Source: Terriglobia bacterium
GTDB lineage: Bacteria; Acidobacteriota; Terriglobia; 20CM-2-55-15
Assembly: GCA_965218585.1 (NCBI GenBank)
Contig: CBDCLE010000024.1
Span: forward strand, 32,001-96,000
DNA: 64,000 bases
Direction: 5' to 3'
Positions 1 to 64,000 of the stretch are shown here, piece after piece. The notes under the pieces are model-generated. The model was not told the origin of the DNA and made no database searches. It saw nothing but the letters and a program-made list of their open reading frames with translations. The first letter of the stretch is position 1. Each line of letters starts with the position of its first letter. The translations under genes and the position numbers were made by a program.

Positions 1-2207
1 ACGAGAACCGGCCTGAGATCTGGCTGCTTTCCACCGAAGACGGAGGCAACGGTCGACGGTTCACGTCGGGGAACAACGACCGGTCTCCGAAATGGTCGCC
101 TGACGGGGAATGGATCGCGTTCATTTCAAACCGGCCTGTAGAGGGACGAGGGCAGGGGAACGGTGGAAACGGCGACGGGGACCGCAATCGGCCTCAGATC
201 TACATTATCTCCCCAGACGGCGGAGAGGCCATGAAACTGAGTGATTCCCCTACCGGTGTAAATAACTTCGTCTGGTCGGGTGACTCAACCAGGATAGCTT
301 ACGTCGCTCAGAACCCCTTGACGGAAGAGGAAGAAAGGCGACAGCGAGATCGCGACGATGCGAATGTGATTGACCAGGATTTTCGTTATTCGAGCCTTCA
401 CGTAATCGAGGTCGAGTCAAAAAGTTCCGAGGAGATCGTGAAAGGCGATTTCGTTGTGGATCAACCGACCTGGTCTCCTGACGGAACGCAGATCGCCTAC
501 CGAGTCCGACCGACTCCGAGGGCGGACGATGGCAGTCTCAGCGACATCTACGTAGCAAACTCGGACGGATCTGAAATGCCGCGGAAGCTCTATGACAATG
601 AGGGATCTGACACCAATCCGGTCTGGTCTCCTGACGGGGAAACAATCCTGTTCGGCACAAGGCCGGCCAGCCAGGGGACTCTGGGTTTCACGCGTCTGCA
701 CGCGATTTCGGTTTCGGGTGGCGAACCGACATCTTTGATCCCCGACTTCGACGGCCCTGCAAACAACGTTCGATTTTCGCCAGATGGCGAAGTGATCTAT
801 TTCGAGGGCGCGCAGGGTTCGAGCCGCCAGATTTTCAGTGCACCTGCGTCCGGCGGCAGCGTCAGCCAGATCACCGATTACGAAGGAGTCGTCTCGAGTT
901 ATTCGCTCTCCTCTGACGGAAGGACCTTCGCGTTCAGACGGTCCGACGTGCAACAGCCAAACGACGTGTACGTGGTTTCGATGCCGACGTTTGATTCAAC
1001 CAGGATTACCAATCACAATCCACAGTTAGAAGACATCGCACTGGGAGAAAGCGAGGTGATTCGCTGGAACAGCCCAGATGGCCGAGAAGTCGAAGGCGTT
1101 GTCATCTACCCGGTAGATTACGAACCGGGAAGGCAGTACCCCGTGATCATGAACGTACACGGCGGTCCGGCCGGAGCCTGGACCCAGAGTTTCCCGGGAC
1201 GTCACGGCAACTACGCTCACGTCTGGTCAGGCCGCGGCTGGGTGACGCTCCTTCCCAACCCGCGCGGCAGTTCCGGCTACGGCGAGGAATTTCAGCTCTC
1301 CAACGTCAGAGATTGGGGTGGTGGCGACTACGAAGACGTCCAATCCGGAGTGGACGAGCTGATCCGTCGCGGTGTGGCCGATGCCGACCGGATGGGCCAG
1401 ACCGGATGGAGTTACGGTGGTTACATGACGGCGTGGACCCTGACCCAGACCGATCGCTTCAAGGCCGTGATGGTCGGCGCTGGACTGACGAACATGTTCA
1501 GCATGTATTCCACTAACGACCTTCAGAGGACTCTGGAAGGGTATTTCGGAACCACGCCCTTCGATGACGAGGAGGAATACCGTCGAGCCTCTGCAATGAC
1601 GTTCATCAATCAGGCGAATACGCCCACACTGATCATGCACGGAGAGCAGGACCCGCGGGTTCCGAAAAGCCAGGCCCAGGAACTGTACATGGGGCTCAAG
1701 AAGAATGAGATTCCCGTTGAGATGGTGTGGTTTCCGAGAGAACCGCACGGACTGCGGGAACCGCGACACCAGTTGGACAAGATGAAGCGCGAATACGCCT
1801 TCTTTTCCGAGTATGTTCTCGGTGAGACCGTACCAGATACGCGAACAGAGCATGAAAAGGTTGTCGAGGTTGTCCAGAATGTATTTACTTACCTGGCAGC
1901 AGGTGACAGCGAAAACGTGAAAACGTTGTTCTGGCCTGGAGCAACGCTGGTTTCTGATCAGCCCGACGAGGCGGGGGAACGGAGACAGACGTTCACGACA
2001 GTGGAAGATTGGGTCGGATCTGCCACGAGAGGAAACGAAGAGATGGCCGAGCCTGAGGTGTCGATCAACGACAACATAGCCTCGGTCTGGGCACGCTATT
2101 CCTCCGGCTCTTCAGCGGCTGCGGGGGTAGATGCTTTTCACCTGGTCAAGACGGACGGGGAATGGAAAATCATGTCCTTCGTTTACACACAGAGTCCGAT
2201 GGAGTAA
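1..2207 (+). CDS. S9 family (prolyl oligopeptidase/acylaminoacyl peptidase-like) peptidase with C-terminal NTF2-like domain; 5' end lies outside the window
   Basis: Frame is open from position 3. PD40/WD40-like repeats (WSPDG), HGGP, NPRGS, nucleophile GWSYGG, Asp (DPRV) and His (EPHG). Last ~120 aa (IASVWARY...GVDAFHLVKTDGEWKI) are NTF2/lumazine-binding-like. Confidence 0.9.
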   Translation, partial: ENRPEIWLLSTEDGGNGRRFTSGNNDRSPKWSPDGEWIAFISNRPVEGRGQGNGGNGDGDRNRPQIYIISPDGGEAMKLSDSPTGVNNFVWSGDSTRIAYVAQNPLTEEEERRQRDRDDANVIDQDFRYSSLHVIEVESKSSEEIVKGDFVVDQPTWSPDGTQIAYRVRPTPRADDGSLSDIYVANSDGSEMPRKLYDNEGSDTNPVWSPDGETILFGTRPASQGTLGFTRLHAISVSGGEPTSLIPDFDGPANNVRFSPDGEVIYFEGAQGSSRQIFSAPASGGSVSQITDYEGVVSSYSLSSDGRTFAFRRSDVQQPNDVYVVSMPTFDSTRITNHNPQLEDIALGESEVIRWNSPDGREVEGVVIYPVDYEPGRQYPVIMNVHGGPAGAWTQSFPGRHGNYAHVWSGRGWVTLLPNPRGSSGYGEEFQLSNVRDWGGGDYEDVQSGVDELIRRGVADADRMGQTGWSYGGYMTAWTLTQTDRFKAVMVGAGLTNMFSMYSTNDLQRTLEGYFGTTPFDDEEEYRRASAMTFINQANTPTLIMHGEQDPRVPKSQAQELYMGLKKNEIPVEMVWFPREPHGLREPRHQLDKMKREYAFFSEYVLGETVPDTRTEHEKVVEVVQNVFTYLAAGDSENVKTLFWPGATLVSDQPDEAGERRQTFTTVEDWVGSATRGNEEMAEPEVSINDNIASVWARYSSGSSAAAGVDAFHLVKTDGEWKIMSFVYTQSPME

Positions 2208-2287
2208 CCGGGGTTCTGTCAAGCGGGCGAGGGCCTGACTGTGTCAAACGCTTTGGCGGCCCCGAAGGAAGTCGCTCTGTTCGAAGA

Positions 2288-3331
2288 TCAGACCCAGCGA
2301 AACATCTTGAGTGCAACGGCGTAGCTTACCCCGCACCACAGACCCAGAATTCCAATCGAGAATGCCTGGGAGGCCAGTGGTTCTCCTGCGAGGATGACGG
2401 CGCGGAGCGCGTTGATCACCTGCGTCAAAGGCAGCGCTTGAATGAAGGGCTGGACGAGGGCCGGAAATCGTTCCGAAGAAAAGAAAATCCCTGAACAAAG
2501 CCACATCGGAATCATCACCAGGTTCATCAAACCGCTGATCGTTTCGATCGTTTTCGCACGGGAGGCAACCATCAGTCCGATGCCGGCGAAGGTGATCGAG
2601 CCGAGGAGCGCGATCAGGATCACGGCAGAGTAACTGCCCGCGAAAGGCACTCCGAAAAGCAGATTCGCCGCCAGGAGCAAGAAGAACATCTCCGGTATGA
2701 AGAACACCACGCGGCTGCTGACCAACGCGACCAGAAAATGACTTCGTCGCATTGGAGTCGCGACCATCCGCTTGAGCAGGTTTTTCATGCGCAGGTCGAC
2801 CGTGTTGAATCCGATCCCCCAGAGGCCCGCTCCCATCAGGTTCATCCCGATCAATCCGGGGACGAGAAAGTCGACATACCTGGAACCCGGCGCATCGGTT
2901 CGACGATCGTTCGAAAGCACCGTGTCTTTCCTGCCCGCTGCCCGCTGAATCGCATCGTCCACGACCACTCGGGTCGTGGTTCCAGCAGGATTCGTGGGAT
3001 CGAAAAAGTACTCGAAGTCTCCCGATGGATTAACGGAAACAACTAGCGGTGTCCGGTTACGCCGCAAACCCTCGAGCGCCTCGTCATGGGCGAGGATGTC
3101 GATCCCGAAGCGTTCATCTTCCCGCAGTGTCTGAACGATCGGATCCAAAGACGCCTCCTCGGTCGCAGTGAATAACGTCTGCACGTCGGTATCGCTGTTG
3201 AAGGCCAGGCCCAGCCCGATGACCATGATGAAGGGAAAACCATAGGTCCAGAAGATGGCTTCAGGTTGCCGCAGATAACTCCTGACGTTCGCCAGGACTA
3301 ACTGGGCAAATGGGTTGGTCTTAATCGTCAC
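2288..3331 (-). CDS. ABC-2 type transporter permease
   Basis: FWTYGFPF N-terminal helix, YVDFLVPGLIGMNLM, LKRMVATP, multiple TM helices, LPLT motif; overlaps the end of the ATPase gene. Confidence 0.9.
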   Translation of the reverse strand: MTIKTNPFAQLVLANVRSYLRQPEAIFWTYGFPFIMVIGLGLAFNSDTDVQTLFTATEEASLDPIVQTLREDERFGIDILAHDEALEGLRRNRTPLVVSVNPSGDFEYFFDPTNPAGTTTRVVVDDAIQRAAGRKDTVLSNDRRTDAPGSRYVDFLVPGLIGMNLMGAGLWGIGFNTVDLRMKNLLKRMVATPMRRSHFLVALVSSRVVFFIPEMFFLLLAANLLFGVPFAGSYSAVILIALLGSITFAGIGLMVASRAKTIETISGLMNLVMIPMWLCSGIFFSSERFPALVQPFIQALPLTQVINALRAVILAGEPLASQAFSIGILGLWCGVSYAVALKMFRWV

Positions 3332-4268
3332 GAAGATGCCTCCCCGTCAGGCTAACGAATACGTCCTCGAGATTGACATGCCGTGTGGTGAGGCTCTTGA
3401 GTTGCAGGTTCTCCTCGGAGAGCAGGTCGAGACACCCAGGGATCGAGAGATGCGGTTCCGCCACGGTGAGAAGATACCGGCCCGCTTCTTCGATGGACTT
3501 GGTGACACCGACGATTCTGGAAAACATCTCAGGATCAACCATGCGATCGCCGTTGGACTCGAGGCTGAATTCGATGACGTGCTCGCCACCCAGCCGGATA
3601 ATCAGGTCCCGAGGCGAACCCAACGCGATGATGTTGCCATGGTCGACAATGGCAACACGGTCGCAGAGCTTCTCAGCTTCATCCATATAGTGCGTTGTCA
3701 GAAAGACCGTGTTCCCGGCCCTCTTGATGTCGGTGACGATGTCCCAGAGCTAGCGGCGCGCCTGGGGATCCAGCCCCGTCGTGGGTTCATCCAGAAAGAC
3801 AAGTTCGGGCTTCCCGACCAGAGCACACGCCACAGCGACACGCTGCTTTTGCCCTCCCGACAGCTTAGAGATCCACGCATCAGACTTCTCTTCGAGCGAC
3901 ACCAGTGCCATCGCTTCTTCCGCTTCGATCCCGTCGTTGTAGAAACTACGGAACATCTGAAGCGTCTCAAGGACGCTCAGCTTGTCGCGCAGCCGGGTCT
4001 CCTGCAGTGTGATTCCGAGCTTCTGGCGCAACTCGTAGTTGTGGCCGGTGTCCCAGCGCATTCCCAGAACTTCGACTTCACCCGAGGTGGCCGGAATCAA
4101 TCCTTCCAGGATTTCGACGGTCGTCGTTTTTCCCGCGCCGTTCGGACCGAGAAGACCGAAACATTCGCCGCAATGGACTTCCAGATCCAGCCCGTTCACC
4201 GCGTCCACGGCCTTTCCGCCGCCTTCGTAGCGCTTAAAAAGTTGTTTGCAGGTAACAGCGTTCGACAT
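3321..4268 (-). pseudogene. ABC transporter ATP-binding protein interrupted by an in-frame TAG at 3750-3752
   Basis: Walker A GPNGAGKTT, LSGGQ, Walker B VFLDEPT. After DPQARR* the same frame continues LWDIVTDIKRAGNTVFLTTHYMDEAEKLCDR to 3321. Confidence 0.85.
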
Positions 4269-4367
4269 GAGATGGGGTCCAGAAGATCGATATTACACTG
4301 ACTGCAAGCCCCGAGGTAGCCGGGAAAGTGCTGTCAAGTTAAAGAACTCAAAGTCGGCATAAGGGCC

Positions 4368-4406
4368 TTAATTTCTTACTTCCACGATCATTTCGATCTC
4401 AACCGC
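4368..4406 (-). pseudogene. Probable C-terminal remnant of a RidA/YjgF-family gene
   Basis: Translates AVEIEMIVEVRN*, matching the typical RidA C-terminal VEIE strand; too short to be certain. Confidence 0.35.
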
Positions 4407-4510
4407 GCGCTGACCGAGTGCGCCGGGGTGAAACACCATATGGATTCGGGCTCGGTCGCCAGCCCCTGGAGGATGCGCATCGCCTCGAGCACCACGGAAA
4501 TGCTATGCGC

Positions 4511-5335
4511 TTATCTGAAGATTCTCGCGCGATCCCATTTTTCGATTGTGGACTCGATCAACTCTGCCATTCGCTCGTTTACCCTCTCGAAATACGTCCT
4601 GGCCTTGGCCGGATCGAAATCGGGATAACCCTGGCCGGGCTGATAGAGGATGATCGACGACGGGAACGGGTAGGCGCGCCAGCCGGATGGCGATGAGCCG
4701 GGAGTAGCCATGTCCGCCGAGTACCTTGCCGGATGGACGTGCTCGGGAACGATCGCCTGGACGTAGGCGTTTTCGTTGTTCCCGGCGTGGCCGCCGTCTT
4801 CTCCGAACACTTCGAAGGTGATCTCGCTGGCGATGGACCACCAGTTTGTGACCAGCGTGCGGACGCGTTCCCGACGACCGACTTCTTCGGCCACCCTTTG
4901 AAGGATCGCTGTCTGGCCTCCGCCGTGCCCGTTCAAGATAATCAGGTTTCGGAAACCGTTTCGCGCCAGGCCTGTCATCACGTCCATGATGAATGCTTCG
5001 TATGCGTTGGCGCCGATCGAGAAGCTCCCTGGAAAGGCATCGAGGGATCCAGTGAAGCCGTAATTCAAGGTCGGCGCGATGAGCGCATTCAGCCGCTCGG
5101 CAAGGTCCCGGGCCATCGCTTCGGGAGCCAGATTGTCCGAGCCATTGGGCAGGACGCCGTGAGGTTCAAGGGTTCCGGTCGGGATGAGAACCGTCTCGAC
5201 CCGGGCGGGCACGAGCTCCGCGAATTCCTGCCAGCCCAGCAGGTTCATCTCACGGGTGGAGGGTGGGGATTGTGCCTGAGCCGAACTCGCCACCAACCCG
5301 AAAACAATCAGCAGAAACGCGATCCTGAGCCTCAT
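4511..5335 (-). CDS. Creatininase family protein with signal peptide
   Basis: GTLEPHG..LPNGSD, NGHGG, GHAGNNE metal-binding motifs; start re-called at the ATG of MRLRIAFLLIVFGLVASSAQA. Confidence 0.85.
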   Translation of the reverse strand: MRLRIAFLLIVFGLVASSAQAQSPPSTREMNLLGWQEFAELVPARVETVLIPTGTLEPHGVLPNGSDNLAPEAMARDLAERLNALIAPTLNYGFTGSLDAFPGSFSIGANAYEAFIMDVMTGLARNGFRNLIILNGHGGGQTAILQRVAEEVGRRERVRTLVTNWWSIASEITFEVFGEDGGHAGNNENAYVQAIVPEHVHPARYSADMATPGSSPSGWRAYPFPSSIILYQPGQGYPDFDPAKARTYFERVNERMAELIESTIEKWDRARIFR

Positions 5336-5688
5336 CAGCCTGAACCTCCTAGTGTGAACAGAGAATGCAGATATAGTAAAGTTTGTGCGAGGAATATTGT
5401 GAAGAAACTGATGACGTCGTCGTGGCAAGCTGCTCGGTCCTGATCGCCGGACTGGCGCTGGGGTGCAGCAGGTTGGCGACCTGACTTCAAGTGCCAGAAC
5501 GAAGTGAATTGGTAGAAGGCACCTCCAACTCCCCAGATTCCGACTTCTCAAGGGTTGAGACTCGATCAGTAAACAAAGCGGCGTTTATCGGGGGTAGTCG
5601 TCGCGTTAAACCTGGACTGGTCTCCCGATCGCCACTCACTGTCCAGTACAGTTTTGCCGCAGGGCGTCCCCAACCCTTCTCAACCCAA

Positions 5689-5754
5689 TCACACTGCGAT
5701 CGTGGCAATTAATATCGAGATCGGGAACAAATACCAGTACCCGAAACTCAGCAT
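5689..5754 (-). pseudogene. N-terminal remnant of a TauE/SafE (TSUP) membrane protein
   Basis: MLSFGYWYLFPISILIATIAV* resembles the start of TSUP exporters, then breaks off. Confidence 0.4.
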
Positions 5755-6022
5755 GGAGCCCCTATCGATCGATGGTGACCATCCTGCGACCGCCAACTGA
5801 TGCCGCTCGCTGGCCACTCTCAGCAAGCCCGGTGGCTAGCAACCCTACGAGTAGATCGCCCCTCGGTTTTGTGCCGTCAACGAGCGGCTTCTGATGCGTG
5901 ACGGTACGCCGTCGAGATGGCATCCAGAGCTTCGTCGGTCCGCCATACTGCGCTCGCGATGAATCTGAACCCGTTGCGGCCTATCGTACTTAACTCACTG
6001 CCATCCAAGGAGCGCAGACATG

Positions 6023-6376
6023 CTAGCTCTTGCTTTCGCGACTCAGATACTCGAGAAGAGCCCGCGCCTGGTTGTGCTCCTGATCTCTGGTTGAGTACAC
6101 GAGCGTGACGGTCTTCTTCGCAGCCAGTAATGTCAACTCTTCGACGAGCCCGAAGCGTTCTTGTTTTAGCTCCAGGAAATACCGACGTTTAAACTCACGC
6201 CAGCGACTCGATTCGTGGTTGAACCATTTGCGAAGCTCCGTACTGGGGGCAATATCCTTCATCCAGCGATCAATTATGGCGTCGCGTCTGGAAACTCCAC
6301 GCGGCCAGATGCGGTCCACGAGTACGCGAACTCCATCACTCGGGGAGGCTTCATCGTAAATTCGCTTCAATCGCAA
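6023..6376 (-). CDS. DUF488 family protein (YeaO-like)
   Basis: KRIYD...DGVRVLVDRIWPRG...IAPSTELRKWF...HNQA motifs; AGGAGG upstream of a TTG start. Confidence 0.9.
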   Translation of the reverse strand: MRLKRIYDEASPSDGVRVLVDRIWPRGVSRRDAIIDRWMKDIAPSTELRKWFNHESSRWREFKRRYFLELKQERFGLVEELTLLAAKKTVTLVYSTRDQEHNQARALLEYLSRESKS

Positions 6377-6659
6377 CGTTGAACTTGCCTCCTGTTATTG
6401 ATGAGAACTTGTTCTCAGACACTCAACCACGGCAGGGTCCTTTCGCTCCTGACTGGTACCAGGTTAGGAGTTGACGATCGAAGGCGGCCGGTCCTCGATC
6501 GTCAGTATGAAGAATCAGTATATCGCTGGACAAGCGATCCAATAGATCTTGTGCAGTGCTGCCCATTACGGGTCTGGTTTTCCACAAGTTCTGGAGAATC
6601 GGGTTGCCAGTGGAGCGCGACTTCGGCATCAAACGCCACTGCGATCTGTTGAGCCAGGT

Positions 6660-8750
6660 TTATGCTGTGGTAGCGGTGTATGCGTCTCGAGGGGTCGATG
6701 CGGGCGAGACCCCGCGTCGTGCTCGGTCGATCATTAGTGGCCTGGACAGGGGCTCGGGTCTGCCCCCGCGTGGTGCGGTGATCGCGAACCGGTGCCTCTG
6801 CCACCAGGCATGGGCATCCTCGTCAGTCCACTGCCCTACGTCCGCGCACGCCTGCAGTGCGACCTGCAGAGCGGCGGCGTTCTGGGGTCGGTCCGTAGGT
6901 TCCTTGGCCAGGCAGCGCAGGATCAAGGCCTCGAGGTCCGGCGGCAACGGCTTCTCCAGGCGCTCGGACGGTGGCACCGGATTGCTGTGCAGTTGAGCCG
7001 AGCATACCTCAGCGATCGTCGTGGCCTGTAAACGCATGTTCCCCGGTGAGCAAGAAGTATCCCACCGCGCCCAGCGAGTAAATGTCGCTGCGAGCGCCGA
7101 CGGAGTCCGGAGCTTTGAGCGTTTCCGGGGAAAAGTACATAGGAGTACCAGCGATGGCGTTGACTTGGGTTAACAAAGCTCCATCGGCTGGCTCAAGTTC
7201 CTTGACGAGTCCGAAGTCGAGGACCTTGACCACGTCGGGCCGTACACCCTGCTCGACGAGCATGATGTTGGCCGGCTTGATATCGCGATGGATCAGGTTG
7301 ACCACATGCGCTTCCGCCAGCGCCCCCACTGCTTGGCTGAGGATCCGGACCACGCGTGCTGGAGGTTGCGGTCCGTCGTGATCCACAACGGTCTGGAGCG
7401 TGGCTCCGTCGAGGTACTCCATGGCGTAGTAAAACACGCCCGACGAGCTGCGCCCATAGTCATACACCGAGACGATGTTGGGATGGTTGAGCTCGCTCGT
7501 CCGCTGTACCTCGCGCTCGAAGCGCCGCAGACTCTGGTCATCGACCTTCTCGGGGGGTAGCAGCTTGATCACCGTGGGACGCCGCAACATGGCGTGCTTA
7601 GCGCGATAGACGACGCCCATGCCACCCTCACCGACTTTGTCGAGCAGCGTGTAGTTTCCGAGCTGAAGCGCCGCACGCACCTGCTCGCGAAGCGCGCGCG
7701 TGCGATAGCGAACGAAGAACGCGAACACCGCCAGACCTATCGTGACGTAGAGAACCCATGCCCACCAGGTGTGCCAAGGCGCTTGCGCGACGACCACCTG
7801 CACCGAGGCGACATGTTGGCTCCACACGCCGTCCTCATTGGCCGCCATGGCTTCGAGGGTGTAGGTCCCGCCGGGGAGGCCGACGTATCGGCCGCCCCGC
7901 TCTCCCCCGGCTTCGTACCAGTCGGCGTCGACCCCCGCCAGTCGGTACCGATAACGACTGGCGGCCGGATTGCGATAGTCGAGGGCGGCGACCTCGAATT
8001 CGAAAGAGTTCTCTCGCCAATCGAGGTAGATCGTGGTGACCTGCTCCGGCGCCGGTCCGACGTCCAGTGACTCTCCGTCCCGGGTAAAACCGGTGAAGAA
8101 CACCGGGGCCAGGTTCGGCTCCTCCCGAATGGCCTCGGGGCGAAATCGCGTGATTCCGCGATCGTAGAACCAGAGCTCCCCGTCTCTCGTTTCGAGCGGT
8201 CGGAACACCACGCCCACATTCTTGAGGACGTCCCGGTTCATGCCGTAGTAGCGGTAGATATTGTTCGAGGGATCGACGCGTACTAGTCCCTCGTGGCCTC
8301 CTAACCACAGACTACCCCAGCGATCGGCGATCACCGACATCACGCCCACAATCGGCAATGTGCCGTTGCGAGTCGACAAATGCGTGAAGGTCCCGGTTTC
8401 GGGGTGAAAGCGATCGAGGCCGACGTCGGTCGCGACCCAATATTCCCCGGTGGGCGCGTGGTAGAACTGGTAGACCGTATTGCTACTCAACAACGCCGAG
8501 TCGTCAGGATCGTTCTTGTACTTGTGGATCACTTGCTCGGTCTTCGGATCGAAGACATCCAGACCCCCTCCCGAGCGTGCTAAGCCAGATGAGTCCGTCA
8601 GGCTCCTGGTGGATGTCGTACATTACGCTTCCGCTGACGCTGGTCTCCGGTTGATCGGCATCAGGGCGGAAATACGTCGTCTCTCCGGTGTCTTTGTCGA
8701 GTCGAAGTAGACCCGACCCCGCCGTACCCATCCACAAGATATTGGAATCA
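6660..8750 (-). pseudogene. Beta-propeller (Reg_prop) + Y_Y_Y + TM + Hanks-type Ser/Thr kinase; 5'-truncated, with frameshifts near 8570 and 7024
   Basis: LWxGT repeats, YRYRLAGVDADW...Y..LPGGTYTL, PWHTWWAW TM, kinase GEGGMGVVY / HRDIKPAN / DFG. Pieces lie in ORFs 8504..8797, 7009..8532 and 6660..7037 (CLAKEPTDRP). Confidence 0.85.
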
Positions 8751-9274
8751 TGAACATCGTCGCCCGGCATGCCAACTTGGGACTTCAACTCCTTCACACC
8801 GGTCGCAGCCAGGAAGCCTTAGGGTGGATCGAAGACGCTCTGGAACTCGACAATGATTTCTGGGGAGCCCACTGGGTATTAGGGAACTACCACCGAAAAG
8901 AGGGCAGTTATCGGGAGGCTGTAAACGAGTTCCGTCAAGCCGTTGCGCTTTCGGACGGGAATACCGTGTCGCTGGCGTCCCTCGGACACGCCTATGCTCT
9001 CTCCGGCCAACAATCCGAGGCCCTCGGAGTTTTGTCTAGGTTGGAGGAACTGGAAGAGCGAAGATACGTTTCCCCGGCCTTGATCGCTTACATCCACGCA
9101 GGACTGGACGCGACAGATTTGGCGTTTCAGCGGCTAGAGGAGGCTTTCGAGCAGCGATCTCGTTACCTGGTTTGGCTGAAGGTGGCCCCCGAATATGAAA
9201 AACTCCGTTCCGACCCGCGCTACCTACAGCTGATTACCCGCATCGGCCTGTCCGGGCCGAACAATACAGAATAG
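8750..9274 (+). pseudogene. C-terminal TPR fragment of a TolB-like/kinase- or cyclase-associated TPR protein
   Basis: TPR helices ending YVSPALIAYIHAGL...LVWLKVAPEYEKLRSDPRY, the usual tail of much larger proteins; abuts the truncated kinase gene back-to-back. Confidence 0.65.
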
Positions 9275-9768
9275 TTTCACCAGAGATCTGCGGCGCCGTG
9301 CACGACATTTCTGAGCGTCGATCCAGTAGAAATCTAAGGAGCTGTTCGCGCGGCTTCCGCGAAGTGGCCATCTGATATCTTGAACCGAACCCCGAATCCC
9401 GTCTTGGATGGAGTGGCCCTGGCGTGGACATGCCCGGTACGAATCGCTGGATTACTAATGAGTAGTCGCCAAGTGTTTGGCAGTCGTGCAACTCAAGGGA
9501 CCCAGAAGCCGGTTTCCGGGGATCCCAGTCCCGATGCGGGTCACTTGGCTGTATAACCGGCTATTCGGACAATGGTCCATTGACCGATTTCTCAGACAAT
9601 TAGAGTCGCTTTGGTAAACGCGAGCGAATTTTTGGCAAACGTTGCGCGAGGACGTATAAATAAGGCCCGCGTCCAAGGATTGCCGAACAAATATACTCAA
9701 GCGTCGACCCGACGCGGTGTTCTTTTGAATTTTGGCAACTCGAGAGACCCCGTTCCGGCTAAGCTGGG

Positions 9769-11178
9769 ATGATGAAAACAACCCCCGCAGCTGGTGACAC
9801 AGTCGATACGGAGGTCAGCCCTCGCGGGGCTCTCGAGGTGCTGTCCCAGCGCGAGGTGGAGCAGCTTCGGCTCGCGGCTAAATCGAGGGAGAACTCCCAG
9901 CTCTTTGATCTGCTTCGGCGCTGTGCACTCGCTGTGATGAACTCGGGCAGCGACGAAGACGACGCCGCTGCCGTATTCGACCGCTATCGTGATTTCTCGG
10001 TCGAGATCGTACAACGCACGCGTGGGCTCAAGCTCAAGATTAAGAATGCGCCGGCCAGCGCGTTTGTTGACGGTCGGATCATCGAGGGAATTCGCCAGCA
10101 CCTGTTCGCAGTGTTGCGAGATCTCGTTTACATTCGTACTGAGATCGAGCAGAGCGAACGATTCGATCTCGAGCAAGGAGACGGCGTCACGGATGCCATC
10201 TTCCACATCCTGAAACACGCACGAATCCTGAATCCGAATCTCCGGCCTAACCTCGTCGTGTGTTGGGGTGGGCACGCCGTATCTCGCAACGAGTACGAGT
10301 ACGCGAAGGGAGTCGGGTATCACCTGGGCTTGCGCGGCCTCGATGTGTGCACAGGCTGCGGACCGGGCGCCATGAAAGGGCCGATGAAAGGAGCCGCCAT
10401 CGGCCACGCCAAGCAGCGCTTGCAAGATGCTCGTTACGTGGGTCTGACCGAGCCCGGGATCATTGCGGCCGAACCACCGAATCCGATGGCCAACCATCTC
10501 GTCGTCCTGCCCGACATCGAAAAACGCTTGGAGGCATTCGTGCGCATCGGTCACGGGGTAATTATTTTCCCAGGCGGGGTGGGCACGGTTGAGGAGATTC
10601 TGTACTTGCTCGGTGTGCTGATGGACCCGACCAATGCCGATCAGTACCTGCCCATCGTTTTCAGTGGCCCGAAGGAAAGCTGTGACTACTTCGAGCAGAT
10701 CGACCAATTCATCGCCGAGACCTTGGGCGAGAAGGCACGCGAGCGCTATCTAATCATTATCGACGATGAGCGGGAAGTCGCCCGGCACATGGATCGAAGC
10801 GTCCGCAAGGTTCACACCCGGCGACGTAAGAGTGGCGATGCCTTCTACTTCAACTGGCTGTTGAACGTTCCCGACGGCTATCAGCGTCCGTTTGAGGTCA
10901 GTCATGCAGCGGTTGCAGATCTAGTGCTCCATCGCGATCTGCCGATCCACGACCTGGCATCGAATCTACGTCGCGCCTTTTCCGCCATCGTGACGGGAAA
11001 TGTCAAAGAGCACGGAATTCGACTTATCCGGCGGAATGGACCATTCGAGATACGTGGGGATCACGCCATCATGGAGTTGTTGGATGCGATGCTTGGCAGC
11101 TTCGTCGATCAGGGACGTATGAAAATCGCCAGCGGGTCTTACAAGCCCTGCTATCGAGTCGTCGCATCGCGGACCTGA
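9769..11178 (+). CDS. ppnN: Pyrimidine/purine nucleotide 5'-monophosphate nucleosidase
   Basis: [54 protein letters not shown] and YKPCY, characteristic of YgdH/PpnN (LOG family). Confidence 0.93.
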
Positions 11179-11461
11179 AACGAACGGCGGCCCGAGTCCG
11201 AATCCCGGTAGCGAAGATCTTACCGATCACCTTCATTCGGAACTGGAATCCGGAAAATCACTCTTTCAGTGAATCTGGATATTTCCGTATACATGTTTTC
11301 TCAACTTCCGACAGATCCGTCTTGTTCTTTTTTAGTGTGGCTCCTTTCTCTTCAAGTGGATATCCCACCTACGATCGGCAACCCTGCCAAATGCCTGGCC
11401 GGAGACAATCGATCGCTTCAACCATGGACCCATCTCGGAGGCTGACAGGCCACCCGTTCCG

Positions 11462-12382
11462 GTGTGTATAATCGAAGTAAATCCGTGTTTGGCAGCGAGG
11501 GACAGAGTCGTGGTGGATCTAGCTTCAGCATTGCCCGACAGCGTCGCCGAGAAAGTTCGTCGTGGCGAGGTCACCCAGGCTCGAGCCAAGGCCTTTATTG
11601 ATCACATCCGGCGGGTTGAACGGGAGATCTACGCCCATGACGTGGTCCGTCAAAACCCATATACGAGATGGTTTAAACAGGGAACGGCCAACGTCGACCA
11701 ACTCACGGATCTGGTGATCCAGTTTTCTGTGTTTTCCAACCACTTCTTGCCACTTGAGGCCAAGCGGATGGTCAACGCGGCGACCGAAGCAGAGGAAAAA
11801 AAGGCGCGATCGATTCTGGGGAGTGAGATTGGCGTACCGATAGACATCCACACCGGCGACATCGAAGGATTTCTATTTTCCCACGACAATGCCCACATTA
11901 AGTGGTTGCGAGACATCGGAGAGACCCTCGGCCTTGGCCGCGATCAACTCGGCAAATGGGCGCTCGGTAGTCAGGCAACACACCGGTTTTTGGAAAATCT
12001 GGAAAAAGTTTATGGTCACCCGGACAACAACATCGGATCCGGAGCGAGTTTTGCGATCGAATCCTGGGCGGGTTTCGGAATCGGTAAGGGCGAAGAGGCC
12101 GAGGGTAACAACTTCTGGAAAGAGCTAATCGTGGGCTTGGACGCTTACAACAAGACGCACCGCGAGGCTCTCGACCTGCATCCGATCGACGTCGGTTTCT
12201 TTCAGCTTCACTTCAATCTCGAACTGGGGCACGTTGCGAATGTCGAGGAAGAGCTTTCAGAAGTGTTCTTTAGCCCAGGTTTTGATCAAGAGCAGTGGTA
12301 CTACGGCGCACGTGAGGCCCTCGACGCCATCCACATCTTCTGGAAAGGCCTGGACGAAAAACGCAGGACACTGGAGGAGTGA
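11462..12382 (+). CDS. Heme-oxygenase-like (TenA/PqqC/CADD-type) iron-containing redox protein
   Basis: Helical protein with E...HDNAH...AIE...FFQLHFNLELGH ligand pattern; real start possibly the GTG near 11510. Confidence 0.65.
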   Translation: MCIIEVNPCLAARDRVVVDLASALPDSVAEKVRRGEVTQARAKAFIDHIRRVEREIYAHDVVRQNPYTRWFKQGTANVDQLTDLVIQFSVFSNHFLPLEAKRMVNAATEAEEKKARSILGSEIGVPIDIHTGDIEGFLFSHDNAHIKWLRDIGETLGLGRDQLGKWALGSQATHRFLENLEKVYGHPDNNIGSGASFAIESWAGFGIGKGEEAEGNNFWKELIVGLDAYNKTHREALDLHPIDVGFFQLHFNLELGHVANVEEELSEVFFSPGFDQEQWYYGAREALDAIHIFWKGLDEKRRTLEE

Positions 12383-12770
12383 TCCGGGCGTCGGAAGTGC
12401 TTGAAAACACTTTGAAACTTTTCTTCCCGCCTGGGTTTCAGCTCTCCCCGCCTTTCGAGTAGATCTCGACGTGTTTCGCCACTAGAGTCCCTAAAAATTC
12501 ACCCTGAAGTTGGACTGGAGATAAATGAAGCGTCACATGGACGTATTGCCGGTTATACGTCCAAAGAGCCAGACCTCAGCCTCACGTTACCCTGCGCCCT
12601 GCGTTACCCGAAGACGCTCGCACAAGCCGTGTTTACGGCACCGTGGAGGAAAATACGAAACCGATTTCGCCGCTCCCCGCGCTACCTTCGAGCCGAGAAT
12701 CAACGCTGGGTAGATTTACGGTAGCCGCAGGGGCCAGACGAACCGGATTGACTTCCACCATTTCCCGGGA

Positions 12771-13730
12771 TCAGAAGGCGTGTTCTTCGATCCAGTTCAA
12801 CAGAGTCTGTGCAATGTCCGCGTTGTTGAGTTCCTGCATCATGATGTGGCCGTTGCCAGTGATGCCGACGTCAGGCAGGAACAACCCCGAGGCATCGCCA
12901 CCCAGCCCTCGGAGTCGATCGATGAGGTTCGCACAAGCGTTCGAGGGTTCAGAACTCTCAAGCCCCCCGCGCACGTCGAAGTACGGCACTCTTGCAAAGT
13001 TTGAGAGATCGTCGGGCAACTGTCCACAAAAGACTCCTCCCGCTGGCTCCACCGCAATAACCGCATGCAGCAACTCCGGGCGCCGGCTCGCAAGCATCTG
13101 CAGCATCGCGCCACCGGCCGAGTGCCCAACCACGATTGCCGGTCCGGTCTCTTCCAACAGCTCGGTCAGGCCTCTGGTAACTGCGGCGTCGAGAGAGCGA
13201 ATACCGCTCACCGGGAGAGACGCGAGAAACTGATGATAGGCAGCCTCGCCATCGGGCCATTGATCACCCCCGCAATCCTCGGGATTATCGATTTCGTCGC
13301 CACCCATGTTGGGACACATCCCGTTCCCCCCGCCACGGACTCCCGGCTCAGGGCCCTGATCCCACGTCACCCAGGCCTGGCCAGTCCAGCGGCGTAGTGT
13401 GCCTTGTGTGTCTGGCATGGAAAGTCCGGCTTTGACCTGGTTAAATCCATCCACGGCGAAGGAGGACCGGCCGCGACCGGCTGGCTCGATGACGTATACG
13501 GTGAAACCGCGACGGACAAAGAAGAGATCCCAACCCTCCCGGCGATCCGCTGTCGTGCCATAGATTGTGCCCAACAGGTCACCACCGGGGATCAAAATGA
13601 TCGGAGGCGCACCTTCCCGTTTCTCGTAGGGGACCGTGTACTCCACATAGCTGGCGCCGTCGACGATAGGACCTCGACTCGCGCCATTGCCCTGATAGAG
13701 ATCTGGCGGGAGATTCGATGGAGACATCAA
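12771..13730 (-). CDS. Alpha/beta hydrolase (esterase-like), probably 5'-truncated
   Basis: YVEY..P, LIPGG, TTADRREGW, GRGRS, GHSAGG nucleophile, GITGNGHIMMQE; no RBS or leader, and the start abuts an oppositely oriented gene fragment. Confidence 0.75.
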   Translation of the reverse strand: MMSPSNLPPDLYQGNGASRGPIVDGASYVEYTVPYEKREGAPPIILIPGGDLLGTIYGTTADRREGWDLFFVRRGFTVYVIEPAGRGRSSFAVDGFNQVKAGLSMPDTQGTLRRWTGQAWVTWDQGPEPGVRGGGNGMCPNMGGDEIDNPEDCGGDQWPDGEAAYHQFLASLPVSGIRSLDAAVTRGLTELLEETGPAIVVGHSAGGAMLQMLASRRPELLHAVIAVEPAGGVFCGQLPDDLSNFARVPYFDVRGGLESSEPSNACANLIDRLRGLGGDASGLFLPDVGITGNGHIMMQELNNADIAQTLLNWIEEHAF

Positions 13731-13912
13731 GCTTGATCACCGTGGCCTGGGCAGACGGCATCCAGGCCGCTATCTATGCATTCAAGGAGATCACGAGCCC
13801 GTACTGGCTGAACGAGCGACGGCTTAGGGATCACAAGATTACACTTATTGGAGAGAAGATCACCCGAGCCGCTACTGAAGGACCCATGAGACCAATCGGT
13901 GGCAAGGAGTAG
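13730..13912 (+). pseudogene. C-terminal fragment of a thioredoxin-reductase-like FAD oxidoreductase
   Basis: LITVAWADGIQAAIYAF resembles the terminal helix motif of TrxB/FNR-type flavoproteins; upstream part absent. Confidence 0.45.
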
Positions 13913-14069
13913 CGGGCGAGCGAACCAGTCAAATTGCAAAGTCGGCGGACCTTGCGCAGCCACACGGACGTATAGCCGGTTATACAGCTGAGTGACCCAC
14001 GGACCTCAGAAGCCCCGAACACGATTTCTTTCGGGAATCAGCCCCACAAATAGTCTAATCTTCGTCGGC

Positions 14070-15380
14070 TCAGCACCCTCGGAGGTCTTGGAAGGCTCGC
14101 ATGGCCAGTCCTGAAGTCGTCCACCCTTTGCAGGCAGCGTTCGTAGTCGCCGAGCGGATGGCGCCGAGCGGCGTCATGCCTCGGTCGACCATCGCGGCAA
14201 ACTCTTTCGCATTGTCGCCGTGAGGATAGACGCCCGCGTCCGTTCCAAACGCTATGTTGACGCCGGCTTCGATGGCACGCCGCACGCTTGCCGCTGCCAA
14301 CGGGATCACCTGCTCGCCCTTGGCACGAATCGGCGGCGGCAGCATAGCTAGCAGCCTGTCGGACTAACACCAAATCAATAATCTAAGTCATTCATATGAC
14401 CGTGTTTACAGTTTCGAGCTGAAAAGGGCCGTCGTTGAAAACAAAGGACTTACGCCGAAAGTCCGACAGGCTGCTAGGTCGATGGCATCGTTGAGGTATG
14501 TGGTCGGCACAAGGTAGGTGCCGTGTTCTTTCATCGCTGCGACGGCCTCGTCGGTGAGCATTGACCCATGGTCGATGGAGGCCACACCGGCCCTCACGGC
14601 GGCGAGGATGCCTTCGGTTCCGTGGGCGTGTGCCGCCACCTTAAGGCCATGCCGGCGCGCTTCCTCGACGATGGCCTGCAGTTCTTCGAAGGAATATTGC
14701 TGTGCGCCCACCGCCTCTTCGAACGACAACACGCCGGCCGTGGCTAGGACCTTGATTACCTTGGCGCCATGCTTGATCTGATAGCGTACAGCCCGGACCA
14801 CTTCGTCGACGCCGTCGGCCACTCCTTGTTCTGGCGTCGACTCCAGTAGACCGGGGATAAAGCCGCCAGCGTCACCGTGGCCGCCGGTGATAGAAAGCGC
14901 GTGGCCGGCGGGCACGATGCGAGGCGCTTCGATGCGTCCAGCATCGCTCGCCTGCGCGAGCGCCACGTCGACAAACTCGACCGACCCAACGTCGCGCACG
15001 GTCGTGAAGCCGGCGATTAGCGTCTTTCGCGCATTGACGACGCCCCGGATGGTCCAGTTCGGCGTGGTCTCAGTGACAGTGCGAAGCTGTATGTTCGGCG
15101 TGAGGTCCAGCATCAGGTGGGTGTGCATGTCAATCAGGCCGGGCAGCAGCGTCATATCGCCCAAGTCGATCGTCTCGGCCCCGGCAGGCGCCTGGACCGG
15201 GTTGATGCCTTGGATCCTCCCATTTTCGACTACGACGACGGCGGGGCTCACGAACTCGCCGCTGTCGACGTCGAGCATCCGATCGGCCCGGATCACCAGG
15301 GATTGGGCGAGGGTTGAGGTGGCGCAGGCCACCAGCATGGCGCCTGCGAGGACGATTGAGCGGACGGCGGTTTTAGACAT
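14070..15380 (-). pseudogene. Secreted amidohydrolase (Xaa-Pro dipeptidase-like) disrupted by a MITE and C-terminally truncated
   Basis: PGLIDMHTH, GFTTVRDVG, AAHAHG, IDHG, GTDAG. Removing 14352..14477 restores AIDL-AMLPPPIRAK; family-like sequence stops after ATTNAA. Confidence 0.88.
14352..14473. mobile_element. 122-bp MITE with 14-bp terminal inverted repeats and CTAG target duplication
   Basis: CTAG-CAGCCTGTCGGACT ... AGTCCGACAGGCTG-CTAG; AT-rich core, no transposase; precise excision restores the host reading frame. Confidence 0.9.
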
Positions 15381-15710
15381 AGTCTCTCTCTGGTTCAATG
15401 GTGAACAGCCGGTGTCATATGGTTGATCTGTTATTAAAGTATCGTAGCAACGATTCTAAACGATTCTAATGGATGTGCTGGATACGTAGAACGGGAAACG
15501 TGAAGGTGCTTTGCATAAACGTCTCAATAGTGTACAGCTGCTCGCGATGGTGCCAATACTTGTTGTATGAGGCGAGAGAATGTGCTGCAGGTGCGGCCGC
15601 CGCTTCCGTTGATCCTCTCCTATTGCTCTGCAAGAATTCTCGAGTCCTGATAAATCATCTTGTCGGACGTTGAGAATTAAAACCGCTACTTTCCGATAAG
15701 CCGACTATTA

Positions 15711-17174
15711 CTACTATGTTACAAACGGTCTATTTTATGTTAGCATCCGGTCATGAGCGCCAAATCGAAGGCGCCAGGCACTCAGGAAAAACGTTTTGCG
15801 GCCTATTTGGAACGCCTGGCGTCGGCCGCAGGACACGCCGATCGTCATGAACCGTTGAAGTCGTACTGCACCGGGTTGTTGCTGCCGATCAAACGTAAGA
15901 GTGTGGAGCCGATGGCTGCACGATTGGCTCCGGATAATGTACGCCGAATGCACCAGTCGCTACATCATCTGGTCGCGGATGCGCCCTGGGACGATGCGGC
16001 TCTGTTGGCAGAAGTTCGACAGTACGCGCTGGGGGCGATGGAAGCCAACGGTCCGATTGAAGCCTGGATTGTCGACGACACCGGATTCGTGAAAAAGGGG
16101 ACCCACTCGGTGGGTGTGGCCCGGCAATACTGTGGACAGGTCGGCAAACCTGAGAACTGCCGGGTGGCGGTGAGCCTGTCGGTGGCGACAGCGAAATCCA
16201 GCTTGCCGGTGGCATGGCGACTCTACCTCCCCGAGACCTGGGCGAAGGATCCGGAACGTCGAAGCAAAGCCGCTATTCCCGAAGACGTTCGATTTCAAAC
16301 TAAACCTCAAATTGCTTTGGAACAAATCCGGCAGGCCGTCGATGACGGCATTGCTCCGGCACCGGTTCTGGGCGATACGGCCTACGGCAACAACTACAAG
16401 TTCCGGCACGGCATCACCGAACTCGGACTTAGCTACGTCCTAGGGGTGCAAGGCACCACGACCGTGTGGAAACCGGGCCAGGGTCCCTTGCCGCCGAAAT
16501 CCTTGACCGGCCGCGGACGGACACCGACCCGCATGCAGCGCAACAAGAAACATCAACCGGTTTCGGTCAAGCAACTGGCCCTCTCGTTGTCTCCCCAGCG
16601 TTGGAAGAACGTCTCCTGGCGCGAAGGCACCTCCGAGACCCTGCGTTCCCGTTTCGCCGCAGTTCGCATTCGTCCCGCTCATCTGGATCACGAGCGCCAC
16701 TCGCCGCATCCGAAAGAGTGGTTGTTGGTCGAGTGGCCCAAGACCGCATCCGAACCGATCCGGTACTGGCTCTCCACTCTTGGGGCCCATACCTCGCTTT
16801 CCGATCTGGCCGGTCAGGCCAAACAGCGCTGGATCATCGAACGCGACTATCAGGAACTCAAGCAGGAACTCGGTCTGGGACACTACGAAGGTCGCGGCTG
16901 GCGTGGATTTCACCATCATGGCACCTTATGTATTGCCTCTTATGGGTTCCTGGTCGCCGAGCGGAGCCGTTTTTCCCCCTCTGCATTTGTCGAGCATGTT
17001 GGACTATCCGTCCCCAAACTCCCCAAACACTTCAAACCCCGCGGAACCCCGGATCCGGCCCGAACGACATAACCCCTGCTCGATTGCCACGCTTCGCATT
17101 CGCATCGCCCGCTTCCTGATTCAGCAGCTTCCTCGTTGTCCGTTCTGTGGACCGCTTCGTTTATAACACAGTAG
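15711..17174 (+). mobile_element. IS701-family insertion sequence
   Basis: Inverted ends CTACTATGTTACAAACG (15711) / CGTTTATAACACAGTAG (17158-17174), 15/17 match, enclosing a transposase. Confidence 0.88.
15753..17072 (+). CDS. IS701-family DDE transposase
   Basis: RKSVEPMA, IVDDTGFVKKG.HSVGVARQYCG, RWIIERDYQELKQELGLGHYEGRGWRGFHHH. Confidence 0.93.
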   Translation: MSAKSKAPGTQEKRFAAYLERLASAAGHADRHEPLKSYCTGLLLPIKRKSVEPMAARLAPDNVRRMHQSLHHLVADAPWDDAALLAEVRQYALGAMEANGPIEAWIVDDTGFVKKGTHSVGVARQYCGQVGKPENCRVAVSLSVATAKSSLPVAWRLYLPETWAKDPERRSKAAIPEDVRFQTKPQIALEQIRQAVDDGIAPAPVLGDTAYGNNYKFRHGITELGLSYVLGVQGTTTVWKPGQGPLPPKSLTGRGRTPTRMQRNKKHQPVSVKQLALSLSPQRWKNVSWREGTSETLRSRFAAVRIRPAHLDHERHSPHPKEWLLVEWPKTASEPIRYWLSTLGAHTSLSDLAGQAKQRWIIERDYQELKQELGLGHYEGRGWRGFHHHGTLCIASYGFLVAERSRFSPSAFVEHVGLSVPKLPKHFKPRGTPDPARTT

Positions 17175-17217
17175 TAGTAGATGGCTCACTGGAATCGTCA
17201 CGCTTCTCTTTTTCTTT

Positions 17218-17700
17218 TTGGTGCAGCCGGCGACCTTGTACCCGATAGCTGCAGAAGGACAGAACGGTGAACCATCAGCTATTGATTTCCAAGCAGCAGA
17301 CTTAGATGGAGGTTCGTTCGACGGCCTCGGCCTGAAGGGGAATATTGTCCTGCTGGATTTCTGGGCGGTGTGGTGCAGACCCTGCCTCGATGCCTTCCCC
17401 AAACTCTACGAACTTAAGTCAGATCTGGCGGACGAAGATTTCCAAATCGTGAGCATCGCGCCCTATTCCGGAACGGCTGGTGACGTAAGGCAATTCCTCC
17501 AAGAATACCCGACCAACTACATCGCAGTCGTTGGAGACGAAGATCTCATCTATCGCTACGGCGTTATTGGTTATCCGACGTATTTCCTCCTCGATCCCCT
17601 TGGTGACATCTACCAAAAGTATGTTGGGGATCTTCCGGGTCTGACGGACCGGATCAAATCGGATGTTGAAGGACTCAGGGAGAAGTTCGGAATGCGCTGA
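17218..17700 (+). CDS. TlpA/ResA-family thiol-disulfide oxidoreductase (native 5' end probably removed by IS701)
   Basis: LKGNIVLLDFWAVWCRPC and YGVIGYPTYFLLD (cis-Pro loop); in-frame hydrophobic leader RWLTGIVTLLFFFLV extends back to the IS end without an ATG. Confidence 0.88.
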   Translation: MVQPATLYPIAAEGQNGEPSAIDFQAADLDGGSFDGLGLKGNIVLLDFWAVWCRPCLDAFPKLYELKSDLADEDFQIVSIAPYSGTAGDVRQFLQEYPTNYIAVVGDEDLIYRYGVIGYPTYFLLDPLGDIYQKYVGDLPGLTDRIKSDVEGLREKFGMR

Positions 17701-17746
17701 TCGCAGCGTGAAGTTACAGTTGAAACTGATTCGAAAGGAGAAAGGA

Positions 17747-18607
17747 ATGCAAAGAAAATTTCTCGCCATCGCTTCGTTGGCTGTGGTTCTGGGATGGGGC
17801 ATTGTGAAGTCAGCCCCCGCCCAGGAGATCTCACCCGAAGCTCAGCAGGTCGTGGATTACCTGCTGGAAGATTGGCAGAAGCAGTTTCGGTCAACAAGTA
17901 TCGCACTAGCGATGAACAATCTCGGGATGGAACCCGACGACTCGCTTCGATTGGAGGTCGGCGAGTACTTTCGCGCCAACGTCAATCGGGCCCGGAATCT
18001 CCAGTTTTGGGGTGCGAACAATTACATCCTGAGTAATGAAGAAAAGCGGGCTGCTAAGTACCTGATGGGAATTGAGAATACCGAAGGGCGGATGCCCGAG
18101 CTCGCAGAGCTATCCCAAGTGTTGGGAATCCCTGCCGAAAATCTTGCTTCGCGATTGCGATTCATGGCCGATGCCGGTTTCCTGAAGCAGGATCCTGTAC
18201 AGGAACTCGGATTCTCACTTGCAGAAGGATTTGAACGTTGGGGTGGCCCACTCCAACATAACTTCCACACGTTACATGTCGAAGGCGAACGGCCCTTCGA
18301 TGTTTGGTGAGCGGTCGACTTCCTGCTGTTGGTCAACAGCGATGATTACAAAGGCAAGCATTTCACCCTCGAAGATTCCTGTGCTCACGGCCACTTGCCA
18401 ATCAGTGTAGAAATAGACAGTGCCACAATCACCGGCATGAATCCGGACTCTGTCTGGGTTCAGCAGGGTGGAGGCTGAGCGGTCGACAACCTCTTCTGGT
18501 CAGAAGAGCACATGAACGAATGGTTAGACGAGCACCCGGAATACCGGGAGTTGAACCAGTCTCCGATAGGAGAGTTTCTGGAGAATCTGAAGTCCCGAAG
18601 TCGTTAG
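17747..18607 (+). CDS. Exported MerB (organomercurial lyase)-like selenoprotein with two Sec residues (U188, U244), 286 aa
   Basis: RBS AAGGAG/AAAGGA + ATG 17747; signal peptide MQRKFLAIASLAVVLGWGIVKSAPA; wHTH-like segment; HTLHVEGERPFDVW-TGA-AVDFLL...LEDSCAHGHLPISVEI...VWVQQGGG-TGA-AVDNLFWSEEHMNEWLDEHP; TAG at 18605-18607, then a terminator. Confidence 0.85.
18311..18340 (+). promoter_or_regulatory. Putative bacterial SECIS element 1
   Basis: After TGA 18308-18310: hairpin GCTGTT-GGTC-AACAGC (18325-18340), with the loop starting 21 nt after the TGA. Confidence 0.8.
18479..18508 (+). promoter_or_regulatory. Putative bacterial SECIS element 2
   Basis: After TGA 18476-18478: hairpin CTCTTCT-GGTC-AGAAGAG (18491-18508), with the loop starting 20 nt after the TGA. 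Confidence 0.8.
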
Positions 18608-18632
18608 ACCAGTCACAACAAGTCTCGTTTCG

Positions 18633-18661
18633 AAAGGGCGGCCACCGAGGCCGCCTTTTTT
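18633..18661 (+). terminator. Rho-independent terminator (likely bidirectional)
   Basis: AAAG-GGCGGCC-ACCGA-GGCCGCC-TTTTTT between convergent genes. Confidence 0.85.
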
Positions 18662-18714
18662 GCTGTTCTCGCGGGCTGGACCGTGAGTTCAAACTCTATG
18701 ATGCTTCTGACTCA

Positions 18715-19356
18715 TCAAAAATAACCAAGCTCGATGGCTTTCAAGACCGCGCGTGTACGGTCGCGAACACCCATCTTCGAGAGAATACTGGAAACATGGT
18801 TTTTTACTGTGCCCTCGCTCAGATGTAAAGAATCTGCAATTTCCTTGTTGCTGTAGCCGCCGGCCATCAACCGCAGCACTTCGATTTCACGTTCCGTGAT
18901 CGGGAATGGCTCGGAGAGGCTCTCGAAATCATGCTTTCGATTGGCGAGGCCCTCAAGCAATCGTTCCGTGACGGCTGGTCGAATGAGGGTGCCACCGCTA
19001 GCAATCTTTCGGATGGCGCTGGTGAGTTGTTCCAAGGACACGTCCTTCAACATGAAACCTCGCGCTCCAGCGCGAACCGCTTCCAGAACCAGATCATCGT
19101 CGTCGAAGGTTGTCAGGACCAATGTCGGAGGAAGCGTCCCTGCTTCCCGAAGTTTCTTCAGGACTCTCAGGCCATTTGCTTTGGGCAAGCGCACATCGAG
19201 GAGAACGACATCTGGGTTGCTTTCAGGAATAACGTTCATAGCCTCGGCCCCGTCTTTGGCTTCGGCCGTGACTTCGATGTCGTCGACCAACTCAAGCAGG
19301 CCATGAATGCCTTGCCGAACCAGAGTCTGATCTTCGACCAGGCAGACGCGAATCAC
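18715..19356 (-). CDS. NarL/LuxR-family response regulator
   Basis: LVEDQ, DVVLLDVRLP, LTTFDDD, TEREIEVL...NKEIA...GTVKNHVSSIL; GTG start overlaps the kinase TGA. Confidence 0.93.
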   Translation of the reverse strand: MIRVCLVEDQTLVRQGIHGLLELVDDIEVTAEAKDGAEAMNVIPESNPDVVLLDVRLPKANGLRVLKKLREAGTLPPTLVLTTFDDDDLVLEAVRAGARGFMLKDVSLEQLTSAIRKIASGGTLIRPAVTERLLEGLANRKHDFESLSEPFPITEREIEVLRLMAGGYSNKEIADSLHLSEGTVKNHVSSILSKMGVRDRTRAVLKAIELGYF

Positions 19357-20501
19357 GGGCTGCCTTCCTGGAGCGGCATCCATGCGTGGAGCCTAAAACC
19401 TTCAGATAGCTTAGAGTCAATCTGCAAATTTCCTCCGAACTGTTCCAGACGTTCCTGCATTCCTTTCAACCCGTTTCCTATTCGCACGGTCCGTGCACCC
19501 CGGCTGTCGTCACGAGCTTGCACCTCAACTCCGGAAGGCGACTTCCTGAACTCAATCCAGAGATTCGCGGCGTCGGCATGCCGGATCGTGTTGGTAATGA
19601 TTTCCCGGGCGCACCGAAGCAAGGCCTGCGCTCGCAGCGGGTCATCAATGCTCAAATCGTCAGGCAGTATCATGTGAATCCTTGGGTTAGGTACGTCCTC
19701 GATGAGTCTTGTTAACGACCGTTCAAGGTTGATTTGGTCGGTATCACGTACCGAGCTCACCACGCCTCTGACGTCATCAAGCAGCGTCTTCGTGAGGTCC
19801 CGTGCATTCACCGCACGTTCTCTGGTTTCTGCGTCGCTCGTGTGAGCCAGGACTTCAAGGTTCAGGCTCAGAGCAGTCAGGTTGTGACCCAGGACATCGT
19901 GCAACTCTCTGGATATGCGTTGGCGTTCCGCAATCCGGCTGCTTTCCGATAAGAGTTCTTGAGTCGCCTTGAGTTCGGCATTGGCCAGGGCCAATTCTGA
20001 TCGAGCCTTGGATTCACTCGCTGCGAAACTTGCACTAAACAACGCAAGGGCTTCGAATCCTGCGTAAGTAGCGAGGAGGGTCAACGCTACCCCCATCGGA
20101 AAGGACAGCGAAATCAGCCAACCCATCAACAACGACTGAAATAACAGCCACGACAACGCCCACGGCACGGGTAACATCCACCCCAGCTGGAGAGAGACAA
20201 GTACAAGTAGAGCTCCTTCAAAGCCCGAGCAGACAAGGCGGATCATCACCAACGCCAACGTGGTTTGAATGCCAACCATCGCGACACCGAGGGAATCGGG
20301 TTGGACCGAAGCAGGTTGCCAAGGTGTTGAAATGAAGGTAATTCCGAAAGCCAGGAAGAAGCCCAACCAGAGGTAATACGTGGGGTTCGTCAAATAGTCG
20401 GGGTTGAGCCGCAAGACCCTCAACAGCGGCAGGCCAGCCAGTATCCAAGTTAGGATTCCGGCAGAACGTAGAAATTGCCTGGCTTTGTGAGACAGGTCCA
20501 T
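19353..20501 (-). CDS. Membrane sensor histidine kinase (HisKA_3, DesK/LiaS-like)
   Basis: About 5 N-terminal TM helices, ERQRISRELHDVLGH, EIITNTIRHA, GNGLKGMQER. Confidence 0.92.
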   Translation of the reverse strand: MDLSHKARQFLRSAGILTWILAGLPLLRVLRLNPDYLTNPTYYLWLGFFLAFGITFISTPWQPASVQPDSLGVAMVGIQTTLALVMIRLVCSGFEGALLVLVSLQLGWMLPVPWALSWLLFQSLLMGWLISLSFPMGVALTLLATYAGFEALALFSASFAASESKARSELALANAELKATQELLSESSRIAERQRISRELHDVLGHNLTALSLNLEVLAHTSDAETRERAVNARDLTKTLLDDVRGVVSSVRDTDQINLERSLTRLIEDVPNPRIHMILPDDLSIDDPLRAQALLRCAREIITNTIRHADAANLWIEFRKSPSGVEVQARDDSRGARTVRIGNGLKGMQERLEQFGGNLQIDSKLSEGFRLHAWMPLQEGSP

Positions 20502-20511
20502 GATCCCAACG

Positions 20512-20691
20512 TTAGACCGTGATCATGTCAAAACGACAGTGCCGAAAGTCATGGTAAGCGGAAGCTGCTGAATTTACGAGTGGGGTCATGCCCACGAGAT
20601 GGAACGCGCTGAGAAGACCGGCCAGGATCAGATTGGCCGACCTTGTCTCTACCACCGTGTCTTCGAGCCATTCGAACACTGAGGCGAACAT
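20512..20691 (-). pseudogene. Possible remnant of a small membrane protein (DUF6644-like)
   Basis: MFASVFEWLEDT...LLSAFHLVGM resembles an N-terminus of that type and then degenerates. Confidence 0.3.
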
Positions 20692-20767
20692 GAGATCTAT
20701 TCCCTGTGGGTGCGGCCTATGACCGCACAAGAACGGAGGCTACAGAACCCCCTGCAGGGCTTCGCGA

Positions 20768-21199
20768 TCAATGATGGCCCGGTGCATTGAATGCTCCATG
20801 GACAACCGCGATCTGCCAGTTGTCGTCGACTCTCTTAAAGACCGTCGTGTTCAAGCCCAGAATATCCGCCTCACCACCAGTGAGCGTGTACGCATACGTC
20901 GCCCATGCTGCATCGGCCGTGTTGCCAGTTCGGACATTCGATACGCTGAGGGTCCGGGCCGGTGTCTGGTTGAACAGGATCCCGATGAACCCGAGGACCG
21001 TGCTCTTGCCGTTCATGATGTGGCCGTCCTCGTCCAGCCATACGACGTCATCAGCAAGATGCTGTTCGAAATACGCCATGTCGTGGGTGTTGTATGCGGT
21101 GACGCCTGCCTGAACAAGTTCCGCTCCCGGCTCCTGAGCAAGTGCGGGTGCCGCGCCAAAAGCCACGATCAGGAAAGAGATGCAGAGTAATTTCTTCAC
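20768..21199 (-). CDS. Secreted NTF2/SnoaL-like (DUF4440) protein
   Basis: GTG start after AAGGGAG, signal peptide, AYNTHD...LADDVVW...TTVFKRVDDNWQIAVVH. Confidence 0.8.
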   Translation of the reverse strand: MKKLLCISFLIVAFGAAPALAQEPGAELVQAGVTAYNTHDMAYFEQHLADDVVWLDEDGHIMNGKSTVLGFIGILFNQTPARTLSVSNVRTGNTADAAWATYAYTLTGGEADILGLNTTVFKRVDDNWQIAVVHGAFNAPGHH

Positions 21200-21246
21200 G
21201 TTAGTTCTCCCTTGAGGTGTTTGATCAATTAATACTTGAAAACTTT

Positions 21247-22542
21247 TCACGACAAATCGATACCGTCTTCCATCAATTCTTCATCAGAGGCCTCCCGGGC
21301 CAGAGTGCCTGGAGGGTTCTGATACCAATCCGGATCTTCGTAACTCGTAATTCCGTCCCGAACCTTCAGCACAGTGAACATGCCGCCCATGTCGACGGGA
21401 TCATGTTTCCCAGGTGTGCTCTTCATCGAGATGCTGTTGTCAGGAACAGGCATACCCATTTCAGCCATGCCGGCCATACCGGTCTGCCCCATCGTCATGT
21501 ATCCAGGCAGGAGCGAGCGGATGCGGTTGTCCAGGCCGCCGGGATCGAGTCCGATGACGTTCGGCCCTTCATGCCCCATCTGGTTCATGATGTGGTGGGT
21601 GAAGTGGCAGTGCATGGCCCAGTCCCCGGGTGCGTCGGCGACGAACTCGATGTCTCGCGTCGATCCTACAGGCACGAGCACTGTCGTTTCCGGCCACTGA
21701 GCCGTATCCGCAATGCGGCCCCCGTCGGTTCCCGTGATGTTGAAGGAATAGCCGTGCAAATGGATCGGATGGTTGTCCATAGCGCTCAGGTTCCCGAATC
21801 GGATACGGACGCTTTGACCCGTACCCACAACGAGAGGATCAGTTGCCGGAAAGGCCTTGCTGTTCAAGGTCAGGACGTTAAAGTCCGTCATCTCGCGAGG
21901 GTCGGGCCGACGGGCACCAATGGGGACGAACCACTCGCTCAGCATGATGGCGAAGTCGCGGTCTACGACGTATTGCGGTTCCTGTTCGTGGATAACGAGC
22001 ATGCCCATCAGTCCCATGCCCATCTGCGTCATCTCGTCGACGTGAGGGTGGTACATGAAGGTGCCGGGATTCAACATCGTGAATTCATACCTGAACGTCT
22101 CTCCTGGGCGGATATACGGCTGGTTCAGACCGCCTACGCCGTCCATGCCGTTAGGAAGAATAAGCCCGTGCCAGTGGACGGTCGTGGGTTCCGGCAGGCG
22201 GTTCGTAACGTAGATACGAACCCGGTCACCCTCTACAGCTTCGATCGTCGGTCCGGGAGTTCGGCCGTTGTAGCCCCAACACGGACCCGTGAGTCCGGGA
22301 GCGAATTCATGTTCCACTGGCTCGGCCATGAGGTGGAAGACCTTCACACCATTTTCTACGGTCCGGAAAGGAAGCGAGGTGCCGTTGGGCGTAACCACCG
22401 ATCGATAAGGGTTTCCCGTGCCCTCGGGTGAAGCTGTCGCTCCCGTCGTTTGCGATTGTGCTTCGGCAATGCTGGATGGGCCGATCAGAAGTGCGCCTCC
22501 TGCCAAGACCGAACCTGTCATGAATTTTCTTCGCGAAACCAT
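21247..22542 (-). CDS. Tat-exported multicopper oxidase
   Basis: SRRKF Tat motif; HWHG, MYHPH, HPIHLHG, HCHFTHH..NQM copper ligands; Met-rich tail. Confidence 0.92.
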   Translation of the reverse strand: MVSRRKFMTGSVLAGGALLIGPSSIAEAQSQTTGATASPEGTGNPYRSVVTPNGTSLPFRTVENGVKVFHLMAEPVEHEFAPGLTGPCWGYNGRTPGPTIEAVEGDRVRIYVTNRLPEPTTVHWHGLILPNGMDGVGGLNQPYIRPGETFRYEFTMLNPGTFMYHPHVDEMTQMGMGLMGMLVIHEQEPQYVVDRDFAIMLSEWFVPIGARRPDPREMTDFNVLTLNSKAFPATDPLVVGTGQSVRIRFGNLSAMDNHPIHLHGYSFNITGTDGGRIADTAQWPETTVLVPVGSTRDIEFVADAPGDWAMHCHFTHHIMNQMGHEGPNVIGLDPGGLDNRIRSLLPGYMTMGQTGMAGMAEMGMPVPDNSISMKSTPGKHDPVDMGGMFTVLKVRDGITSYEDPDWYQNPPGTLAREASDEELMEDGIDLS

Positions 22543-22554
22543 CTCAAGTTCTCC

Positions 22555-23949
22555 TTATTCCCTGGCGTCAGACATGCTGAAGACATCACGCATCGTCACC
22601 AACCGGCCTGCCAGAATCTGATCCAATGTCGAGCGCGCTCGCCAATAGCTCCGCAGCGCTGTCACATACTCCTGGCCGGTGCGGATTTGTTCCCTGCGGG
22701 CCAGGAGCAACTGAAACACTCCCGTCTGCATTGCGTTAAACTGCCTCTGGGTTTCGCCCACAATCTGTTCCCAGATCGGGAGCAGAACATCCCGGTAGTG
22801 CTCGGCTCGTCGAGTGGCGATCAACAACTCGCTTCGCGCCCGGCGGACCCCCGCCCGGATACGGACAGCACGGGCCCGATACTGCTGCTCCAATTGCCGC
22901 ATTTCAGCACGAGCTGCTTCGATGCGCCCCTGCCCCCGATCAAAAAGCGGCACCTCGAGGGAGATGATCGGGCCGGTCTGCCGAACACTTTCTTCTCTCC
23001 CAACCTGAGCCCCGGCCCGCAGCGCAGGCAGAAGGCCTTCTGCGCGTGCGAGGTTGGCCAGACGCGCCGACGCCGTGTAACGGTATTCGAGACCGAGAAG
23101 GTCCAGGCTTTCCTCAATGGCGCGAGCCTCCAGAACGTCAATGCCAGGCAGATCTCCTTCGGCTTCCGGTCCCCCTAGCCGTCCCGCTGACTGCCAGTCC
23201 GTTTCGGTTCCCGACAGTCCCATCCATGCATTGAGTTCTTCACGACGGCCGAGTGCGGCCGCCTCCGCCAGAGCCGTCTCACTCCGAGCCTGCTCGTAGA
23301 AGGCACGTTCGTTGGCCAGTTCCAGAGCTGTGATATTTCCCGCGTCATAGAGGCGTTGGGCTGCCTCGTATGATGCCGCGGCGACTTCCAGAACGGTCTG
23401 GTCCAGTTCCAGCAACTGTTCAGCCCCCTGGTAGTCGTAAAAGGCGTTGCGTACCTCGTAGGCGAACTCGAGTGCGGCCCCTCCGGTTTCGATACGAACC
23501 GCATCCAGCCCAGCTGCGGCGACGCCCCGGCGCAGTGGCAGGAACAGTAGGTCTGTCAGGTTGGCCGTAGCCGCGAAGCCGAAGTCCGAACGGCGGTTAT
23601 CGGCAAACGAACCGATATCGCCGTCGAACTCGATGTTGGGCGGCAAGCTTGCATCAATGAGTTGGGCTCGGGCGATTCCCAGCTCTTCAAAAAGTGCCTG
23701 CAGGTCGGCGTTCTTCAGGAGAGCGATATCGACAGCCTCGTCAGGTCCAATGGGTTGGGCAAGCAGCTCAGCTACTCTTTGGTCGAGGGCAGGATCGCCT
23801 GAGAGCTGCCGCCACTCGGCATCAAGCCCCGCCCGTTGTTCGAGTAGAACTTGCACGGATTCAAACCCAGCGTTTCGCGGAGCGCAGGAGGTGAGGCTCC
23901 CGATTAAAAGAAACAGGCATGCGAATGGTTTTGGTCTTAGCATCCTCAT
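22555..23949 (-). CDS. TolC-family outer membrane lipoprotein (copper-resistance associated)
   Basis: Lipobox LTSC, AVDIALLKN, EVPLFDRGQG, OEP helical repeats; adjacent to the oxidase. Confidence 0.88.
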   Translation of the reverse strand: MRMLRPKPFACLFLLIGSLTSCAPRNAGFESVQVLLEQRAGLDAEWRQLSGDPALDQRVAELLAQPIGPDEAVDIALLKNADLQALFEELGIARAQLIDASLPPNIEFDGDIGSFADNRRSDFGFAATANLTDLLFLPLRRGVAAAGLDAVRIETGGAALEFAYEVRNAFYDYQGAEQLLELDQTVLEVAAASYEAAQRLYDAGNITALELANERAFYEQARSETALAEAAALGRREELNAWMGLSGTETDWQSAGRLGGPEAEGDLPGIDVLEARAIEESLDLLGLEYRYTASARLANLARAEGLLPALRAGAQVGREESVRQTGPIISLEVPLFDRGQGRIEAARAEMRQLEQQYRARAVRIRAGVRRARSELLIATRRAEHYRDVLLPIWEQIVGETQRQFNAMQTGVFQLLLARREQIRTGQEYVTALRSYWRARSTLDQILAGRLVTMRDVFSMSDARE

Positions 23950-23952
23950 CCC

Positions 23953-24477
23953 TCACGGCTCGGTGGGACCGGAGGCGTCTTCCCCCTCCGAGGCCACCAG
24001 ATCGATGCTGAAGATCTGAATTCGTTCTTCCGGAAGTCGCTCGATTCTGAAGACGATTTCGTTTCCTACTTCGAGAGATTCTCTCCTGACTTCTGCAGCA
24101 ACGGGGAATGTCATCGTCATCGCCATCATGAAGCCGGGAATCATCCCGTGTTGGATCTGTAATTGGTCTGCTGCTATGGCCCGAATCACTCCCTGTCCCA
24201 CGAAGGGCGCATCACGCGTACCGTCAGGTGTGCGATTGTCGCTTTGTCCGATTTCACGACCTTCCTCTCCAGTCGTAAGAGTAAGTTCCCCAGACGGATA
24301 CAGAGGCGCATTGGGCCGGAGGATGGCCGCAGGTTCGGCCTCCACTCGCCCGGGGGGAGCATCGATTCGCGCAGGGTGGTCTGAGGCCAGCCCGAGGGTT
24401 GTGGGTACACAGCCGGAGCCGACGAGAGCGAGGATCAGTGTGCCCCCCAACAGTAGCTTGTTTGGGCTGTTCTCCAT
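23953..24477 (-). CDS. Lipoprotein with CusF-like copper-binding domain
   Basis: GQGVIRAI...IQHGMIPGFMMAMTMTFPV (His/Met Cu(I) motif); lipobox-like GSGC. Confidence 0.8.
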   Translation of the reverse strand: MENSPNKLLLGGTLILALVGSGCVPTTLGLASDHPARIDAPPGRVEAEPAAILRPNAPLYPSGELTLTTGEEGREIGQSDNRTPDGTRDAPFVGQGVIRAIAADQLQIQHGMIPGFMMAMTMTFPVAAEVRRESLEVGNEIVFRIERLPEERIQIFSIDLVASEGEDASGPTEP

Positions 24478-24511
24478 CTAAATCTCCTCTTCTGAGATCT
24501 TTCAGCGGACG

Positions 24512-24958
24512 CTAATTGCCGCTGATCACTACCGTCGGTGCCACGTCGCCCACCCATTCCGCAGTGCTTCCGTCCGCGTGAGTTTGAACGACGCTCCACA
24601 CCAGAGTGGTTGCTTCCCCAGGGTTTTCGGCAGTGAAGCTGAATTGTTCCGCTTGGCCCTGGGGAATCTCTCCGCCGCTCCACACTGCGCTTACAACGTA
24701 GCCGTCGGCATCCGTTGTCGGCTCGATCGTCCAGCCGGTTTTAGATTCGAAGTCGGAGACCGTCACGCCCATCGGAAACTCGGCTTCAATCCGGACTGTG
24801 GCACTGTCCCGTTCGGTAGGAACGCGCATCGTGTAGGTTTCACTCGCGCCGGTGGAGGATTCCGTAGGCGAAATCGTCACGTGAGCAAACCCGCTTCCTA
24901 CGACGAAGAAAATCCCTAAAGCTGCGGCAAACACCAGATAAGGTTCTTGTGTTCTCAT
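24512..24958 (-). CDS. YcnI/DUF1775 copper-binding protein
   Basis: Signal peptide then HVTI.P, RVPTER, GW, WSGG, Q..ADG...W, AP. Confidence 0.85.
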   Translation of the reverse strand: MRTQEPYLVFAAALGIFFVVGSGFAHVTISPTESSTGASETYTMRVPTERDSATVRIEAEFPMGVTVSDFESKTGWTIEPTTDADGYVVSAVWSGGEIPQGQAEQFSFTAENPGEATTLVWSVVQTHADGSTAEWVGDVAPTVVISGN

Positions 24959-25044
24959 TCGCTTCCTCTCCGCGGAGGCAGACCCGCTGGCCTCGGCGCC
25001 GTTCTGATCCGTCGTTGTTGAGCCAGGCGTCCAGCCCGGCCGTG

Positions 25045-25743
25045 TTACCGCGCCAGGAGGAACTCCCGCCGCAGTGCTTCGTAATAATTCCGATCCAGAG
25101 GTTCTTTCAACTGGAAGACAAAGCGCTTCGTTTTATCGAACGCTCTTTGGTTTTCCTCCAGAACGCGTAATTCCAATTCGAATGCATTGGACGACCAGAC
25201 GTTTGCGATATGGATGTCGCGGCGCCAGTTGCGGGCGTCTTCGGTATGATCGGTCTGGTAAACAATCCATCCGTCGCCGAAGGTCAGCGTGCCTTCACAG
25301 CCTCCAAAGACGTGGAGATGTTTGACGGCCACTTGATATTCGGGTTCGACAACCCTCGGGACCCGGTCCGTCACCGGCCGTGCAAGCTGCTGTCTGATCT
25401 GCTCAAAGGTTGCTTCTTCGAGGCCCGCTTCGCCGGGGAGAACCGTGAAGTCAAAAGAACGATCCAGACCCAGATGCAAGGCGAGGTCTTCGTAGCTTAG
25501 AACGCTGAATCGTTCCGCCGACCGGCGGTCGAAGCCCTGGACGTCCACCCAGGCCCAGTCGCGCTGATGCTCTTCTTTCTCCGTTTCGTAGCGGATACCG
25601 TTTTCAGTAATGTGGAGTTCGCCTTCGCAACTGCCCCAGGGATCGTGGTCGTGACGCACGAGAAGTGTCTGCGCCGAAACGGGGACCGCGAGGATCAGTA
25701 CCAGGAACATCAGCCACAAGTGGCGATACCAGCCTCTATGCAT
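25045..25743 (-). CDS. Secreted hypothetical protein with two similar (PH-like) halves
   Basis: Signal peptide; HDHDPWGSCEGEL and HLHVFGGCEGTL repeats; start overlaps the true cusA stop. Confidence 0.7.
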   Translation of the reverse strand: MHRGWYRHLWLMFLVLILAVPVSAQTLLVRHDHDPWGSCEGELHITENGIRYETEKEEHQRDWAWVDVQGFDRRSAERFSVLSYEDLALHLGLDRSFDFTVLPGEAGLEEATFEQIRQQLARPVTDRVPRVVEPEYQVAVKHLHVFGGCEGTLTFGDGWIVYQTDHTEDARNWRRDIHIANVWSSNAFELELRVLEENQRAFDKTKRFVFQLKEPLDRNYYEALRREFLLAR

Positions 25744-28700
25744 CTTTTAGCCTCCAGCCTTTCAATATGTAGTAGATGACCGGGTACACGCCGAGAACCA
25801 GAACCACCGAGGTCACGACGCCGCCAACCATCGGTGTGGCAATGCGTTTCATGACGTCGGATCCTGTCCCCTGGCTCCACATGATCGGCAACAGGCCCGC
25901 CATGATGACGCTGGCCGTCATGATTTTGGGACGCAACCGCGCCCTGGTAGATCGCATCCACCAGGTTCTTGCGGTGACGCATGCGTCCCGCTCGCACCGC
26001 ATCTTTGTAGGCCAGGTCCAGATAGAGGAGCATGACAACTCCGGTTTCGGCAGCCAGTCCGCCCAGTGCGATGATGCCCACCCACACGGCGATGCTCATG
26101 TTGTAGTCGAGCAGGTACAAAAGCCAGAACGCCCCGACCAACGCCAGCGGCAAAGAAAGAAAAACGACGAGCGTGTCGACGATGGATCGCGTATTCAAAA
26201 AAATGATTACGAAGATGATCAGCAGGGTCATCGGGATCACGAGCCGCAGGCGCTCGGCGGCGCGCACCATGTATTCGTACTGACCGCTCCAGGTGATGCT
26301 GTACCCGGGGGGAATCTCGACTTGCTCGGCCACGGCGTTCTGGGCCATGGCGACATAGGTGCCCACGTCTATATCATCCAGATCTACATAGACCCAGGCG
26401 TTTGGGCGCGCGTTCTCCGTCTTGATCGCGGGCGGCCCCTTCTTGATCTCCATGTCGACCAGCATCTGGAGCGGAATGTGTTGGCCGGCCGGCGTGGGAA
26501 CCAGGATCTGGCCCAGCGCCGCGATGTCGTCCCTCAACTCCCGGCTGTAGCGCAGGTTGACCGGGTATCGTTCCAACCCTTCCACGGTCGTGGTGATGTT
26601 CATTCCTCCGATGGCGGACTGGATGACGTCCTGGACATCCCCGACCGTCAGTCCGTAACGTGCGATGGCTGCCCGATCCATCTGGAAGTCCAGGTAGTTG
26701 CCGCCCAGGACCCGTTCCGAATAGGCCGAGCGAGTTCCCGGCAACTGGCCGACGACGGCTTCTATCTGTTGACCGACTTGTTCCAGGACTCCCAGGTCAG
26801 GCCCTGCGACCTTTACGCCAACCGGCGTCTTGATGCCGGTGGAGAGCATGTCGATACGATTTTTGATGGGCATCGTCCAGATATTGGTCATACCTGGAAA
26901 CTGCAGTGATTGATCCATCTCGGCGGTGAGGCGCTCCGGTGTCATGCCGGGCCGCCACTCGGCCTGTGGCTTCAACATAACGGTCGTCTCAACCATGCTG
27001 AGCGGCGCCGGATCGGTAGCCGTTTCGGCACGGCCGATCTTTCCGAAGACCGTGTCGACCTCAGGGAAAGTGCGGAGGATCTTGTCGGTCTGCTGGAGCA
27101 ACTCTCGCGCCTTCGTGACGGAGATGCCCGGCAGTGTTGTCGGCATGTACAGCAGGTCTCCTTCCCAGAGAGGTGGCATGAACTCCGATCCAAGCCGGGA
27201 GTACGGAACCCACGTGCCCACCAGAACTACGAGCGTCAGCGCCAGAACTCCCCATCGAAATCGTAATAGAAGGTGCAGGATCGGATCATAGATCCAAATC
27301 AACAGCCGGCTGAGCGGATTGCGGCGCTCGGCCGGGATGCGCCCCCGGATCCAATATCCCATCAGGACGGGCACGAGCGTGATCGCCAACAGGGAAGCCG
27401 CCGCCATCGAATAGGTCTTGGTAAACGCCAGAGGTTTGAACAGCCGCCCTTCCTGGGCTTCGAGCGTAAAGACGGGAGCGAACGATACCGTGATAACCAG
27501 GAGAGCGAAAAACAGCGTCGGCCCGACTTCCTTCGCGGCGTTGCCGATGATCTGCCAATGCGGCTTCTTCCCACGGTCGCGTTCGAGGTGTTTGTGAGCG
27601 TTCTCGATCATGATGATCGCGGCGTCCACCATTGCCCCGATCGCGATGGCTATGCCGCCCAACGACATGATGTTCGCGCTGATTCCCTGGTAGTACATCA
27701 CCGTGAACGCCATCAGAACAGCGATCGGCAGCGTGATGATGGCCACGAGCGAGGATCGGAGATGGAGCAGGAACAGGATGCAGACCAGAGCCACCGCCAG
27801 GCCCTCTTCGAGCAGTTTCTCCTGGAGCGTCTCCACGGATCTTTCGATCAGACCCGACCTGTCGTAGACCGTCTCGATCTCGACATCGCCGAGGAGCCCG
27901 GGTTTCAATTCTTCGAGTCTTGCTTTGACGCGCTCTATGACTTGGTAAGCGTTCTCGCCTGAACGGACAATGACGATGCCCCCGACAGCCTCACCCTCCC
28001 CGTTCAATTCAGCCAGGCCGCGCCGGATGTCCGGCCCGAGCTGCACGGTTGCGACATCCTTCAACAGGAGCGGCGTGCCCCTCGAATCTACCTTCAGGAC
28101 GATGTCGCGGATGTCGTTCTCATTCTGGATATAACCCAGACCCCGGATCATGAATTCGGATTCGGCCATCTCGAGGACTCGGCCGCCCACGTCATTGTTG
28201 CTGCTCTGGACAGCTGTGCGTATCGCCGAGATCGAGACGTCGTAGGCACGCAGCTTGGTCGGGTCCACCGTAATCTGGTACTGCTTGACGAAGCCGCCGA
28301 TGCTGGCGACTTCGGAAACACCTGGTACGGCTGTCAATTCGTATTTCAGGAACCAATCCTGGATGCTGCGCAGCTCGGAGAGGTCCCGCTCGCTGGAGGT
28401 CAGTGAGTACATGTACGCCCAGCCGACACCGGTGGCGTCGGGTCCTAAAGTGGGCGTGACGCCCGCTGGCAGCCGCTCCGAAACGTAGTTCAGGTATTCG
28501 AGAACGCGGCTGCGGGCCCAGTACAAGTCGGTTCCGTCCTCGAAGATCACGTAGACGAGAGAAAAACCGAAGAAGGAATAACCCCTCACGACACGGGAAA
28601 AGGGCACGGCCAGCATCTGCGTATTGATCGGATACGTCACCTGGTCTTCCACGACCTGTGGCGCCTGCCCTGGAAAATCAGTGTAGATGATGACCTGCAC

Positions 28701-28832
28701 GTCGGAAAGATCCGGGATCGCGTCCAGCGGCGTGTTACCGATAGCGTATATGCCGCCCATTACGGCGAACCCGGCAGCGAGGATCACAAGAAACCGGTTC
28801 TGAATCGACCAATCGATGATTTTTGCAAGCAT
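25736..28832 (-). pseudogene. cusA: CusA/CzcA heavy-metal RND permease with a frameshift near 25936-25940
   Basis: DAIPDLSDVQV, LGPDATGVGW, GAMVDAAIIMIEN, Met-rich Cu site region. The conserved tail RLRPKIMT...GTGSDVMKRIATPMVGG lies in another frame ending at 25736. Confidence 0.9.
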
Positions 28833-28850
28833 CTGGAACTGATTCCTCTG

Positions 28851-30359
28851 TCAGTCTCGATCGGGCATTTCCATTTCGGGCGACATCTCCGTATCCGCGT
28901 CGGGTGACATGTCCATGGCGCTCGGTGATGCTGCAGGCGGATCCTCGGCGAGCAGCTTTCTCACGGCTTCCCGCAGGTTGCTTTCCGAATCGATCAGGAA
29001 TTGAGAGGACACGACGACACGGCTGCCTTCGGATAAGCCTGTCCGTACTTCCCAGAGACCGTTCCCGTTTACGCCTAATTCGACCTCACTCACCTGAAAA
29101 GTTCCGTTGCCGAGGTCGAGTACGACTACGTCGCGCTCGCCGCTTCGGATCACCGCTTCCTCAGGCACGGCGACAACTCCCCTCGCTGATGGGACATCGA
29201 ACGTCACTTCGGCGTACATCTCGGCTCGAAGCTCCTCGCCGGGATTGGGCAGCTCGATCGAAAGCTTCAGCGTCCGTGTCTCAGGGTTGAAGAACGGGTA
29301 AACGTACCGGATGGTCCCGGAGTAACGCCGACCCGGCAAACTGGGGACCTCCACCAGGGCCGACTGGCCGACACGTAACCAGGGAATGTCGTCCTCGAAA
29401 ATTTCGGCCTCGACCCAGATCGCTGAAAGATCCACGATCTGGTAGAGGTTCATGCCGGGCCTGGCGAGCATGCCCTCCAGCGCCTGCTCCATCTTCGAGA
29501 CGACCAGACCGTCAACAGGTGAAAAGACCGTGAGCGTGCGTCGAGGTGCATCGGATTTCTCCAGTTCGTCGATCTGGTCGTTGGTGATGTCCCAGTAGCG
29601 GAGTCGTTGCCTGGAGGATTCCACGAGGGAGCGGGCGCGATCGATAATTTCTGGATAATCGCTCGCGCCTAGGCGTTCCAGATACTCCACGGCGTCCAGA
29701 TAATCTTGTTGTGCGTTCACGAGCTGCGGGCTGAAGACGTCGAACAGCCGTTGCCCCCGCTGGACGCGCTCACCGATGTAATTGACCTGGACGTTTTCAA
29801 TCCAGCCGTCGTACTTCGTGTTAATCGAGAAGATCTGGTTGTCGTCGTAAGCAAAAGTCCCGACGGTTCGAATCGTGTGGGGAATATCGGTGCGTGCGAC
29901 CTCGGTGGACCGGACTCCAATGTTCTGGACAAAGACCGGGTCGATCCGCACCAGGCCCGGTGTGTCCACCTCGTCCTCGTAGACAGGAACAAGATCCATC
30001 CCCATTGGAGATTGTCCGGGTTCGTCGGATATGAACGTCGGATCCATGGGCGCGACCCAGTAAGCGACGGTCCGTTCCGCCGCCTCGTCCTCATAAACGG
30101 GGATTAAATCCATTCCCATCGGCGACTTACCCGGTTCGTCAGATATGAAACTAGGGTCCATCGGCGCGACCCAGTATCGGATCGCCCGTTCTCGGGTCCC
30201 GGCAGCGGAGGCGTTCGTTTCGTCAGACATCGCCATTGGCGTCAATCGATCCCGGAGAGCCGAGGCCCAATTCCAATTGAGGGGATTGACCAGGACAACG
30301 CCAGCCAGTCCGATTCCGGCGAAAAAGAACATAAGACTGAAAACGACGGTTTTCTTCAT
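28851..30359 (-). CDS. cusB: CusB-type RND periplasmic adaptor with two heavy-metal-binding repeats
   Basis: YWVAPMDP.FISDEPG.SPMGMDL.PVY twice; SPQLVNAQQDY; SQFLIDSES. Confidence 0.9.
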   Translation of the reverse strand: MKKTVVFSLMFFFAGIGLAGVVLVNPLNWNWASALRDRLTPMAMSDETNASAAGTRERAIRYWVAPMDPSFISDEPGKSPMGMDLIPVYEDEAAERTVAYWVAPMDPTFISDEPGQSPMGMDLVPVYEDEVDTPGLVRIDPVFVQNIGVRSTEVARTDIPHTIRTVGTFAYDDNQIFSINTKYDGWIENVQVNYIGERVQRGQRLFDVFSPQLVNAQQDYLDAVEYLERLGASDYPEIIDRARSLVESSRQRLRYWDITNDQIDELEKSDAPRRTLTVFSPVDGLVVSKMEQALEGMLARPGMNLYQIVDLSAIWVEAEIFEDDIPWLRVGQSALVEVPSLPGRRYSGTIRYVYPFFNPETRTLKLSIELPNPGEELRAEMYAEVTFDVPSARGVVAVPEEAVIRSGERDVVVLDLGNGTFQVSEVELGVNGNGLWEVRTGLSEGSRVVVSSQFLIDSESNLREAVRKLLAEDPPAASPSAMDMSPDADTEMSPEMEMPDRD

Positions 30360-30365
30360 ATCGGG

Positions 30366-31693
30366 TCACCTCAACGTTTGCGGAAATCGCGTTCCCAGGG
30401 CGAATTCCAACCGAGACAAAGCCTTCATGTAGTCGGATTCGAAGCGGGCCTCGGCCAAGCGGATATCCAGAAGCACGCGTTCGCTATCAAGAAGATCGAG
30501 CGCGTCCGTCAATCCTGTTTCGTAAGCTGTCTCAACCGATCGTAGCGCGCTGTCGGCTTGTGGAATCAATACACGTCGTAGAGGTCCAGCTGCCTTGTCA
30601 GCGTTTCGATCCGGTTTGCCTGGGTTCGAATTTCAAACCGCATTTCGTCTGCGATAGCGTCATAACGGTCCCGGCCGGCCACCACCCGTTCGCCGGCGGC
30701 CAATTCTGCCGTGCGGTACTTGTCGCGGCGGATCGGAATGTTGATTCCAACTGAAAAGTTGTAAATGTTCTTGCCGTTGTCAGGAGGCGGGAGCGCTCGA
30801 CCTGCCCGATCCTCTCGTCCATCGACGTTGATGAGACCTGCACTGAACGTGAGATCCGGCCAATAGCTTTTTCGCGACAACTCCACGCCGAGTTCGTTCT
30901 GTTCGATTTCATCCAGAGCGGCGCGAAGTTCAGGACGATTCGCTTCCCCGACTGCATACAAGCTCTGAAGGTCCAGCATGAGTACCGGCAGTTCGACCGG
31001 TTCCACAGGCGAAATCGGTTCTTCCGGGCGACCGCCTCTAAGTGTGTTCAATCGCGATACGGCGTCATCGCGTTGCTCGGAGAGAATTTCCATCCGATTG
31101 ATGACCCGAGTGATCTCGGTCTGGACCTTGATGACTTCGTGCTGTAATCCCCCTCCGGTGGCGTAGCGGGTTTGGGCCAACAGCTCGTAGTACTCCAGGA
31201 CGAGTTGTTCCTCGCGCGCGATCTCGATGGAACGGTCCACGTAGGCGAGCTCGTAGAAGGAGTCCTTGACTCTTTCTGCTATCTGCCGTTCATACGCTCG
31301 ATACTGCTCGTATTTTGCCGAGGCTTCGCGGACGGCCACTTTTTCCTGAAGATCCAGCGTTCCGAACCACGGGAACCGCTGGCTTACAGTGAGGCTTTGT
31401 GTCTGGGGTCCCACTCTCGTTTCCGGGCTTCGGATGAACTGAGTGAAGGTCATCATCGGATCCGGCAGTGCCGTGACCTGTGGAATCTTCTGGATTGAAG
31501 CCCGATACTCGGACAGCATGACTCGGGACTGCGGGTTTCCCTCGATCGCTTCCCGGATGAAATCTTCGAGTTGCGGATCTGAAACCCAATAGTCGAGATC
31601 CTCGTCGTCTCCCAACTCCTGGACTGCGAGAGTCGGGGCCGACAGCGACAGGAGGATCGGCAGGATCCATCCTGTGATCCGAAGTTTGATCAT
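30366..31693 (-). pseudogene. TolC/CusC-type outer membrane factor with a 1-bp frameshift near 30572
   Basis: ALPDPMM, SQRFPWFG, OEP repeats; the C-terminus LIPQADSALRSVETAYETG continues in a shifted frame (30366..30569). Confidence 0.85.
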
Positions 31694-31803
31694 CAAAACC
31701 TCTTTGACGGCAGTTTTCGTTGCCCACGAACTCACTCTGTACGTTGAGTGCGTGAACGTAGAGATACCAAGGTGGCCGCTTCAGCGGACGTTAGGGTGAA
31801 GAA

Positions 31804-32145
31804 TCAGATCAACAGAACGCAGATCTGGTGGGTCAGGGGCTGTCTTCCGGGAGGCCTCTGGAGGACTTCTCCCGAAGTTGGCCCGAGGACGATCGGTGAG
31901 GCTGCCCGGGTTTCCTCCCAGGAAACAGCCGCGTATGTATTCTGTGTCGGGACCGTTAACTGAAGGGACTCAACCGGGGCCGCCTGCGCGAGACAGCATT
32001 CGGGGACGGGTTCATCCCCTTCGTCAACAGGTGTGCAGTGATCAGCCGGCATGGCCTGTGCACTCACTGGCAAACAGCACTCGCCAATCGCCGCAGTCAC
32101 CAGTCCCAGCGAGACGACCGATGCCAATAGGATTGATTTCCTCAT
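31804..32145 (-). CDS. Small Cys-containing exported protein heading the cus operon
   Basis: ECC...HC...ECC and a PP..L...CVLLI tail, as often found upstream of metal RND operons. Confidence 0.6.
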   Translation of the reverse strand: MRKSILLASVVSLGLVTAAIGECCLPVSAQAMPADHCTPVDEGDEPVPECCLAQAAPVESLQLTVPTQNTYAAVSWEETRAASPIVLGPTSGEVLQRPPGRQPLTHQICVLLI

Positions 32146-32324
32146 GGTCCTGTACTTAGACGCTACTATAGTTTCAGCCCGTCAATCAACTTTCTTGCAC
32201 TTCGAATCCAGGCCTTGCTGGCCGCGGTCGCCTTCCGGCAATCAGGTGTTGATGCCATGGGCGTTGATAGGCGCGTTGATTTACGTTCCCGACGTACGAT
32301 ATAAACATTCGGCGAGTTGCGCTT

Positions 32325-33770
32325 ATGCTCCTGCATATCAACCATTTCCGGAAAGGTCGGGCCAGTGTCGCAAGCGACGTCGTGTCGACGCTGCTCTCCC
32401 TGTTTGAAGACGAGCAACTCGACAGAAAAATCCTGCCGCATTTGAACGTTCATCTGGACTGGGTCCAGTACAAGAACAACTTCCGAGAAGCAGTCGACCT
32501 TCGGAAAGCGGTGCGTGACGGGCAGGATCTGCCGCTCGTCGAACTCGTCATTGACGAGCGTCAGGTCTGCAAGGACACCTTGAGAGCAGACATGACCAGA
32601 GTTCTCGGCGAGGTTCGGTCCGATCCCGTAGAGGATGGCCGGCACGTCGCCCTCGAAACCTTTGGTCCGGGACGAGAGAGTATCATCTGGAATTTCGACA
32701 TGTTGTACTGGCACTACCTCGCCCAGTGGGAACAATTTTCAGGTCGGGAATATGAGAAGGCGCTACCGTCCGGGTCATCAGACGGTCACAACCCGGTTGC
32801 CATCAAGGACTCCGTGGATGAATTCTGGAAACTGCTCCAGGATATGGAGAGTAAGAATCAGCTTCCTGAGGAGTTCTTCGTCATGGAAATCGGTGTGGGT
32901 ACCGCCTCTCGCGCACACCAGTGGCTCGACCTTTTAAAAGAGTTGGATGAAGAACGGGGCAGTCAGTACTATCCAAAAATCCGCTTCCTGCTTGCCGATT
33001 ACGCTATGGCGACTCTGGATCGAGCTCGGGAGAAGCTCAAGGACCATAGCGAGGTCACTAGCTTCATTGTCGTTGACGCTATCGACCCCTTCAAATCGCT
33101 TTCGTTCCTCCGCTACAAGGTGCTGTATATCCACCTGACGAATGTCTACGACAACCTGCAGACAGACGAGATCGTTCTCAGGGATGGCCGCTATTTTTTT
33201 GTAGAAGTCCGGGCCTACATCAAGGCCTCAGCGGTTGAAGCGATTTCGGGCAAATACGGAGTGGGATCAGGCGATCTGGTCAGAACAGTCAATCGTCTGT
33301 TAGACGTGGGGCCGGATCATTTTTCCGAAGTCGATGACGGCGCTGCTTTCTGGCAGGAGGTTTGGGCTGCTGTTCACCTTGAGGAAAGACTTGTCGCGGT
33401 TGACAGCCTTTCGGAAGCTCAATTACCGTCAGGTATGAGGGCGTCGCATCTGGAGGAGCTTGTCGGGGATGGATCGACGAACATTCGGTTCCACCTGAGT
33501 TCGGGTGCGGTTGAGAGTTTCGCCAATACGATTCCTCTCTTACATCCGCAGGGTTACCTGCAGGTGCAGGACATCTTTGTCACCGATTTGGCCGACTATC
33601 TCCAGGGTTTTCGAGGGCCCGGGAAGATGGACGGTTCCATCGTCAATTGGGTCAACGGGGCGCTGCTGGCCGAGGTCGGAGAGCAGGCCGGATACGACGT
33701 CCACTTTGCGCCTTTCCGTTACAGAGAAGGTTCGAGGACGTCGATTCTCTACACGACTCAAAGGGAGTAG
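32325..33770 (+). CDS. SAM-dependent methyltransferase-fold protein (MidA/NDUFAF7-like) of unknown function
   Basis: VMEIGVGTA motif I, FLLADYA, HLTNVYDNL, GYLQVQD; 29 nt upstream of the core MetE gene. Confidence 0.65.
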   Translation: MLLHINHFRKGRASVASDVVSTLLSLFEDEQLDRKILPHLNVHLDWVQYKNNFREAVDLRKAVRDGQDLPLVELVIDERQVCKDTLRADMTRVLGEVRSDPVEDGRHVALETFGPGRESIIWNFDMLYWHYLAQWEQFSGREYEKALPSGSSDGHNPVAIKDSVDEFWKLLQDMESKNQLPEEFFVMEIGVGTASRAHQWLDLLKELDEERGSQYYPKIRFLLADYAMATLDRAREKLKDHSEVTSFIVVDAIDPFKSLSFLRYKVLYIHLTNVYDNLQTDEIVLRDGRYFFVEVRAYIKASAVEAISGKYGVGSGDLVRTVNRLLDVGPDHFSEVDDGAAFWQEVWAAVHLEERLVAVDSLSEAQLPSGMRASHLEELVGDGSTNIRFHLSSGAVESFANTIPLLHPQGYLQVQDIFVTDLADYLQGFRGPGKMDGSIVNWVNGALLAEVGEQAGYDVHFAPFRYREGSRTSILYTTQRE

Positions 33771-33799
33771 TGGCTCCTGTCGGCTACTAATACGGAATA

Positions 33800-34801
33800 A
33801 TGAAATTACCAATCTTACCCACAGCAGTTGTCGGAAGCTATTCAATGCCCGGTTGGCTGGAACGACTCAAGACCGAATACTCTCTCCGGAAGATCAGTCG
33901 TCAGGAGCTGGACGAAATCCATGATGCGGCTCTTAAGGCGGCTATCAAGGATCAGGAGAATGCCGGAGTCGACATCATCAGTGATGGGGAACTCCGACGG
34001 GACAACATGATCGACTATTTCGCCGAGCGCCTGCCCGGCGTGCAGATCGACCATGCTTCAAAGAAGTTTTATTACGACTACTACGACAGTGTCGTCAGGG
34101 GAAAGATCCCCGTGTCGTCCCTTGGCCTGGTCGATGACTTCAAGTTCCTGGCCGCCAATACAGTTCGGGAAACGAAGTTCTGTGTCACCGGTCCACATTC
34201 ATTAGTGAAACGCATTCGCAACGAGTATTACCCAAGCGAAGAAGAGTTCGCCCTCGATCTGGCCCGCGTAATGAATCTCGAATTGAAGGAGTTGGCGAAG
34301 GCCGGAGCTAAGCGTATTCAGGTTGATGAGCCGTACTATTCTGGCTTTCCGACTGATCTGACGTGGGGCGTTAAGGCGTTGAACACTCTGGTCGACGGTG
34401 TGGACGCCGAGATCGGGTTGCACATCTGCTATGGCAACCGGTATGGGAAGCCTTCGTGGGCGGGAAACTACCGATACCTGTTCCCGACGATTCTCGAAGC
34501 CCAGGTGCATGAACTCACGTTGGAATTCGCCTGGCGAGGTGGCGAAGACCTGGAGCTCTTCCAGGAATTTCCGAATTCGTTCAGACTGGGTGTTGGTGTC
34601 ATCGATGTGAAGAGTGACGCGCCAGAAACCCCGGACATTGTCGCTGAGCGCATCCGACATGCGCTCAAGTTTGTGCCAGCGGAAAGGGCCGTTGTCCTTC
34701 CTGATTGCGGCTGCCACCATCTGGCGCAGCCTGTCGCGTTTGCCAAGCTTCGCGCCATGGTCGAGGGGGCCGAGATCGTCCGACGATCGCTGGAAGGCTG
34801 A
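33800..34801 (+). CDS. Cobalamin-independent methionine synthase II family (single-barrel core MetE)
   Basis: PTAVVGSY, DIISDGELRR, IQVDEP; Zn ligands HICYGN, LEFA, PDCG; only 333 aa. Confidence 0.88.
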   Translation: MKLPILPTAVVGSYSMPGWLERLKTEYSLRKISRQELDEIHDAALKAAIKDQENAGVDIISDGELRRDNMIDYFAERLPGVQIDHASKKFYYDYYDSVVRGKIPVSSLGLVDDFKFLAANTVRETKFCVTGPHSLVKRIRNEYYPSEEEFALDLARVMNLELKELAKAGAKRIQVDEPYYSGFPTDLTWGVKALNTLVDGVDAEIGLHICYGNRYGKPSWAGNYRYLFPTILEAQVHELTLEFAWRGGEDLELFQEFPNSFRLGVGVIDVKSDAPETPDIVAERIRHALKFVPAERAVVLPDCGCHHLAQPVAFAKLRAMVEGAEIVRRSLEG

Positions 34802-34933
34802 TTCGCTTTCAACGAATCGGCTACGCAAAGTTTTCGCCAAAGCTCCCATTTTTTCCTGCACGCACACAGACTCTGCTCCCAGTTTCATTGGTATAATTGC
34901 GACACCCTTTCCTTTCCATAGGAAACGCCTCGC

Positions 34934-35395
34934 ATGCCTCAGAAAAAGAAAAATATTACCCTCCAACTGTTCTATGAAGAGTTTCAAAGCCGCATGGGTG
35001 CGCTTGAAAGCGGTATGGGTGGGGTTGAAGGCCGTATGGGTGGCCTGGAAAACGAAATGACCGGTCTCAAAGACGAAATGAGTGGGCTCGATGGCCGAAT
35101 GGGCAGCCTCGAATCCTCCCAGCGCTCGGTTCTGGCCCAGCTGGCGACGATCAACAGGCGCCTGGTATCGCTTGAAGAGATTACGTCGCGTCTGGGCGAT
35201 CGTCTCGATACGCTCCATAGCCTGTGTGAGGGTCTGGGCAAGGGATTTGAGAACCTTACAGATGAGTACCATGCGATTACCGCCGGCTTGAAGCGGCTCG
35301 AAGAGCGGTTCGACCAGTTTGAAGCGGACCGGATTACCGAACGTATCGCGTCTCTTGAACGTAAGGTCGAAGCTCTGGAACGAGGCCGGAATTAG
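34934..35395 (+). CDS. Coiled-coil heptad-repeat hypothetical protein
   Basis: RMGALES-GMGGVEG-RMGGLEN-EMTGLKD-EMSGLDG-RMGSLES heptads. Confidence 0.65.
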   Translation: MPQKKKNITLQLFYEEFQSRMGALESGMGGVEGRMGGLENEMTGLKDEMSGLDGRMGSLESSQRSVLAQLATINRRLVSLEEITSRLGDRLDTLHSLCEGLGKGFENLTDEYHAITAGLKRLEERFDQFEADRITERIASLERKVEALERGRN

Positions 35396-35428
35396 CCACA
35401 CCGATAGGGTCCTTCGTAATAGCTCTTC

Positions 35429-36400
35429 CTACCTAAGAAACGCCACGACAAGCGCCAGCGTAATCAGCGAGGCTGCCGTGGAAAGGACGACGGTGGCGCC
35501 GACCGTGGAGGAGAGTATCTCGGAGTCCTCGGCGAAGAGGTATGCGTTGACGCCGGTTGGCTGAGCTGCGACAAGGACACCAACCCCGGCCCAAAGAGGG
35601 CTGAGATCGAAGACGAGAAAAGCGAGGACGAACACGGCCAGCGGATGAACGATGTTCTTGAGGAGGACCAGACTGAGAGCTTCTCGCAATTCGCCACGAA
35701 GCGAATAGCGCGAAAGGGAAGCCCCGAGAGTGAAAAGGGCACACCCGGGGGCTGCAGAACTCAGCATCTCTGCAATTGAGTTAAAGGGTTCGACGATACC
35801 GAGACCCGCCAGGTTAATCGTGAGTCCTAGGAGCAGTCCCAAGATCACGGGGTTCGCGGCGTGGGTTTTGAGAACTGAAACGAGGAGACCACCCGGCCCT
35901 TGGTTCATTCCGCCCGCGATGCCTTCAATGGATTTTGCCAGGAAAAACAGAACAGCCGCGTTACAGGAAAGAATCATGTACATCGGCAGTTCGCCCGCCT
36001 CGCCATAGACCAGAAGCACGATAGGAATCCCCATAACAACTATGTTGGAGTAAGAGGACCCCAGGCCAAAGACAGACAGTTTTTCCAAAGGATGGCCGAA
36101 GAACAACCCTCCGATCCCCGCACCGGCGCCGTAGGCAACGAGGGTGCCGCCGTAGTATGCACCCATCAGTGGCCACTCAATGACTTCAGAGAAAGAGACG
36201 TTTGCCATGGCCTGAACCAGCATGACGGGTATGGCGATTCGGAATGTGAAGCGGGAGAGTCCACGGATTCCTTCTTTATCGATCACCCGGATCCATCCAA
36301 CGAGGTAACGCACAAGAATGAGTCCGAAAACGGGAGAGGACGATTGTATGAGATTTCCCAAAGTACCTTTCTTGCGCCACGGGGTTTTTCCCGGCCTCAA
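35429..36400 (-). CDS. AEC (auxin efflux carrier) family transporter; start uncertain
   Basis: PVFGLIL, SNIVVMGIP, NPVILG, LFTLG, AAQPTGVNAY, VVLST. Confidence 0.85.
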   Translation of the reverse strand: MRPGKTPWRKKGTLGNLIQSSSPVFGLILVRYLVGWIRVIDKEGIRGLSRFTFRIAIPVMLVQAMANVSFSEVIEWPLMGAYYGGTLVAYGAGAGIGGLFFGHPLEKLSVFGLGSSYSNIVVMGIPIVLLVYGEAGELPMYMILSCNAAVLFFLAKSIEGIAGGMNQGPGGLLVSVLKTHAANPVILGLLLGLTINLAGLGIVEPFNSIAEMLSSAAPGCALFTLGASLSRYSLRGELREALSLVLLKNIVHPLAVFVLAFLVFDLSPLWAGVGVLVAAQPTGVNAYLFAEDSEILSSTVGATVVLSTAASLITLALVVAFLR

Positions 36401-36611
36401 AGATCTCGCGCAGGATAGCGCATACGGCTGCGGTCACGCCATCGTCCGGTCGAGGGGCGAGTATGTGGTCGCGAGTGCAAGTTTCAGCGAATAAATGATC
36501 CAGTCGGACTTAAATCAGCTAAATACATTAATTACTCTTTTAGTGGGTGCCGATTCAAGGAGTATTAAGTTATCAGTGAACTATTTTTCAGATCTTTAGG
36601 CTTGATTAAAC

Positions 36612-36631
36612 ATATAAAGATATATTTATAT
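36612..36631. promoter_or_regulatory. SahR operator (20-bp palindrome)
   Basis: ATATAAAGATATATTTATAT, 18/20 self-complementary, 7 nt before the sahR ATG; resembles the proteobacterial SahR motif as I recall it. Confidence 0.75.
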
Positions 36632-36638
36632 AGACTCT

Positions 36639-37661
36639 ATGGTTTTAGCGTCCGATCTTCCCCTGTTGAGTGCCGTGCATCACTTGCGAGCGATCGCCGA
36701 ACCTACACGTCTGCGATTGATCCATCTTCTGGCGCACGGAGAATTGACCGTTACTGAGATCTGCCAGGTACTGGGCCAGAGCCAACCCCGAGTCAGCCGA
36801 CATCTGAAACTGCTCTTGGACGGTGGCTTTGTAACGCGATTTCCAGAAGGTGCGTGGGTTTTTTACCGTCTGGCCGACGGCAGGGAACGAGGGGCTCCCG
36901 GGGATCTGGCGAGCATGCTCATCGAAAGGCTCGACGAAAGGGATCCTGTGATTGCGGGCGACCTGGAACGATTGACAGAGGTCAAAGCTGTCCGTGCCGG
37001 GGAAGCTGCCGCTTACTTTGAAGCCCATGCGGGGGAATGGATCCGGGTCCGCGCTCTCTATCAGCCCGTAGCCGAAGTCGAGACTGCCATGCTCGACCTT
37101 CTCGGGTCCGAGCCGATCGAATTTCTGGTCGACTTCGGAACCGGTACGGGACGCGTCCTGGAACTTCTCAGTGGTCTGTATCAACGCGCCGTAGGGTTCG
37201 ATACAAATCACGCGATGCTCGGTGCGGCCCGTGTGAATCTGGATCAAGCTCGGATACGCCATGCGCATGTCCAGCACGGAAACCTCCTTTCTCTGCCACG
37301 TGTGTTAGATGTGCCCGACGCTGTTGTCATCCATCAGGTTCTGCACTACCTCGACAATCCCGCGGCAGCTGTTCTTTCCGCTGGAAGGCTCCTGCAGCCC
37401 GGTGGCCGACTCCTGATCGTCGATTTTGCACCGCACCAGCTTGAATTCTTGCGTACCGATCACGCTCACCGCCGATTGGGCTTTTCTGATGACGAGGTTT
37501 TCGAGTGGTGCCGGGCCGCGGGCCTTGAAGCAAAAGAAGTACGTCAGGTGAGGCCGCTGCCTGAGAAGTCCGGTGAGGTGGCGTCACCTGCCGTCTCGTT
37601 GTGGCTTGCCACAAAATCGATGCACGCACATTCGTTCGATGATCTGGAGAGGGCCGGATGA
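36639..37661 (+). CDS. sahR: ArsR-HTH + methyltransferase regulator of the SAM cycle
   Basis: EPTRLRLI...QSQPRVSRHLKLL...EGAWVFY; DFGTGTG, HQVLHY, DFAPHQLEFLR..HAHRRLGF; precedes metF-metH. Confidence 0.85.
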   Translation: MVLASDLPLLSAVHHLRAIAEPTRLRLIHLLAHGELTVTEICQVLGQSQPRVSRHLKLLLDGGFVTRFPEGAWVFYRLADGRERGAPGDLASMLIERLDERDPVIAGDLERLTEVKAVRAGEAAAYFEAHAGEWIRVRALYQPVAEVETAMLDLLGSEPIEFLVDFGTGTGRVLELLSGLYQRAVGFDTNHAMLGAARVNLDQARIRHAHVQHGNLLSLPRVLDVPDAVVIHQVLHYLDNPAAAVLSAGRLLQPGGRLLIVDFAPHQLEFLRTDHAHRRLGFSDDEVFEWCRAAGLEAKEVRQVRPLPEKSGEVASPAVSLWLATKSMHAHSFDDLERAG

Positions 37662-38632
37662 GCCGGGTTCATGCCGATACCGCCTCCCCGCCCCGCGTGT
37701 CGTTTGAGTTTTTCCCTCCCAAAACGCCCCAGATGAAAACTAACCTTTGGCATTCGGTTCAGCGACTCGAGCCACTCGGGCCTTCGTTTGTTTCGGTGAC
37801 TTACGGTGCCGGGGGGAGTACCCGGGAACGGACCCACGACACGGTGAAGCGGATCGTTCGGGAAACCTCATTGGATGTTGCCGGACACCTGACATGCGTG
37901 GCCGCTTCGCGAGAGGAAGTAAATGCGGTAGCCCAGGATTACTGGGACGTCGGTGTGCGACACATCGTGGCCCTCCGTGGCGATCCACCGGCCGGAGCGG
38001 GCAACACGTATGAACCCCATCCGGAAGGCTACGCCACGAGTGCCGACCTGGTCGCGGGCATCAAACAGTGCGCAGCTTTCGAGGTCAGCGTTGGTTGCTA
38101 CCCTGAAGTCCATCCCGAAGCAACCAGCCCTCAGGTCGACCTGGATGTGCTCAAACGCAAAGTGGATGCGGGTGCCGACCGCGCAATCACGCAGTTCTTC
38201 TTCGATCCGGAAATTTTCTTGCGGTTTCTGGACAGGGTCCGAGCCGCAGGCATCACGATCCCCGTTGTCCCGGGTGTAATGCCGATCGCAAACTTCAAGA
38301 ACATCCAAAAGTTCGCTGCTAAGGTCGGAACGCACATCCCGAAACGGTTGACTCAAGTGTTCGAGGGTCTCGACGATGAGCCGACAACCCAACCGCTGGT
38401 GGCTGCCAGCTGCGCCGCCGAGCTCTGCCTCGATCTTCGCGAACAGGGCGTCGATGATTTCCATTTCTATACTCTGAACCGGCCCGAACTGACTGCCGCA
38501 ACATGTCGAATCCTTGGTATTAAAGCCGCCGCCGCTAGTATCAAGGCCGCCGGCCCCGGTGTTAAGGCCGCTGGCCCGGAAGTCAAGCCCGCCGCCGACG
38601 GGTCAGTTCCGACCCAGGCCCAGGAATCATGA
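37658..38632 (+). CDS. metF: Methylenetetrahydrofolate reductase
   Basis: [45 protein letters not shown]. Confidence 0.95.
38518..38597 (+). repeat. About four imperfect 21-nt tandem repeats in the metF 3' end
   Basis: Encodes [28 protein letters not shown]. Confidence 0.7.
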
Positions 38633-41600
38633 CGCACAGCGAGCGCGTCGTACTGCTTCACAGGGAGGCTGCTTCGCGCATCCTGGTCCTTGACGGTGCG
38701 ATGGGGACGATGATTCAGCAGCACAAGCTGACTGAGGCAGATTTCCGTGGCGATCGCTTCGGCGAGCACGGTAAGGACATATGCGGTAATAACGATATCG
38801 TCGCCCTGTCTCAGCCCGAACTGTTGCGCGAAATCCATACCGAGTACTTCAGGGCCGGTGCCGACATCGGCAAGACGAATACCTTCAACGCGAACCCGAT
38901 ATCCCAATCGGATTACGGCATGGTGGATCTGGTGTATGAGCTCAACCATGCCGCCGCCACGATTGCCAGGGAAGCTGCATACGAGATAGAGGTCGAAGAC
39001 GGCCGTCCCCGTTTTGTCGCGGGTGTGATGGGGCCGACGAACCGGACAGCCTCGATGTCTCCAGATGTTCGTGATCCTGGATTTAGGAACGTCACCTTCC
39101 AAGATTTGCGGGAGGCATATGGCGCTCAGGCACGCGCACTTGTGGATGGGGATGTCGACATCCTGCTGTTGGAGACAATTTTCGATACGCTCAATGCCAA
39201 GGCCGCCTTGTTTGCAATCGACGAGCTTTTCGAGGAACTGGGCACGACCTTGCCGGTCATGATTTCGGGAACGATCACGGACCGGTCGGGCCGGATCCTC
39301 TCCGGGCAGACAGTCGAAGGTTTTTGGAACTCCGTGCGTCACGTTGAGCCGTTTTCAATCGGTCTCAACTGCGCCCTCGGGGCCAAAGAACTCCGCCAAT
39401 ACGTCGAAGAGTTGTCTGAGTTGGCCGATTGTCTGGTCAGTGCCCATCCGAACCTGGGTCTACCCAATGAACTGGGTGGTTACGACGAACCTCCTGAAAC
39501 GATGGCAGCTCTGGTCAGCGAATTTGCGGATTCCGGTCTCGCCAACATCGTCGGAGGATGTTGCGGAACGACCCCGGGCCACATCGCCCAGGTCGCAAGA
39601 GCAGTTGCCGGCGTCACGCCGCGTGTGCCTACGGCACCGAAGAACATGTTGCGTCTTTCCGGTCTCGAACCCCTCAACCATGATCCCGATCGAGCCGCTG
39701 AACGGACTGCGACGTTCATCAACATCGGGGAGCGCGCGAACGTCACCGGTTCGGCGAAGTTCAGAAAGCTTATTGAGGCCGACGATTTTGAAGCAGCTCT
39801 GGAGGTGGCCCGCCAGCAGGTTCAGAACGGAGCCCAGATCATCGATGTCAACATGGATGAAGGCATGCTCGATTCGGAGGCGGTCATGGTGAGGTTTCTC
39901 AATCTCATCGCCGGTGAACCGGACATCGCTCGGGTTCCGGTCATGATCGACTCGTCAAAATGGTCGGTTATCGAAGCCGGACTCCGAGCCGTACAGGGTA
40001 AGGCGATCGTAAACTCGATCAGCCTCAAGGAAGGCGAAGCGCCGTTCCTTCGGCAGGCGCGGCTGGCGAAGCGTTACGGAGCCGCCGTAGTCGTGATGGC
40101 GTTCGACGAAAACGGCCAGGCCGGCTCGGCGGACGGTAAGGTCGAGATCTGCACCCGTTCCTACAAGCTGCTGACCGAGGAAGTCGGCATACCTCCTGAA
40201 GACATCATTTTCGATCCGAACATCTTTGCGGTGGCGACGGGAATCGAGGAACACAACGAATACGCGATTGCTTATATCGAAGCGGCCCGCCGTATCAAAG
40301 CGACGTTGCCACATGCTCATGTTTCAGGTGGTCTTTCGAACCTCTCGTTTTCCTTCCGTGGCAATAACCGGGTCCGCGAAGCCATGCATTCGGTGTTTCT
40401 CTATTACGCGATTGATGCAGGCATGGACATGGGGATCGTCAATGCCGGCCAGTTGGGGATCTATGAGGACCTCGACCCCGAACTTCGGGAGCAGATCGAA
40501 GACGTCATTCTGAACCGAAAGCCGGACGCCACTGATCGACTCGTCGAAAGTGCCGAAAGTTTGAAGGGGCAGGCGAGCGCGGATACCGGTCCGGATCTTG
40601 CCTGGCGCGACCAGCTCGTCGAAGCGCGCATCGAACACGCCCTTGTCCACGGGATCGCCGAGTTCGTTGTCGAAGACACCGAGGAAGCTCGAAAGGAAAT
40701 AGGCAGCCCCCTGGAAGTCCTGGAAGGTCCGTTGATGGACGGTATGAACACGGTCGGCGATCTCTTTGGCGCAGGAAAAATGTTTCTTCCCCAGGTCGTC
40801 AAGAGCGCGCGCGTGATGAAAAAAGCCGTTGCCCATCTGGTCCCTTTCATGGAGCAGGAAAAACTGGAAAAGGGGGACACATCGGAAACGGCGGGACGCA
40901 TCGTGCTGGCCACGGTCAAGGGAGATGTTCACGACATCGGCAAGAACATCGTCGGCGTCGTCCTTCAGTGCAACAACTTCGAAGTTGTGGATCTGGGTGC
41001 GATGGTTCCGGCCGCGGAGATTCTCGAAACAGCACGCGATGTTGGGGCGGACCTGATAGGCCTGTCCGGTTTGATTACTCCGAGTTTGGAGGAGATGGGT
41101 CATGTCGCTGCGGAAATGGAAAGGCAAGGTTTTGACATTCCGCTGCTGATCGGTGGTGCGACAACCAGTCGCCTCCACACGGCCGTTAAAATCAGTCCGA
41201 ATTATTCAAAGGGCCCGACGATTCACGTGTCCGACGCCTCGCGGGCTGTGGGAGCCGTCCAGAACCTGGTGTCCCCCGAGCAGCGCGGCCGATACCTCGG
41301 TGAAGTCAGCGAGGAGTACAGCCGGATCCGGGATCAACACTACGCGAAAGACGCGGGGCAGGGCACTCTGACTCTGGCCCAGGCACGAGCCAACGGGTTG
41401 CACGCCGATTGGTCCGGATACACCCCGCCGCGCCCCCGCTTCACGGGACTCAAGGACTTTCCAGACTACGACCTCAAGGAACTGGTCGACTACATCGACT
41501 GGGGACCGTTCTTCCACGCCTGGGAATTGTCGGGACGTTACCCCGAGATCTTGAAGGACCCGAAGAAAGGAAAAGCGGCCCATGCGCTGTTCGACGATGC

Positions 41601-42360
41601 ACAGGCCATGCTCGAGCGGATCGTCGAGGAAGGTTGGATTTCCCCGCGCGGCGTGATCGGTTTCTGGCCGGCGAACAGTTCAGGGGACGACATCGTTGTC
41701 TACACAGACGATGAACGCACCACATCGCGGGGTGCCTTCCACACGTTGCGACAGCAGTTGGTTAAGGCGTCCGGTCACAGGAACGTCGCGCTTGCGGATT
41801 ACATTGCCCCTGAAGGATCAGGAGCTGCTGATCATGTCGGTGGTTTTGCTGTAACGGCAGGGCATGGTGAGACCGCACGCGTGGAGGGCTTCAAAAGCGA
41901 ACACGACGACTATTCCGCTCTCATGCTGCAGGCCCTTACAGACCGGTTTGCCGAAGCCCTGGCCGAACGGATGCACGAGCGGGTCCGCCGCGAGTTTTGG
42001 GGTTATTCACCTGAAGAAAACTTCAATGCCGGAGAACTCCTTGCCGAGGGCTATCGCGGCATTCGACCGGCGCCGGGCTATCCCGCACAACCCGACCACA
42101 CGGAAAAGGGCTTCCTCTTCGACATCCTGGAGGCCGAATCCAGGACGGGAATAAAACTAACAGAAAGCTACGCTATGTGGCCCGGTGCGTCGGTCAGCGG
42201 GCTCTACTTCAGCCATCCCGAAAGCCGGTACCTCAGCGTGGGTAAGATCGCAGCCGACCAGGTGGAAGATTACGCGAAACGCAAGGGCATGAGCCGTCCG
42301 GACGTCGAACGCTGGTTGGCCCCGATACTTGCATACGTGCCCGCGCGTGACGTGGCCTAG
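38629..42360 (+). CDS. metH: Cobalamin-dependent methionine synthase
   Basis: [25 protein letters not shown], pterin domain, DVHDIGKN B12 motif, RPAPGYP activation domain; 1243 aa. Confidence 0.97.
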
Positions 42361-44097
42361 CCCGCATATTTCACCGATAGGACCAGAAAAGGCCGCCCTG
42401 TCTGGCATAAAGCGTTTTGAAATAAACGCTTAACAAGCCAAACGGAGACGGCCCTTATGAGAACAGAGTGTAACCAAACGACGTTCGAATTTCACGGACT
42501 TCTTCAACGAAAAGTGAAGGCGCGTTTTGACGGCGGAAAGATCACCTCCGACGCTGGGGTTCTGCTGTTGAGGGAAGTGGAAAAGCGAACGGGTCTGATC
42601 GCCGGACTGGCCGAGTGTTTCAGGGATTACCGGGACGCGAGGTTGATCGAACACACGGTGAGCGAGTTATTGGGGCAGCGCGTCTACGGACTCTGTCTGG
42701 GCTACGAGGATCTGAACGATCATGACCAACTGCGGACCGATCCGATGCTGGCCGTGGCGGTGGATAAGGCCGATCCACTGGGGGAGAAGCGGCGGCAGGC
42801 CCGAGACCGGGGAAAAGCGTTGGCGGGCAAGTGTACGCTGAACCGGTTGGAACTGACCGGGGAGCAAGTCGATGGGAAGGAACGGTACAAGAAGATTGCC
42901 ATGGACCCGGACAAGATCGACCGCTGGATGGTGGATGCATTTGTGGCGGCTCACGGATCGGCGCCCGAGGAGATTGTTCTGGACCTGGATGCGACCGATG
43001 ATCCGATCCATGGCCATCAGGAAGGACGGTTCTTTCACGGCTACTACGGCAACTACTGTTATCTGCCGCTCTACATCTTTTCGGGAGAGCATCTGCTATG
43101 CGCCCGGTTGCGGTGCTCCAATGTCGACGGTGCGGACGGCGCCGTCGAGGAATTGAACCGCATCATCGGCCAGATCCGGCAGAGCTGGCCGGAGGTGTCG
43201 ATTATCATCCGGGCCGACTCGGGCTTTTGCCGGGATGAATTGCTGAGTTGGTGCGAGGCCCACCAGGTCGATTACGTGGTGGGTCTGGCCAAGAACGATC
43301 GGCTCAAGCGCGAGATCGCTGAATCGATGAGTCAGGCCGAAGCCGAGTTTAACGACACCGGGAAACCGGCGCGGGTGTTTAACGATTTCCGGTATCGCAC
43401 TCGGAAGAGCTGGACCTGCACCCGACGCGTCATCGGCAAGGCCGAGTTCCTGGAGAAAGGCGCCAATCCTCGATTCGTTGTGACCTCACTGTCGCCGGAA
43501 CGCCTGGACGCCCGCGCCCTCTATGAAGACTTTTACTGTGCGCGGGGCGACATGGAAAATCGCATCAAGGAACAGCAGTTGGATCTATTCGCCGACCGGA
43601 CCAGCGCGGCAACCATGCGCGCCAATCAACTCCGGCTCTATCTGTCCTCGGCCGCCTACATGCTCCTGCACGCGTTACGCCGTCTGGGACTGAAGAATAC
43701 CGATCTGGCCCGCGCTCAGTGCCAGACGATCCGCTTGAAGCTCCTCAAGATCGGAGCTCAAGTCCGTCTGACGGTTCGCAACATCTGGATCTCCATGTCG
43801 GAAGCCTATCCCTACGCCGAGGTCTTTGCCCTCGTCCATCGAAACCTGCAGGCGCTTCCTCTGCGCTGCTGAGAACCGACCCGATCCCCTGCGCCAAAAT
43901 CGACTCGCTCTTTTCGGCTCCGCCGAGGTTTGTCTCAGTGCGTTTCGTCACCCTCTTCTGAACCCGAAAACGCAGCAACTCCCGCTTGTCGACACCGCCG
44001 AGTCACGCCACACATGCCCAATTCGAACCCAGATCCTCCCGAATCCGATTCTTACTGCCCAAATCCCCCTGATCGCCGGACTGGTGAAACATGCGGG
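42361..44097 (+). mobile_element. IS1380-family insertion sequence flanked by CTAG
   Basis: IRs CCCGCATATTTCACC / GGTGAAACATGCGGG (14/15); CTAG at 42357-42360 and 44098-44101. Confidence 0.92.
42457..43872 (+). CDS. IS1380-family transposase
   Basis: FDGGKITSDAG, GYEDLNDHD, LDLDATDD, RADSGF, YCARGDMENRIKE. Confidence 0.95.
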   Translation: MRTECNQTTFEFHGLLQRKVKARFDGGKITSDAGVLLLREVEKRTGLIAGLAECFRDYRDARLIEHTVSELLGQRVYGLCLGYEDLNDHDQLRTDPMLAVAVDKADPLGEKRRQARDRGKALAGKCTLNRLELTGEQVDGKERYKKIAMDPDKIDRWMVDAFVAAHGSAPEEIVLDLDATDDPIHGHQEGRFFHGYYGNYCYLPLYIFSGEHLLCARLRCSNVDGADGAVEELNRIIGQIRQSWPEVSIIIRADSGFCRDELLSWCEAHQVDYVVGLAKNDRLKREIAESMSQAEAEFNDTGKPARVFNDFRYRTRKSWTCTRRVIGKAEFLEKGANPRFVVTSLSPERLDARALYEDFYCARGDMENRIKEQQLDLFADRTSAATMRANQLRLYLSSAAYMLLHALRRLGLKNTDLARAQCQTIRLKLLKIGAQVRLTVRNIWISMSEAYPYAEVFALVHRNLQALPLRC

Positions 44098-46701
44098 CTA
44101 GGTAAGAAGCGGGTCGGCGATGATCTCTACCAGCGAGGGAGTGTTGCTGGCAAGTGCTTCATCCAGGGCTGAACGAAGCTCGGCAGCGTTCTCGACCCGG
44201 AAGCCGGCGCCTCCACAAAGCACCGCGTAGTCGGCAAAGTTCACGTTGTGCAGGCCCGTTTGCCACACCTCCCATTCGCCGTCTCTTTGTTCCTTGGAGA
44301 TTTTTCCCAGTTCGGAATTGTTCAGCAGAACGTGCGTAATGTTCATGCCGTACTTTACAGCGGTCATGAATTCGCCCATGTACTGTCCAAACCCTCCGTC
44401 TCCACTGACGGAAACGACTTTGCGGTCGGGGGCCGCAGTCCAGGCGCCCATGGCGGCAGGAAAGCCGAACCCGATCGAACCCAGGTAACCCGACATCAGG
44501 ACCGACTGCTGTTTGCATTCGAAATAACGGCCGAATGAATAGGTGTTGTTGCCGACATCGACGCTCAAGATAGCGTCCTCAGGAACTGCCTCGCTGAGCT
44601 GGGAGAAAATCACTGCCGAATTGATGCCCTCTCCGTTGTCTTTCCCCGCCCGGGCATGTTTTTCTTCCCTCCAGAGCTGCCATCGTTCGGCGAGTTCGTC
44701 ACGTTGGATAGACTCGGTCCTCGATTCTCCGAGCCGGTCGAGAAGAAGATGTGCCGTTGTGCCGATGTCGCCCCATACAGGTTCGTCCACACTGTGGAAT
44801 TTACCCAGAGCCATCCGGTCGAAATCCACCTGGATGATGGGTTTGTTCGTCGCGATGCCTGTGTGTGCCGCAAACGATGCGCCAAAAGTGATGAGTAGAT
44901 CTGCCTCGTTCATGAACCAACTGGCAACAGGGGTTCCGCTACGTCCCAAGACGTCGGCACCGAGCGGGTGCGAATCGCTGATCAGTCCCTTTGCTTTGAA
45001 CGTGGTCAGAACCGGACAAGCGAGAGCTTCGGCCAGTGCTACGACGTCGGAGATGCCACTGGAGGCGCCATGCCCGACGATGATGACTGGACGTTTGGCG
45101 CGCCAGATCCGATATAGCGCGTAATCAATTGCCTGCGGTGGTGGGGTGATGTCGACACCGCTGACGCGTCCTTCCCTGGGCGCCGGACCCTGGGCCCCTG
45201 CATCGAGTGTCTGGACTTCGTCGGGAAATATAAGGTGGGCGACGTCGCGTTCGACGATAGCGGTTTTTAGTGCAAGCGCTGCCAGTTCGGCATGATTGCT
45301 TCCGGGAAGGATGGTCTGGCTGAAGCGGGCGACGGCTTCAAATGCGGAGGCCAGGTCGATTTCCTGAAACGCACCCGGCCCCATCACCTAGGTGTTGATC
45401 TGTCCCGTTAAAGCAATCACCGGAGCGCGGTCGACCTTGGCATCCCAAAGACCCGTCAGCAGGTTGGTCGCTCCCGGGCCGGCGATAGCCAGGCATGCCG
45501 CGGGTCTTCCCGAAACCTTGGCGTATCCCGAGCATGCGAATGCGGCCGCACCCTCGTGCCGGACACCGATGTAGCGCATCTTTCCGTGGCCTTCCTGAAT
45601 TCGTATGGCTTCAGCGAGTCCGAGGTTTGAATGGCCTACCATTCCAAAGACCGTGTCCACGCCCCATTCCACCAGGGTTTCTGCAATCACATGGCTGACG
45701 GTCCATGCCGAGCGAGTCGGCTTTCCCGCTTTGACCTCGACCTCGCCCTCGGTTTCGCGGGCGTCGAGCACTTCGACTTCATATTCGTTGCCGACTCCTT
45801 TGCCGGTCGTGAGAGAGAAATCGTAACCGTGCCAGGGACACCGGACGGCTCCGTCACATAGGAGGCCTTCACCGAGCGGTCCTCCCTGGTGCGGGCAGAG
45901 CCCGTCCACTGCATGCCATTCCCCGGTCTTCACCAGTGCTACTGATTTTTCATTGACCGACACGGCATGAACCTGCTCAGGGTCGAAATCAGCCGCCTTA
46001 CCGACTCCGACCCAGCCTTCTTCTTGTTCGCCTCCGGATCGGCTGGCTTCCGATATCGTCAGTCCCTCGTCATCCTTGAATCCGCTATACCAATGGCTGC
46101 CGTCACAGAAAGGCTTGTTCCGCGACGCGCCGCAGCGGCACAAGGCGTAGTGCTCTTCGGTTGCCCCCTCGCCGAGAGCTGCGCCCTCTAGCCGGACCCC
46201 GCCCCGCACGTGGTACGGCCCGTTGCGTACAACCTGGACCTCTGGCGTGTCCGAATAGGAGAGATGAACGTCGCCATCCTGTTCGTAACCAAGCGCCCCC
46301 GAGGGGCATTTCCGGATGATTCGGATCGCTTCTTCAGGAGAGGCTCCGTCGGGGTCGATCCAGGGCTCGACGCCGGTGCGCCAGACCTTGGGCAACTCGT
46401 CGCTGCAGTACGCAGCGTGCGAACAGACCCCGCGGTTGTCGCGGATGCGTATTCCCTTTCCTTCGTAGATCTCCAGCTTGTCTGGAACCCGTTCGCCCGA
46501 TACCTCGTCACGCCAGCCAGTTGTCAGGTGTGTCCGGTCGCAGTAAGGCTTCTTCCCAGAGTCGCCGCAGCGGCACAGGGAGAGCACCTTGCGCGGCGCG
46601 ATGGGTTCTCTTCTCGAATTCAGGAAACGGTCGAGGCCGTGGATCAGCAGGGATCCATCCTTTTCAAAATCGATGAATGGCTTGGATGGGTTGTCGCTCA
46701 A
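44098..46701 (-). pseudogene. CDGSH / Fe-S / CDGSH / Rieske / TPP-enzyme (pyruvate oxidase-like) fusion with an in-frame TAG at 45388-45390
   Basis: CRCGDS..KPYCDRTH, CSHAAYC...CPSGAL, CRCGASRNKPFCDGSH, CPHQG...CPWHG, RHEGAAAF, GPGATN, GDGG...NN; GQINT*VMGPG continues in frame (867 codons). Confidence 0.85.
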
Positions 46702-46950
46702 GGTTCTCCTCTTAACCCTGATCTGTGGAAATGGTGGCAGCTATTGTAGCAGCTGGAAGGCTTGAATTCGGCAGCGTGGACTGCGGTTCCTAACTGGGGC
46801 GTGTGCGCCGAATCTTGTCTTTTAGGGGGGACTCGCTTCCTCCGCCAACTGCTGGAATCTTCAGAATTCTCAAAGTGTCACGTTCGCTGGTGTCTATTCG
46901 ATAGGCGGAGGTCTCCTAAGGAGTAGCAGGCCTGCCGGGGAACGGGGGGC

Positions 46951-48216
46951 TTACCTCAAATACGGAATCGTCTGTGGGCCCTGCGGCAAGACACACAGCG
47001 TAGGCTTCGGTCCAGCCTTGGCCAGGGCTGTCCGTGTGGCTTGACCGACGTCGGCGATGGGTTCGAAGTGGGCCGACCGGATCTTAGCGTCCGAGAGGGC
47101 ATCGGATTTGACCATCACGTTTGCCTTGAGCTGGATCTGTGCCTGGACCTGCACCTGCCATTGGTCCGGTCTGCGATATCCGGGTGCGGTAATCTTGTCG
47201 AGCATGTCCTCGGGAGAATTGCAGGACGCGAGGATCTCTCCATATGCACCGTGGTCGGGAACGCCGTCCCGGCACTCAGCCGCACAGATAATAGTTCCAC
47301 CCTGCCTTACAATTTTTGCCGCAGCAGACATTCCTTTGACTGATTGGTAGAGGTTTTGATCGAGGGGATAGCCGGAGTTTGTCGTCACGACGACGTCGAA
47401 CGGAGCATCGACTGCCTGCATCGCATTCGTTTGGGCATGGAGACACGCCGCTGCGTGTTCGGCGAATAGTTCTCCGGCAAAAGCTGCGGTGATTTCCTGT
47501 CGGCGATTAAGCGTGACGTCCACGGCGAAATCCACGCCCGTCATCCGTGAGATTTCCCGCACGTCGTCGTGAATCGGATTACCCTCGGTAACGCCCCAGG
47601 TAGCCCGTGGATCCCCAATCCTGCGGGAATCGTGCAGGTGCATTACCGTATCGAGGCCGGCCAATCCCGGCGCCACCATCTTGGGGCCTCCGCTGAATCC
47701 TGCAAAGAAATGCGGTTCGACGAAACCTGTCGTGATCTTGAAGTCCGACCGGGCCCATTCCCTGTTCAATAAAATCGGAACGCCCGTGGCGGTTTCTCCA
47801 ACCCAGGTCAGGGATGAGTCGTCCCGTGCATCGTGGCAGACGATGCGATAGTTCGTCGCGATGTCATCTCCCAGCATTTCCTGGAGCTCATCGGGAGTAT
47901 TGGCGCGATGGGTTCCGGTTGCGATGAACAGCGTAATGTCTGAAGGTCTCACATCCGGCATTTCCGAAAACAGGGCTTCCAGCATCAATTGCCGGGGCTG
48001 TGCCCGCGTGATGTCACAAACAGAAATGCCGATCCTCTGTCCGGAACGGATCAGGTCAGAAAGAGGGCGGCTTGACGTGGGTGTCCGAAAGACATCTCTC
48101 AACATGTCCCTGGGGTTGTCGGCCCCTGGCTGGTCTTTCGGTTCGATGACGGTGGTTTGTGCGTCGGGTAAGTCGACCTCCAGCCCTGTTGTGCCGTAGT
48201 CCAGGTTGACTATCAA
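46951..48216 (-). CDS. larA: Nickel-pincer-dependent lactate racemase family protein
   Basis: DITR, ATGTHR, HD, EPHFFAGFSGGPK, GYPLDQNLYQSVKG, DQWQ. Confidence 0.88.
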   Translation of the reverse strand: MIVNLDYGTTGLEVDLPDAQTTVIEPKDQPGADNPRDMLRDVFRTPTSSRPLSDLIRSGQRIGISVCDITRAQPRQLMLEALFSEMPDVRPSDITLFIATGTHRANTPDELQEMLGDDIATNYRIVCHDARDDSSLTWVGETATGVPILLNREWARSDFKITTGFVEPHFFAGFSGGPKMVAPGLAGLDTVMHLHDSRRIGDPRATWGVTEGNPIHDDVREISRMTGVDFAVDVTLNRRQEITAAFAGELFAEHAAACLHAQTNAMQAVDAPFDVVVTTNSGYPLDQNLYQSVKGMSAAAKIVRQGGTIICAAECRDGVPDHGAYGEILASCNSPEDMLDKITAPGYRRPDQWQVQVQAQIQLKANVMVKSDALSDAKIRSAHFEPIADVGQATRTALAKAGPKPTLCVLPQGPQTIPYLR

Positions 48217-48234
48217 GCTCCAGTCTCCAAATAC

Positions 48235-48301
48235 GGGGAGAGACTACTCAATCCCTGTTCCCTCGGGATGTTGGAGTTCGGGGATTCGGCAGTCTGTCCC
48301 C
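48235..48301. repeat. REP-like inverted repeat (GGGGACAGAC family)
   Basis: GGGGAGAGACTACTCAATCCC ... GGGATTCGGCAGTCTGTCCCC, 17/21 complementary, intergenic. Confidence 0.6.
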
Positions 48302-48308
48302 ACGATTC

Positions 48309-49721
48309 CTAAATGAGGCCAACGAGAGGGGCGATGATCATCATGGCTGCCGTCATCACGATGACCCAGACGAAGCTGATGATGGCGCCAGGGATGAACA
48401 TGTCCATCATCTTGTAGTAACCCTTGCTGAAAGTAATCAACGGCACGGCATCCAGCGGCAAGAGGAACGCGCAGGAAGTCGTGAATGCGATCGGAAGCGC
48501 GTAGAGAACAGGATTCGTCCCGGCGGCCTCTGCGAGGAGCATGATGGGAGGAATCATGACGGCGACGATGACCGGGTTGATCGGCAGCATGAGGTGAATC
48601 ACGACCGTGAAAGCGCTGATCAGAATCAGAATCAAGAGTGTGTTCACGTCAGCCAGACCGCCGAGAAGTGAGTCAACTAGCCATCGCGCCAAACCCGAGC
48701 TGGACGATGCCGCCCCCAGTGTCGTCACGCCGCCTAGCATGATGAGGATGTCCCAGCCCACTGCGTTCTGAGCCTCCTGCCAGGAAAAGAGTCGGATTCC
48801 GGGTAAGAACATTGCGCATCCGCCGCACATCGCGACCAGCGTGACGTCAAGAGCCGGCACCCACGTGCTCAGAATCCATAGCACCATCAGGGTTCCAACG
48901 ATAACGATGACCTTCCATTCGGCCGAACTGATCGGTCCGAGCCCTCGACGCTCTTCCTCAATTTCTTCCGCCGTGCCGATCGACTCGATCTCGGGCGGAA
49001 ATGCCTTTCCCAGGATATAGGCCGCGATCGGAAGTAGTACGATCACCATCGGAATCCCGATCGCCATCCATGAAAGAAAAGGTATCCGGGGGCCGCCGTT
49101 TTGCTCGATCACGACGATACCGAGAATATTGATTGCACTCCCGGCCGGAGTGCCGATGCCCCCAATCAGCGCGCCGATGGGTATTCCCACCATGATCGAT
49201 TTAGCAAACTGTGATCCCGGTTTCAGACCCAACTTCGCGAAGATGCCGAGCGCGATAGCCATGAACACGGCCGTGCTCGGCACGTCCGACATCGTCAAAG
49301 AAATCATCCCGCTGCCGAAGATGAATACGTAAAGCACCCGTTTCGAATCCGTACCTGCTTTGGAAATCATCCAGAGCGCAAACCTGCGTGCGAGTCCTGT
49401 CTTGAGCCAGGCCAGAGAGATCAAAAACATCACCAGGACGAAGAAGAAGACAGGACTGATGAAATTGCCGAAGGCCATGCCAAGCGTGCTGAGTCCGAAG
49501 ATGGGTTGGAAAATCAGCGCGATCAGCGCTGTTGTTGCAATCGGCAACGCTTCGGTCGCCCACAAGACGAGTATTCCGACCAACAGGGCTCCCAGCCTCT
49601 GACCCTCAGCGGACAGACCCTCGGGGGTGGGCAGGCTCAACACGACTGCTGTTGCCACGATCGCCCCTGCGATTCCCCATATTGCTGAATTGCCGTTCGA
49701 AATGTCGGGAGTCCGCCCCAT
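48309..49721 (-). CDS. DASS/SLC13 family anion:sodium symporter
   Basis: LWATEALP, GLARRFAL, IGGIGTPAGSAIN, SCAFLLP; about 12 TM helices. Confidence 0.88.
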   Translation of the reverse strand: MGRTPDISNGNSAIWGIAGAIVATAVVLSLPTPEGLSAEGQRLGALLVGILVLWATEALPIATTALIALIFQPIFGLSTLGMAFGNFISPVFFFVLVMFLISLAWLKTGLARRFALWMISKAGTDSKRVLYVFIFGSGMISLTMSDVPSTAVFMAIALGIFAKLGLKPGSQFAKSIMVGIPIGALIGGIGTPAGSAINILGIVVIEQNGGPRIPFLSWMAIGIPMVIVLLPIAAYILGKAFPPEIESIGTAEEIEEERRGLGPISSAEWKVIVIVGTLMVLWILSTWVPALDVTLVAMCGGCAMFLPGIRLFSWQEAQNAVGWDILIMLGGVTTLGAASSSSGLARWLVDSLLGGLADVNTLLILILISAFTVVIHLMLPINPVIVAVMIPPIMLLAEAAGTNPVLYALPIAFTTSCAFLLPLDAVPLITFSKGYYKMMDMFIPGAIISFVWVIVMTAAMMIIAPLVGLI

Positions 49722-49866
49722 CCTTCGCTCCTTTGTTGTCCTTGAGAAGCGGTACTCTACCATGTCTGGACAGCCATAGCATCAACTCGAGGCACGCGGC
49801 GAGCATCCCATTTCCAGGAACTCTGGGCCCCGGGGTTACGAAACAGATTGAACAGCGCGGTGAGGT

Positions 49867-50256
49867 TTATTCTTCGTCCAGGATGGCCATGATTTCACAC
49901 TGAACGAGATAATTTTGCGGAAGATCCTGATTCTGAAACGTATGGCGGGCGGGTTGCGATTCCGGATCCGGAAACATTGCAATCCATTCTTCGTTGAGGT
50001 GGGTCTTGTCTTCGCCTCTGAGCCATACCGAGAGCTTGAGGATGTCATCGATCGATCCGCCGGCCGCTTCCATGATGCGAGGGATGTTTCGAAACATTAG
50101 CGCGCACTGGCTCTTGAGATCGTCCCCTGTCTGACCGGTCTGTGGATCTTTTCCGGGGATGGCCCCGGTCACGAGCAGGGAACCGATTCGCGTCACAAGC
50201 GGAATCGGGTTCATGTGTTCGAGACCCTCTACTTTGATAACAGTTCTTCTGTTCAT
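49867..50256 (-). CDS. RidA/YjgF family protein
   Basis: HMNPIP, G.DP.TG, EWIAMFPDPESQPARHT, VQCEIMA. Confidence 0.85.
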   Translation of the reverse strand: MNRRTVIKVEGLEHMNPIPLVTRIGSLLVTGAIPGKDPQTGQTGDDLKSQCALMFRNIPRIMEAAGGSIDDILKLSVWLRGEDKTHLNEEWIAMFPDPESQPARHTFQNQDLPQNYLVQCEIMAILDEE

Positions 50257-50344
50257 GGCAGCCGAGGGGGCACCGCACACCCGTTCATGAAGTGGTAGTC
50301 CCGCTCTTGAATTCGCGGATCAGAGCCTCCTGGGAGCGCACCCC

Positions 50345-50426
50345 GAGTTTCGATGTTCAGGTCTGTGGAAACACGGATGATCGCGTCCGGAGACTCGTCG
50401 ACGATCTGGGCCAGTTGTTCGGCCAT
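50345..50426 (-). pseudogene. N-terminal PAS-domain remnant
   Basis: MAEQLAQIVDESPDAIIRVSTDLNIET is a typical PAS start; similarity ends abruptly. Confidence 0.45.
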
Positions 50427-50670
50427 TGTCTTGTTATTGCTCGTCACAGTTGTTCGGTACGGACTCGACTCAAATGAACGAAAGGAGGTACCCCTTGCGA
50501 ATGGAAAGGCGCATTGTAGCCCGATGAGTTCCGACATCCAAGTTTCTGGTCGTCGGGCAGAGGCTATCGGATGGACATGTCATTTCGCAAATGGAAGATA
50601 GTCCGGGGAAAGAGATACCAGGTGAAGAGTAGATCCCGCTGACTGATACACTTGCCCGAGGGGCAATCGC

Positions 50671-52071
50671 ATGATGTGGCATCGTTCAACGGTAGGCGTC
50701 GGCCTTCTCCTGTTCTGGCTGGGCCTGGCGACTTCACCAGTCGCAGCGCAGGTAGGCGTTGCCGATCCCGAAGTCCTCGATGCATGCGATTCCCTAGCTG
50801 CAGTCCTGGAGTCGGAGGGTGGATTCGGCAACCTCGTCAACCCGGTCCTGACAAACCCGGCCCAGATCGAGTCGACGGTAGAAGGCTATAGAGAAATGTT
50901 GTCCTGCCTTGACTCCGTTCCCATAGCGACCACATCAGTGGATTGGTCGCGGAACCTGAGGTATCACCTTCGTCTATTTCTTTCGTTCGCCGAGCCCGGC
51001 GGAATCAGTGCCCAAAACTCCCGTCTCGAATTGGTGGATCTGGAGACGAGCCAGGATACTGCCGTGCGTCGACTTATAGAAGAGGTTGGCCTCGCACCGC
51101 CGGAAGGTCTCGTTCTTGTTCGGTATTTCCGAAGCAGGGAGCAGATGCCGGAAAACATCCGGAGAGCCTTTGAAAACCCCCAGACACAAGCAGTGACGAT
51201 GTCCTCCCGTTACGTTGCCGTTTTGACCTCGTCGGGAGGTTTCATCGAGGGCCGGATTGGAAATGATGCTTTGGCGGCGACGTTTTCCCACGAACTCGTC
51301 CACGCCTTTTTGAGCGCGCGCCTGAATCCGGAGCTTTCGCCGGTAGGGTTTCCCCGATGGTTTCACGAAGCAATGGCGATCCACTACAGTGACGGCGGGC
51401 GGGCGCACACCAGCATCGATCCTGTAACAGGGGGCCTGCTGACTACCGAGCCCACCGTCCAGTATGAGCAATACGAAAGAGTGTTTCGTTATCTGGAGTC
51501 CGAACTGGGCTCTGACCGGTTTAGCAGAGAAGTGCGACGCTCGGTGGAGGACGTTGATCCATCCGTTCTATATGCTGCGCTCGAGCTCGCTTCCTACGAA
51601 GAGCTCGTGATAGATGCAGAGCTGTGGTGGCGATGGTGGCCGGTGCCACTTGTGTTCGTCCGCGGTCCCAACGCCTGGTTGTACGGCGGACTGATGGTCG
51701 CTTTGGCCATCGGTGCTTTCGCCGCCTGGCGTCGATGGCAACCCGCCGTTCCCGGATCTGCGTTAGAGGTCGGTGTCGACAGCGATCTGATTGAGTCCGT
51801 AAAACTGGGCGACGTTCAGGGTATGGGTTATATGCTTCGATCGGGTGCAAATCCTGAGGCCTCCGACGAGGCGGGTTGGTCTGCTCTGGCTTGGGCTGTT
51901 TGGGTCAATAATGCCAAGGCTGTTGAGTTGCTGCTGAACAGCGGGGCAGAGGTAACCCATGAGGTTCGCACTCTCGTTGAATCGCGTGATTGTTCTCCAG
52001 AAATCGTCAGCGCAATCGCCGATGCTCTGACGCGGGAGGATGAGGACTCCGTTGAAATGGATCGAGGCTGA
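50671..52071 (+). CDS. Exported HExxH (peptidase MA-like) domain + TM helix + cytoplasmic ankyrin repeat protein
   Basis: Signal peptide; SHELVH...PRWFHEAMA; TM LYGGLMVALAIGAFAAW-RR; GWSALAWAV..NNAKAVELLLNSGA. Confidence 0.7.
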   Translation: MMWHRSTVGVGLLLFWLGLATSPVAAQVGVADPEVLDACDSLAAVLESEGGFGNLVNPVLTNPAQIESTVEGYREMLSCLDSVPIATTSVDWSRNLRYHLRLFLSFAEPGGISAQNSRLELVDLETSQDTAVRRLIEEVGLAPPEGLVLVRYFRSREQMPENIRRAFENPQTQAVTMSSRYVAVLTSSGGFIEGRIGNDALAATFSHELVHAFLSARLNPELSPVGFPRWFHEAMAIHYSDGGRAHTSIDPVTGGLLTTEPTVQYEQYERVFRYLESELGSDRFSREVRRSVEDVDPSVLYAALELASYEELVIDAELWWRWWPVPLVFVRGPNAWLYGGLMVALAIGAFAAWRRWQPAVPGSALEVGVDSDLIESVKLGDVQGMGYMLRSGANPEASDEAGWSALAWAVWVNNAKAVELLLNSGAEVTHEVRTLVESRDCSPEIVSAIADALTREDEDSVEMDRG

Positions 52072-52088
52072 ATGAGCTTCGAATATAG

Positions 52089-53540
<1,452 letters not shown>

Positions 53541-53585
53541 AACTCTTGAGGAACCAACCTGCCAACAGACCAACCAGGAGGACGT

Positions 53586-54764
53586 ATGAACCTGAACACG
53601 ATTATCCCTGATGAACCCTCGTCTCGATTTAGAACCCTCTTTCGTCTCGCGGGGTGTCTGGCCCTCGTGTCGGCTCTGGCGTGCATTGCGCCGGGGAGCG
53701 TCCTCGGACAGGATGACGCCGATCACTTCGTTCCTTCACGGCCTGAAACAGTCTCTTGGGGATGGTTCCCCATAGACAAAGACCCGGTTCTGACGATCCA
53801 ATCAGGGGAAACGGTTCGCGTCGACACGCTGACGCACGCAGGGAGCACGCAGAACGCCGAGCCCGTGGAATACTTGTCGGGGCTGGGCGTTGGACGCGAA
53901 GACATACACGAGGACGTGCTGGATTTCTGGGCGTCGAGAGAGGGGAGGCCCAGGGAAGGTCGTAGCGGACATGTCATCACAGGTCCGATCTATATCGATG
54001 GAGCCGAGCCCGGCGATATGCTCGAAGTGGAGATCCTCGACATCGAGACCCGTGCAGGGTGGGGGATCAACAATACCAGTGCGACGGGCGGCGTCTTCTC
54101 GACCGGATATCCGGGCGTTCGTGAGGACGATCGGTTGCTGGCCATGGAACCCCAGAGGCATCTGATTCGAACAGGTGAGGTGGATGGCCGTGAGGTTGCT
54201 CTTTTTGCCCCGAACATCCAGGTGCCGCTGGCTCCTTTCATGGGCATCATGGCCGTGGCGCCCGCGCCGGTAGTCGGCCAACCCGGGGTCACGGTGCCCG
54301 GAGTGCAGAGCTCGAGGCCGCCCGGTGCATTCGGCGGTAACCTGGACGTCAAGGACCTGAAGACTGGAGCGACGCTCTACCTCCCGGTTTTCCATCCCGG
54401 CGCGCTGTTCTATGTGGGAGATCCGCACTCTGCCCAGGGTGATGGCGAGGTGAGTGGCACTGCGATCGAGCAGTCGCTGACGGGCGTATTCCGATTTGTC
54501 CTGCACAAGGGAGCTACGATTTCGGGACCCCGCGCGGAGACCGACACCCACCACTTGATAATGGGGATCGATCTCGATCTCGATCGAGCCATGCGAAACG
54601 CAACATTTGAGGTTGTGAATTTTCTTGTCGAGGAGAAAGGCCTCACGCCAGCTAAGGCTCTCTCGCTTGCCAGTGTTGCTGTTGACTTCCGTGTCGGCGA
54701 GGCCGTGGATCTGACGCAGGTCGTTGTCGGGTACATCCCCAAGGATATCTTTCTCGAGGAGTAA
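53586..54764 (+). CDS. Acetamidase/formamidase family protein with N-terminal signal-like segment
   Basis: HVITGPIYIDGAEPGD, PFMG, GGNLD, GDPHSAQGDGEVSGTAIE. Confidence 0.88.
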   Translation: MNLNTIIPDEPSSRFRTLFRLAGCLALVSALACIAPGSVLGQDDADHFVPSRPETVSWGWFPIDKDPVLTIQSGETVRVDTLTHAGSTQNAEPVEYLSGLGVGREDIHEDVLDFWASREGRPREGRSGHVITGPIYIDGAEPGDMLEVEILDIETRAGWGINNTSATGGVFSTGYPGVREDDRLLAMEPQRHLIRTGEVDGREVALFAPNIQVPLAPFMGIMAVAPAPVVGQPGVTVPGVQSSRPPGAFGGNLDVKDLKTGATLYLPVFHPGALFYVGDPHSAQGDGEVSGTAIEQSLTGVFRFVLHKGATISGPRAETDTHHLIMGIDLDLDRAMRNATFEVVNFLVEEKGLTPAKALSLASVAVDFRVGEAVDLTQVVVGYIPKDIFLEE

Positions 54765-54767
54765 AAG

Positions 54768-54846
54768 GTGGGGACAGACACCCTTTTTGTCTGCGGTTTT
54801 TCTTTCCCGCACGAATCAGCTCACGAAAAAGGGTGTCTGTCCCCAC
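54768..54846. repeat. REP-like perfect 21-bp inverted repeat
   Basis: GTGGGGACAGACACCCTTTTT ... AAAAAGGGTGTCTGTCCCCAC with a 37-bp spacer, right after a stop codon. Confidence 0.8.
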
Positions 54847-54957
54847 TTTTTCCAGCTGGCGGAAATTAGCCCCGGCTCTCCCATTTTCCTATGCACAGGA
54901 GCCGTGTCTGAATCATACTAATCGCTTCAACTTATAGCTCTAGAGGAGGAACCCCCT

Positions 54958-56184
54958 ATGAAGACGATAGTTATTGGTGTAGCCCTGCTGTTCGCGGCCA
55001 GCGCTCCCATGTTGGAGGCCGCCGAATACAACCTCCAGGAAGGTCGAGTCACTCTCGAATCCGCATCGACGTTGTCATGGGGACCGGACGATGTCCTGTT
55101 CATCGGCGATTCGACTGCGGCGACAGTGTACGCGGTCCAGGTGGACGGCCTGACGCCTGCGGAATCACAACCGATCAACATCGTTGGTTTCGACAGAGAG
55201 TTGGCGTCTTACCTTGGAGTCCCCAGCACCGACTTTGTCGTCAACGACATGCTGGTGCATGGGTCGTCTCAGACGACTTTCTTCGCCCTGACCCGAGGTC
55301 TGGGCGACGGTTCCCAGGCGTTGGTTCTTTCCATGGACAACCAGGGACAACTGGAAACCCTTAATCTGAACAATATTCCGCACTCGAAGTTCGAAATCGG
55401 CGACGTTCCGGAGGCGGAAAAAGCTTTTGTCGAGCGAGGGCTTGGCGGACCGGCAACAGAACTGGACATCCTCAAGTCCAAGACACCTCAACGGACGTTT
55501 GCCATCACCGATATCGACTATTACGAGGGCGAAATTTTCGTGGCAGGCTTGAGTAACGAGGATTTTTCATCAGTACTGCGCCGAATTCCGTTTCCTTTCG
55601 AGGGCACATTGTCGGTGAGCAACATCGAGATCTATCATGGAGCTCACGGTCAGTACGAGACACGCGCGCCGATCCGGACACAGGTCATCCAGGAGTTTGA
55701 GGGTGTCCCTTATCTTGTCGCCGCCTACACCTGTACGCCGCTGGTTGTTATTCCCCTGGAGGCTCTCAAGGACGGTGAGAAGGTCTTCGGGAGAACGGTT
55801 GCCGAAGTGGGTTTCGGCAATACGCCGATAGATCTGGTCGGGTACCGGCAGAACGAAACGGACATGGTGCTTCTCACGAACACGAACTACAGTGCCTCGC
55901 TGATGCAGTTGGGGAATATTGTTCACGGGGAACAGCTCTCAGAACGGGTGGCAAATGCCGAGACCGCGGGTATCGACTTCGTTCCCATGCCGTTGACAGG
56001 TGCCCTGCAGCTGGACAATCTGAACGACGGTTTTTTTCTCGGTCTGATACGGGACCCTGTCTCCAGCGCGCTCAACCTGTATTCGATCGGCAGACGCACA
56101 CCGTTCAAGCTGAATGAGTTCTACGTTGAGTATGATTTTCCGGGCTTCGACCGTGAGGCAGCGAGACAGCGCAGTTTTAACTAG
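54958..56184 (+). CDS. Secreted conserved hypothetical protein (beta-propeller-like)
   Basis: GAGGAGG RBS, signal peptide, AGLSNEDFSS, EIYHGAHGQYETRAPI, AAYTCTPLV, GFGNTP. Confidence 0.75.
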   Translation: MKTIVIGVALLFAASAPMLEAAEYNLQEGRVTLESASTLSWGPDDVLFIGDSTAATVYAVQVDGLTPAESQPINIVGFDRELASYLGVPSTDFVVNDMLVHGSSQTTFFALTRGLGDGSQALVLSMDNQGQLETLNLNNIPHSKFEIGDVPEAEKAFVERGLGGPATELDILKSKTPQRTFAITDIDYYEGEIFVAGLSNEDFSSVLRRIPFPFEGTLSVSNIEIYHGAHGQYETRAPIRTQVIQEFEGVPYLVAAYTCTPLVVIPLEALKDGEKVFGRTVAEVGFGNTPIDLVGYRQNETDMVLLTNTNYSASLMQLGNIVHGEQLSERVANAETAGIDFVPMPLTGALQLDNLNDGFFLGLIRDPVSSALNLYSIGRRTPFKLNEFYVEYDFPGFDREAARQRSFN

Positions 56185-57325
56185 GGCCATCGTTCAAACG
56201 GTCCTGGTCGCGTTTCTGCTGGCGCATCCTTTATATGGGGCTTGCCTGGACTCTCGGATCACGTACGATCAGGCCGAGGGTCGAGTGTTCTTCGAGCTGG
56301 AGGACGATGGCGGGCAGGTTTCTGTAGACCCGGCAGGGTTCGGTGAAGCCTTCCCCGTATTTGTCCAAGAGGGTTCCGAGTCCGTCCAGATCAGAGGCAG
56401 TTACGTGAGGGATGGAGCGAACATCGTCTTCATCCCTCAGTTTCCGTTTATTCCGGGTGTGGGCCGCTATCTGGCCGAAATCCGATGGGACAAGCTTGGG
56501 GAGTACGGACTGGAATGCGCCCGGTTGGGTACCTCCCAGACCTCTGTTGCCTTTGAGCCCACCCTGGATGGTCCCGTTCCCACGACCGAGGTCCTCGGCG
56601 TCTATCCTGATACCAGAGACATTCCAGAAAACGTTCTACGGTTCTATGTGACATTCAGCCAGCCGATGGCGCTGGGAAGTTTGAGCGGTCAGGTTCGCAT
56701 CGAGTCCGCCGACGGCACAGACGTCGAAGCCTTCTTTCTCGAAAGCACGCAGCCGTTGTGGAATGGCGACCGGACACGTCTGACTCTGCTACTCGATCCC
56801 GGCCGGATCAAGAGGGGTGTGGGTCCGAACCTGGAGATGGGGCCCGCTCTTCGAGAGGGTGAGACCTATCGTCTCGTGATCGAGTCCGGGATCCGAGACT
56901 CTCGGGGGAACCTTCTTTCCGACGACTTTATTCATAGATTTACAGTGACCCCTCCAGTTTATGAAGCATTGACGATTGATGACGTGGTGGCCTCCGAAAT
57001 AGAGGCAGGAACGAGGAATCCACTTCGAATATCCTTTCCCCACATAATGGACGTTTTCCAGCTCTCGCGGCTCCTCGCCGTTCGGACTGAGGCAGGTGTC
57101 CGGGTGGAGGGAGTCATCGAACGCGTGGAGGATCCTTATTCCATAGTGTTCGTTCCCAGCACCCCCTGGTCCGACCCCGGGTACACCCTCGAGATCGCGA
57201 GTAACGTCGAAGACGTAGCCGGGAACACTTTCCTGGCTGCGTTTGACGAGTCGTCGGGTTCGAGTCGCGTGACGTCTTCTGAAGCAGTGCAGGTCAGACC
57301 ACTGACCGTAACGGGAATTCGCTGA
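56114..57325 (+). CDS. Secreted Ig-like domain protein; start uncertain
   Basis: YPDTRDIPENVLRFYVTFSQPM, LDPGRIKRG, VEDVAGN (Big-like); overlaps the previous gene end. Confidence 0.7.
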   Translation: MSSTLSMIFRASTVRQRDSAVLTRAIVQTVLVAFLLAHPLYGACLDSRITYDQAEGRVFFELEDDGGQVSVDPAGFGEAFPVFVQEGSESVQIRGSYVRDGANIVFIPQFPFIPGVGRYLAEIRWDKLGEYGLECARLGTSQTSVAFEPTLDGPVPTTEVLGVYPDTRDIPENVLRFYVTFSQPMALGSLSGQVRIESADGTDVEAFFLESTQPLWNGDRTRLTLLLDPGRIKRGVGPNLEMGPALREGETYRLVIESGIRDSRGNLLSDDFIHRFTVTPPVYEALTIDDVVASEIEAGTRNPLRISFPHIMDVFQLSRLLAVRTEAGVRVEGVIERVEDPYSIVFVPSTPWSDPGYTLEIASNVEDVAGNTFLAAFDESSGSSRVTSSEAVQVRPLTVTGIR

Positions 57326-57368
57326 TTTCAAACTTAAAACAGTCTTTGTTTTTCAAAAGGGGAGTTTC

Positions 57369-58379
57369 ATGAAGTTGCAAGCAATCCGAGTGTTAATGTT
57401 CGTTGCCGTCGCCCTCTTGCTGACCTCGGGGCAGGGCTTTGCGGTGCAGCTGCTGGACGGTGAACGAGAGGTCGATGTCACGGCGATCCCCGGGGTTATC
57501 GACGGCGGCGCCGAGTGGGAGAGAGTCTGGGCCAGTTTCTATACGGCTGACGGGCTGGTGTCGGCGCCCGGTGGTGGTGTTGTATTTGGTCAGGAGCAGA
57601 CCGACAGGATCATCAAGCTGGGCGTGGACAACCAGGAATACACGGTTGTTGAGAACACAAACGGCTCCGGATCGGTTTCGGTGGATACCCAGGGACGGAT
57701 CTTTGCCGTCCAGCGGACCTGCACCGAGCCGTTGAATCCGGAATTGGCGATGTGTAACGAACTGACGATGGTCAGCCAGATGTTCCCCGAATACAGGATC
57801 CTGGCCAACAGTTTTCCTGACGGCACCCCGCTTGGACGTTTGAACGATCTGGTCGCCGACGGCCGAGGCGGAGCGTACTTTACAAGGGGCGGCCTCTACT
57901 ACGTCAGCCCCGACGGCGTCGTCAGCACGGTGGCCGATCAGGACATCCGCACAAACGGCCTGGCCCTGAGCCGGGACGGAGAGACTCTCTACGTGACCAA
58001 CAGTACGGTCGTTGTGGCCTTCGACGTGGCGTCGAACGGGTCGACCTCCAACCGGCGTGATTTCGGGACGCTCGATGGTGACAACGGTGGTGACGGCATG
58101 ACGGTCGACACCGAGGGCCGTGTGTATGTGACCGGGAACGCCGGTGTGCATGTGCTTTCACCCGACGGCGAACACCTCGGAATGATCCCCACACCGCGGC
58201 GCGCGATTACGGTTGCGTTTGGAGGACCGGACAACCGGACGCTTTACGCGCCCTCGATGGGTGCGATCGGGCCGGACGGAAAACAGTACGTGACGCCTGA
58301 CGGCATTCGAAACATTGCGATGACGATCTATACGATCCCCGTGGTTTCGGAGGGATTTGTAGGCACCGTCGTAGAGTAA
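57369..58379 (+). CDS. SMP-30/gluconolactonase family protein
   Basis: Signal peptide; NDLVADG, NGLALSRDGETLYV, DGMTVDTEGRVYV, AFGGPDNRTLY. Confidence 0.88.
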   Translation: MKLQAIRVLMFVAVALLLTSGQGFAVQLLDGEREVDVTAIPGVIDGGAEWERVWASFYTADGLVSAPGGGVVFGQEQTDRIIKLGVDNQEYTVVENTNGSGSVSVDTQGRIFAVQRTCTEPLNPELAMCNELTMVSQMFPEYRILANSFPDGTPLGRLNDLVADGRGGAYFTRGGLYYVSPDGVVSTVADQDIRTNGLALSRDGETLYVTNSTVVVAFDVASNGSTSNRRDFGTLDGDNGGDGMTVDTEGRVYVTGNAGVHVLSPDGEHLGMIPTPRRAITVAFGGPDNRTLYAPSMGAIGPDGKQYVTPDGIRNIAMTIYTIPVVSEGFVGTVVE

Positions 58380-58464
58380 GAACAGACCCGCTTCTGGTCC
58401 GGTGACCCGGAGCGGATTGACCCGGTACTCCAGACGTTAGACTCTCTGCCGAAAGAGACTGCTT

Positions 58465-58647
58465 ATGCCCACGATTGCCATTGCCCTGTGGCTGATCACA
58501 GGAGGACTGTGTTTCGTAATCGGTATCTATTTCCTCTGGAAGATCGAACAGTCCGGGGTCGAGCGCTGGGGTGCGTCGGGCAAGCTGTTCGGACTCGGCC
58601 CGGCGTCTCCCGCGAGTGAGAGTAAGAAGGGGGAAGAGGAAGAATGA
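58465..58647 (+). CDS. Small single-TM protein, probable SSS accessory subunit
   Basis: One hydrophobic helix; ATGA overlap with the symporter start. Confidence 0.65.
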   Translation: MPTIAIALWLITGGLCFVIGIYFLWKIEQSGVERWGASGKLFGLGPASPASESKKGEEEE

Positions 58648-60248
58648 GCGTCGGGCTCATGGCGACCGTTCTCGTCGTCTACCTGATCCTGCTCTCCTAC
58701 TGTGGCCGGCTGGGATACAAAGCCTCCCGGTCCTTTTCTGATTACGTGGCCGGCAGCTGGAACATGGGCCTGTGGCTGCTGGCGGGAACATTTTCCGCCA
58801 CCTGGATCAGCGCTGTTTCGGTGATGGGATTTCCGGGAATGCTGTTCGGAGTGGGGCTCGCCGCCCTGGCGGCCGTTTACGCCGGGTACTTCATGGCGAA
58901 TACGCTGATGCCGATCCTGGCATACAAGCTGCGGCGCCCCAAACACCCGCCTGCGACGATACCCGAATACCTGAGACTCCGTTTCGAACCCTTCGAGAAA
59001 AGGAGCGGCCTTCAGGTGCTGGGCGGTGTTGCGATGGTCCTGGGTTACGCCGTGTTCGTCATGATCCAGGTGAGTGCATTCGGAATCCTGTTCTCGACCA
59101 TCACGGGCTGGCCCTATCTGGTCTGCATCTTCATCTTCGCAGCCTTTGTGCTTTACATAGCGGCCGGAGGAACGCTTTCGGTTGCCATTTCAGACCTGTT
59201 CAATGCATGCGTGATTGTCGTCGGCGTGGTCATCTGCGCCGCGATCATCCTGCCCGAGGTCGGGGGATGGAGCGCGATGTGGGAGCAGTACGCCACGATG
59301 ACCCAGCCCGCACTTCCAGATGGCGATGCATTCGAACAAGGAGCCCTGCTGTCTCTGCTGGGCCCTTATTCGCTTTCGACGGTGATCGGCTTGTTCATTG
59401 CCGCGGCCCTTGGGGGATCGTTGGCGCCGCATTGGCCCTCGCGTATGTTGTATGCCAGAAACGTCAAGACTGCGATCGCCCTGCCAATGGTTTCGCAGGC
59501 GGTGATTTGTTTTGTGCTGTACGGCGCGCTTCTGGTGCTTGGCGTGGGCGGCCGGGTTCTGGTCGGAACACTGGATGCAGCCAACACGGACTGGATCATG
59601 CCGTTCCTGTTCATGAACCAGATCGGTGGTCTGCTCGGCGCCGTCGGGATTGCCGGCCTTCTGGCGGCTTCGGTGTCGACCAGCAACTCCATGTTGTTCC
59701 ATGGCGCCCTGGCTATCGTCTTCGATGTGTTCCGGAATCTGAGCCCGAAGCGGCTTTCGGAGGAGTCCCTTCAGAAGTACACCCGTGTGACCGTTGTCGG
59801 GATGGGCCTGGTCTCCATTCTCCTGGCCGTCAACCCTCCCGCCTTTATTGCCGTCATGTCGGCCCGGGTTTTTGGATTCTGGTGTGCTGCGTTCTTTGTC
59901 CCAATGTATATCGGGCTTTACTGGAAAAGACTCAACCGGCAGGCCGTCTACTGGAGCATGACGGTTGCTCCGTTGATGTTCGTGGTGCTTGAATACCTCA
60001 TCGTTCAGGGGATCATCTCGGGCATCATCCCCGCCGTCGTGTGGGCTGTCTTTATCGGTGTTGGGGGGAGCGTCGTCCTTTCCTATGCTTTCAGTCCTGC
60101 ACCCCGGGAGGGCTGGGAGCCGTTTTTTGAGGCCGAGATCAGCCCATCGACCGTCAAGGCCTGGGAGCAATCCCGTATCGACATGGAATCGGGGGCCGAC
60201 GAGCCTCCAGGGGCAGGGGAAACGGTAGTTCTCGCCGAGAGAGGCTGA
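58644..60248 (+). CDS. Sodium:solute symporter (SSS) family protein
   Basis: DYVAG, ATWISA, TIPEYLRLRF, AASVSTSNS, GLYWKRLN; about 13 TM helices. Confidence 0.9.
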   Translation: MSVGLMATVLVVYLILLSYCGRLGYKASRSFSDYVAGSWNMGLWLLAGTFSATWISAVSVMGFPGMLFGVGLAALAAVYAGYFMANTLMPILAYKLRRPKHPPATIPEYLRLRFEPFEKRSGLQVLGGVAMVLGYAVFVMIQVSAFGILFSTITGWPYLVCIFIFAAFVLYIAAGGTLSVAISDLFNACVIVVGVVICAAIILPEVGGWSAMWEQYATMTQPALPDGDAFEQGALLSLLGPYSLSTVIGLFIAAALGGSLAPHWPSRMLYARNVKTAIALPMVSQAVICFVLYGALLVLGVGGRVLVGTLDAANTDWIMPFLFMNQIGGLLGAVGIAGLLAASVSTSNSMLFHGALAIVFDVFRNLSPKRLSEESLQKYTRVTVVGMGLVSILLAVNPPAFIAVMSARVFGFWCAAFFVPMYIGLYWKRLNRQAVYWSMTVAPLMFVVLEYLIVQGIISGIIPAVVWAVFIGVGGSVVLSYAFSPAPREGWEPFFEAEISPSTVKAWEQSRIDMESGADEPPGAGETVVLAERG

Positions 60249-60273
60249 CCCCCGTTGTTACGTGTGAACACTG

Positions 60274-60507
60274 TTACCCGTTGTCATAGGTGAACAAGCC
60301 GATCTTGCATTTAGTACAACGGCTGGCAATCAGAGTGGGGGCATTCCAAATAGCGCGCTTCTTTCTCAACGGTGTTCCTGCGAATATTGACTTCGTTTTT
60401 TCTGTTTCACACCATCGCAACCTTGTGTGTTGACCAGTAACGTATCCAAACTCCATATCTGATCCACAGTTAGGACACTTGAATTTAGAGATCTCCTCGT
60501 GAGTCAT
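60274..60507 (-). CDS. Small zinc-ribbon protein (PF20097/DUF6487-like)
   Basis: KCPNCGSDMEFGY...W...RCTKCK. Confidence 0.7.
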   Translation of the reverse strand: MTHEEISKFKCPNCGSDMEFGYVTGQHTRLRWCETEKTKSIFAGTPLRKKRAIWNAPTLIASRCTKCKIGLFTYDNG

Positions 60508-60559
60508 CCTATTCCCTACTTCGCCTGGTGAAGTGCAGCCGTTTTGAGAAGGCCTTTGT

Positions 60560-61765
60560 TCAACGAGAGACGCAGTTGTCGGCAGCTGCTTCCTCGCCGA
60601 AGCTCGAGTCGAACCAGTCAGGCAACAGCGCCGCCATCGGCCCGACAGCGCCAAAATGATCTACCTCGGCCAGCTCCACATATTCGACGCTCAAACCCCG
60701 CTCACACAGGTCTGACCGGACATCCCGCGTCAGTTCGACGGGCACATCGATGTCCACGTCCCCCTGGATCAACAGGATTGGAATCGACTCCGCGATAGGC
60801 AGGAACTGATCATTGGCTTCCAACCAGGTCCGCCAGGGCGTGCCCGGTTCCAAGGCTTCCGGCTTCGCGTAGGGTTCGTCCAGACCCGCCGCCTCACCGA
60901 AGATGTCAAAGCATCCCCAGGCTTGGGATGCAAGCAATTCCAGACCGGCCTCAGTCAGGATGTCGCGCAGACGGAGATCCGGTTTTCCAACCGCGAGTCC
61001 CGCCATTCTTGCCGCGAAATACCCTGCGTTCTGAGGTATTCCCAAATCGTACAGGGAGAGTTCCACGTGTCGCGAGGCGGGCGCTGCTGGTGCGATGCCG
61101 GCCAACTCGAGTTCCGGCGCGTACTCGTTCGCGATATGAGCCGCCCAGAGAACGGTCTGACCACCCAGGGAAAACCCGTACATTCCGACTTCTGTACCAG
61201 CCCCGGCCCGGGCAAACCGGATTGCGGCGCGGGCGGCATCCCAAGCCGACTGAGCCTGGGCGCGCCCATTGGCAAACGGCATCCCGCCGGGTGTGCCGAG
61301 TCCCTCGTAGTCGGTCGCCGCCACCACAGATCCCCGTGCCAATAGTTCCGCCAGCCCGGGGATTCGTGGCGTGGACTGGCCGATGCCGTAAAGATTCCCC
61401 CGCGATGGTGCGCAGGAGTCCTCAAAGCCCACGGTGCCACTGGCCCACACCAGTAACCGTCGGGGAGTCTCGGATTCGGTTCTCGGTATGTAGATCTCGC
61501 CGGAGACATATCTCAGCTGGCCGGTCACACCTTCGGTTACGTAGATGACGTTCCAGCCACGGCCACCCGGAGGCGCATCGTCGCGCTCCCGCACCCAATA
61601 GATGTCTCCCTGGCTGAGGCCATCGCCGATCCTGGTCGGAACGGCATCCCAGAATGCGTTTCCGACGGGTCCTTCCCGGACACTCGACAGGTCCTGAGCG
61701 CGAAGTGGTCCTCCCGACAGCAATAGCCCACCGACAAGTACACAGAATCTCAACCCATACTTCAT
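60560..61765 (-). CDS. Secretory lipase (LIP) family alpha/beta hydrolase
   Basis: GTVG...CAPS, ATDYEGLGTPG, GFSLGG, YAPEL, QGDVD, DH; AGGGGAG RBS and signal peptide. Confidence 0.85.
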   Translation of the reverse strand: MKYGLRFCVLVGGLLLSGGPLRAQDLSSVREGPVGNAFWDAVPTRIGDGLSQGDIYWVRERDDAPPGGRGWNVIYVTEGVTGQLRYVSGEIYIPRTESETPRRLLVWASGTVGFEDSCAPSRGNLYGIGQSTPRIPGLAELLARGSVVAATDYEGLGTPGGMPFANGRAQAQSAWDAARAAIRFARAGAGTEVGMYGFSLGGQTVLWAAHIANEYAPELELAGIAPAAPASRHVELSLYDLGIPQNAGYFAARMAGLAVGKPDLRLRDILTEAGLELLASQAWGCFDIFGEAAGLDEPYAKPEALEPGTPWRTWLEANDQFLPIAESIPILLIQGDVDIDVPVELTRDVRSDLCERGLSVEYVELAEVDHFGAVGPMAALLPDWFDSSFGEEAAADNCVSR

Positions 61766-61833
61766 ATTGCTCCCCTTTAATACAAACCCTTGAATGGTCC
61801 CGATGGCATCACCTCGACATGAGGACAATCTAG

Positions 61834-62645
61834 GGCGTGTTAACACTAACGTAGTGCCTCGACGATGAGTGCGAAGTGAAGGAAGGCGAGGAACATGACG
61901 TCGAGTTTATCGAAACGGGAGAAGATACGCCGAAAACCCTTGAGTCGGCGGAAGAGCCTCTCGACTTCGTTCCTGCGGCGGTAGAGCACGCGGTCGTATT
62001 CCCACGGCTCCAGGCGGTTGCGCTTGGGCGGCACGACGGGAATCCACCCAAAATCCAGAGCCAATTGGCGGGTCTGGTCGTCCTGGTAGGCACGGTCCAT
62101 CAGCAGCGGCAGCGGCGCGGGCAACGGCCCCAGGCCGGCGAGCAGATCGCGGCCCTGCGGGGCGTCGTGCGCTTGGCCGGGCGAGAGCGCAAACGTTATC
62201 GCCGTTCGAGCATTCGCGGCAACCAGATGAATCTTGGTGGTCCATCCACCGCGGGATTTGCCGATCGCTTGCGGACCGTTTTTTTTAACGCTCCCGTGCC
62301 GTCGGGATGCACCTTCACAATGGTCGAGTCCATCGAAACGGCTTCCACCCGGATGCGCACCAGTTGCTCGCGCTGGAGTTTTTCGAAGACGGCGTCGAGC
62401 ACCCCGTTCTTGGACCAGCGGTTCATCCGGGTGTAGATGGTGTGCCAGTTGCCAAAGCGCTTGGGCAGACCGCGCCACTTGCAGCCCTGCTCAGCCACAT
62501 ACAAAATGGCGTTCAAGACCGTCAGGTTCGAAAGACTGACGTTGCCCCGCTGACGCGGCAGTTCCGGCTCGATGCGACAATACTGCTCCTGTGTGATCTC
62601 CATGCCTGATTATAAAACATTCATGCTCATTAGTGTTAACACATC
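61834..62645 (-). mobile_element. IS5-family (IS427-like) insertion sequence flanked by CTAG
   Basis: IRs GGCGTGTTAACACTAA / TTAGTGTTAACACATC (14/16); CTAG at 61830-61833 and 62646-62649. Confidence 0.92.
61846..62603 (-). CDS. IS5-family transposase OrfAB via programmed -1 frameshift
   Basis: OrfA (GCKWRGLP..FGNWHTIY, DSTIVKVH) joins OrfB (GKSRGGWTTKIH, DRAY, YRRRNEVERLF) at an A8C slippery run, 62278-62286. Confidence 0.9.
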
Positions 62646-62750
62646 CTAGCTGAACTTGCCACTGTCATAGCAGTGTAACCACACTTGATGACGGAAGCAC
62701 CCTGCCCTATAATCCTCTCCGTTTGGACATTTTTCAATGGGGAGAAAGCC

Positions 62751-63656
62751 ATGAACAGAGCACTGATCTTAACCGTGCTGGTCGTGTCGGTGTCGGTAGG
62801 GTCAGCTTCGGCGCAGTATCCGGTGCCGCAGCAGACTTCCTATGCCATGAACGCCGACGAGAGAGCGAACCTGGGGCTCGTCCACGATTGGTGGCGTGAC
62901 ATCATGCAGGGGGGCAACCTGGACATCGCCACCCATTACATGCCGGCCGACTTCATCTCACGGAACCCGAACGTAGGGGCCGGACGGGATGCGTTCGTCC
63001 AAACCCTCGGACGAAGGCCGGACCTGCTGCAGAATCGCCAGCAGAACGTGCCCGAGGTGCAGTTCGCCAAGAACGACTATGTCTTTCTGATGTGGGCGAA
63101 CTTCGTCATCGACCCCATGGAGTCGGCTCACGTTTACAAGTACAACACGATGGACCTGTTCCGGATCGTTGACGGCAAGATCGTCGAACACTGGGACGGT
63201 GCGCGCAAGACGGTCGAGACCGACTTCGGCGAGAAGAGCATGGGCGGCGGCGTCTACGACGATTCCACCAACCTGTCGGCGCGCGAACGGGACACGCTCG
63301 AGCTCGGGATCGTCGAGTTCAAGGACATCCTCCAGTACGGCCATACCGAGCTTGCTATGGAGGTCATGGCGCCAGGCTACATGCAGCACAACCCTAACGT
63401 GCCGGGCGGCCGCGACAATTTCATTCAGGCGTTCAGTGGCCGCGATCAGTTGCCGCTCCGAGATCAGTGGAGGACTCCGCCGACGCTGACGTTGGTCAGT
63501 GGAAACTTCTACCTCAAGTTCGACGAGCGGTTCGAGGACGATCCAGCCAACCCGTCCCGGCAGACTGCGTACTACCGCTTCGACATGGTGCGGGTGGACG
63601 ACGACCTGATCCAGGAGCATTGGGACGTGGCTTTCCCGAACGGCATCGAGCGTTAG
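62751..63656 (+). CDS. Secreted tandem SnoaL/NTF2-like domain protein
   Basis: Signal peptide; two repeats with (H/R)NPNV..GRD and D.(F/V)R..D..I.EHWD. Confidence 0.82.
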   Translation: MNRALILTVLVVSVSVGSASAQYPVPQQTSYAMNADERANLGLVHDWWRDIMQGGNLDIATHYMPADFISRNPNVGAGRDAFVQTLGRRPDLLQNRQQNVPEVQFAKNDYVFLMWANFVIDPMESAHVYKYNTMDLFRIVDGKIVEHWDGARKTVETDFGEKSMGGGVYDDSTNLSARERDTLELGIVEFKDILQYGHTELAMEVMAPGYMQHNPNVPGGRDNFIQAFSGRDQLPLRDQWRTPPTLTLVSGNFYLKFDERFEDDPANPSRQTAYYRFDMVRVDDDLIQEHWDVAFPNGIER

Positions 63657-63743
63657 GACGAACCGGCCCGTACCAGCTTACTTTTGAGTATCTAACCAGG
63701 CTGCGCTCAGTTGCGAACCCTGCGGTGGTGCGTCATGTGCGCA

Positions 63744-64000
63744 TTATCTATTTGCTACGATCCTTCTCAGTACTTCGAGTTCGCCCCGGCTATCCACATT
63801 GAGCCAATCAAGCTTCCGATACAGTCCTGGGACATTCGTATAGACGAACAGTTCTTCTGCTTCAATACCTGCGGCTTCAGCTTCTGCTGCCTGGACAAGC
63901 TCGGAGCCTATGCCGACGCCCCGAGATTCTGGTGTAACGAACAGCGCATTGATCCAAAGCCCGGTTTCTTTGCTTCCGGGTTTTGGATACTTTGAAAAAA
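63744..64000 (-). CDS. GNAT acetyltransferase, C-terminal part (start outside the window; absent from the ORF track)
   Basis: Manual translation LWINALFVTPESRGVGIGSELV...LFVYT...LYRKLDW...NR*; acetyl-CoA motif RGVGIG. Confidence 0.8.
   Translation of the reverse strand, partial: FSKYPKPGSKETGLWINALFVTPESRGVGIGSELVQAAEAEAAGIEAEELFVYTNVPGLYRKLDWLNVDSRGELEVLRRIVANR

What the first reader, a model, noticed from the sequence alone, without database searches (positions are those of the whole stretch)
18308..18508. Twin SECIS-like modules: identical TGAGCGGTCGAC plus GGTC-loop hairpins
Seen: both in-frame TGAs start the same 12-mer (U-A-V-D). Each is followed by a perfect hairpin with a different stem but the same loop: GCTGTT-GGTC-AACAGC (loop 21 nt after the TGA) and CTCTTCT-GGTC-AGAAGAG (20 nt after). 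Established: the E. coli fdhF SECIS carries GGUC in its apical loop at about this distance, where SelB reads the GU. Inference: different stems with the same loop and spacing indicate selection on RNA structure and define a lineage-specific SECIS signature usable to mine other missed selenoproteins.
Basis: partly seen in the sequence, partly recalled or inferred. Interest (0 to 1): 0.75.

Follow-up and report, generated by a model that had tools for sequence, protein, structure and literature searches.

The report
Two selenocysteine insertion hairpins, one gene
Two short RNA hairpins sit just after two in-frame stop codons of a mercury-lyase-like gene and most likely tell the ribosome to insert selenocysteine twice, revealing a widespread enzyme family that databases cut short as a 187-residue hypothetical protein.

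Summary
TGAGCGGTCGAC occurs exactly twice (18308, 18476), in frame and 56 codons apart. Each copy is followed by a perfect hairpin with a GGTC loop.

The gene (17747-18607, +) encodes an exported, distant MerB-like protein. The two TGAs fall on the MerB catalytic cysteines (C96, C159).

In 10 of 12 related loci from several phyla both TGAs and both hairpins are kept. Synonymous sites are saturated elsewhere in the gene but frozen in the hairpins: 9 of 10 hairpin codon columns use a single codon, against 1 of 92 elsewhere (p = 4e-11). One locus carries a compensatory U-A to C-G change.

Cys/Cys homologues exist. TGA is the commonest ordinary stop in the window.

Both elements fit the published bacterial SECIS model and resemble E. 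coli fdhF, whose GGUC loop lies 1-2 nt closer to its UGA.

So these are two functional-looking bacterial SECIS elements. They are not a lineage-specific signature: they belong to the gene family and cross phyla. The 12-mer itself is a protein-level (Ala-Val-Asp) and codon-bias effect.

The family, always next to a TlpA-like thioredoxin, is absent from a 2026 catalogue of 119 selenoprotein families. Sec machinery and selenium incorporation remain untested.

The parts
17747..18607 (+). Full gene: 286-codon exported MerB-like protein with two in-frame UGA codons (Sec188, Sec244). It has an N-terminal signal peptide, a TAG stop at 18605-18607 and an AAGGAG-like ribosome-binding site upstream of the ATG.
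   Evidence: Translation with TGA=U. Weak but consistent MerB matches: Pfam PF03243 E 1e-4, 22.7 bits against a cut-off of 27; NCBIfam NF009710 E 9e-7; PDB MerB2 5c17 E 3e-4, with both U positions aligned on its Cys residues. Foldseek's ten best PDB hits are all MerB or MerB2.
18308..18310 (+). First in-frame UGA (Sec188), equivalent to MerB Cys96. It is followed by A-V-D, with Asp191 at the position of MerB Asp99.
   Evidence: TGA present in 11 of 11 sequences (window plus L001-L010). 77 of 83 aligned database homologues end exactly at the preceding Trp. Cys occupies this position in P0011 and in wider homologues.
18325..18340 (+). SECIS hairpin 1: 6-bp stem (plus a U-G pair at 18324/18341) with a GGUC loop at 18331-18334, 20 nt after the UGA. 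It is encoded by L-L-V-N-S codons.
   Evidence: RNAfold. RNAalifold predicts exactly this helix on 11 sequences. 65 of 66 cells are paired. CTG TTG GTC AAC are identical in 11 of 11 sequences and AGC in 10 of 11, although Leu and Ser have six codons each.
18476..18478 (+). Second in-frame UGA (Sec244), equivalent to MerB Cys159, again followed by A-V-D.
   Evidence: TGA present in 11 of 11 sequences. P0011 and at least nine wider homologues end at the GGG just before it. Cys occupies this position in full-length homologues such as P0087 and P0088.
18491..18508 (+). SECIS hairpin 2: 7-bp stem with a GGUC loop at 18498-18501, 19 nt after the UGA. It is encoded by L-F-W-S-E-E codons, in a different reading frame relative to the loop than hairpin 1.
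   Evidence: RNAfold. RNAalifold predicts exactly this helix. 77 of 77 cells are paired, with one compensatory U-A to C-G change in L005 (TGG to CGG, TCA to TCG).
17218..17700 (+). Upstream partner gene: a TlpA/Redoxin-type thioredoxin-like protein with a WCRPC motif. Its 5' end appears to be missing.
   Evidence: Pfam AhpC-TSA, Thioredoxin_8 and Redoxin. The same gene type lies within one gene upstream in all 12 loci and is fused in L005/P0078. Homology to the L010 protein continues upstream of the first start codon until a stop at 17164-17166.
18632..18661 (+). Intrinsic-terminator-like hairpin (GC-rich 12-bp stem followed by a U run) about 25 nt after the TAG stop.
   Evidence: RNAfold gives -20.9 kcal/mol, z = -3.3, and 1 of 200 shuffles folds as well. 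The simple terminator scan did not list it.

Best explanation
The two modules are two separate bacterial selenocysteine insertion sequences (bSECIS) inside one coding region.

**Mechanism (inferred).** As the ribosome nears each UGA, the downstream hairpin presents its GGUC loop about 19-20 nt away. SelB-GTP-Sec-tRNA(Sec) binds that loop and delivers selenocysteine instead of allowing termination. The ribosome then melts hairpin 1, translates 55 codons and repeats the event at hairpin 2.

**Product.** The result is a 286-residue exported protein, a distant homologue of organomercurial lyase MerB. Both metal-binding catalytic cysteines (C96, C159) are replaced by selenocysteine and the catalytic Asp is kept.

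**Partner.** A TlpA-like thioredoxin is always encoded next to it. This probably keeps the selenols reduced or takes the metal off them.

**Shown:** TGA conservation, nucleotide-level selection confined to the hairpins, Cys homologues at both sites, fit to the SECIS model, MerB homology, and synteny with the thioredoxin.

**Inferred:** SelB binding, actual Se incorporation, enzyme activity and the role of the partner.

The identical 12-mer is a by-product of the conserved U-A-V-D peptide plus codon preference. It is not part of the RNA signal.
For: 1. **Both TGAs are conserved.** They are kept in frame in 10 of 12 related loci from several phyla. Of the other two, L011 has an internal deletion and L012 runs off its contig.
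2. **Database homologues stop at the TGA.** 77 of 83 aligned homologues stop exactly before the first TGA, and two are read through with W at both sites.
3. **Synonymous sites are frozen only in the hairpins.** In a 9-sequence codon alignment of the whole gene there are 102 informative columns. A single codon is used in 9 of 10 hairpin columns against 1 of 92 elsewhere, Fisher p = 4e-11. In the 11-sequence blocks, the non-hairpin columns listed use up to 4 of 4 Gly codons and 5 of 6 Leu codons. Locus G+C ranges from 37% to 69%.
4. **Structure prediction and covariation.** RNAalifold returns exactly the two hairpins. In L005 a U-A to C-G compensatory change is accepted at the price of a Trp to Arg replacement.
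5. **Different frames.** The two loops lie in different codon frames (TTG GTC against TGG TCA), so the shared GGUC is not a protein effect.
6. **Cys homologues.** Cys/Cys full-length homologues exist, as do forms with Cys at site 1 that end at GGG just before site 2.
7. **Fit to the published bSECIS model.** The model requires a 3-9 nt loop, a 4-16 bp stem, G in the first two loop positions and 16-37 nt spacing (PMC13188914 section 5, read). E. coli fdhF has the same GGUC loop at offset 21, against 23 and 22 here.
8. **TGA is an ordinary stop here.** It ends 25 of 43 long ORFs in the window.
9. **Terminator position.** A strong terminator follows the TAG stop, not the TGAs.
Against: - No tRNA-Sec was found in the window, and no selA, selB or selD appeared among the 44 window ORFs scanned against Pfam. 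The Sec trait of this genome is therefore unverified.
- Single-sequence fold energies are no better than shuffles. Hairpin 1 alone (-6.9 to -7.3 kcal/mol) and its consensus (-6.35) fall just short of the model's -7.5 kcal/mol cut-off.
- True covariation is thin. There is one compensatory pair in one sequence, and 11 of 13 pairs never vary, so most of the support is conservation rather than covariation.
- The stems are perfect and lack the bulged U of the fdhF element (bulge seen in the fold; its importance is recalled).
- No Rfam family matches.
- The 11 sequences are related, so the Fisher test overstates independence.
Confidence: 0.88

Rival explanations
1. The hairpins are accidents of a strongly conserved peptide (LLLVNS, NLFWSEEH). 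The TGAs are recoded or tolerated for some other reason, and no RNA signal exists.
For: The peptides over the hairpins are invariant or nearly so. Fold energies of the single sequences are not better than shuffles. Nearly all stem pairs never vary.
Against: Protein conservation cannot fix synonymous positions. Six-fold degenerate Leu and Ser codons are identical in all sequences only inside the hairpins (9 of 10 columns against 1 of 92). In Cys/Cys homologues the same peptide stretches are variable, which suggests the RNA constrains the protein rather than the reverse. L005 changes an amino acid (W to R) together with a silent change that restores the pair.
Confidence: 0.03
2. The gene is a pseudogene or an assembly error, or the organism reads TGA as an ordinary amino acid (code 4 or 25), so no Sec is involved.
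For: Gene callers truncate the protein at 187 residues. Two database entries translate both TGAs as W. One related locus (L011) does carry a deleted copy.
Against: Both TGAs are kept at the same codons in 10 loci, with 50-60% protein identity continuing through and beyond them. TGA ends 25 of 43 long ORFs in the window. The sites align with catalytic Cys, not Trp or Gly, in homologues.
Confidence: 0.02
3. The hairpins promote UGA read-through or ribosome pausing without SelB, for example insertion of Cys or Trp by a near-cognate tRNA, or regulated production of short and long isoforms.
For: Sec machinery was not seen in the window. Downstream hairpins can stimulate read-through in general (recalled, not tested here).
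Against: The loop is the same tetraloop, at nearly the same distance, as in the fdhF SECIS, and it meets the SECIS model. Both sites are Cys in homologues, which is the classic Sec/Cys signature. A 187-residue product would lack the whole catalytic domain.
Confidence: 0.05

Closest known systems
E. coli fdhF bacterial SECIS (formate dehydrogenase H)
   Same: Lies within the coding region immediately 3' of an in-frame UGA. A short hairpin carries the apical tetraloop GGUC. In the K-12 record the loop starts at offset 21 from the U of UGA, against 23 and 22 here.
   Different: The stems here are perfect, 6-7 bp, with no bulge and no conserved lower helix. The loop is 1-2 nt further from the UGA. 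There are two elements in one gene. The stem sequences are unrelated to fdhF.
SaoL, the MerB-like organometallic lyase selenoprotein (NCBIfam NF040728; Haft and Gwadz, bioRxiv 10.1101/2022.07.06.499078, passages read)
   Same: A MerB homologue that databases truncate at an in-frame UGA, with Sec at the position of MerB Cys159 and the Cys96/Asp99 equivalents kept.
   Different: SaoL has one Sec in a CU dipeptide. It is described as cytosolic, about 213 residues long, found in anaerobes and part of a nine-gene SAO locus. The protein here has two Sec (GGG-U and W-U) and no CU motif. It also has a signal peptide, an extra roughly 90-residue N-terminal domain and a TlpA-like thioredoxin neighbour. 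It scores 12 bits against a cut-off of 140 for NF040728.
MerB / MerB2 organomercurial lyase (PF03243; PDB 3f0o, 5c17)
   Same: Detectable sequence and fold homology over the winged-helix and catalytic regions. The catalytic triad positions align as U188, D191 and U244.
   Different: It falls below the curated cut-offs of Pfam and NCBIfam. Sec replaces both Cys. It is exported rather than cytosolic. It has an added N-terminal domain and is not in a mer operon, although L006 has a canonical merB two genes upstream.
Bacterial selenoproteins with two or three Sec listed in the 2026 review (e.g. MbdU, MduS, TsoB; PMC13188914 Table 1, read)
   Same: More than one UGA-encoded Sec in one bacterial polypeptide.
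   Different: None of the 119 listed families is MerB-like with two Sec, and none has a U-A-V-D motif. NCBIfam models of those families did not match this protein.

Membership tests
Bacterial SECIS (consensus model as summarised in PMC13188914, section 5) | Located in the ORF immediately downstream of an in-frame UGA | tested here: met
   Both hairpins lie inside the 17747-18607 frame after the TGAs at 18308 and 18476.
Bacterial SECIS (consensus model as summarised in PMC13188914, section 5) | Apical loop of 3-9 nt on an upper stem of 4-16 bp | tested here: met
   4-nt loops on stems of 6(+1) and 7 bp.
Bacterial SECIS (consensus model as summarised in PMC13188914, section 5) | G in one of the first two loop positions, usually followed by G or U | tested here: met
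   The loop is GGUC in both elements and in all 22 elements of 11 sequences.
Bacterial SECIS (consensus model as summarised in PMC13188914, section 5) | 16-37 nt between the UGA and the apical loop | tested here: met
   20 nt and 19 nt, the same in all 11 sequences.
Bacterial SECIS (consensus model as summarised in PMC13188914, section 5) | Minimum free energy of -7.5 kcal/mol or lower | tested here: inconclusive
   The hairpins alone give -6.7 to -7.4 kcal/mol. The alifold consensus gives -6.35 and -7.62. The 60-nt contexts that include the hairpins give -10.5 and -12.6.
Selenoprotein gene (standard bioinformatic criteria) | Homologues carry Cys at the position of the UGA | tested here: met
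   Site 1 is Cys in P0011 and in many wider homologues. Both sites are Cys in P0087, P0088, P0089, P0094 and others.
Selenoprotein gene (standard bioinformatic criteria) | The genome encodes selA, selB, selC (tRNA-Sec) and selD | not testable with these tools
   None found in the window.
Selenoprotein gene (standard bioinformatic criteria) | Selenium is actually incorporated, and read-through depends on SelB and the hairpin | not testable with these tools
   Requires labelling, mass spectrometry or reporter assays.
E. coli fdhF-type SECIS | GGUC apical loop with a bulged U in the adjoining stem (the importance of the bulge is recalled) | tested here: not met
   The loop is identical, but the stems here are perfect with no bulge.
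MerB (PF03243 / NF009710) | Score at or above the curated family cut-off | tested here: not met
   Pfam gives 22.7 bits against 27. NCBIfam gives 28.4 bits against 193. This is a distant homologue, not a member by these models.
MerB (PF03243 / NF009710) | Catalytic Cys96-Asp99-Cys159 triad | tested here: inconclusive
   U188 and U244 align on the two MerB2 Cys residues in the HMMER alignment, and D191 lies three residues after U188 as D99 does after C96 (the numbering of the triad is taken from the passages read). Both thiols are replaced by selenols. The model is low-confidence around residues 240-250, so geometry could not be checked.
MerB (PF03243 / NF009710) | MerB fold | tested here: inconclusive
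   Foldseek's ten best PDB hits are all MerB or MerB2 (E 3e-6 to 9e-3, probability 0.96-1.00), but TM is only 0.19-0.31 and rmsd about 14 A. The model has mean pLDDT 79, and 46-83 in the C-terminal domain.
SaoL (NF040728) | Score at or above the cut-off, and a CU dipeptide at the second site | tested here: not met
   12 bits against 140. The motif here is GGG-U-A, with no Cys before the Sec.

The most novel reading that the evidence does not exclude
The gene and its obligatory TlpA-like thioredoxin partner form a previously undescribed, widespread, exported system. In it a MerB-type active site built from two selenocysteines captures or cleaves (organo)mercury or another soft-metal organometallic outside the cytoplasm. 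The thioredoxin then strips the metal or re-reduces the selenols.

A bolder corollary is that the second U-A-V-D plus GGUC-hairpin module was copied from the first within the gene. That would mean a Sec-insertion cassette can spread by intragenic duplication. The half-identical stems (CU..U-GGUC-A..AG) and the A-V-D peptide, which wider homologues lack at site 2, would be its footprint.
Probability: 0.3. Interest if true: 0.7.

Novelty: new member of a known kind. Interest (0 to 1): 0.5.

Why it matters
- **Annotation.** A whole protein family is systematically truncated to a 187-residue 'hypothetical protein'. It comprised 84 clusters in one search and occurs in at least six named lineages. 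Its catalytic domain, with two selenocysteines, is invisible in databases.
- **Selenoprotein biology.** It would add a MerB-like double selenoprotein to the catalogue, which currently holds only the single-Sec, cytosolic SaoL. It would also be a clean example of two SECIS elements in one bacterial ORF.
- **Method.** The near-identity of the hairpins across phyla, set against saturated synonymous sites, is a textbook-quality signal of RNA-level selection within a coding region. The same approach could flag other missed selenoprotein genes more reliably than a fixed motif.
- **Function.** A di-selenol MerB site outside the cytoplasm, paired with a dedicated thioredoxin and sitting here beside copper-resistance genes, bears on mercury-selenium antagonism and metal detoxification.

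Tried and rejected
- **Rfam.** The whole window at gathering thresholds and 18250-18620 at E up to 10 gave no family.
- **tRNA-Sec.** ARAGORN found no tRNA in the window at all.
- **Conserved lower helix.** I looked for one, or for pairing that involves the 12-mer. RNAalifold keeps only the two apical hairpins.
- **Is the 12-mer an RNA element or a gene-conversion tract?** The two copies are identical within 5 of 11 loci, against 1.6 expected under random pairing (p = 0.009). After collapsing the three close relatives (window, L009, L010) this becomes 3 against 1.1 (p = 0.07). Codon bias tracks G+C, with GTT GAT in the 37% G+C locus and GTG GAC in the 69% locus. I rejected it as a signal.
- **Motif mining.** In the window plus 12 loci the scan found only the known elements, plus two weak 5-bp hits (window 5160, L007 1733) at about the chance rate.
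- **In-frame TGA listing.** A listing of long in-frame TGA-split frames in the window gave many chance cases and no second convincing selenoprotein gene.
- **Plasmids.** tblastn found only canonical merB at 25% identity.
- **Cluster look-up.** It returned no informative names.
- **Terminator scan.** The simple scan missed the terminator that folding then showed.
- **Failed call.** One Pfam call failed on a mistyped frame and was resent without that item.

**Not done**
- No complex prediction for the thioredoxin pair was run.
- bioRxiv supplements are closed, so the family lists of the SaoL preprint were not seen.
Full report
**1. The observation**

- TGAGCGGTCGAC occurs exactly twice in 64 kb, at 18308 and 18476, both on the + strand.
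- The two TGAs are 168 nt apart, in the frame that opens at ATG 17747 and closes at TAG 18605-18607. With TGA read as U the frame gives a 286-residue protein with U188 and U244, each followed by A-V-D.
- Each TGA is followed by a perfect hairpin with a GGTC loop: GCTGTT/AACAGC (18325-18340) and CTCTTCT/AGAAGAG (18491-18508).
- The loops start 20 and 19 nt after the TGA.

On a single sequence this is not statistically striking.
- The 60-nt folds are no more stable than shuffles (z = +0.77 and -0.14).
- The bare hairpins are worth only -6.7 to -7.4 kcal/mol.
- A motif scan of the window finds three hits against 0.77 expected: these two elements and a weak 5-bp one at 5160.

**2. What the gene is**

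The protein is a distant MerB homologue.
- Pfam MerB gives E 1e-4, below the gathering score.
- NCBIfam MerB NF009710 gives E 9e-7, far below its cut-off.
- PDB MerB2 5c17 gives E 3e-4. In that alignment U188 and U244 fall on the two MerB2 cysteines.
- D191 sits three residues after U188, as Asp99 does after Cys96 in MerB. The triad numbering is taken from the passages of the SaoL preprint read.
- An AlphaFold2 model from a 40-row alignment has mean pLDDT 79. It is above 90 for residues 30-160 but 46-83 in the C-terminal domain.
- The ten best Foldseek PDB hits are all MerB or MerB2 (E from 3e-6), though with low TM of 0.19-0.31.
- tblastn against plasmids finds only canonical merB at 25% identity.

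The protein differs from canonical MerB in three ways.
- It begins with a signal peptide. Bacteroidota relatives have a lipoprotein-like Cys.
- It carries an extra conserved helical N-terminal domain, residues about 28-113, that matches no Pfam family.
- A strong terminator-like hairpin follows the TAG stop, not the TGAs (-20.9 kcal/mol, z = -3.3).

**3. Relatives**

A protein search returned 84 clusters at E up to 1e-3.
- In the alignment of 83 of them (P0078 was left out), 77 end exactly at W187, the codon before the first TGA.
- P0008 and P0069 run on with W at both TGA positions.
- P0011 has Cys at site 1 and ends at G243, just before site 2.
- Three are irregular.
- P0078 also ends at W187 and has a thioredoxin-like domain fused to its N-terminus.

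A scan of one genome per species returned 12 loci. Their record titles name Bacteroidota, Cytophagia, Caldithrix, Deferribacteres, Marinimicrobia, Blastocatellia, Vicinamibacterales and other Acidobacteriota.
- Ten of the 12 (L001-L010) have both TGAs in frame with the same flanking peptides.
- L011 has an internal deletion of roughly 70 codons that removes both sites and shifts the frame.
- L012 runs off its contig before the sites.

**4. Selection on the RNA**

Across the window plus L001-L010 (protein identity 50-60%, locus G+C 37-69%), two sets of codons are almost invariant.
- At site 1, CTG TTG GTC AAC are identical in 11 of 11 sequences and AGC in 10 of 11.
- At site 2, CTC TTC TGG TCA GAA GAG are identical in 11 of 11 sequences, except for L005.
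- In the non-hairpin columns listed for these blocks, up to 4 of 4 Gly codons and 5 of 6 Leu codons are used.

A whole-gene test used a codon alignment of 9 sequences. L009 and L010 were dropped for upstream frameshifts, and L011 and L012 for the reasons given above.
- There are 102 informative columns (amino acid kept in at least 8 sequences, degenerate codon).
- Ten of these columns use a single codon, and 9 of those lie in the two hairpins.
- That is 9 of 10 hairpin columns against 1 of 92 elsewhere, Fisher p = 4e-11. The sequences are related, so this p-value is optimistic, but the contrast with saturated neighbours is plain.

Further points on structure:
- L005 reads CTCTTCCGGTCGGAAGAG. 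This is a U-A to C-G change of the loop-closing pair, achieved by a Trp-to-Arg replacement plus a silent TCA-to-TCG change.
- RNAalifold, given TGA plus 45 nt, predicts exactly the two hairpins and nothing else.
- Pair counts are 65 of 66 and 77 of 77 cells paired, but 11 of 13 pairs never vary. The case therefore rests on conservation beyond the protein's needs, with only one genuine covariation event.
- The two loops are in different codon frames (L-V against W-S), so the shared GGUC is not dictated by a shared peptide.
- In Cys/Cys homologues the peptides over the hairpin positions vary, as expected if the RNA constrains the protein in the TGA forms.

**5. The 12-mer**

The 9 nt after the TGA vary at synonymous sites between loci, for example GCGGTCGAT, GCGATTGAC, GGTGTCGAC and GCCATCGAT.
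- The two copies are identical within a locus in 5 of 11 cases, with three different sequences that follow genome G+C.
- Against random pairing that is 5 against 1.6 (p = 0.009). It falls to 3 against 1.1 (p = 0.07) when the window, L009 and L010 are counted once.
- The 12-mer therefore reflects the conserved U-A-V-D peptide and codon preference, not an RNA element.
- The stems are not wholly different either. Aligned on the loop, three pairs are the same and three differ on both sides.

**6. Fit to known SECIS**

The review PMC13188914 (sections 5 and 7 read) gives the bacterial model: loop 3-9 nt, stem 4-16 bp, G in the first two loop positions, 16-37 nt from the UGA, and MFE of -7.5 kcal/mol or lower.
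- Both elements meet the first four features.
- The energy criterion is borderline for the bare hairpins and met in context.
- A second review repeats the 16-37 nt spacing (PMC10778597, passages).
- The E. coli K-12 fdhF record, fetched by accession, has TGA at codon 140. RNAfold places GGUC in the apical loop at offset 21, against 23 and 22 here, and the fdhF stem carries a bulge that these stems lack.
- Rfam has no matching family.

**7. Sec or something else**

- TGA is the commonest stop of long ORFs in the window, ending 25 of 43. This excludes a TGA-sense code.
- A profile of the C-terminal domain searched against 1.8 billion representatives found 89 proteins. I aligned 26 of them with the window's C-terminal domain.
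- These include full-length homologues with Cys at both sites (for example P0087, P0088, P0089, P0094, P0097).
- At least nine have Cys at site 1 and end at GGG just before site 2 (P0090, P0091, P0093, P0095, P0098, P0099, P0103, P0116, and P0096 ending GGT).
- There are also many 48-55-residue fragments that cover only the stretch between the two sites.
- This is the standard Sec/Cys signature at both positions.

What could not be checked:
- The window has no tRNA gene at all.
- No selA, selB or selD appeared among the 44 window ORFs scanned.
- The rest of the genome is out of reach.

**8. Context**

Immediately upstream lies a TlpA/Redoxin-type thioredoxin gene (17218-17700, WCRPC motif).
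- The same gene type lies directly upstream in 9 loci, one gene away in L002 and L003, and fused in L005. That is 12 of 12 loci.
- L006 also has a canonical merB two genes upstream. L007 has an HMA-domain gene nearby.
- In the window the pair sits between an IS transposase (15753-17072) and a NarL-type two-component system. Beyond that lie a multicopper oxidase and a Cus-type RND copper efflux cluster.

From this I infer, but have not shown, that the protein handles a soft metal or organometal outside the cytoplasm. On this reading the thioredoxin serves the two selenols, either reducing them or taking the metal from them much as MerA takes Hg from MerB (the latter recalled).

**9. Novelty**

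- The only MerB-like selenoprotein I found in print is SaoL: one Sec in a CU motif, cytosolic, part of the SAO locus (bioRxiv 10.1101/2022.07.06.499078, passages read). This protein scores 12 bits against the cut-off of 140 for its model.
- The 2026 review's Table 1 of 119 families lists no MerB-like double selenoprotein.
- Searches for 'MerB' with 'selenoprotein', 'alkylmercury lyase' with 'selenocysteine', 'organomercurial lyase' with 'selenoprotein', and 'double selenoprotein' turned up nothing closer.
- Database names for family members, where any exist, are 'hypothetical protein'.
- I could not see the preprint's supplements, which may list further MerB-like groups.

**10. Verdict**

The modules are, with high probability, two genuine bacterial SECIS elements of the ordinary E. 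coli-like kind. They serve two Sec codons in an uncatalogued, widespread MerB-like family.

The claims that the motif is lineage-specific, that the 12-mer is part of it, and that the stems are fully different are not supported.

Noticed in passing
window 17164-17221 and 15753-17072: The thioredoxin-like gene upstream appears to lack its true 5' end. Homology to the L010 protein, including a hydrophobic anchor-like stretch, continues upstream of the first ATG/GTG/TTG until a stop at 17164-17166. A DDE_5 IS transposase gene ends about 90 nt further upstream. An IS insertion may have truncated the gene or now drive the operon.
   Followed up: partly
window 18380-18391 (residues 212-215): Between the two Sec sites the relatives carry a conserved D-S-C-[AS]-H-C motif (10 of 10 loci). 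The window's copy reads C-A-H-G, so it lacks the second Cys.
   Followed up: no
L011 3050-3200: This Acidobacteriota locus has a copy with an internal deletion of roughly 70 codons. It runs from just after the conserved NFHTV to the WSEEH stretch. The deletion removes both TGA sites and shifts the frame, while the 3' half of hairpin 2 remains. It is either a decayed gene or an assembly artefact.
   Followed up: partly
L005 5990-7047 (P0078): In this Acidobacteriota record the thioredoxin-like domain is fused to the N-terminus of the MerB-like protein. The frame also continues about 80 codons past the usual C-terminus, up to a third TGA.
   Followed up: partly
L006 930-1700: A canonical MerB gene (PF03243, E 2e-31) lies two genes upstream of the di-Sec gene, with the thioredoxin gene between them.
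   Followed up: no
window 19353-31735 (- strand): A metal-resistance block lies next to the gene: a NarL-type response regulator and HisKA_3 kinase, a multicopper oxidase, two outer-membrane efflux proteins, a CusF-like protein, an RND pump and a CusB-like adaptor with heavy-metal-binding domains.
   Followed up: partly
window 18497-18511 and 18521-18535: The 3' half of hairpin 2 (TGGTCAGAAGAGCAC) recurs 24 nt downstream at 87% identity (TGGTTAGACGAGCAC; peptides WSEEH and WLDEH). The second copy is not conserved at the nucleotide level in other loci.
   Followed up: partly
window 18311-18313 and 18479-18481, and the same codons in L001-L010: The Ala codon right after each TGA is GCG in 19 of 21 Ala codons, across loci of 37-69% G+C. 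This is a mild synonymous bias next to the UGA that the hairpin model does not explain. It may be a context effect on UGA decoding.
   Followed up: no
window 42457-43872, 61846-62478: There are two further DDE transposase genes in the window, besides the one at 15753-17072.
   Followed up: no
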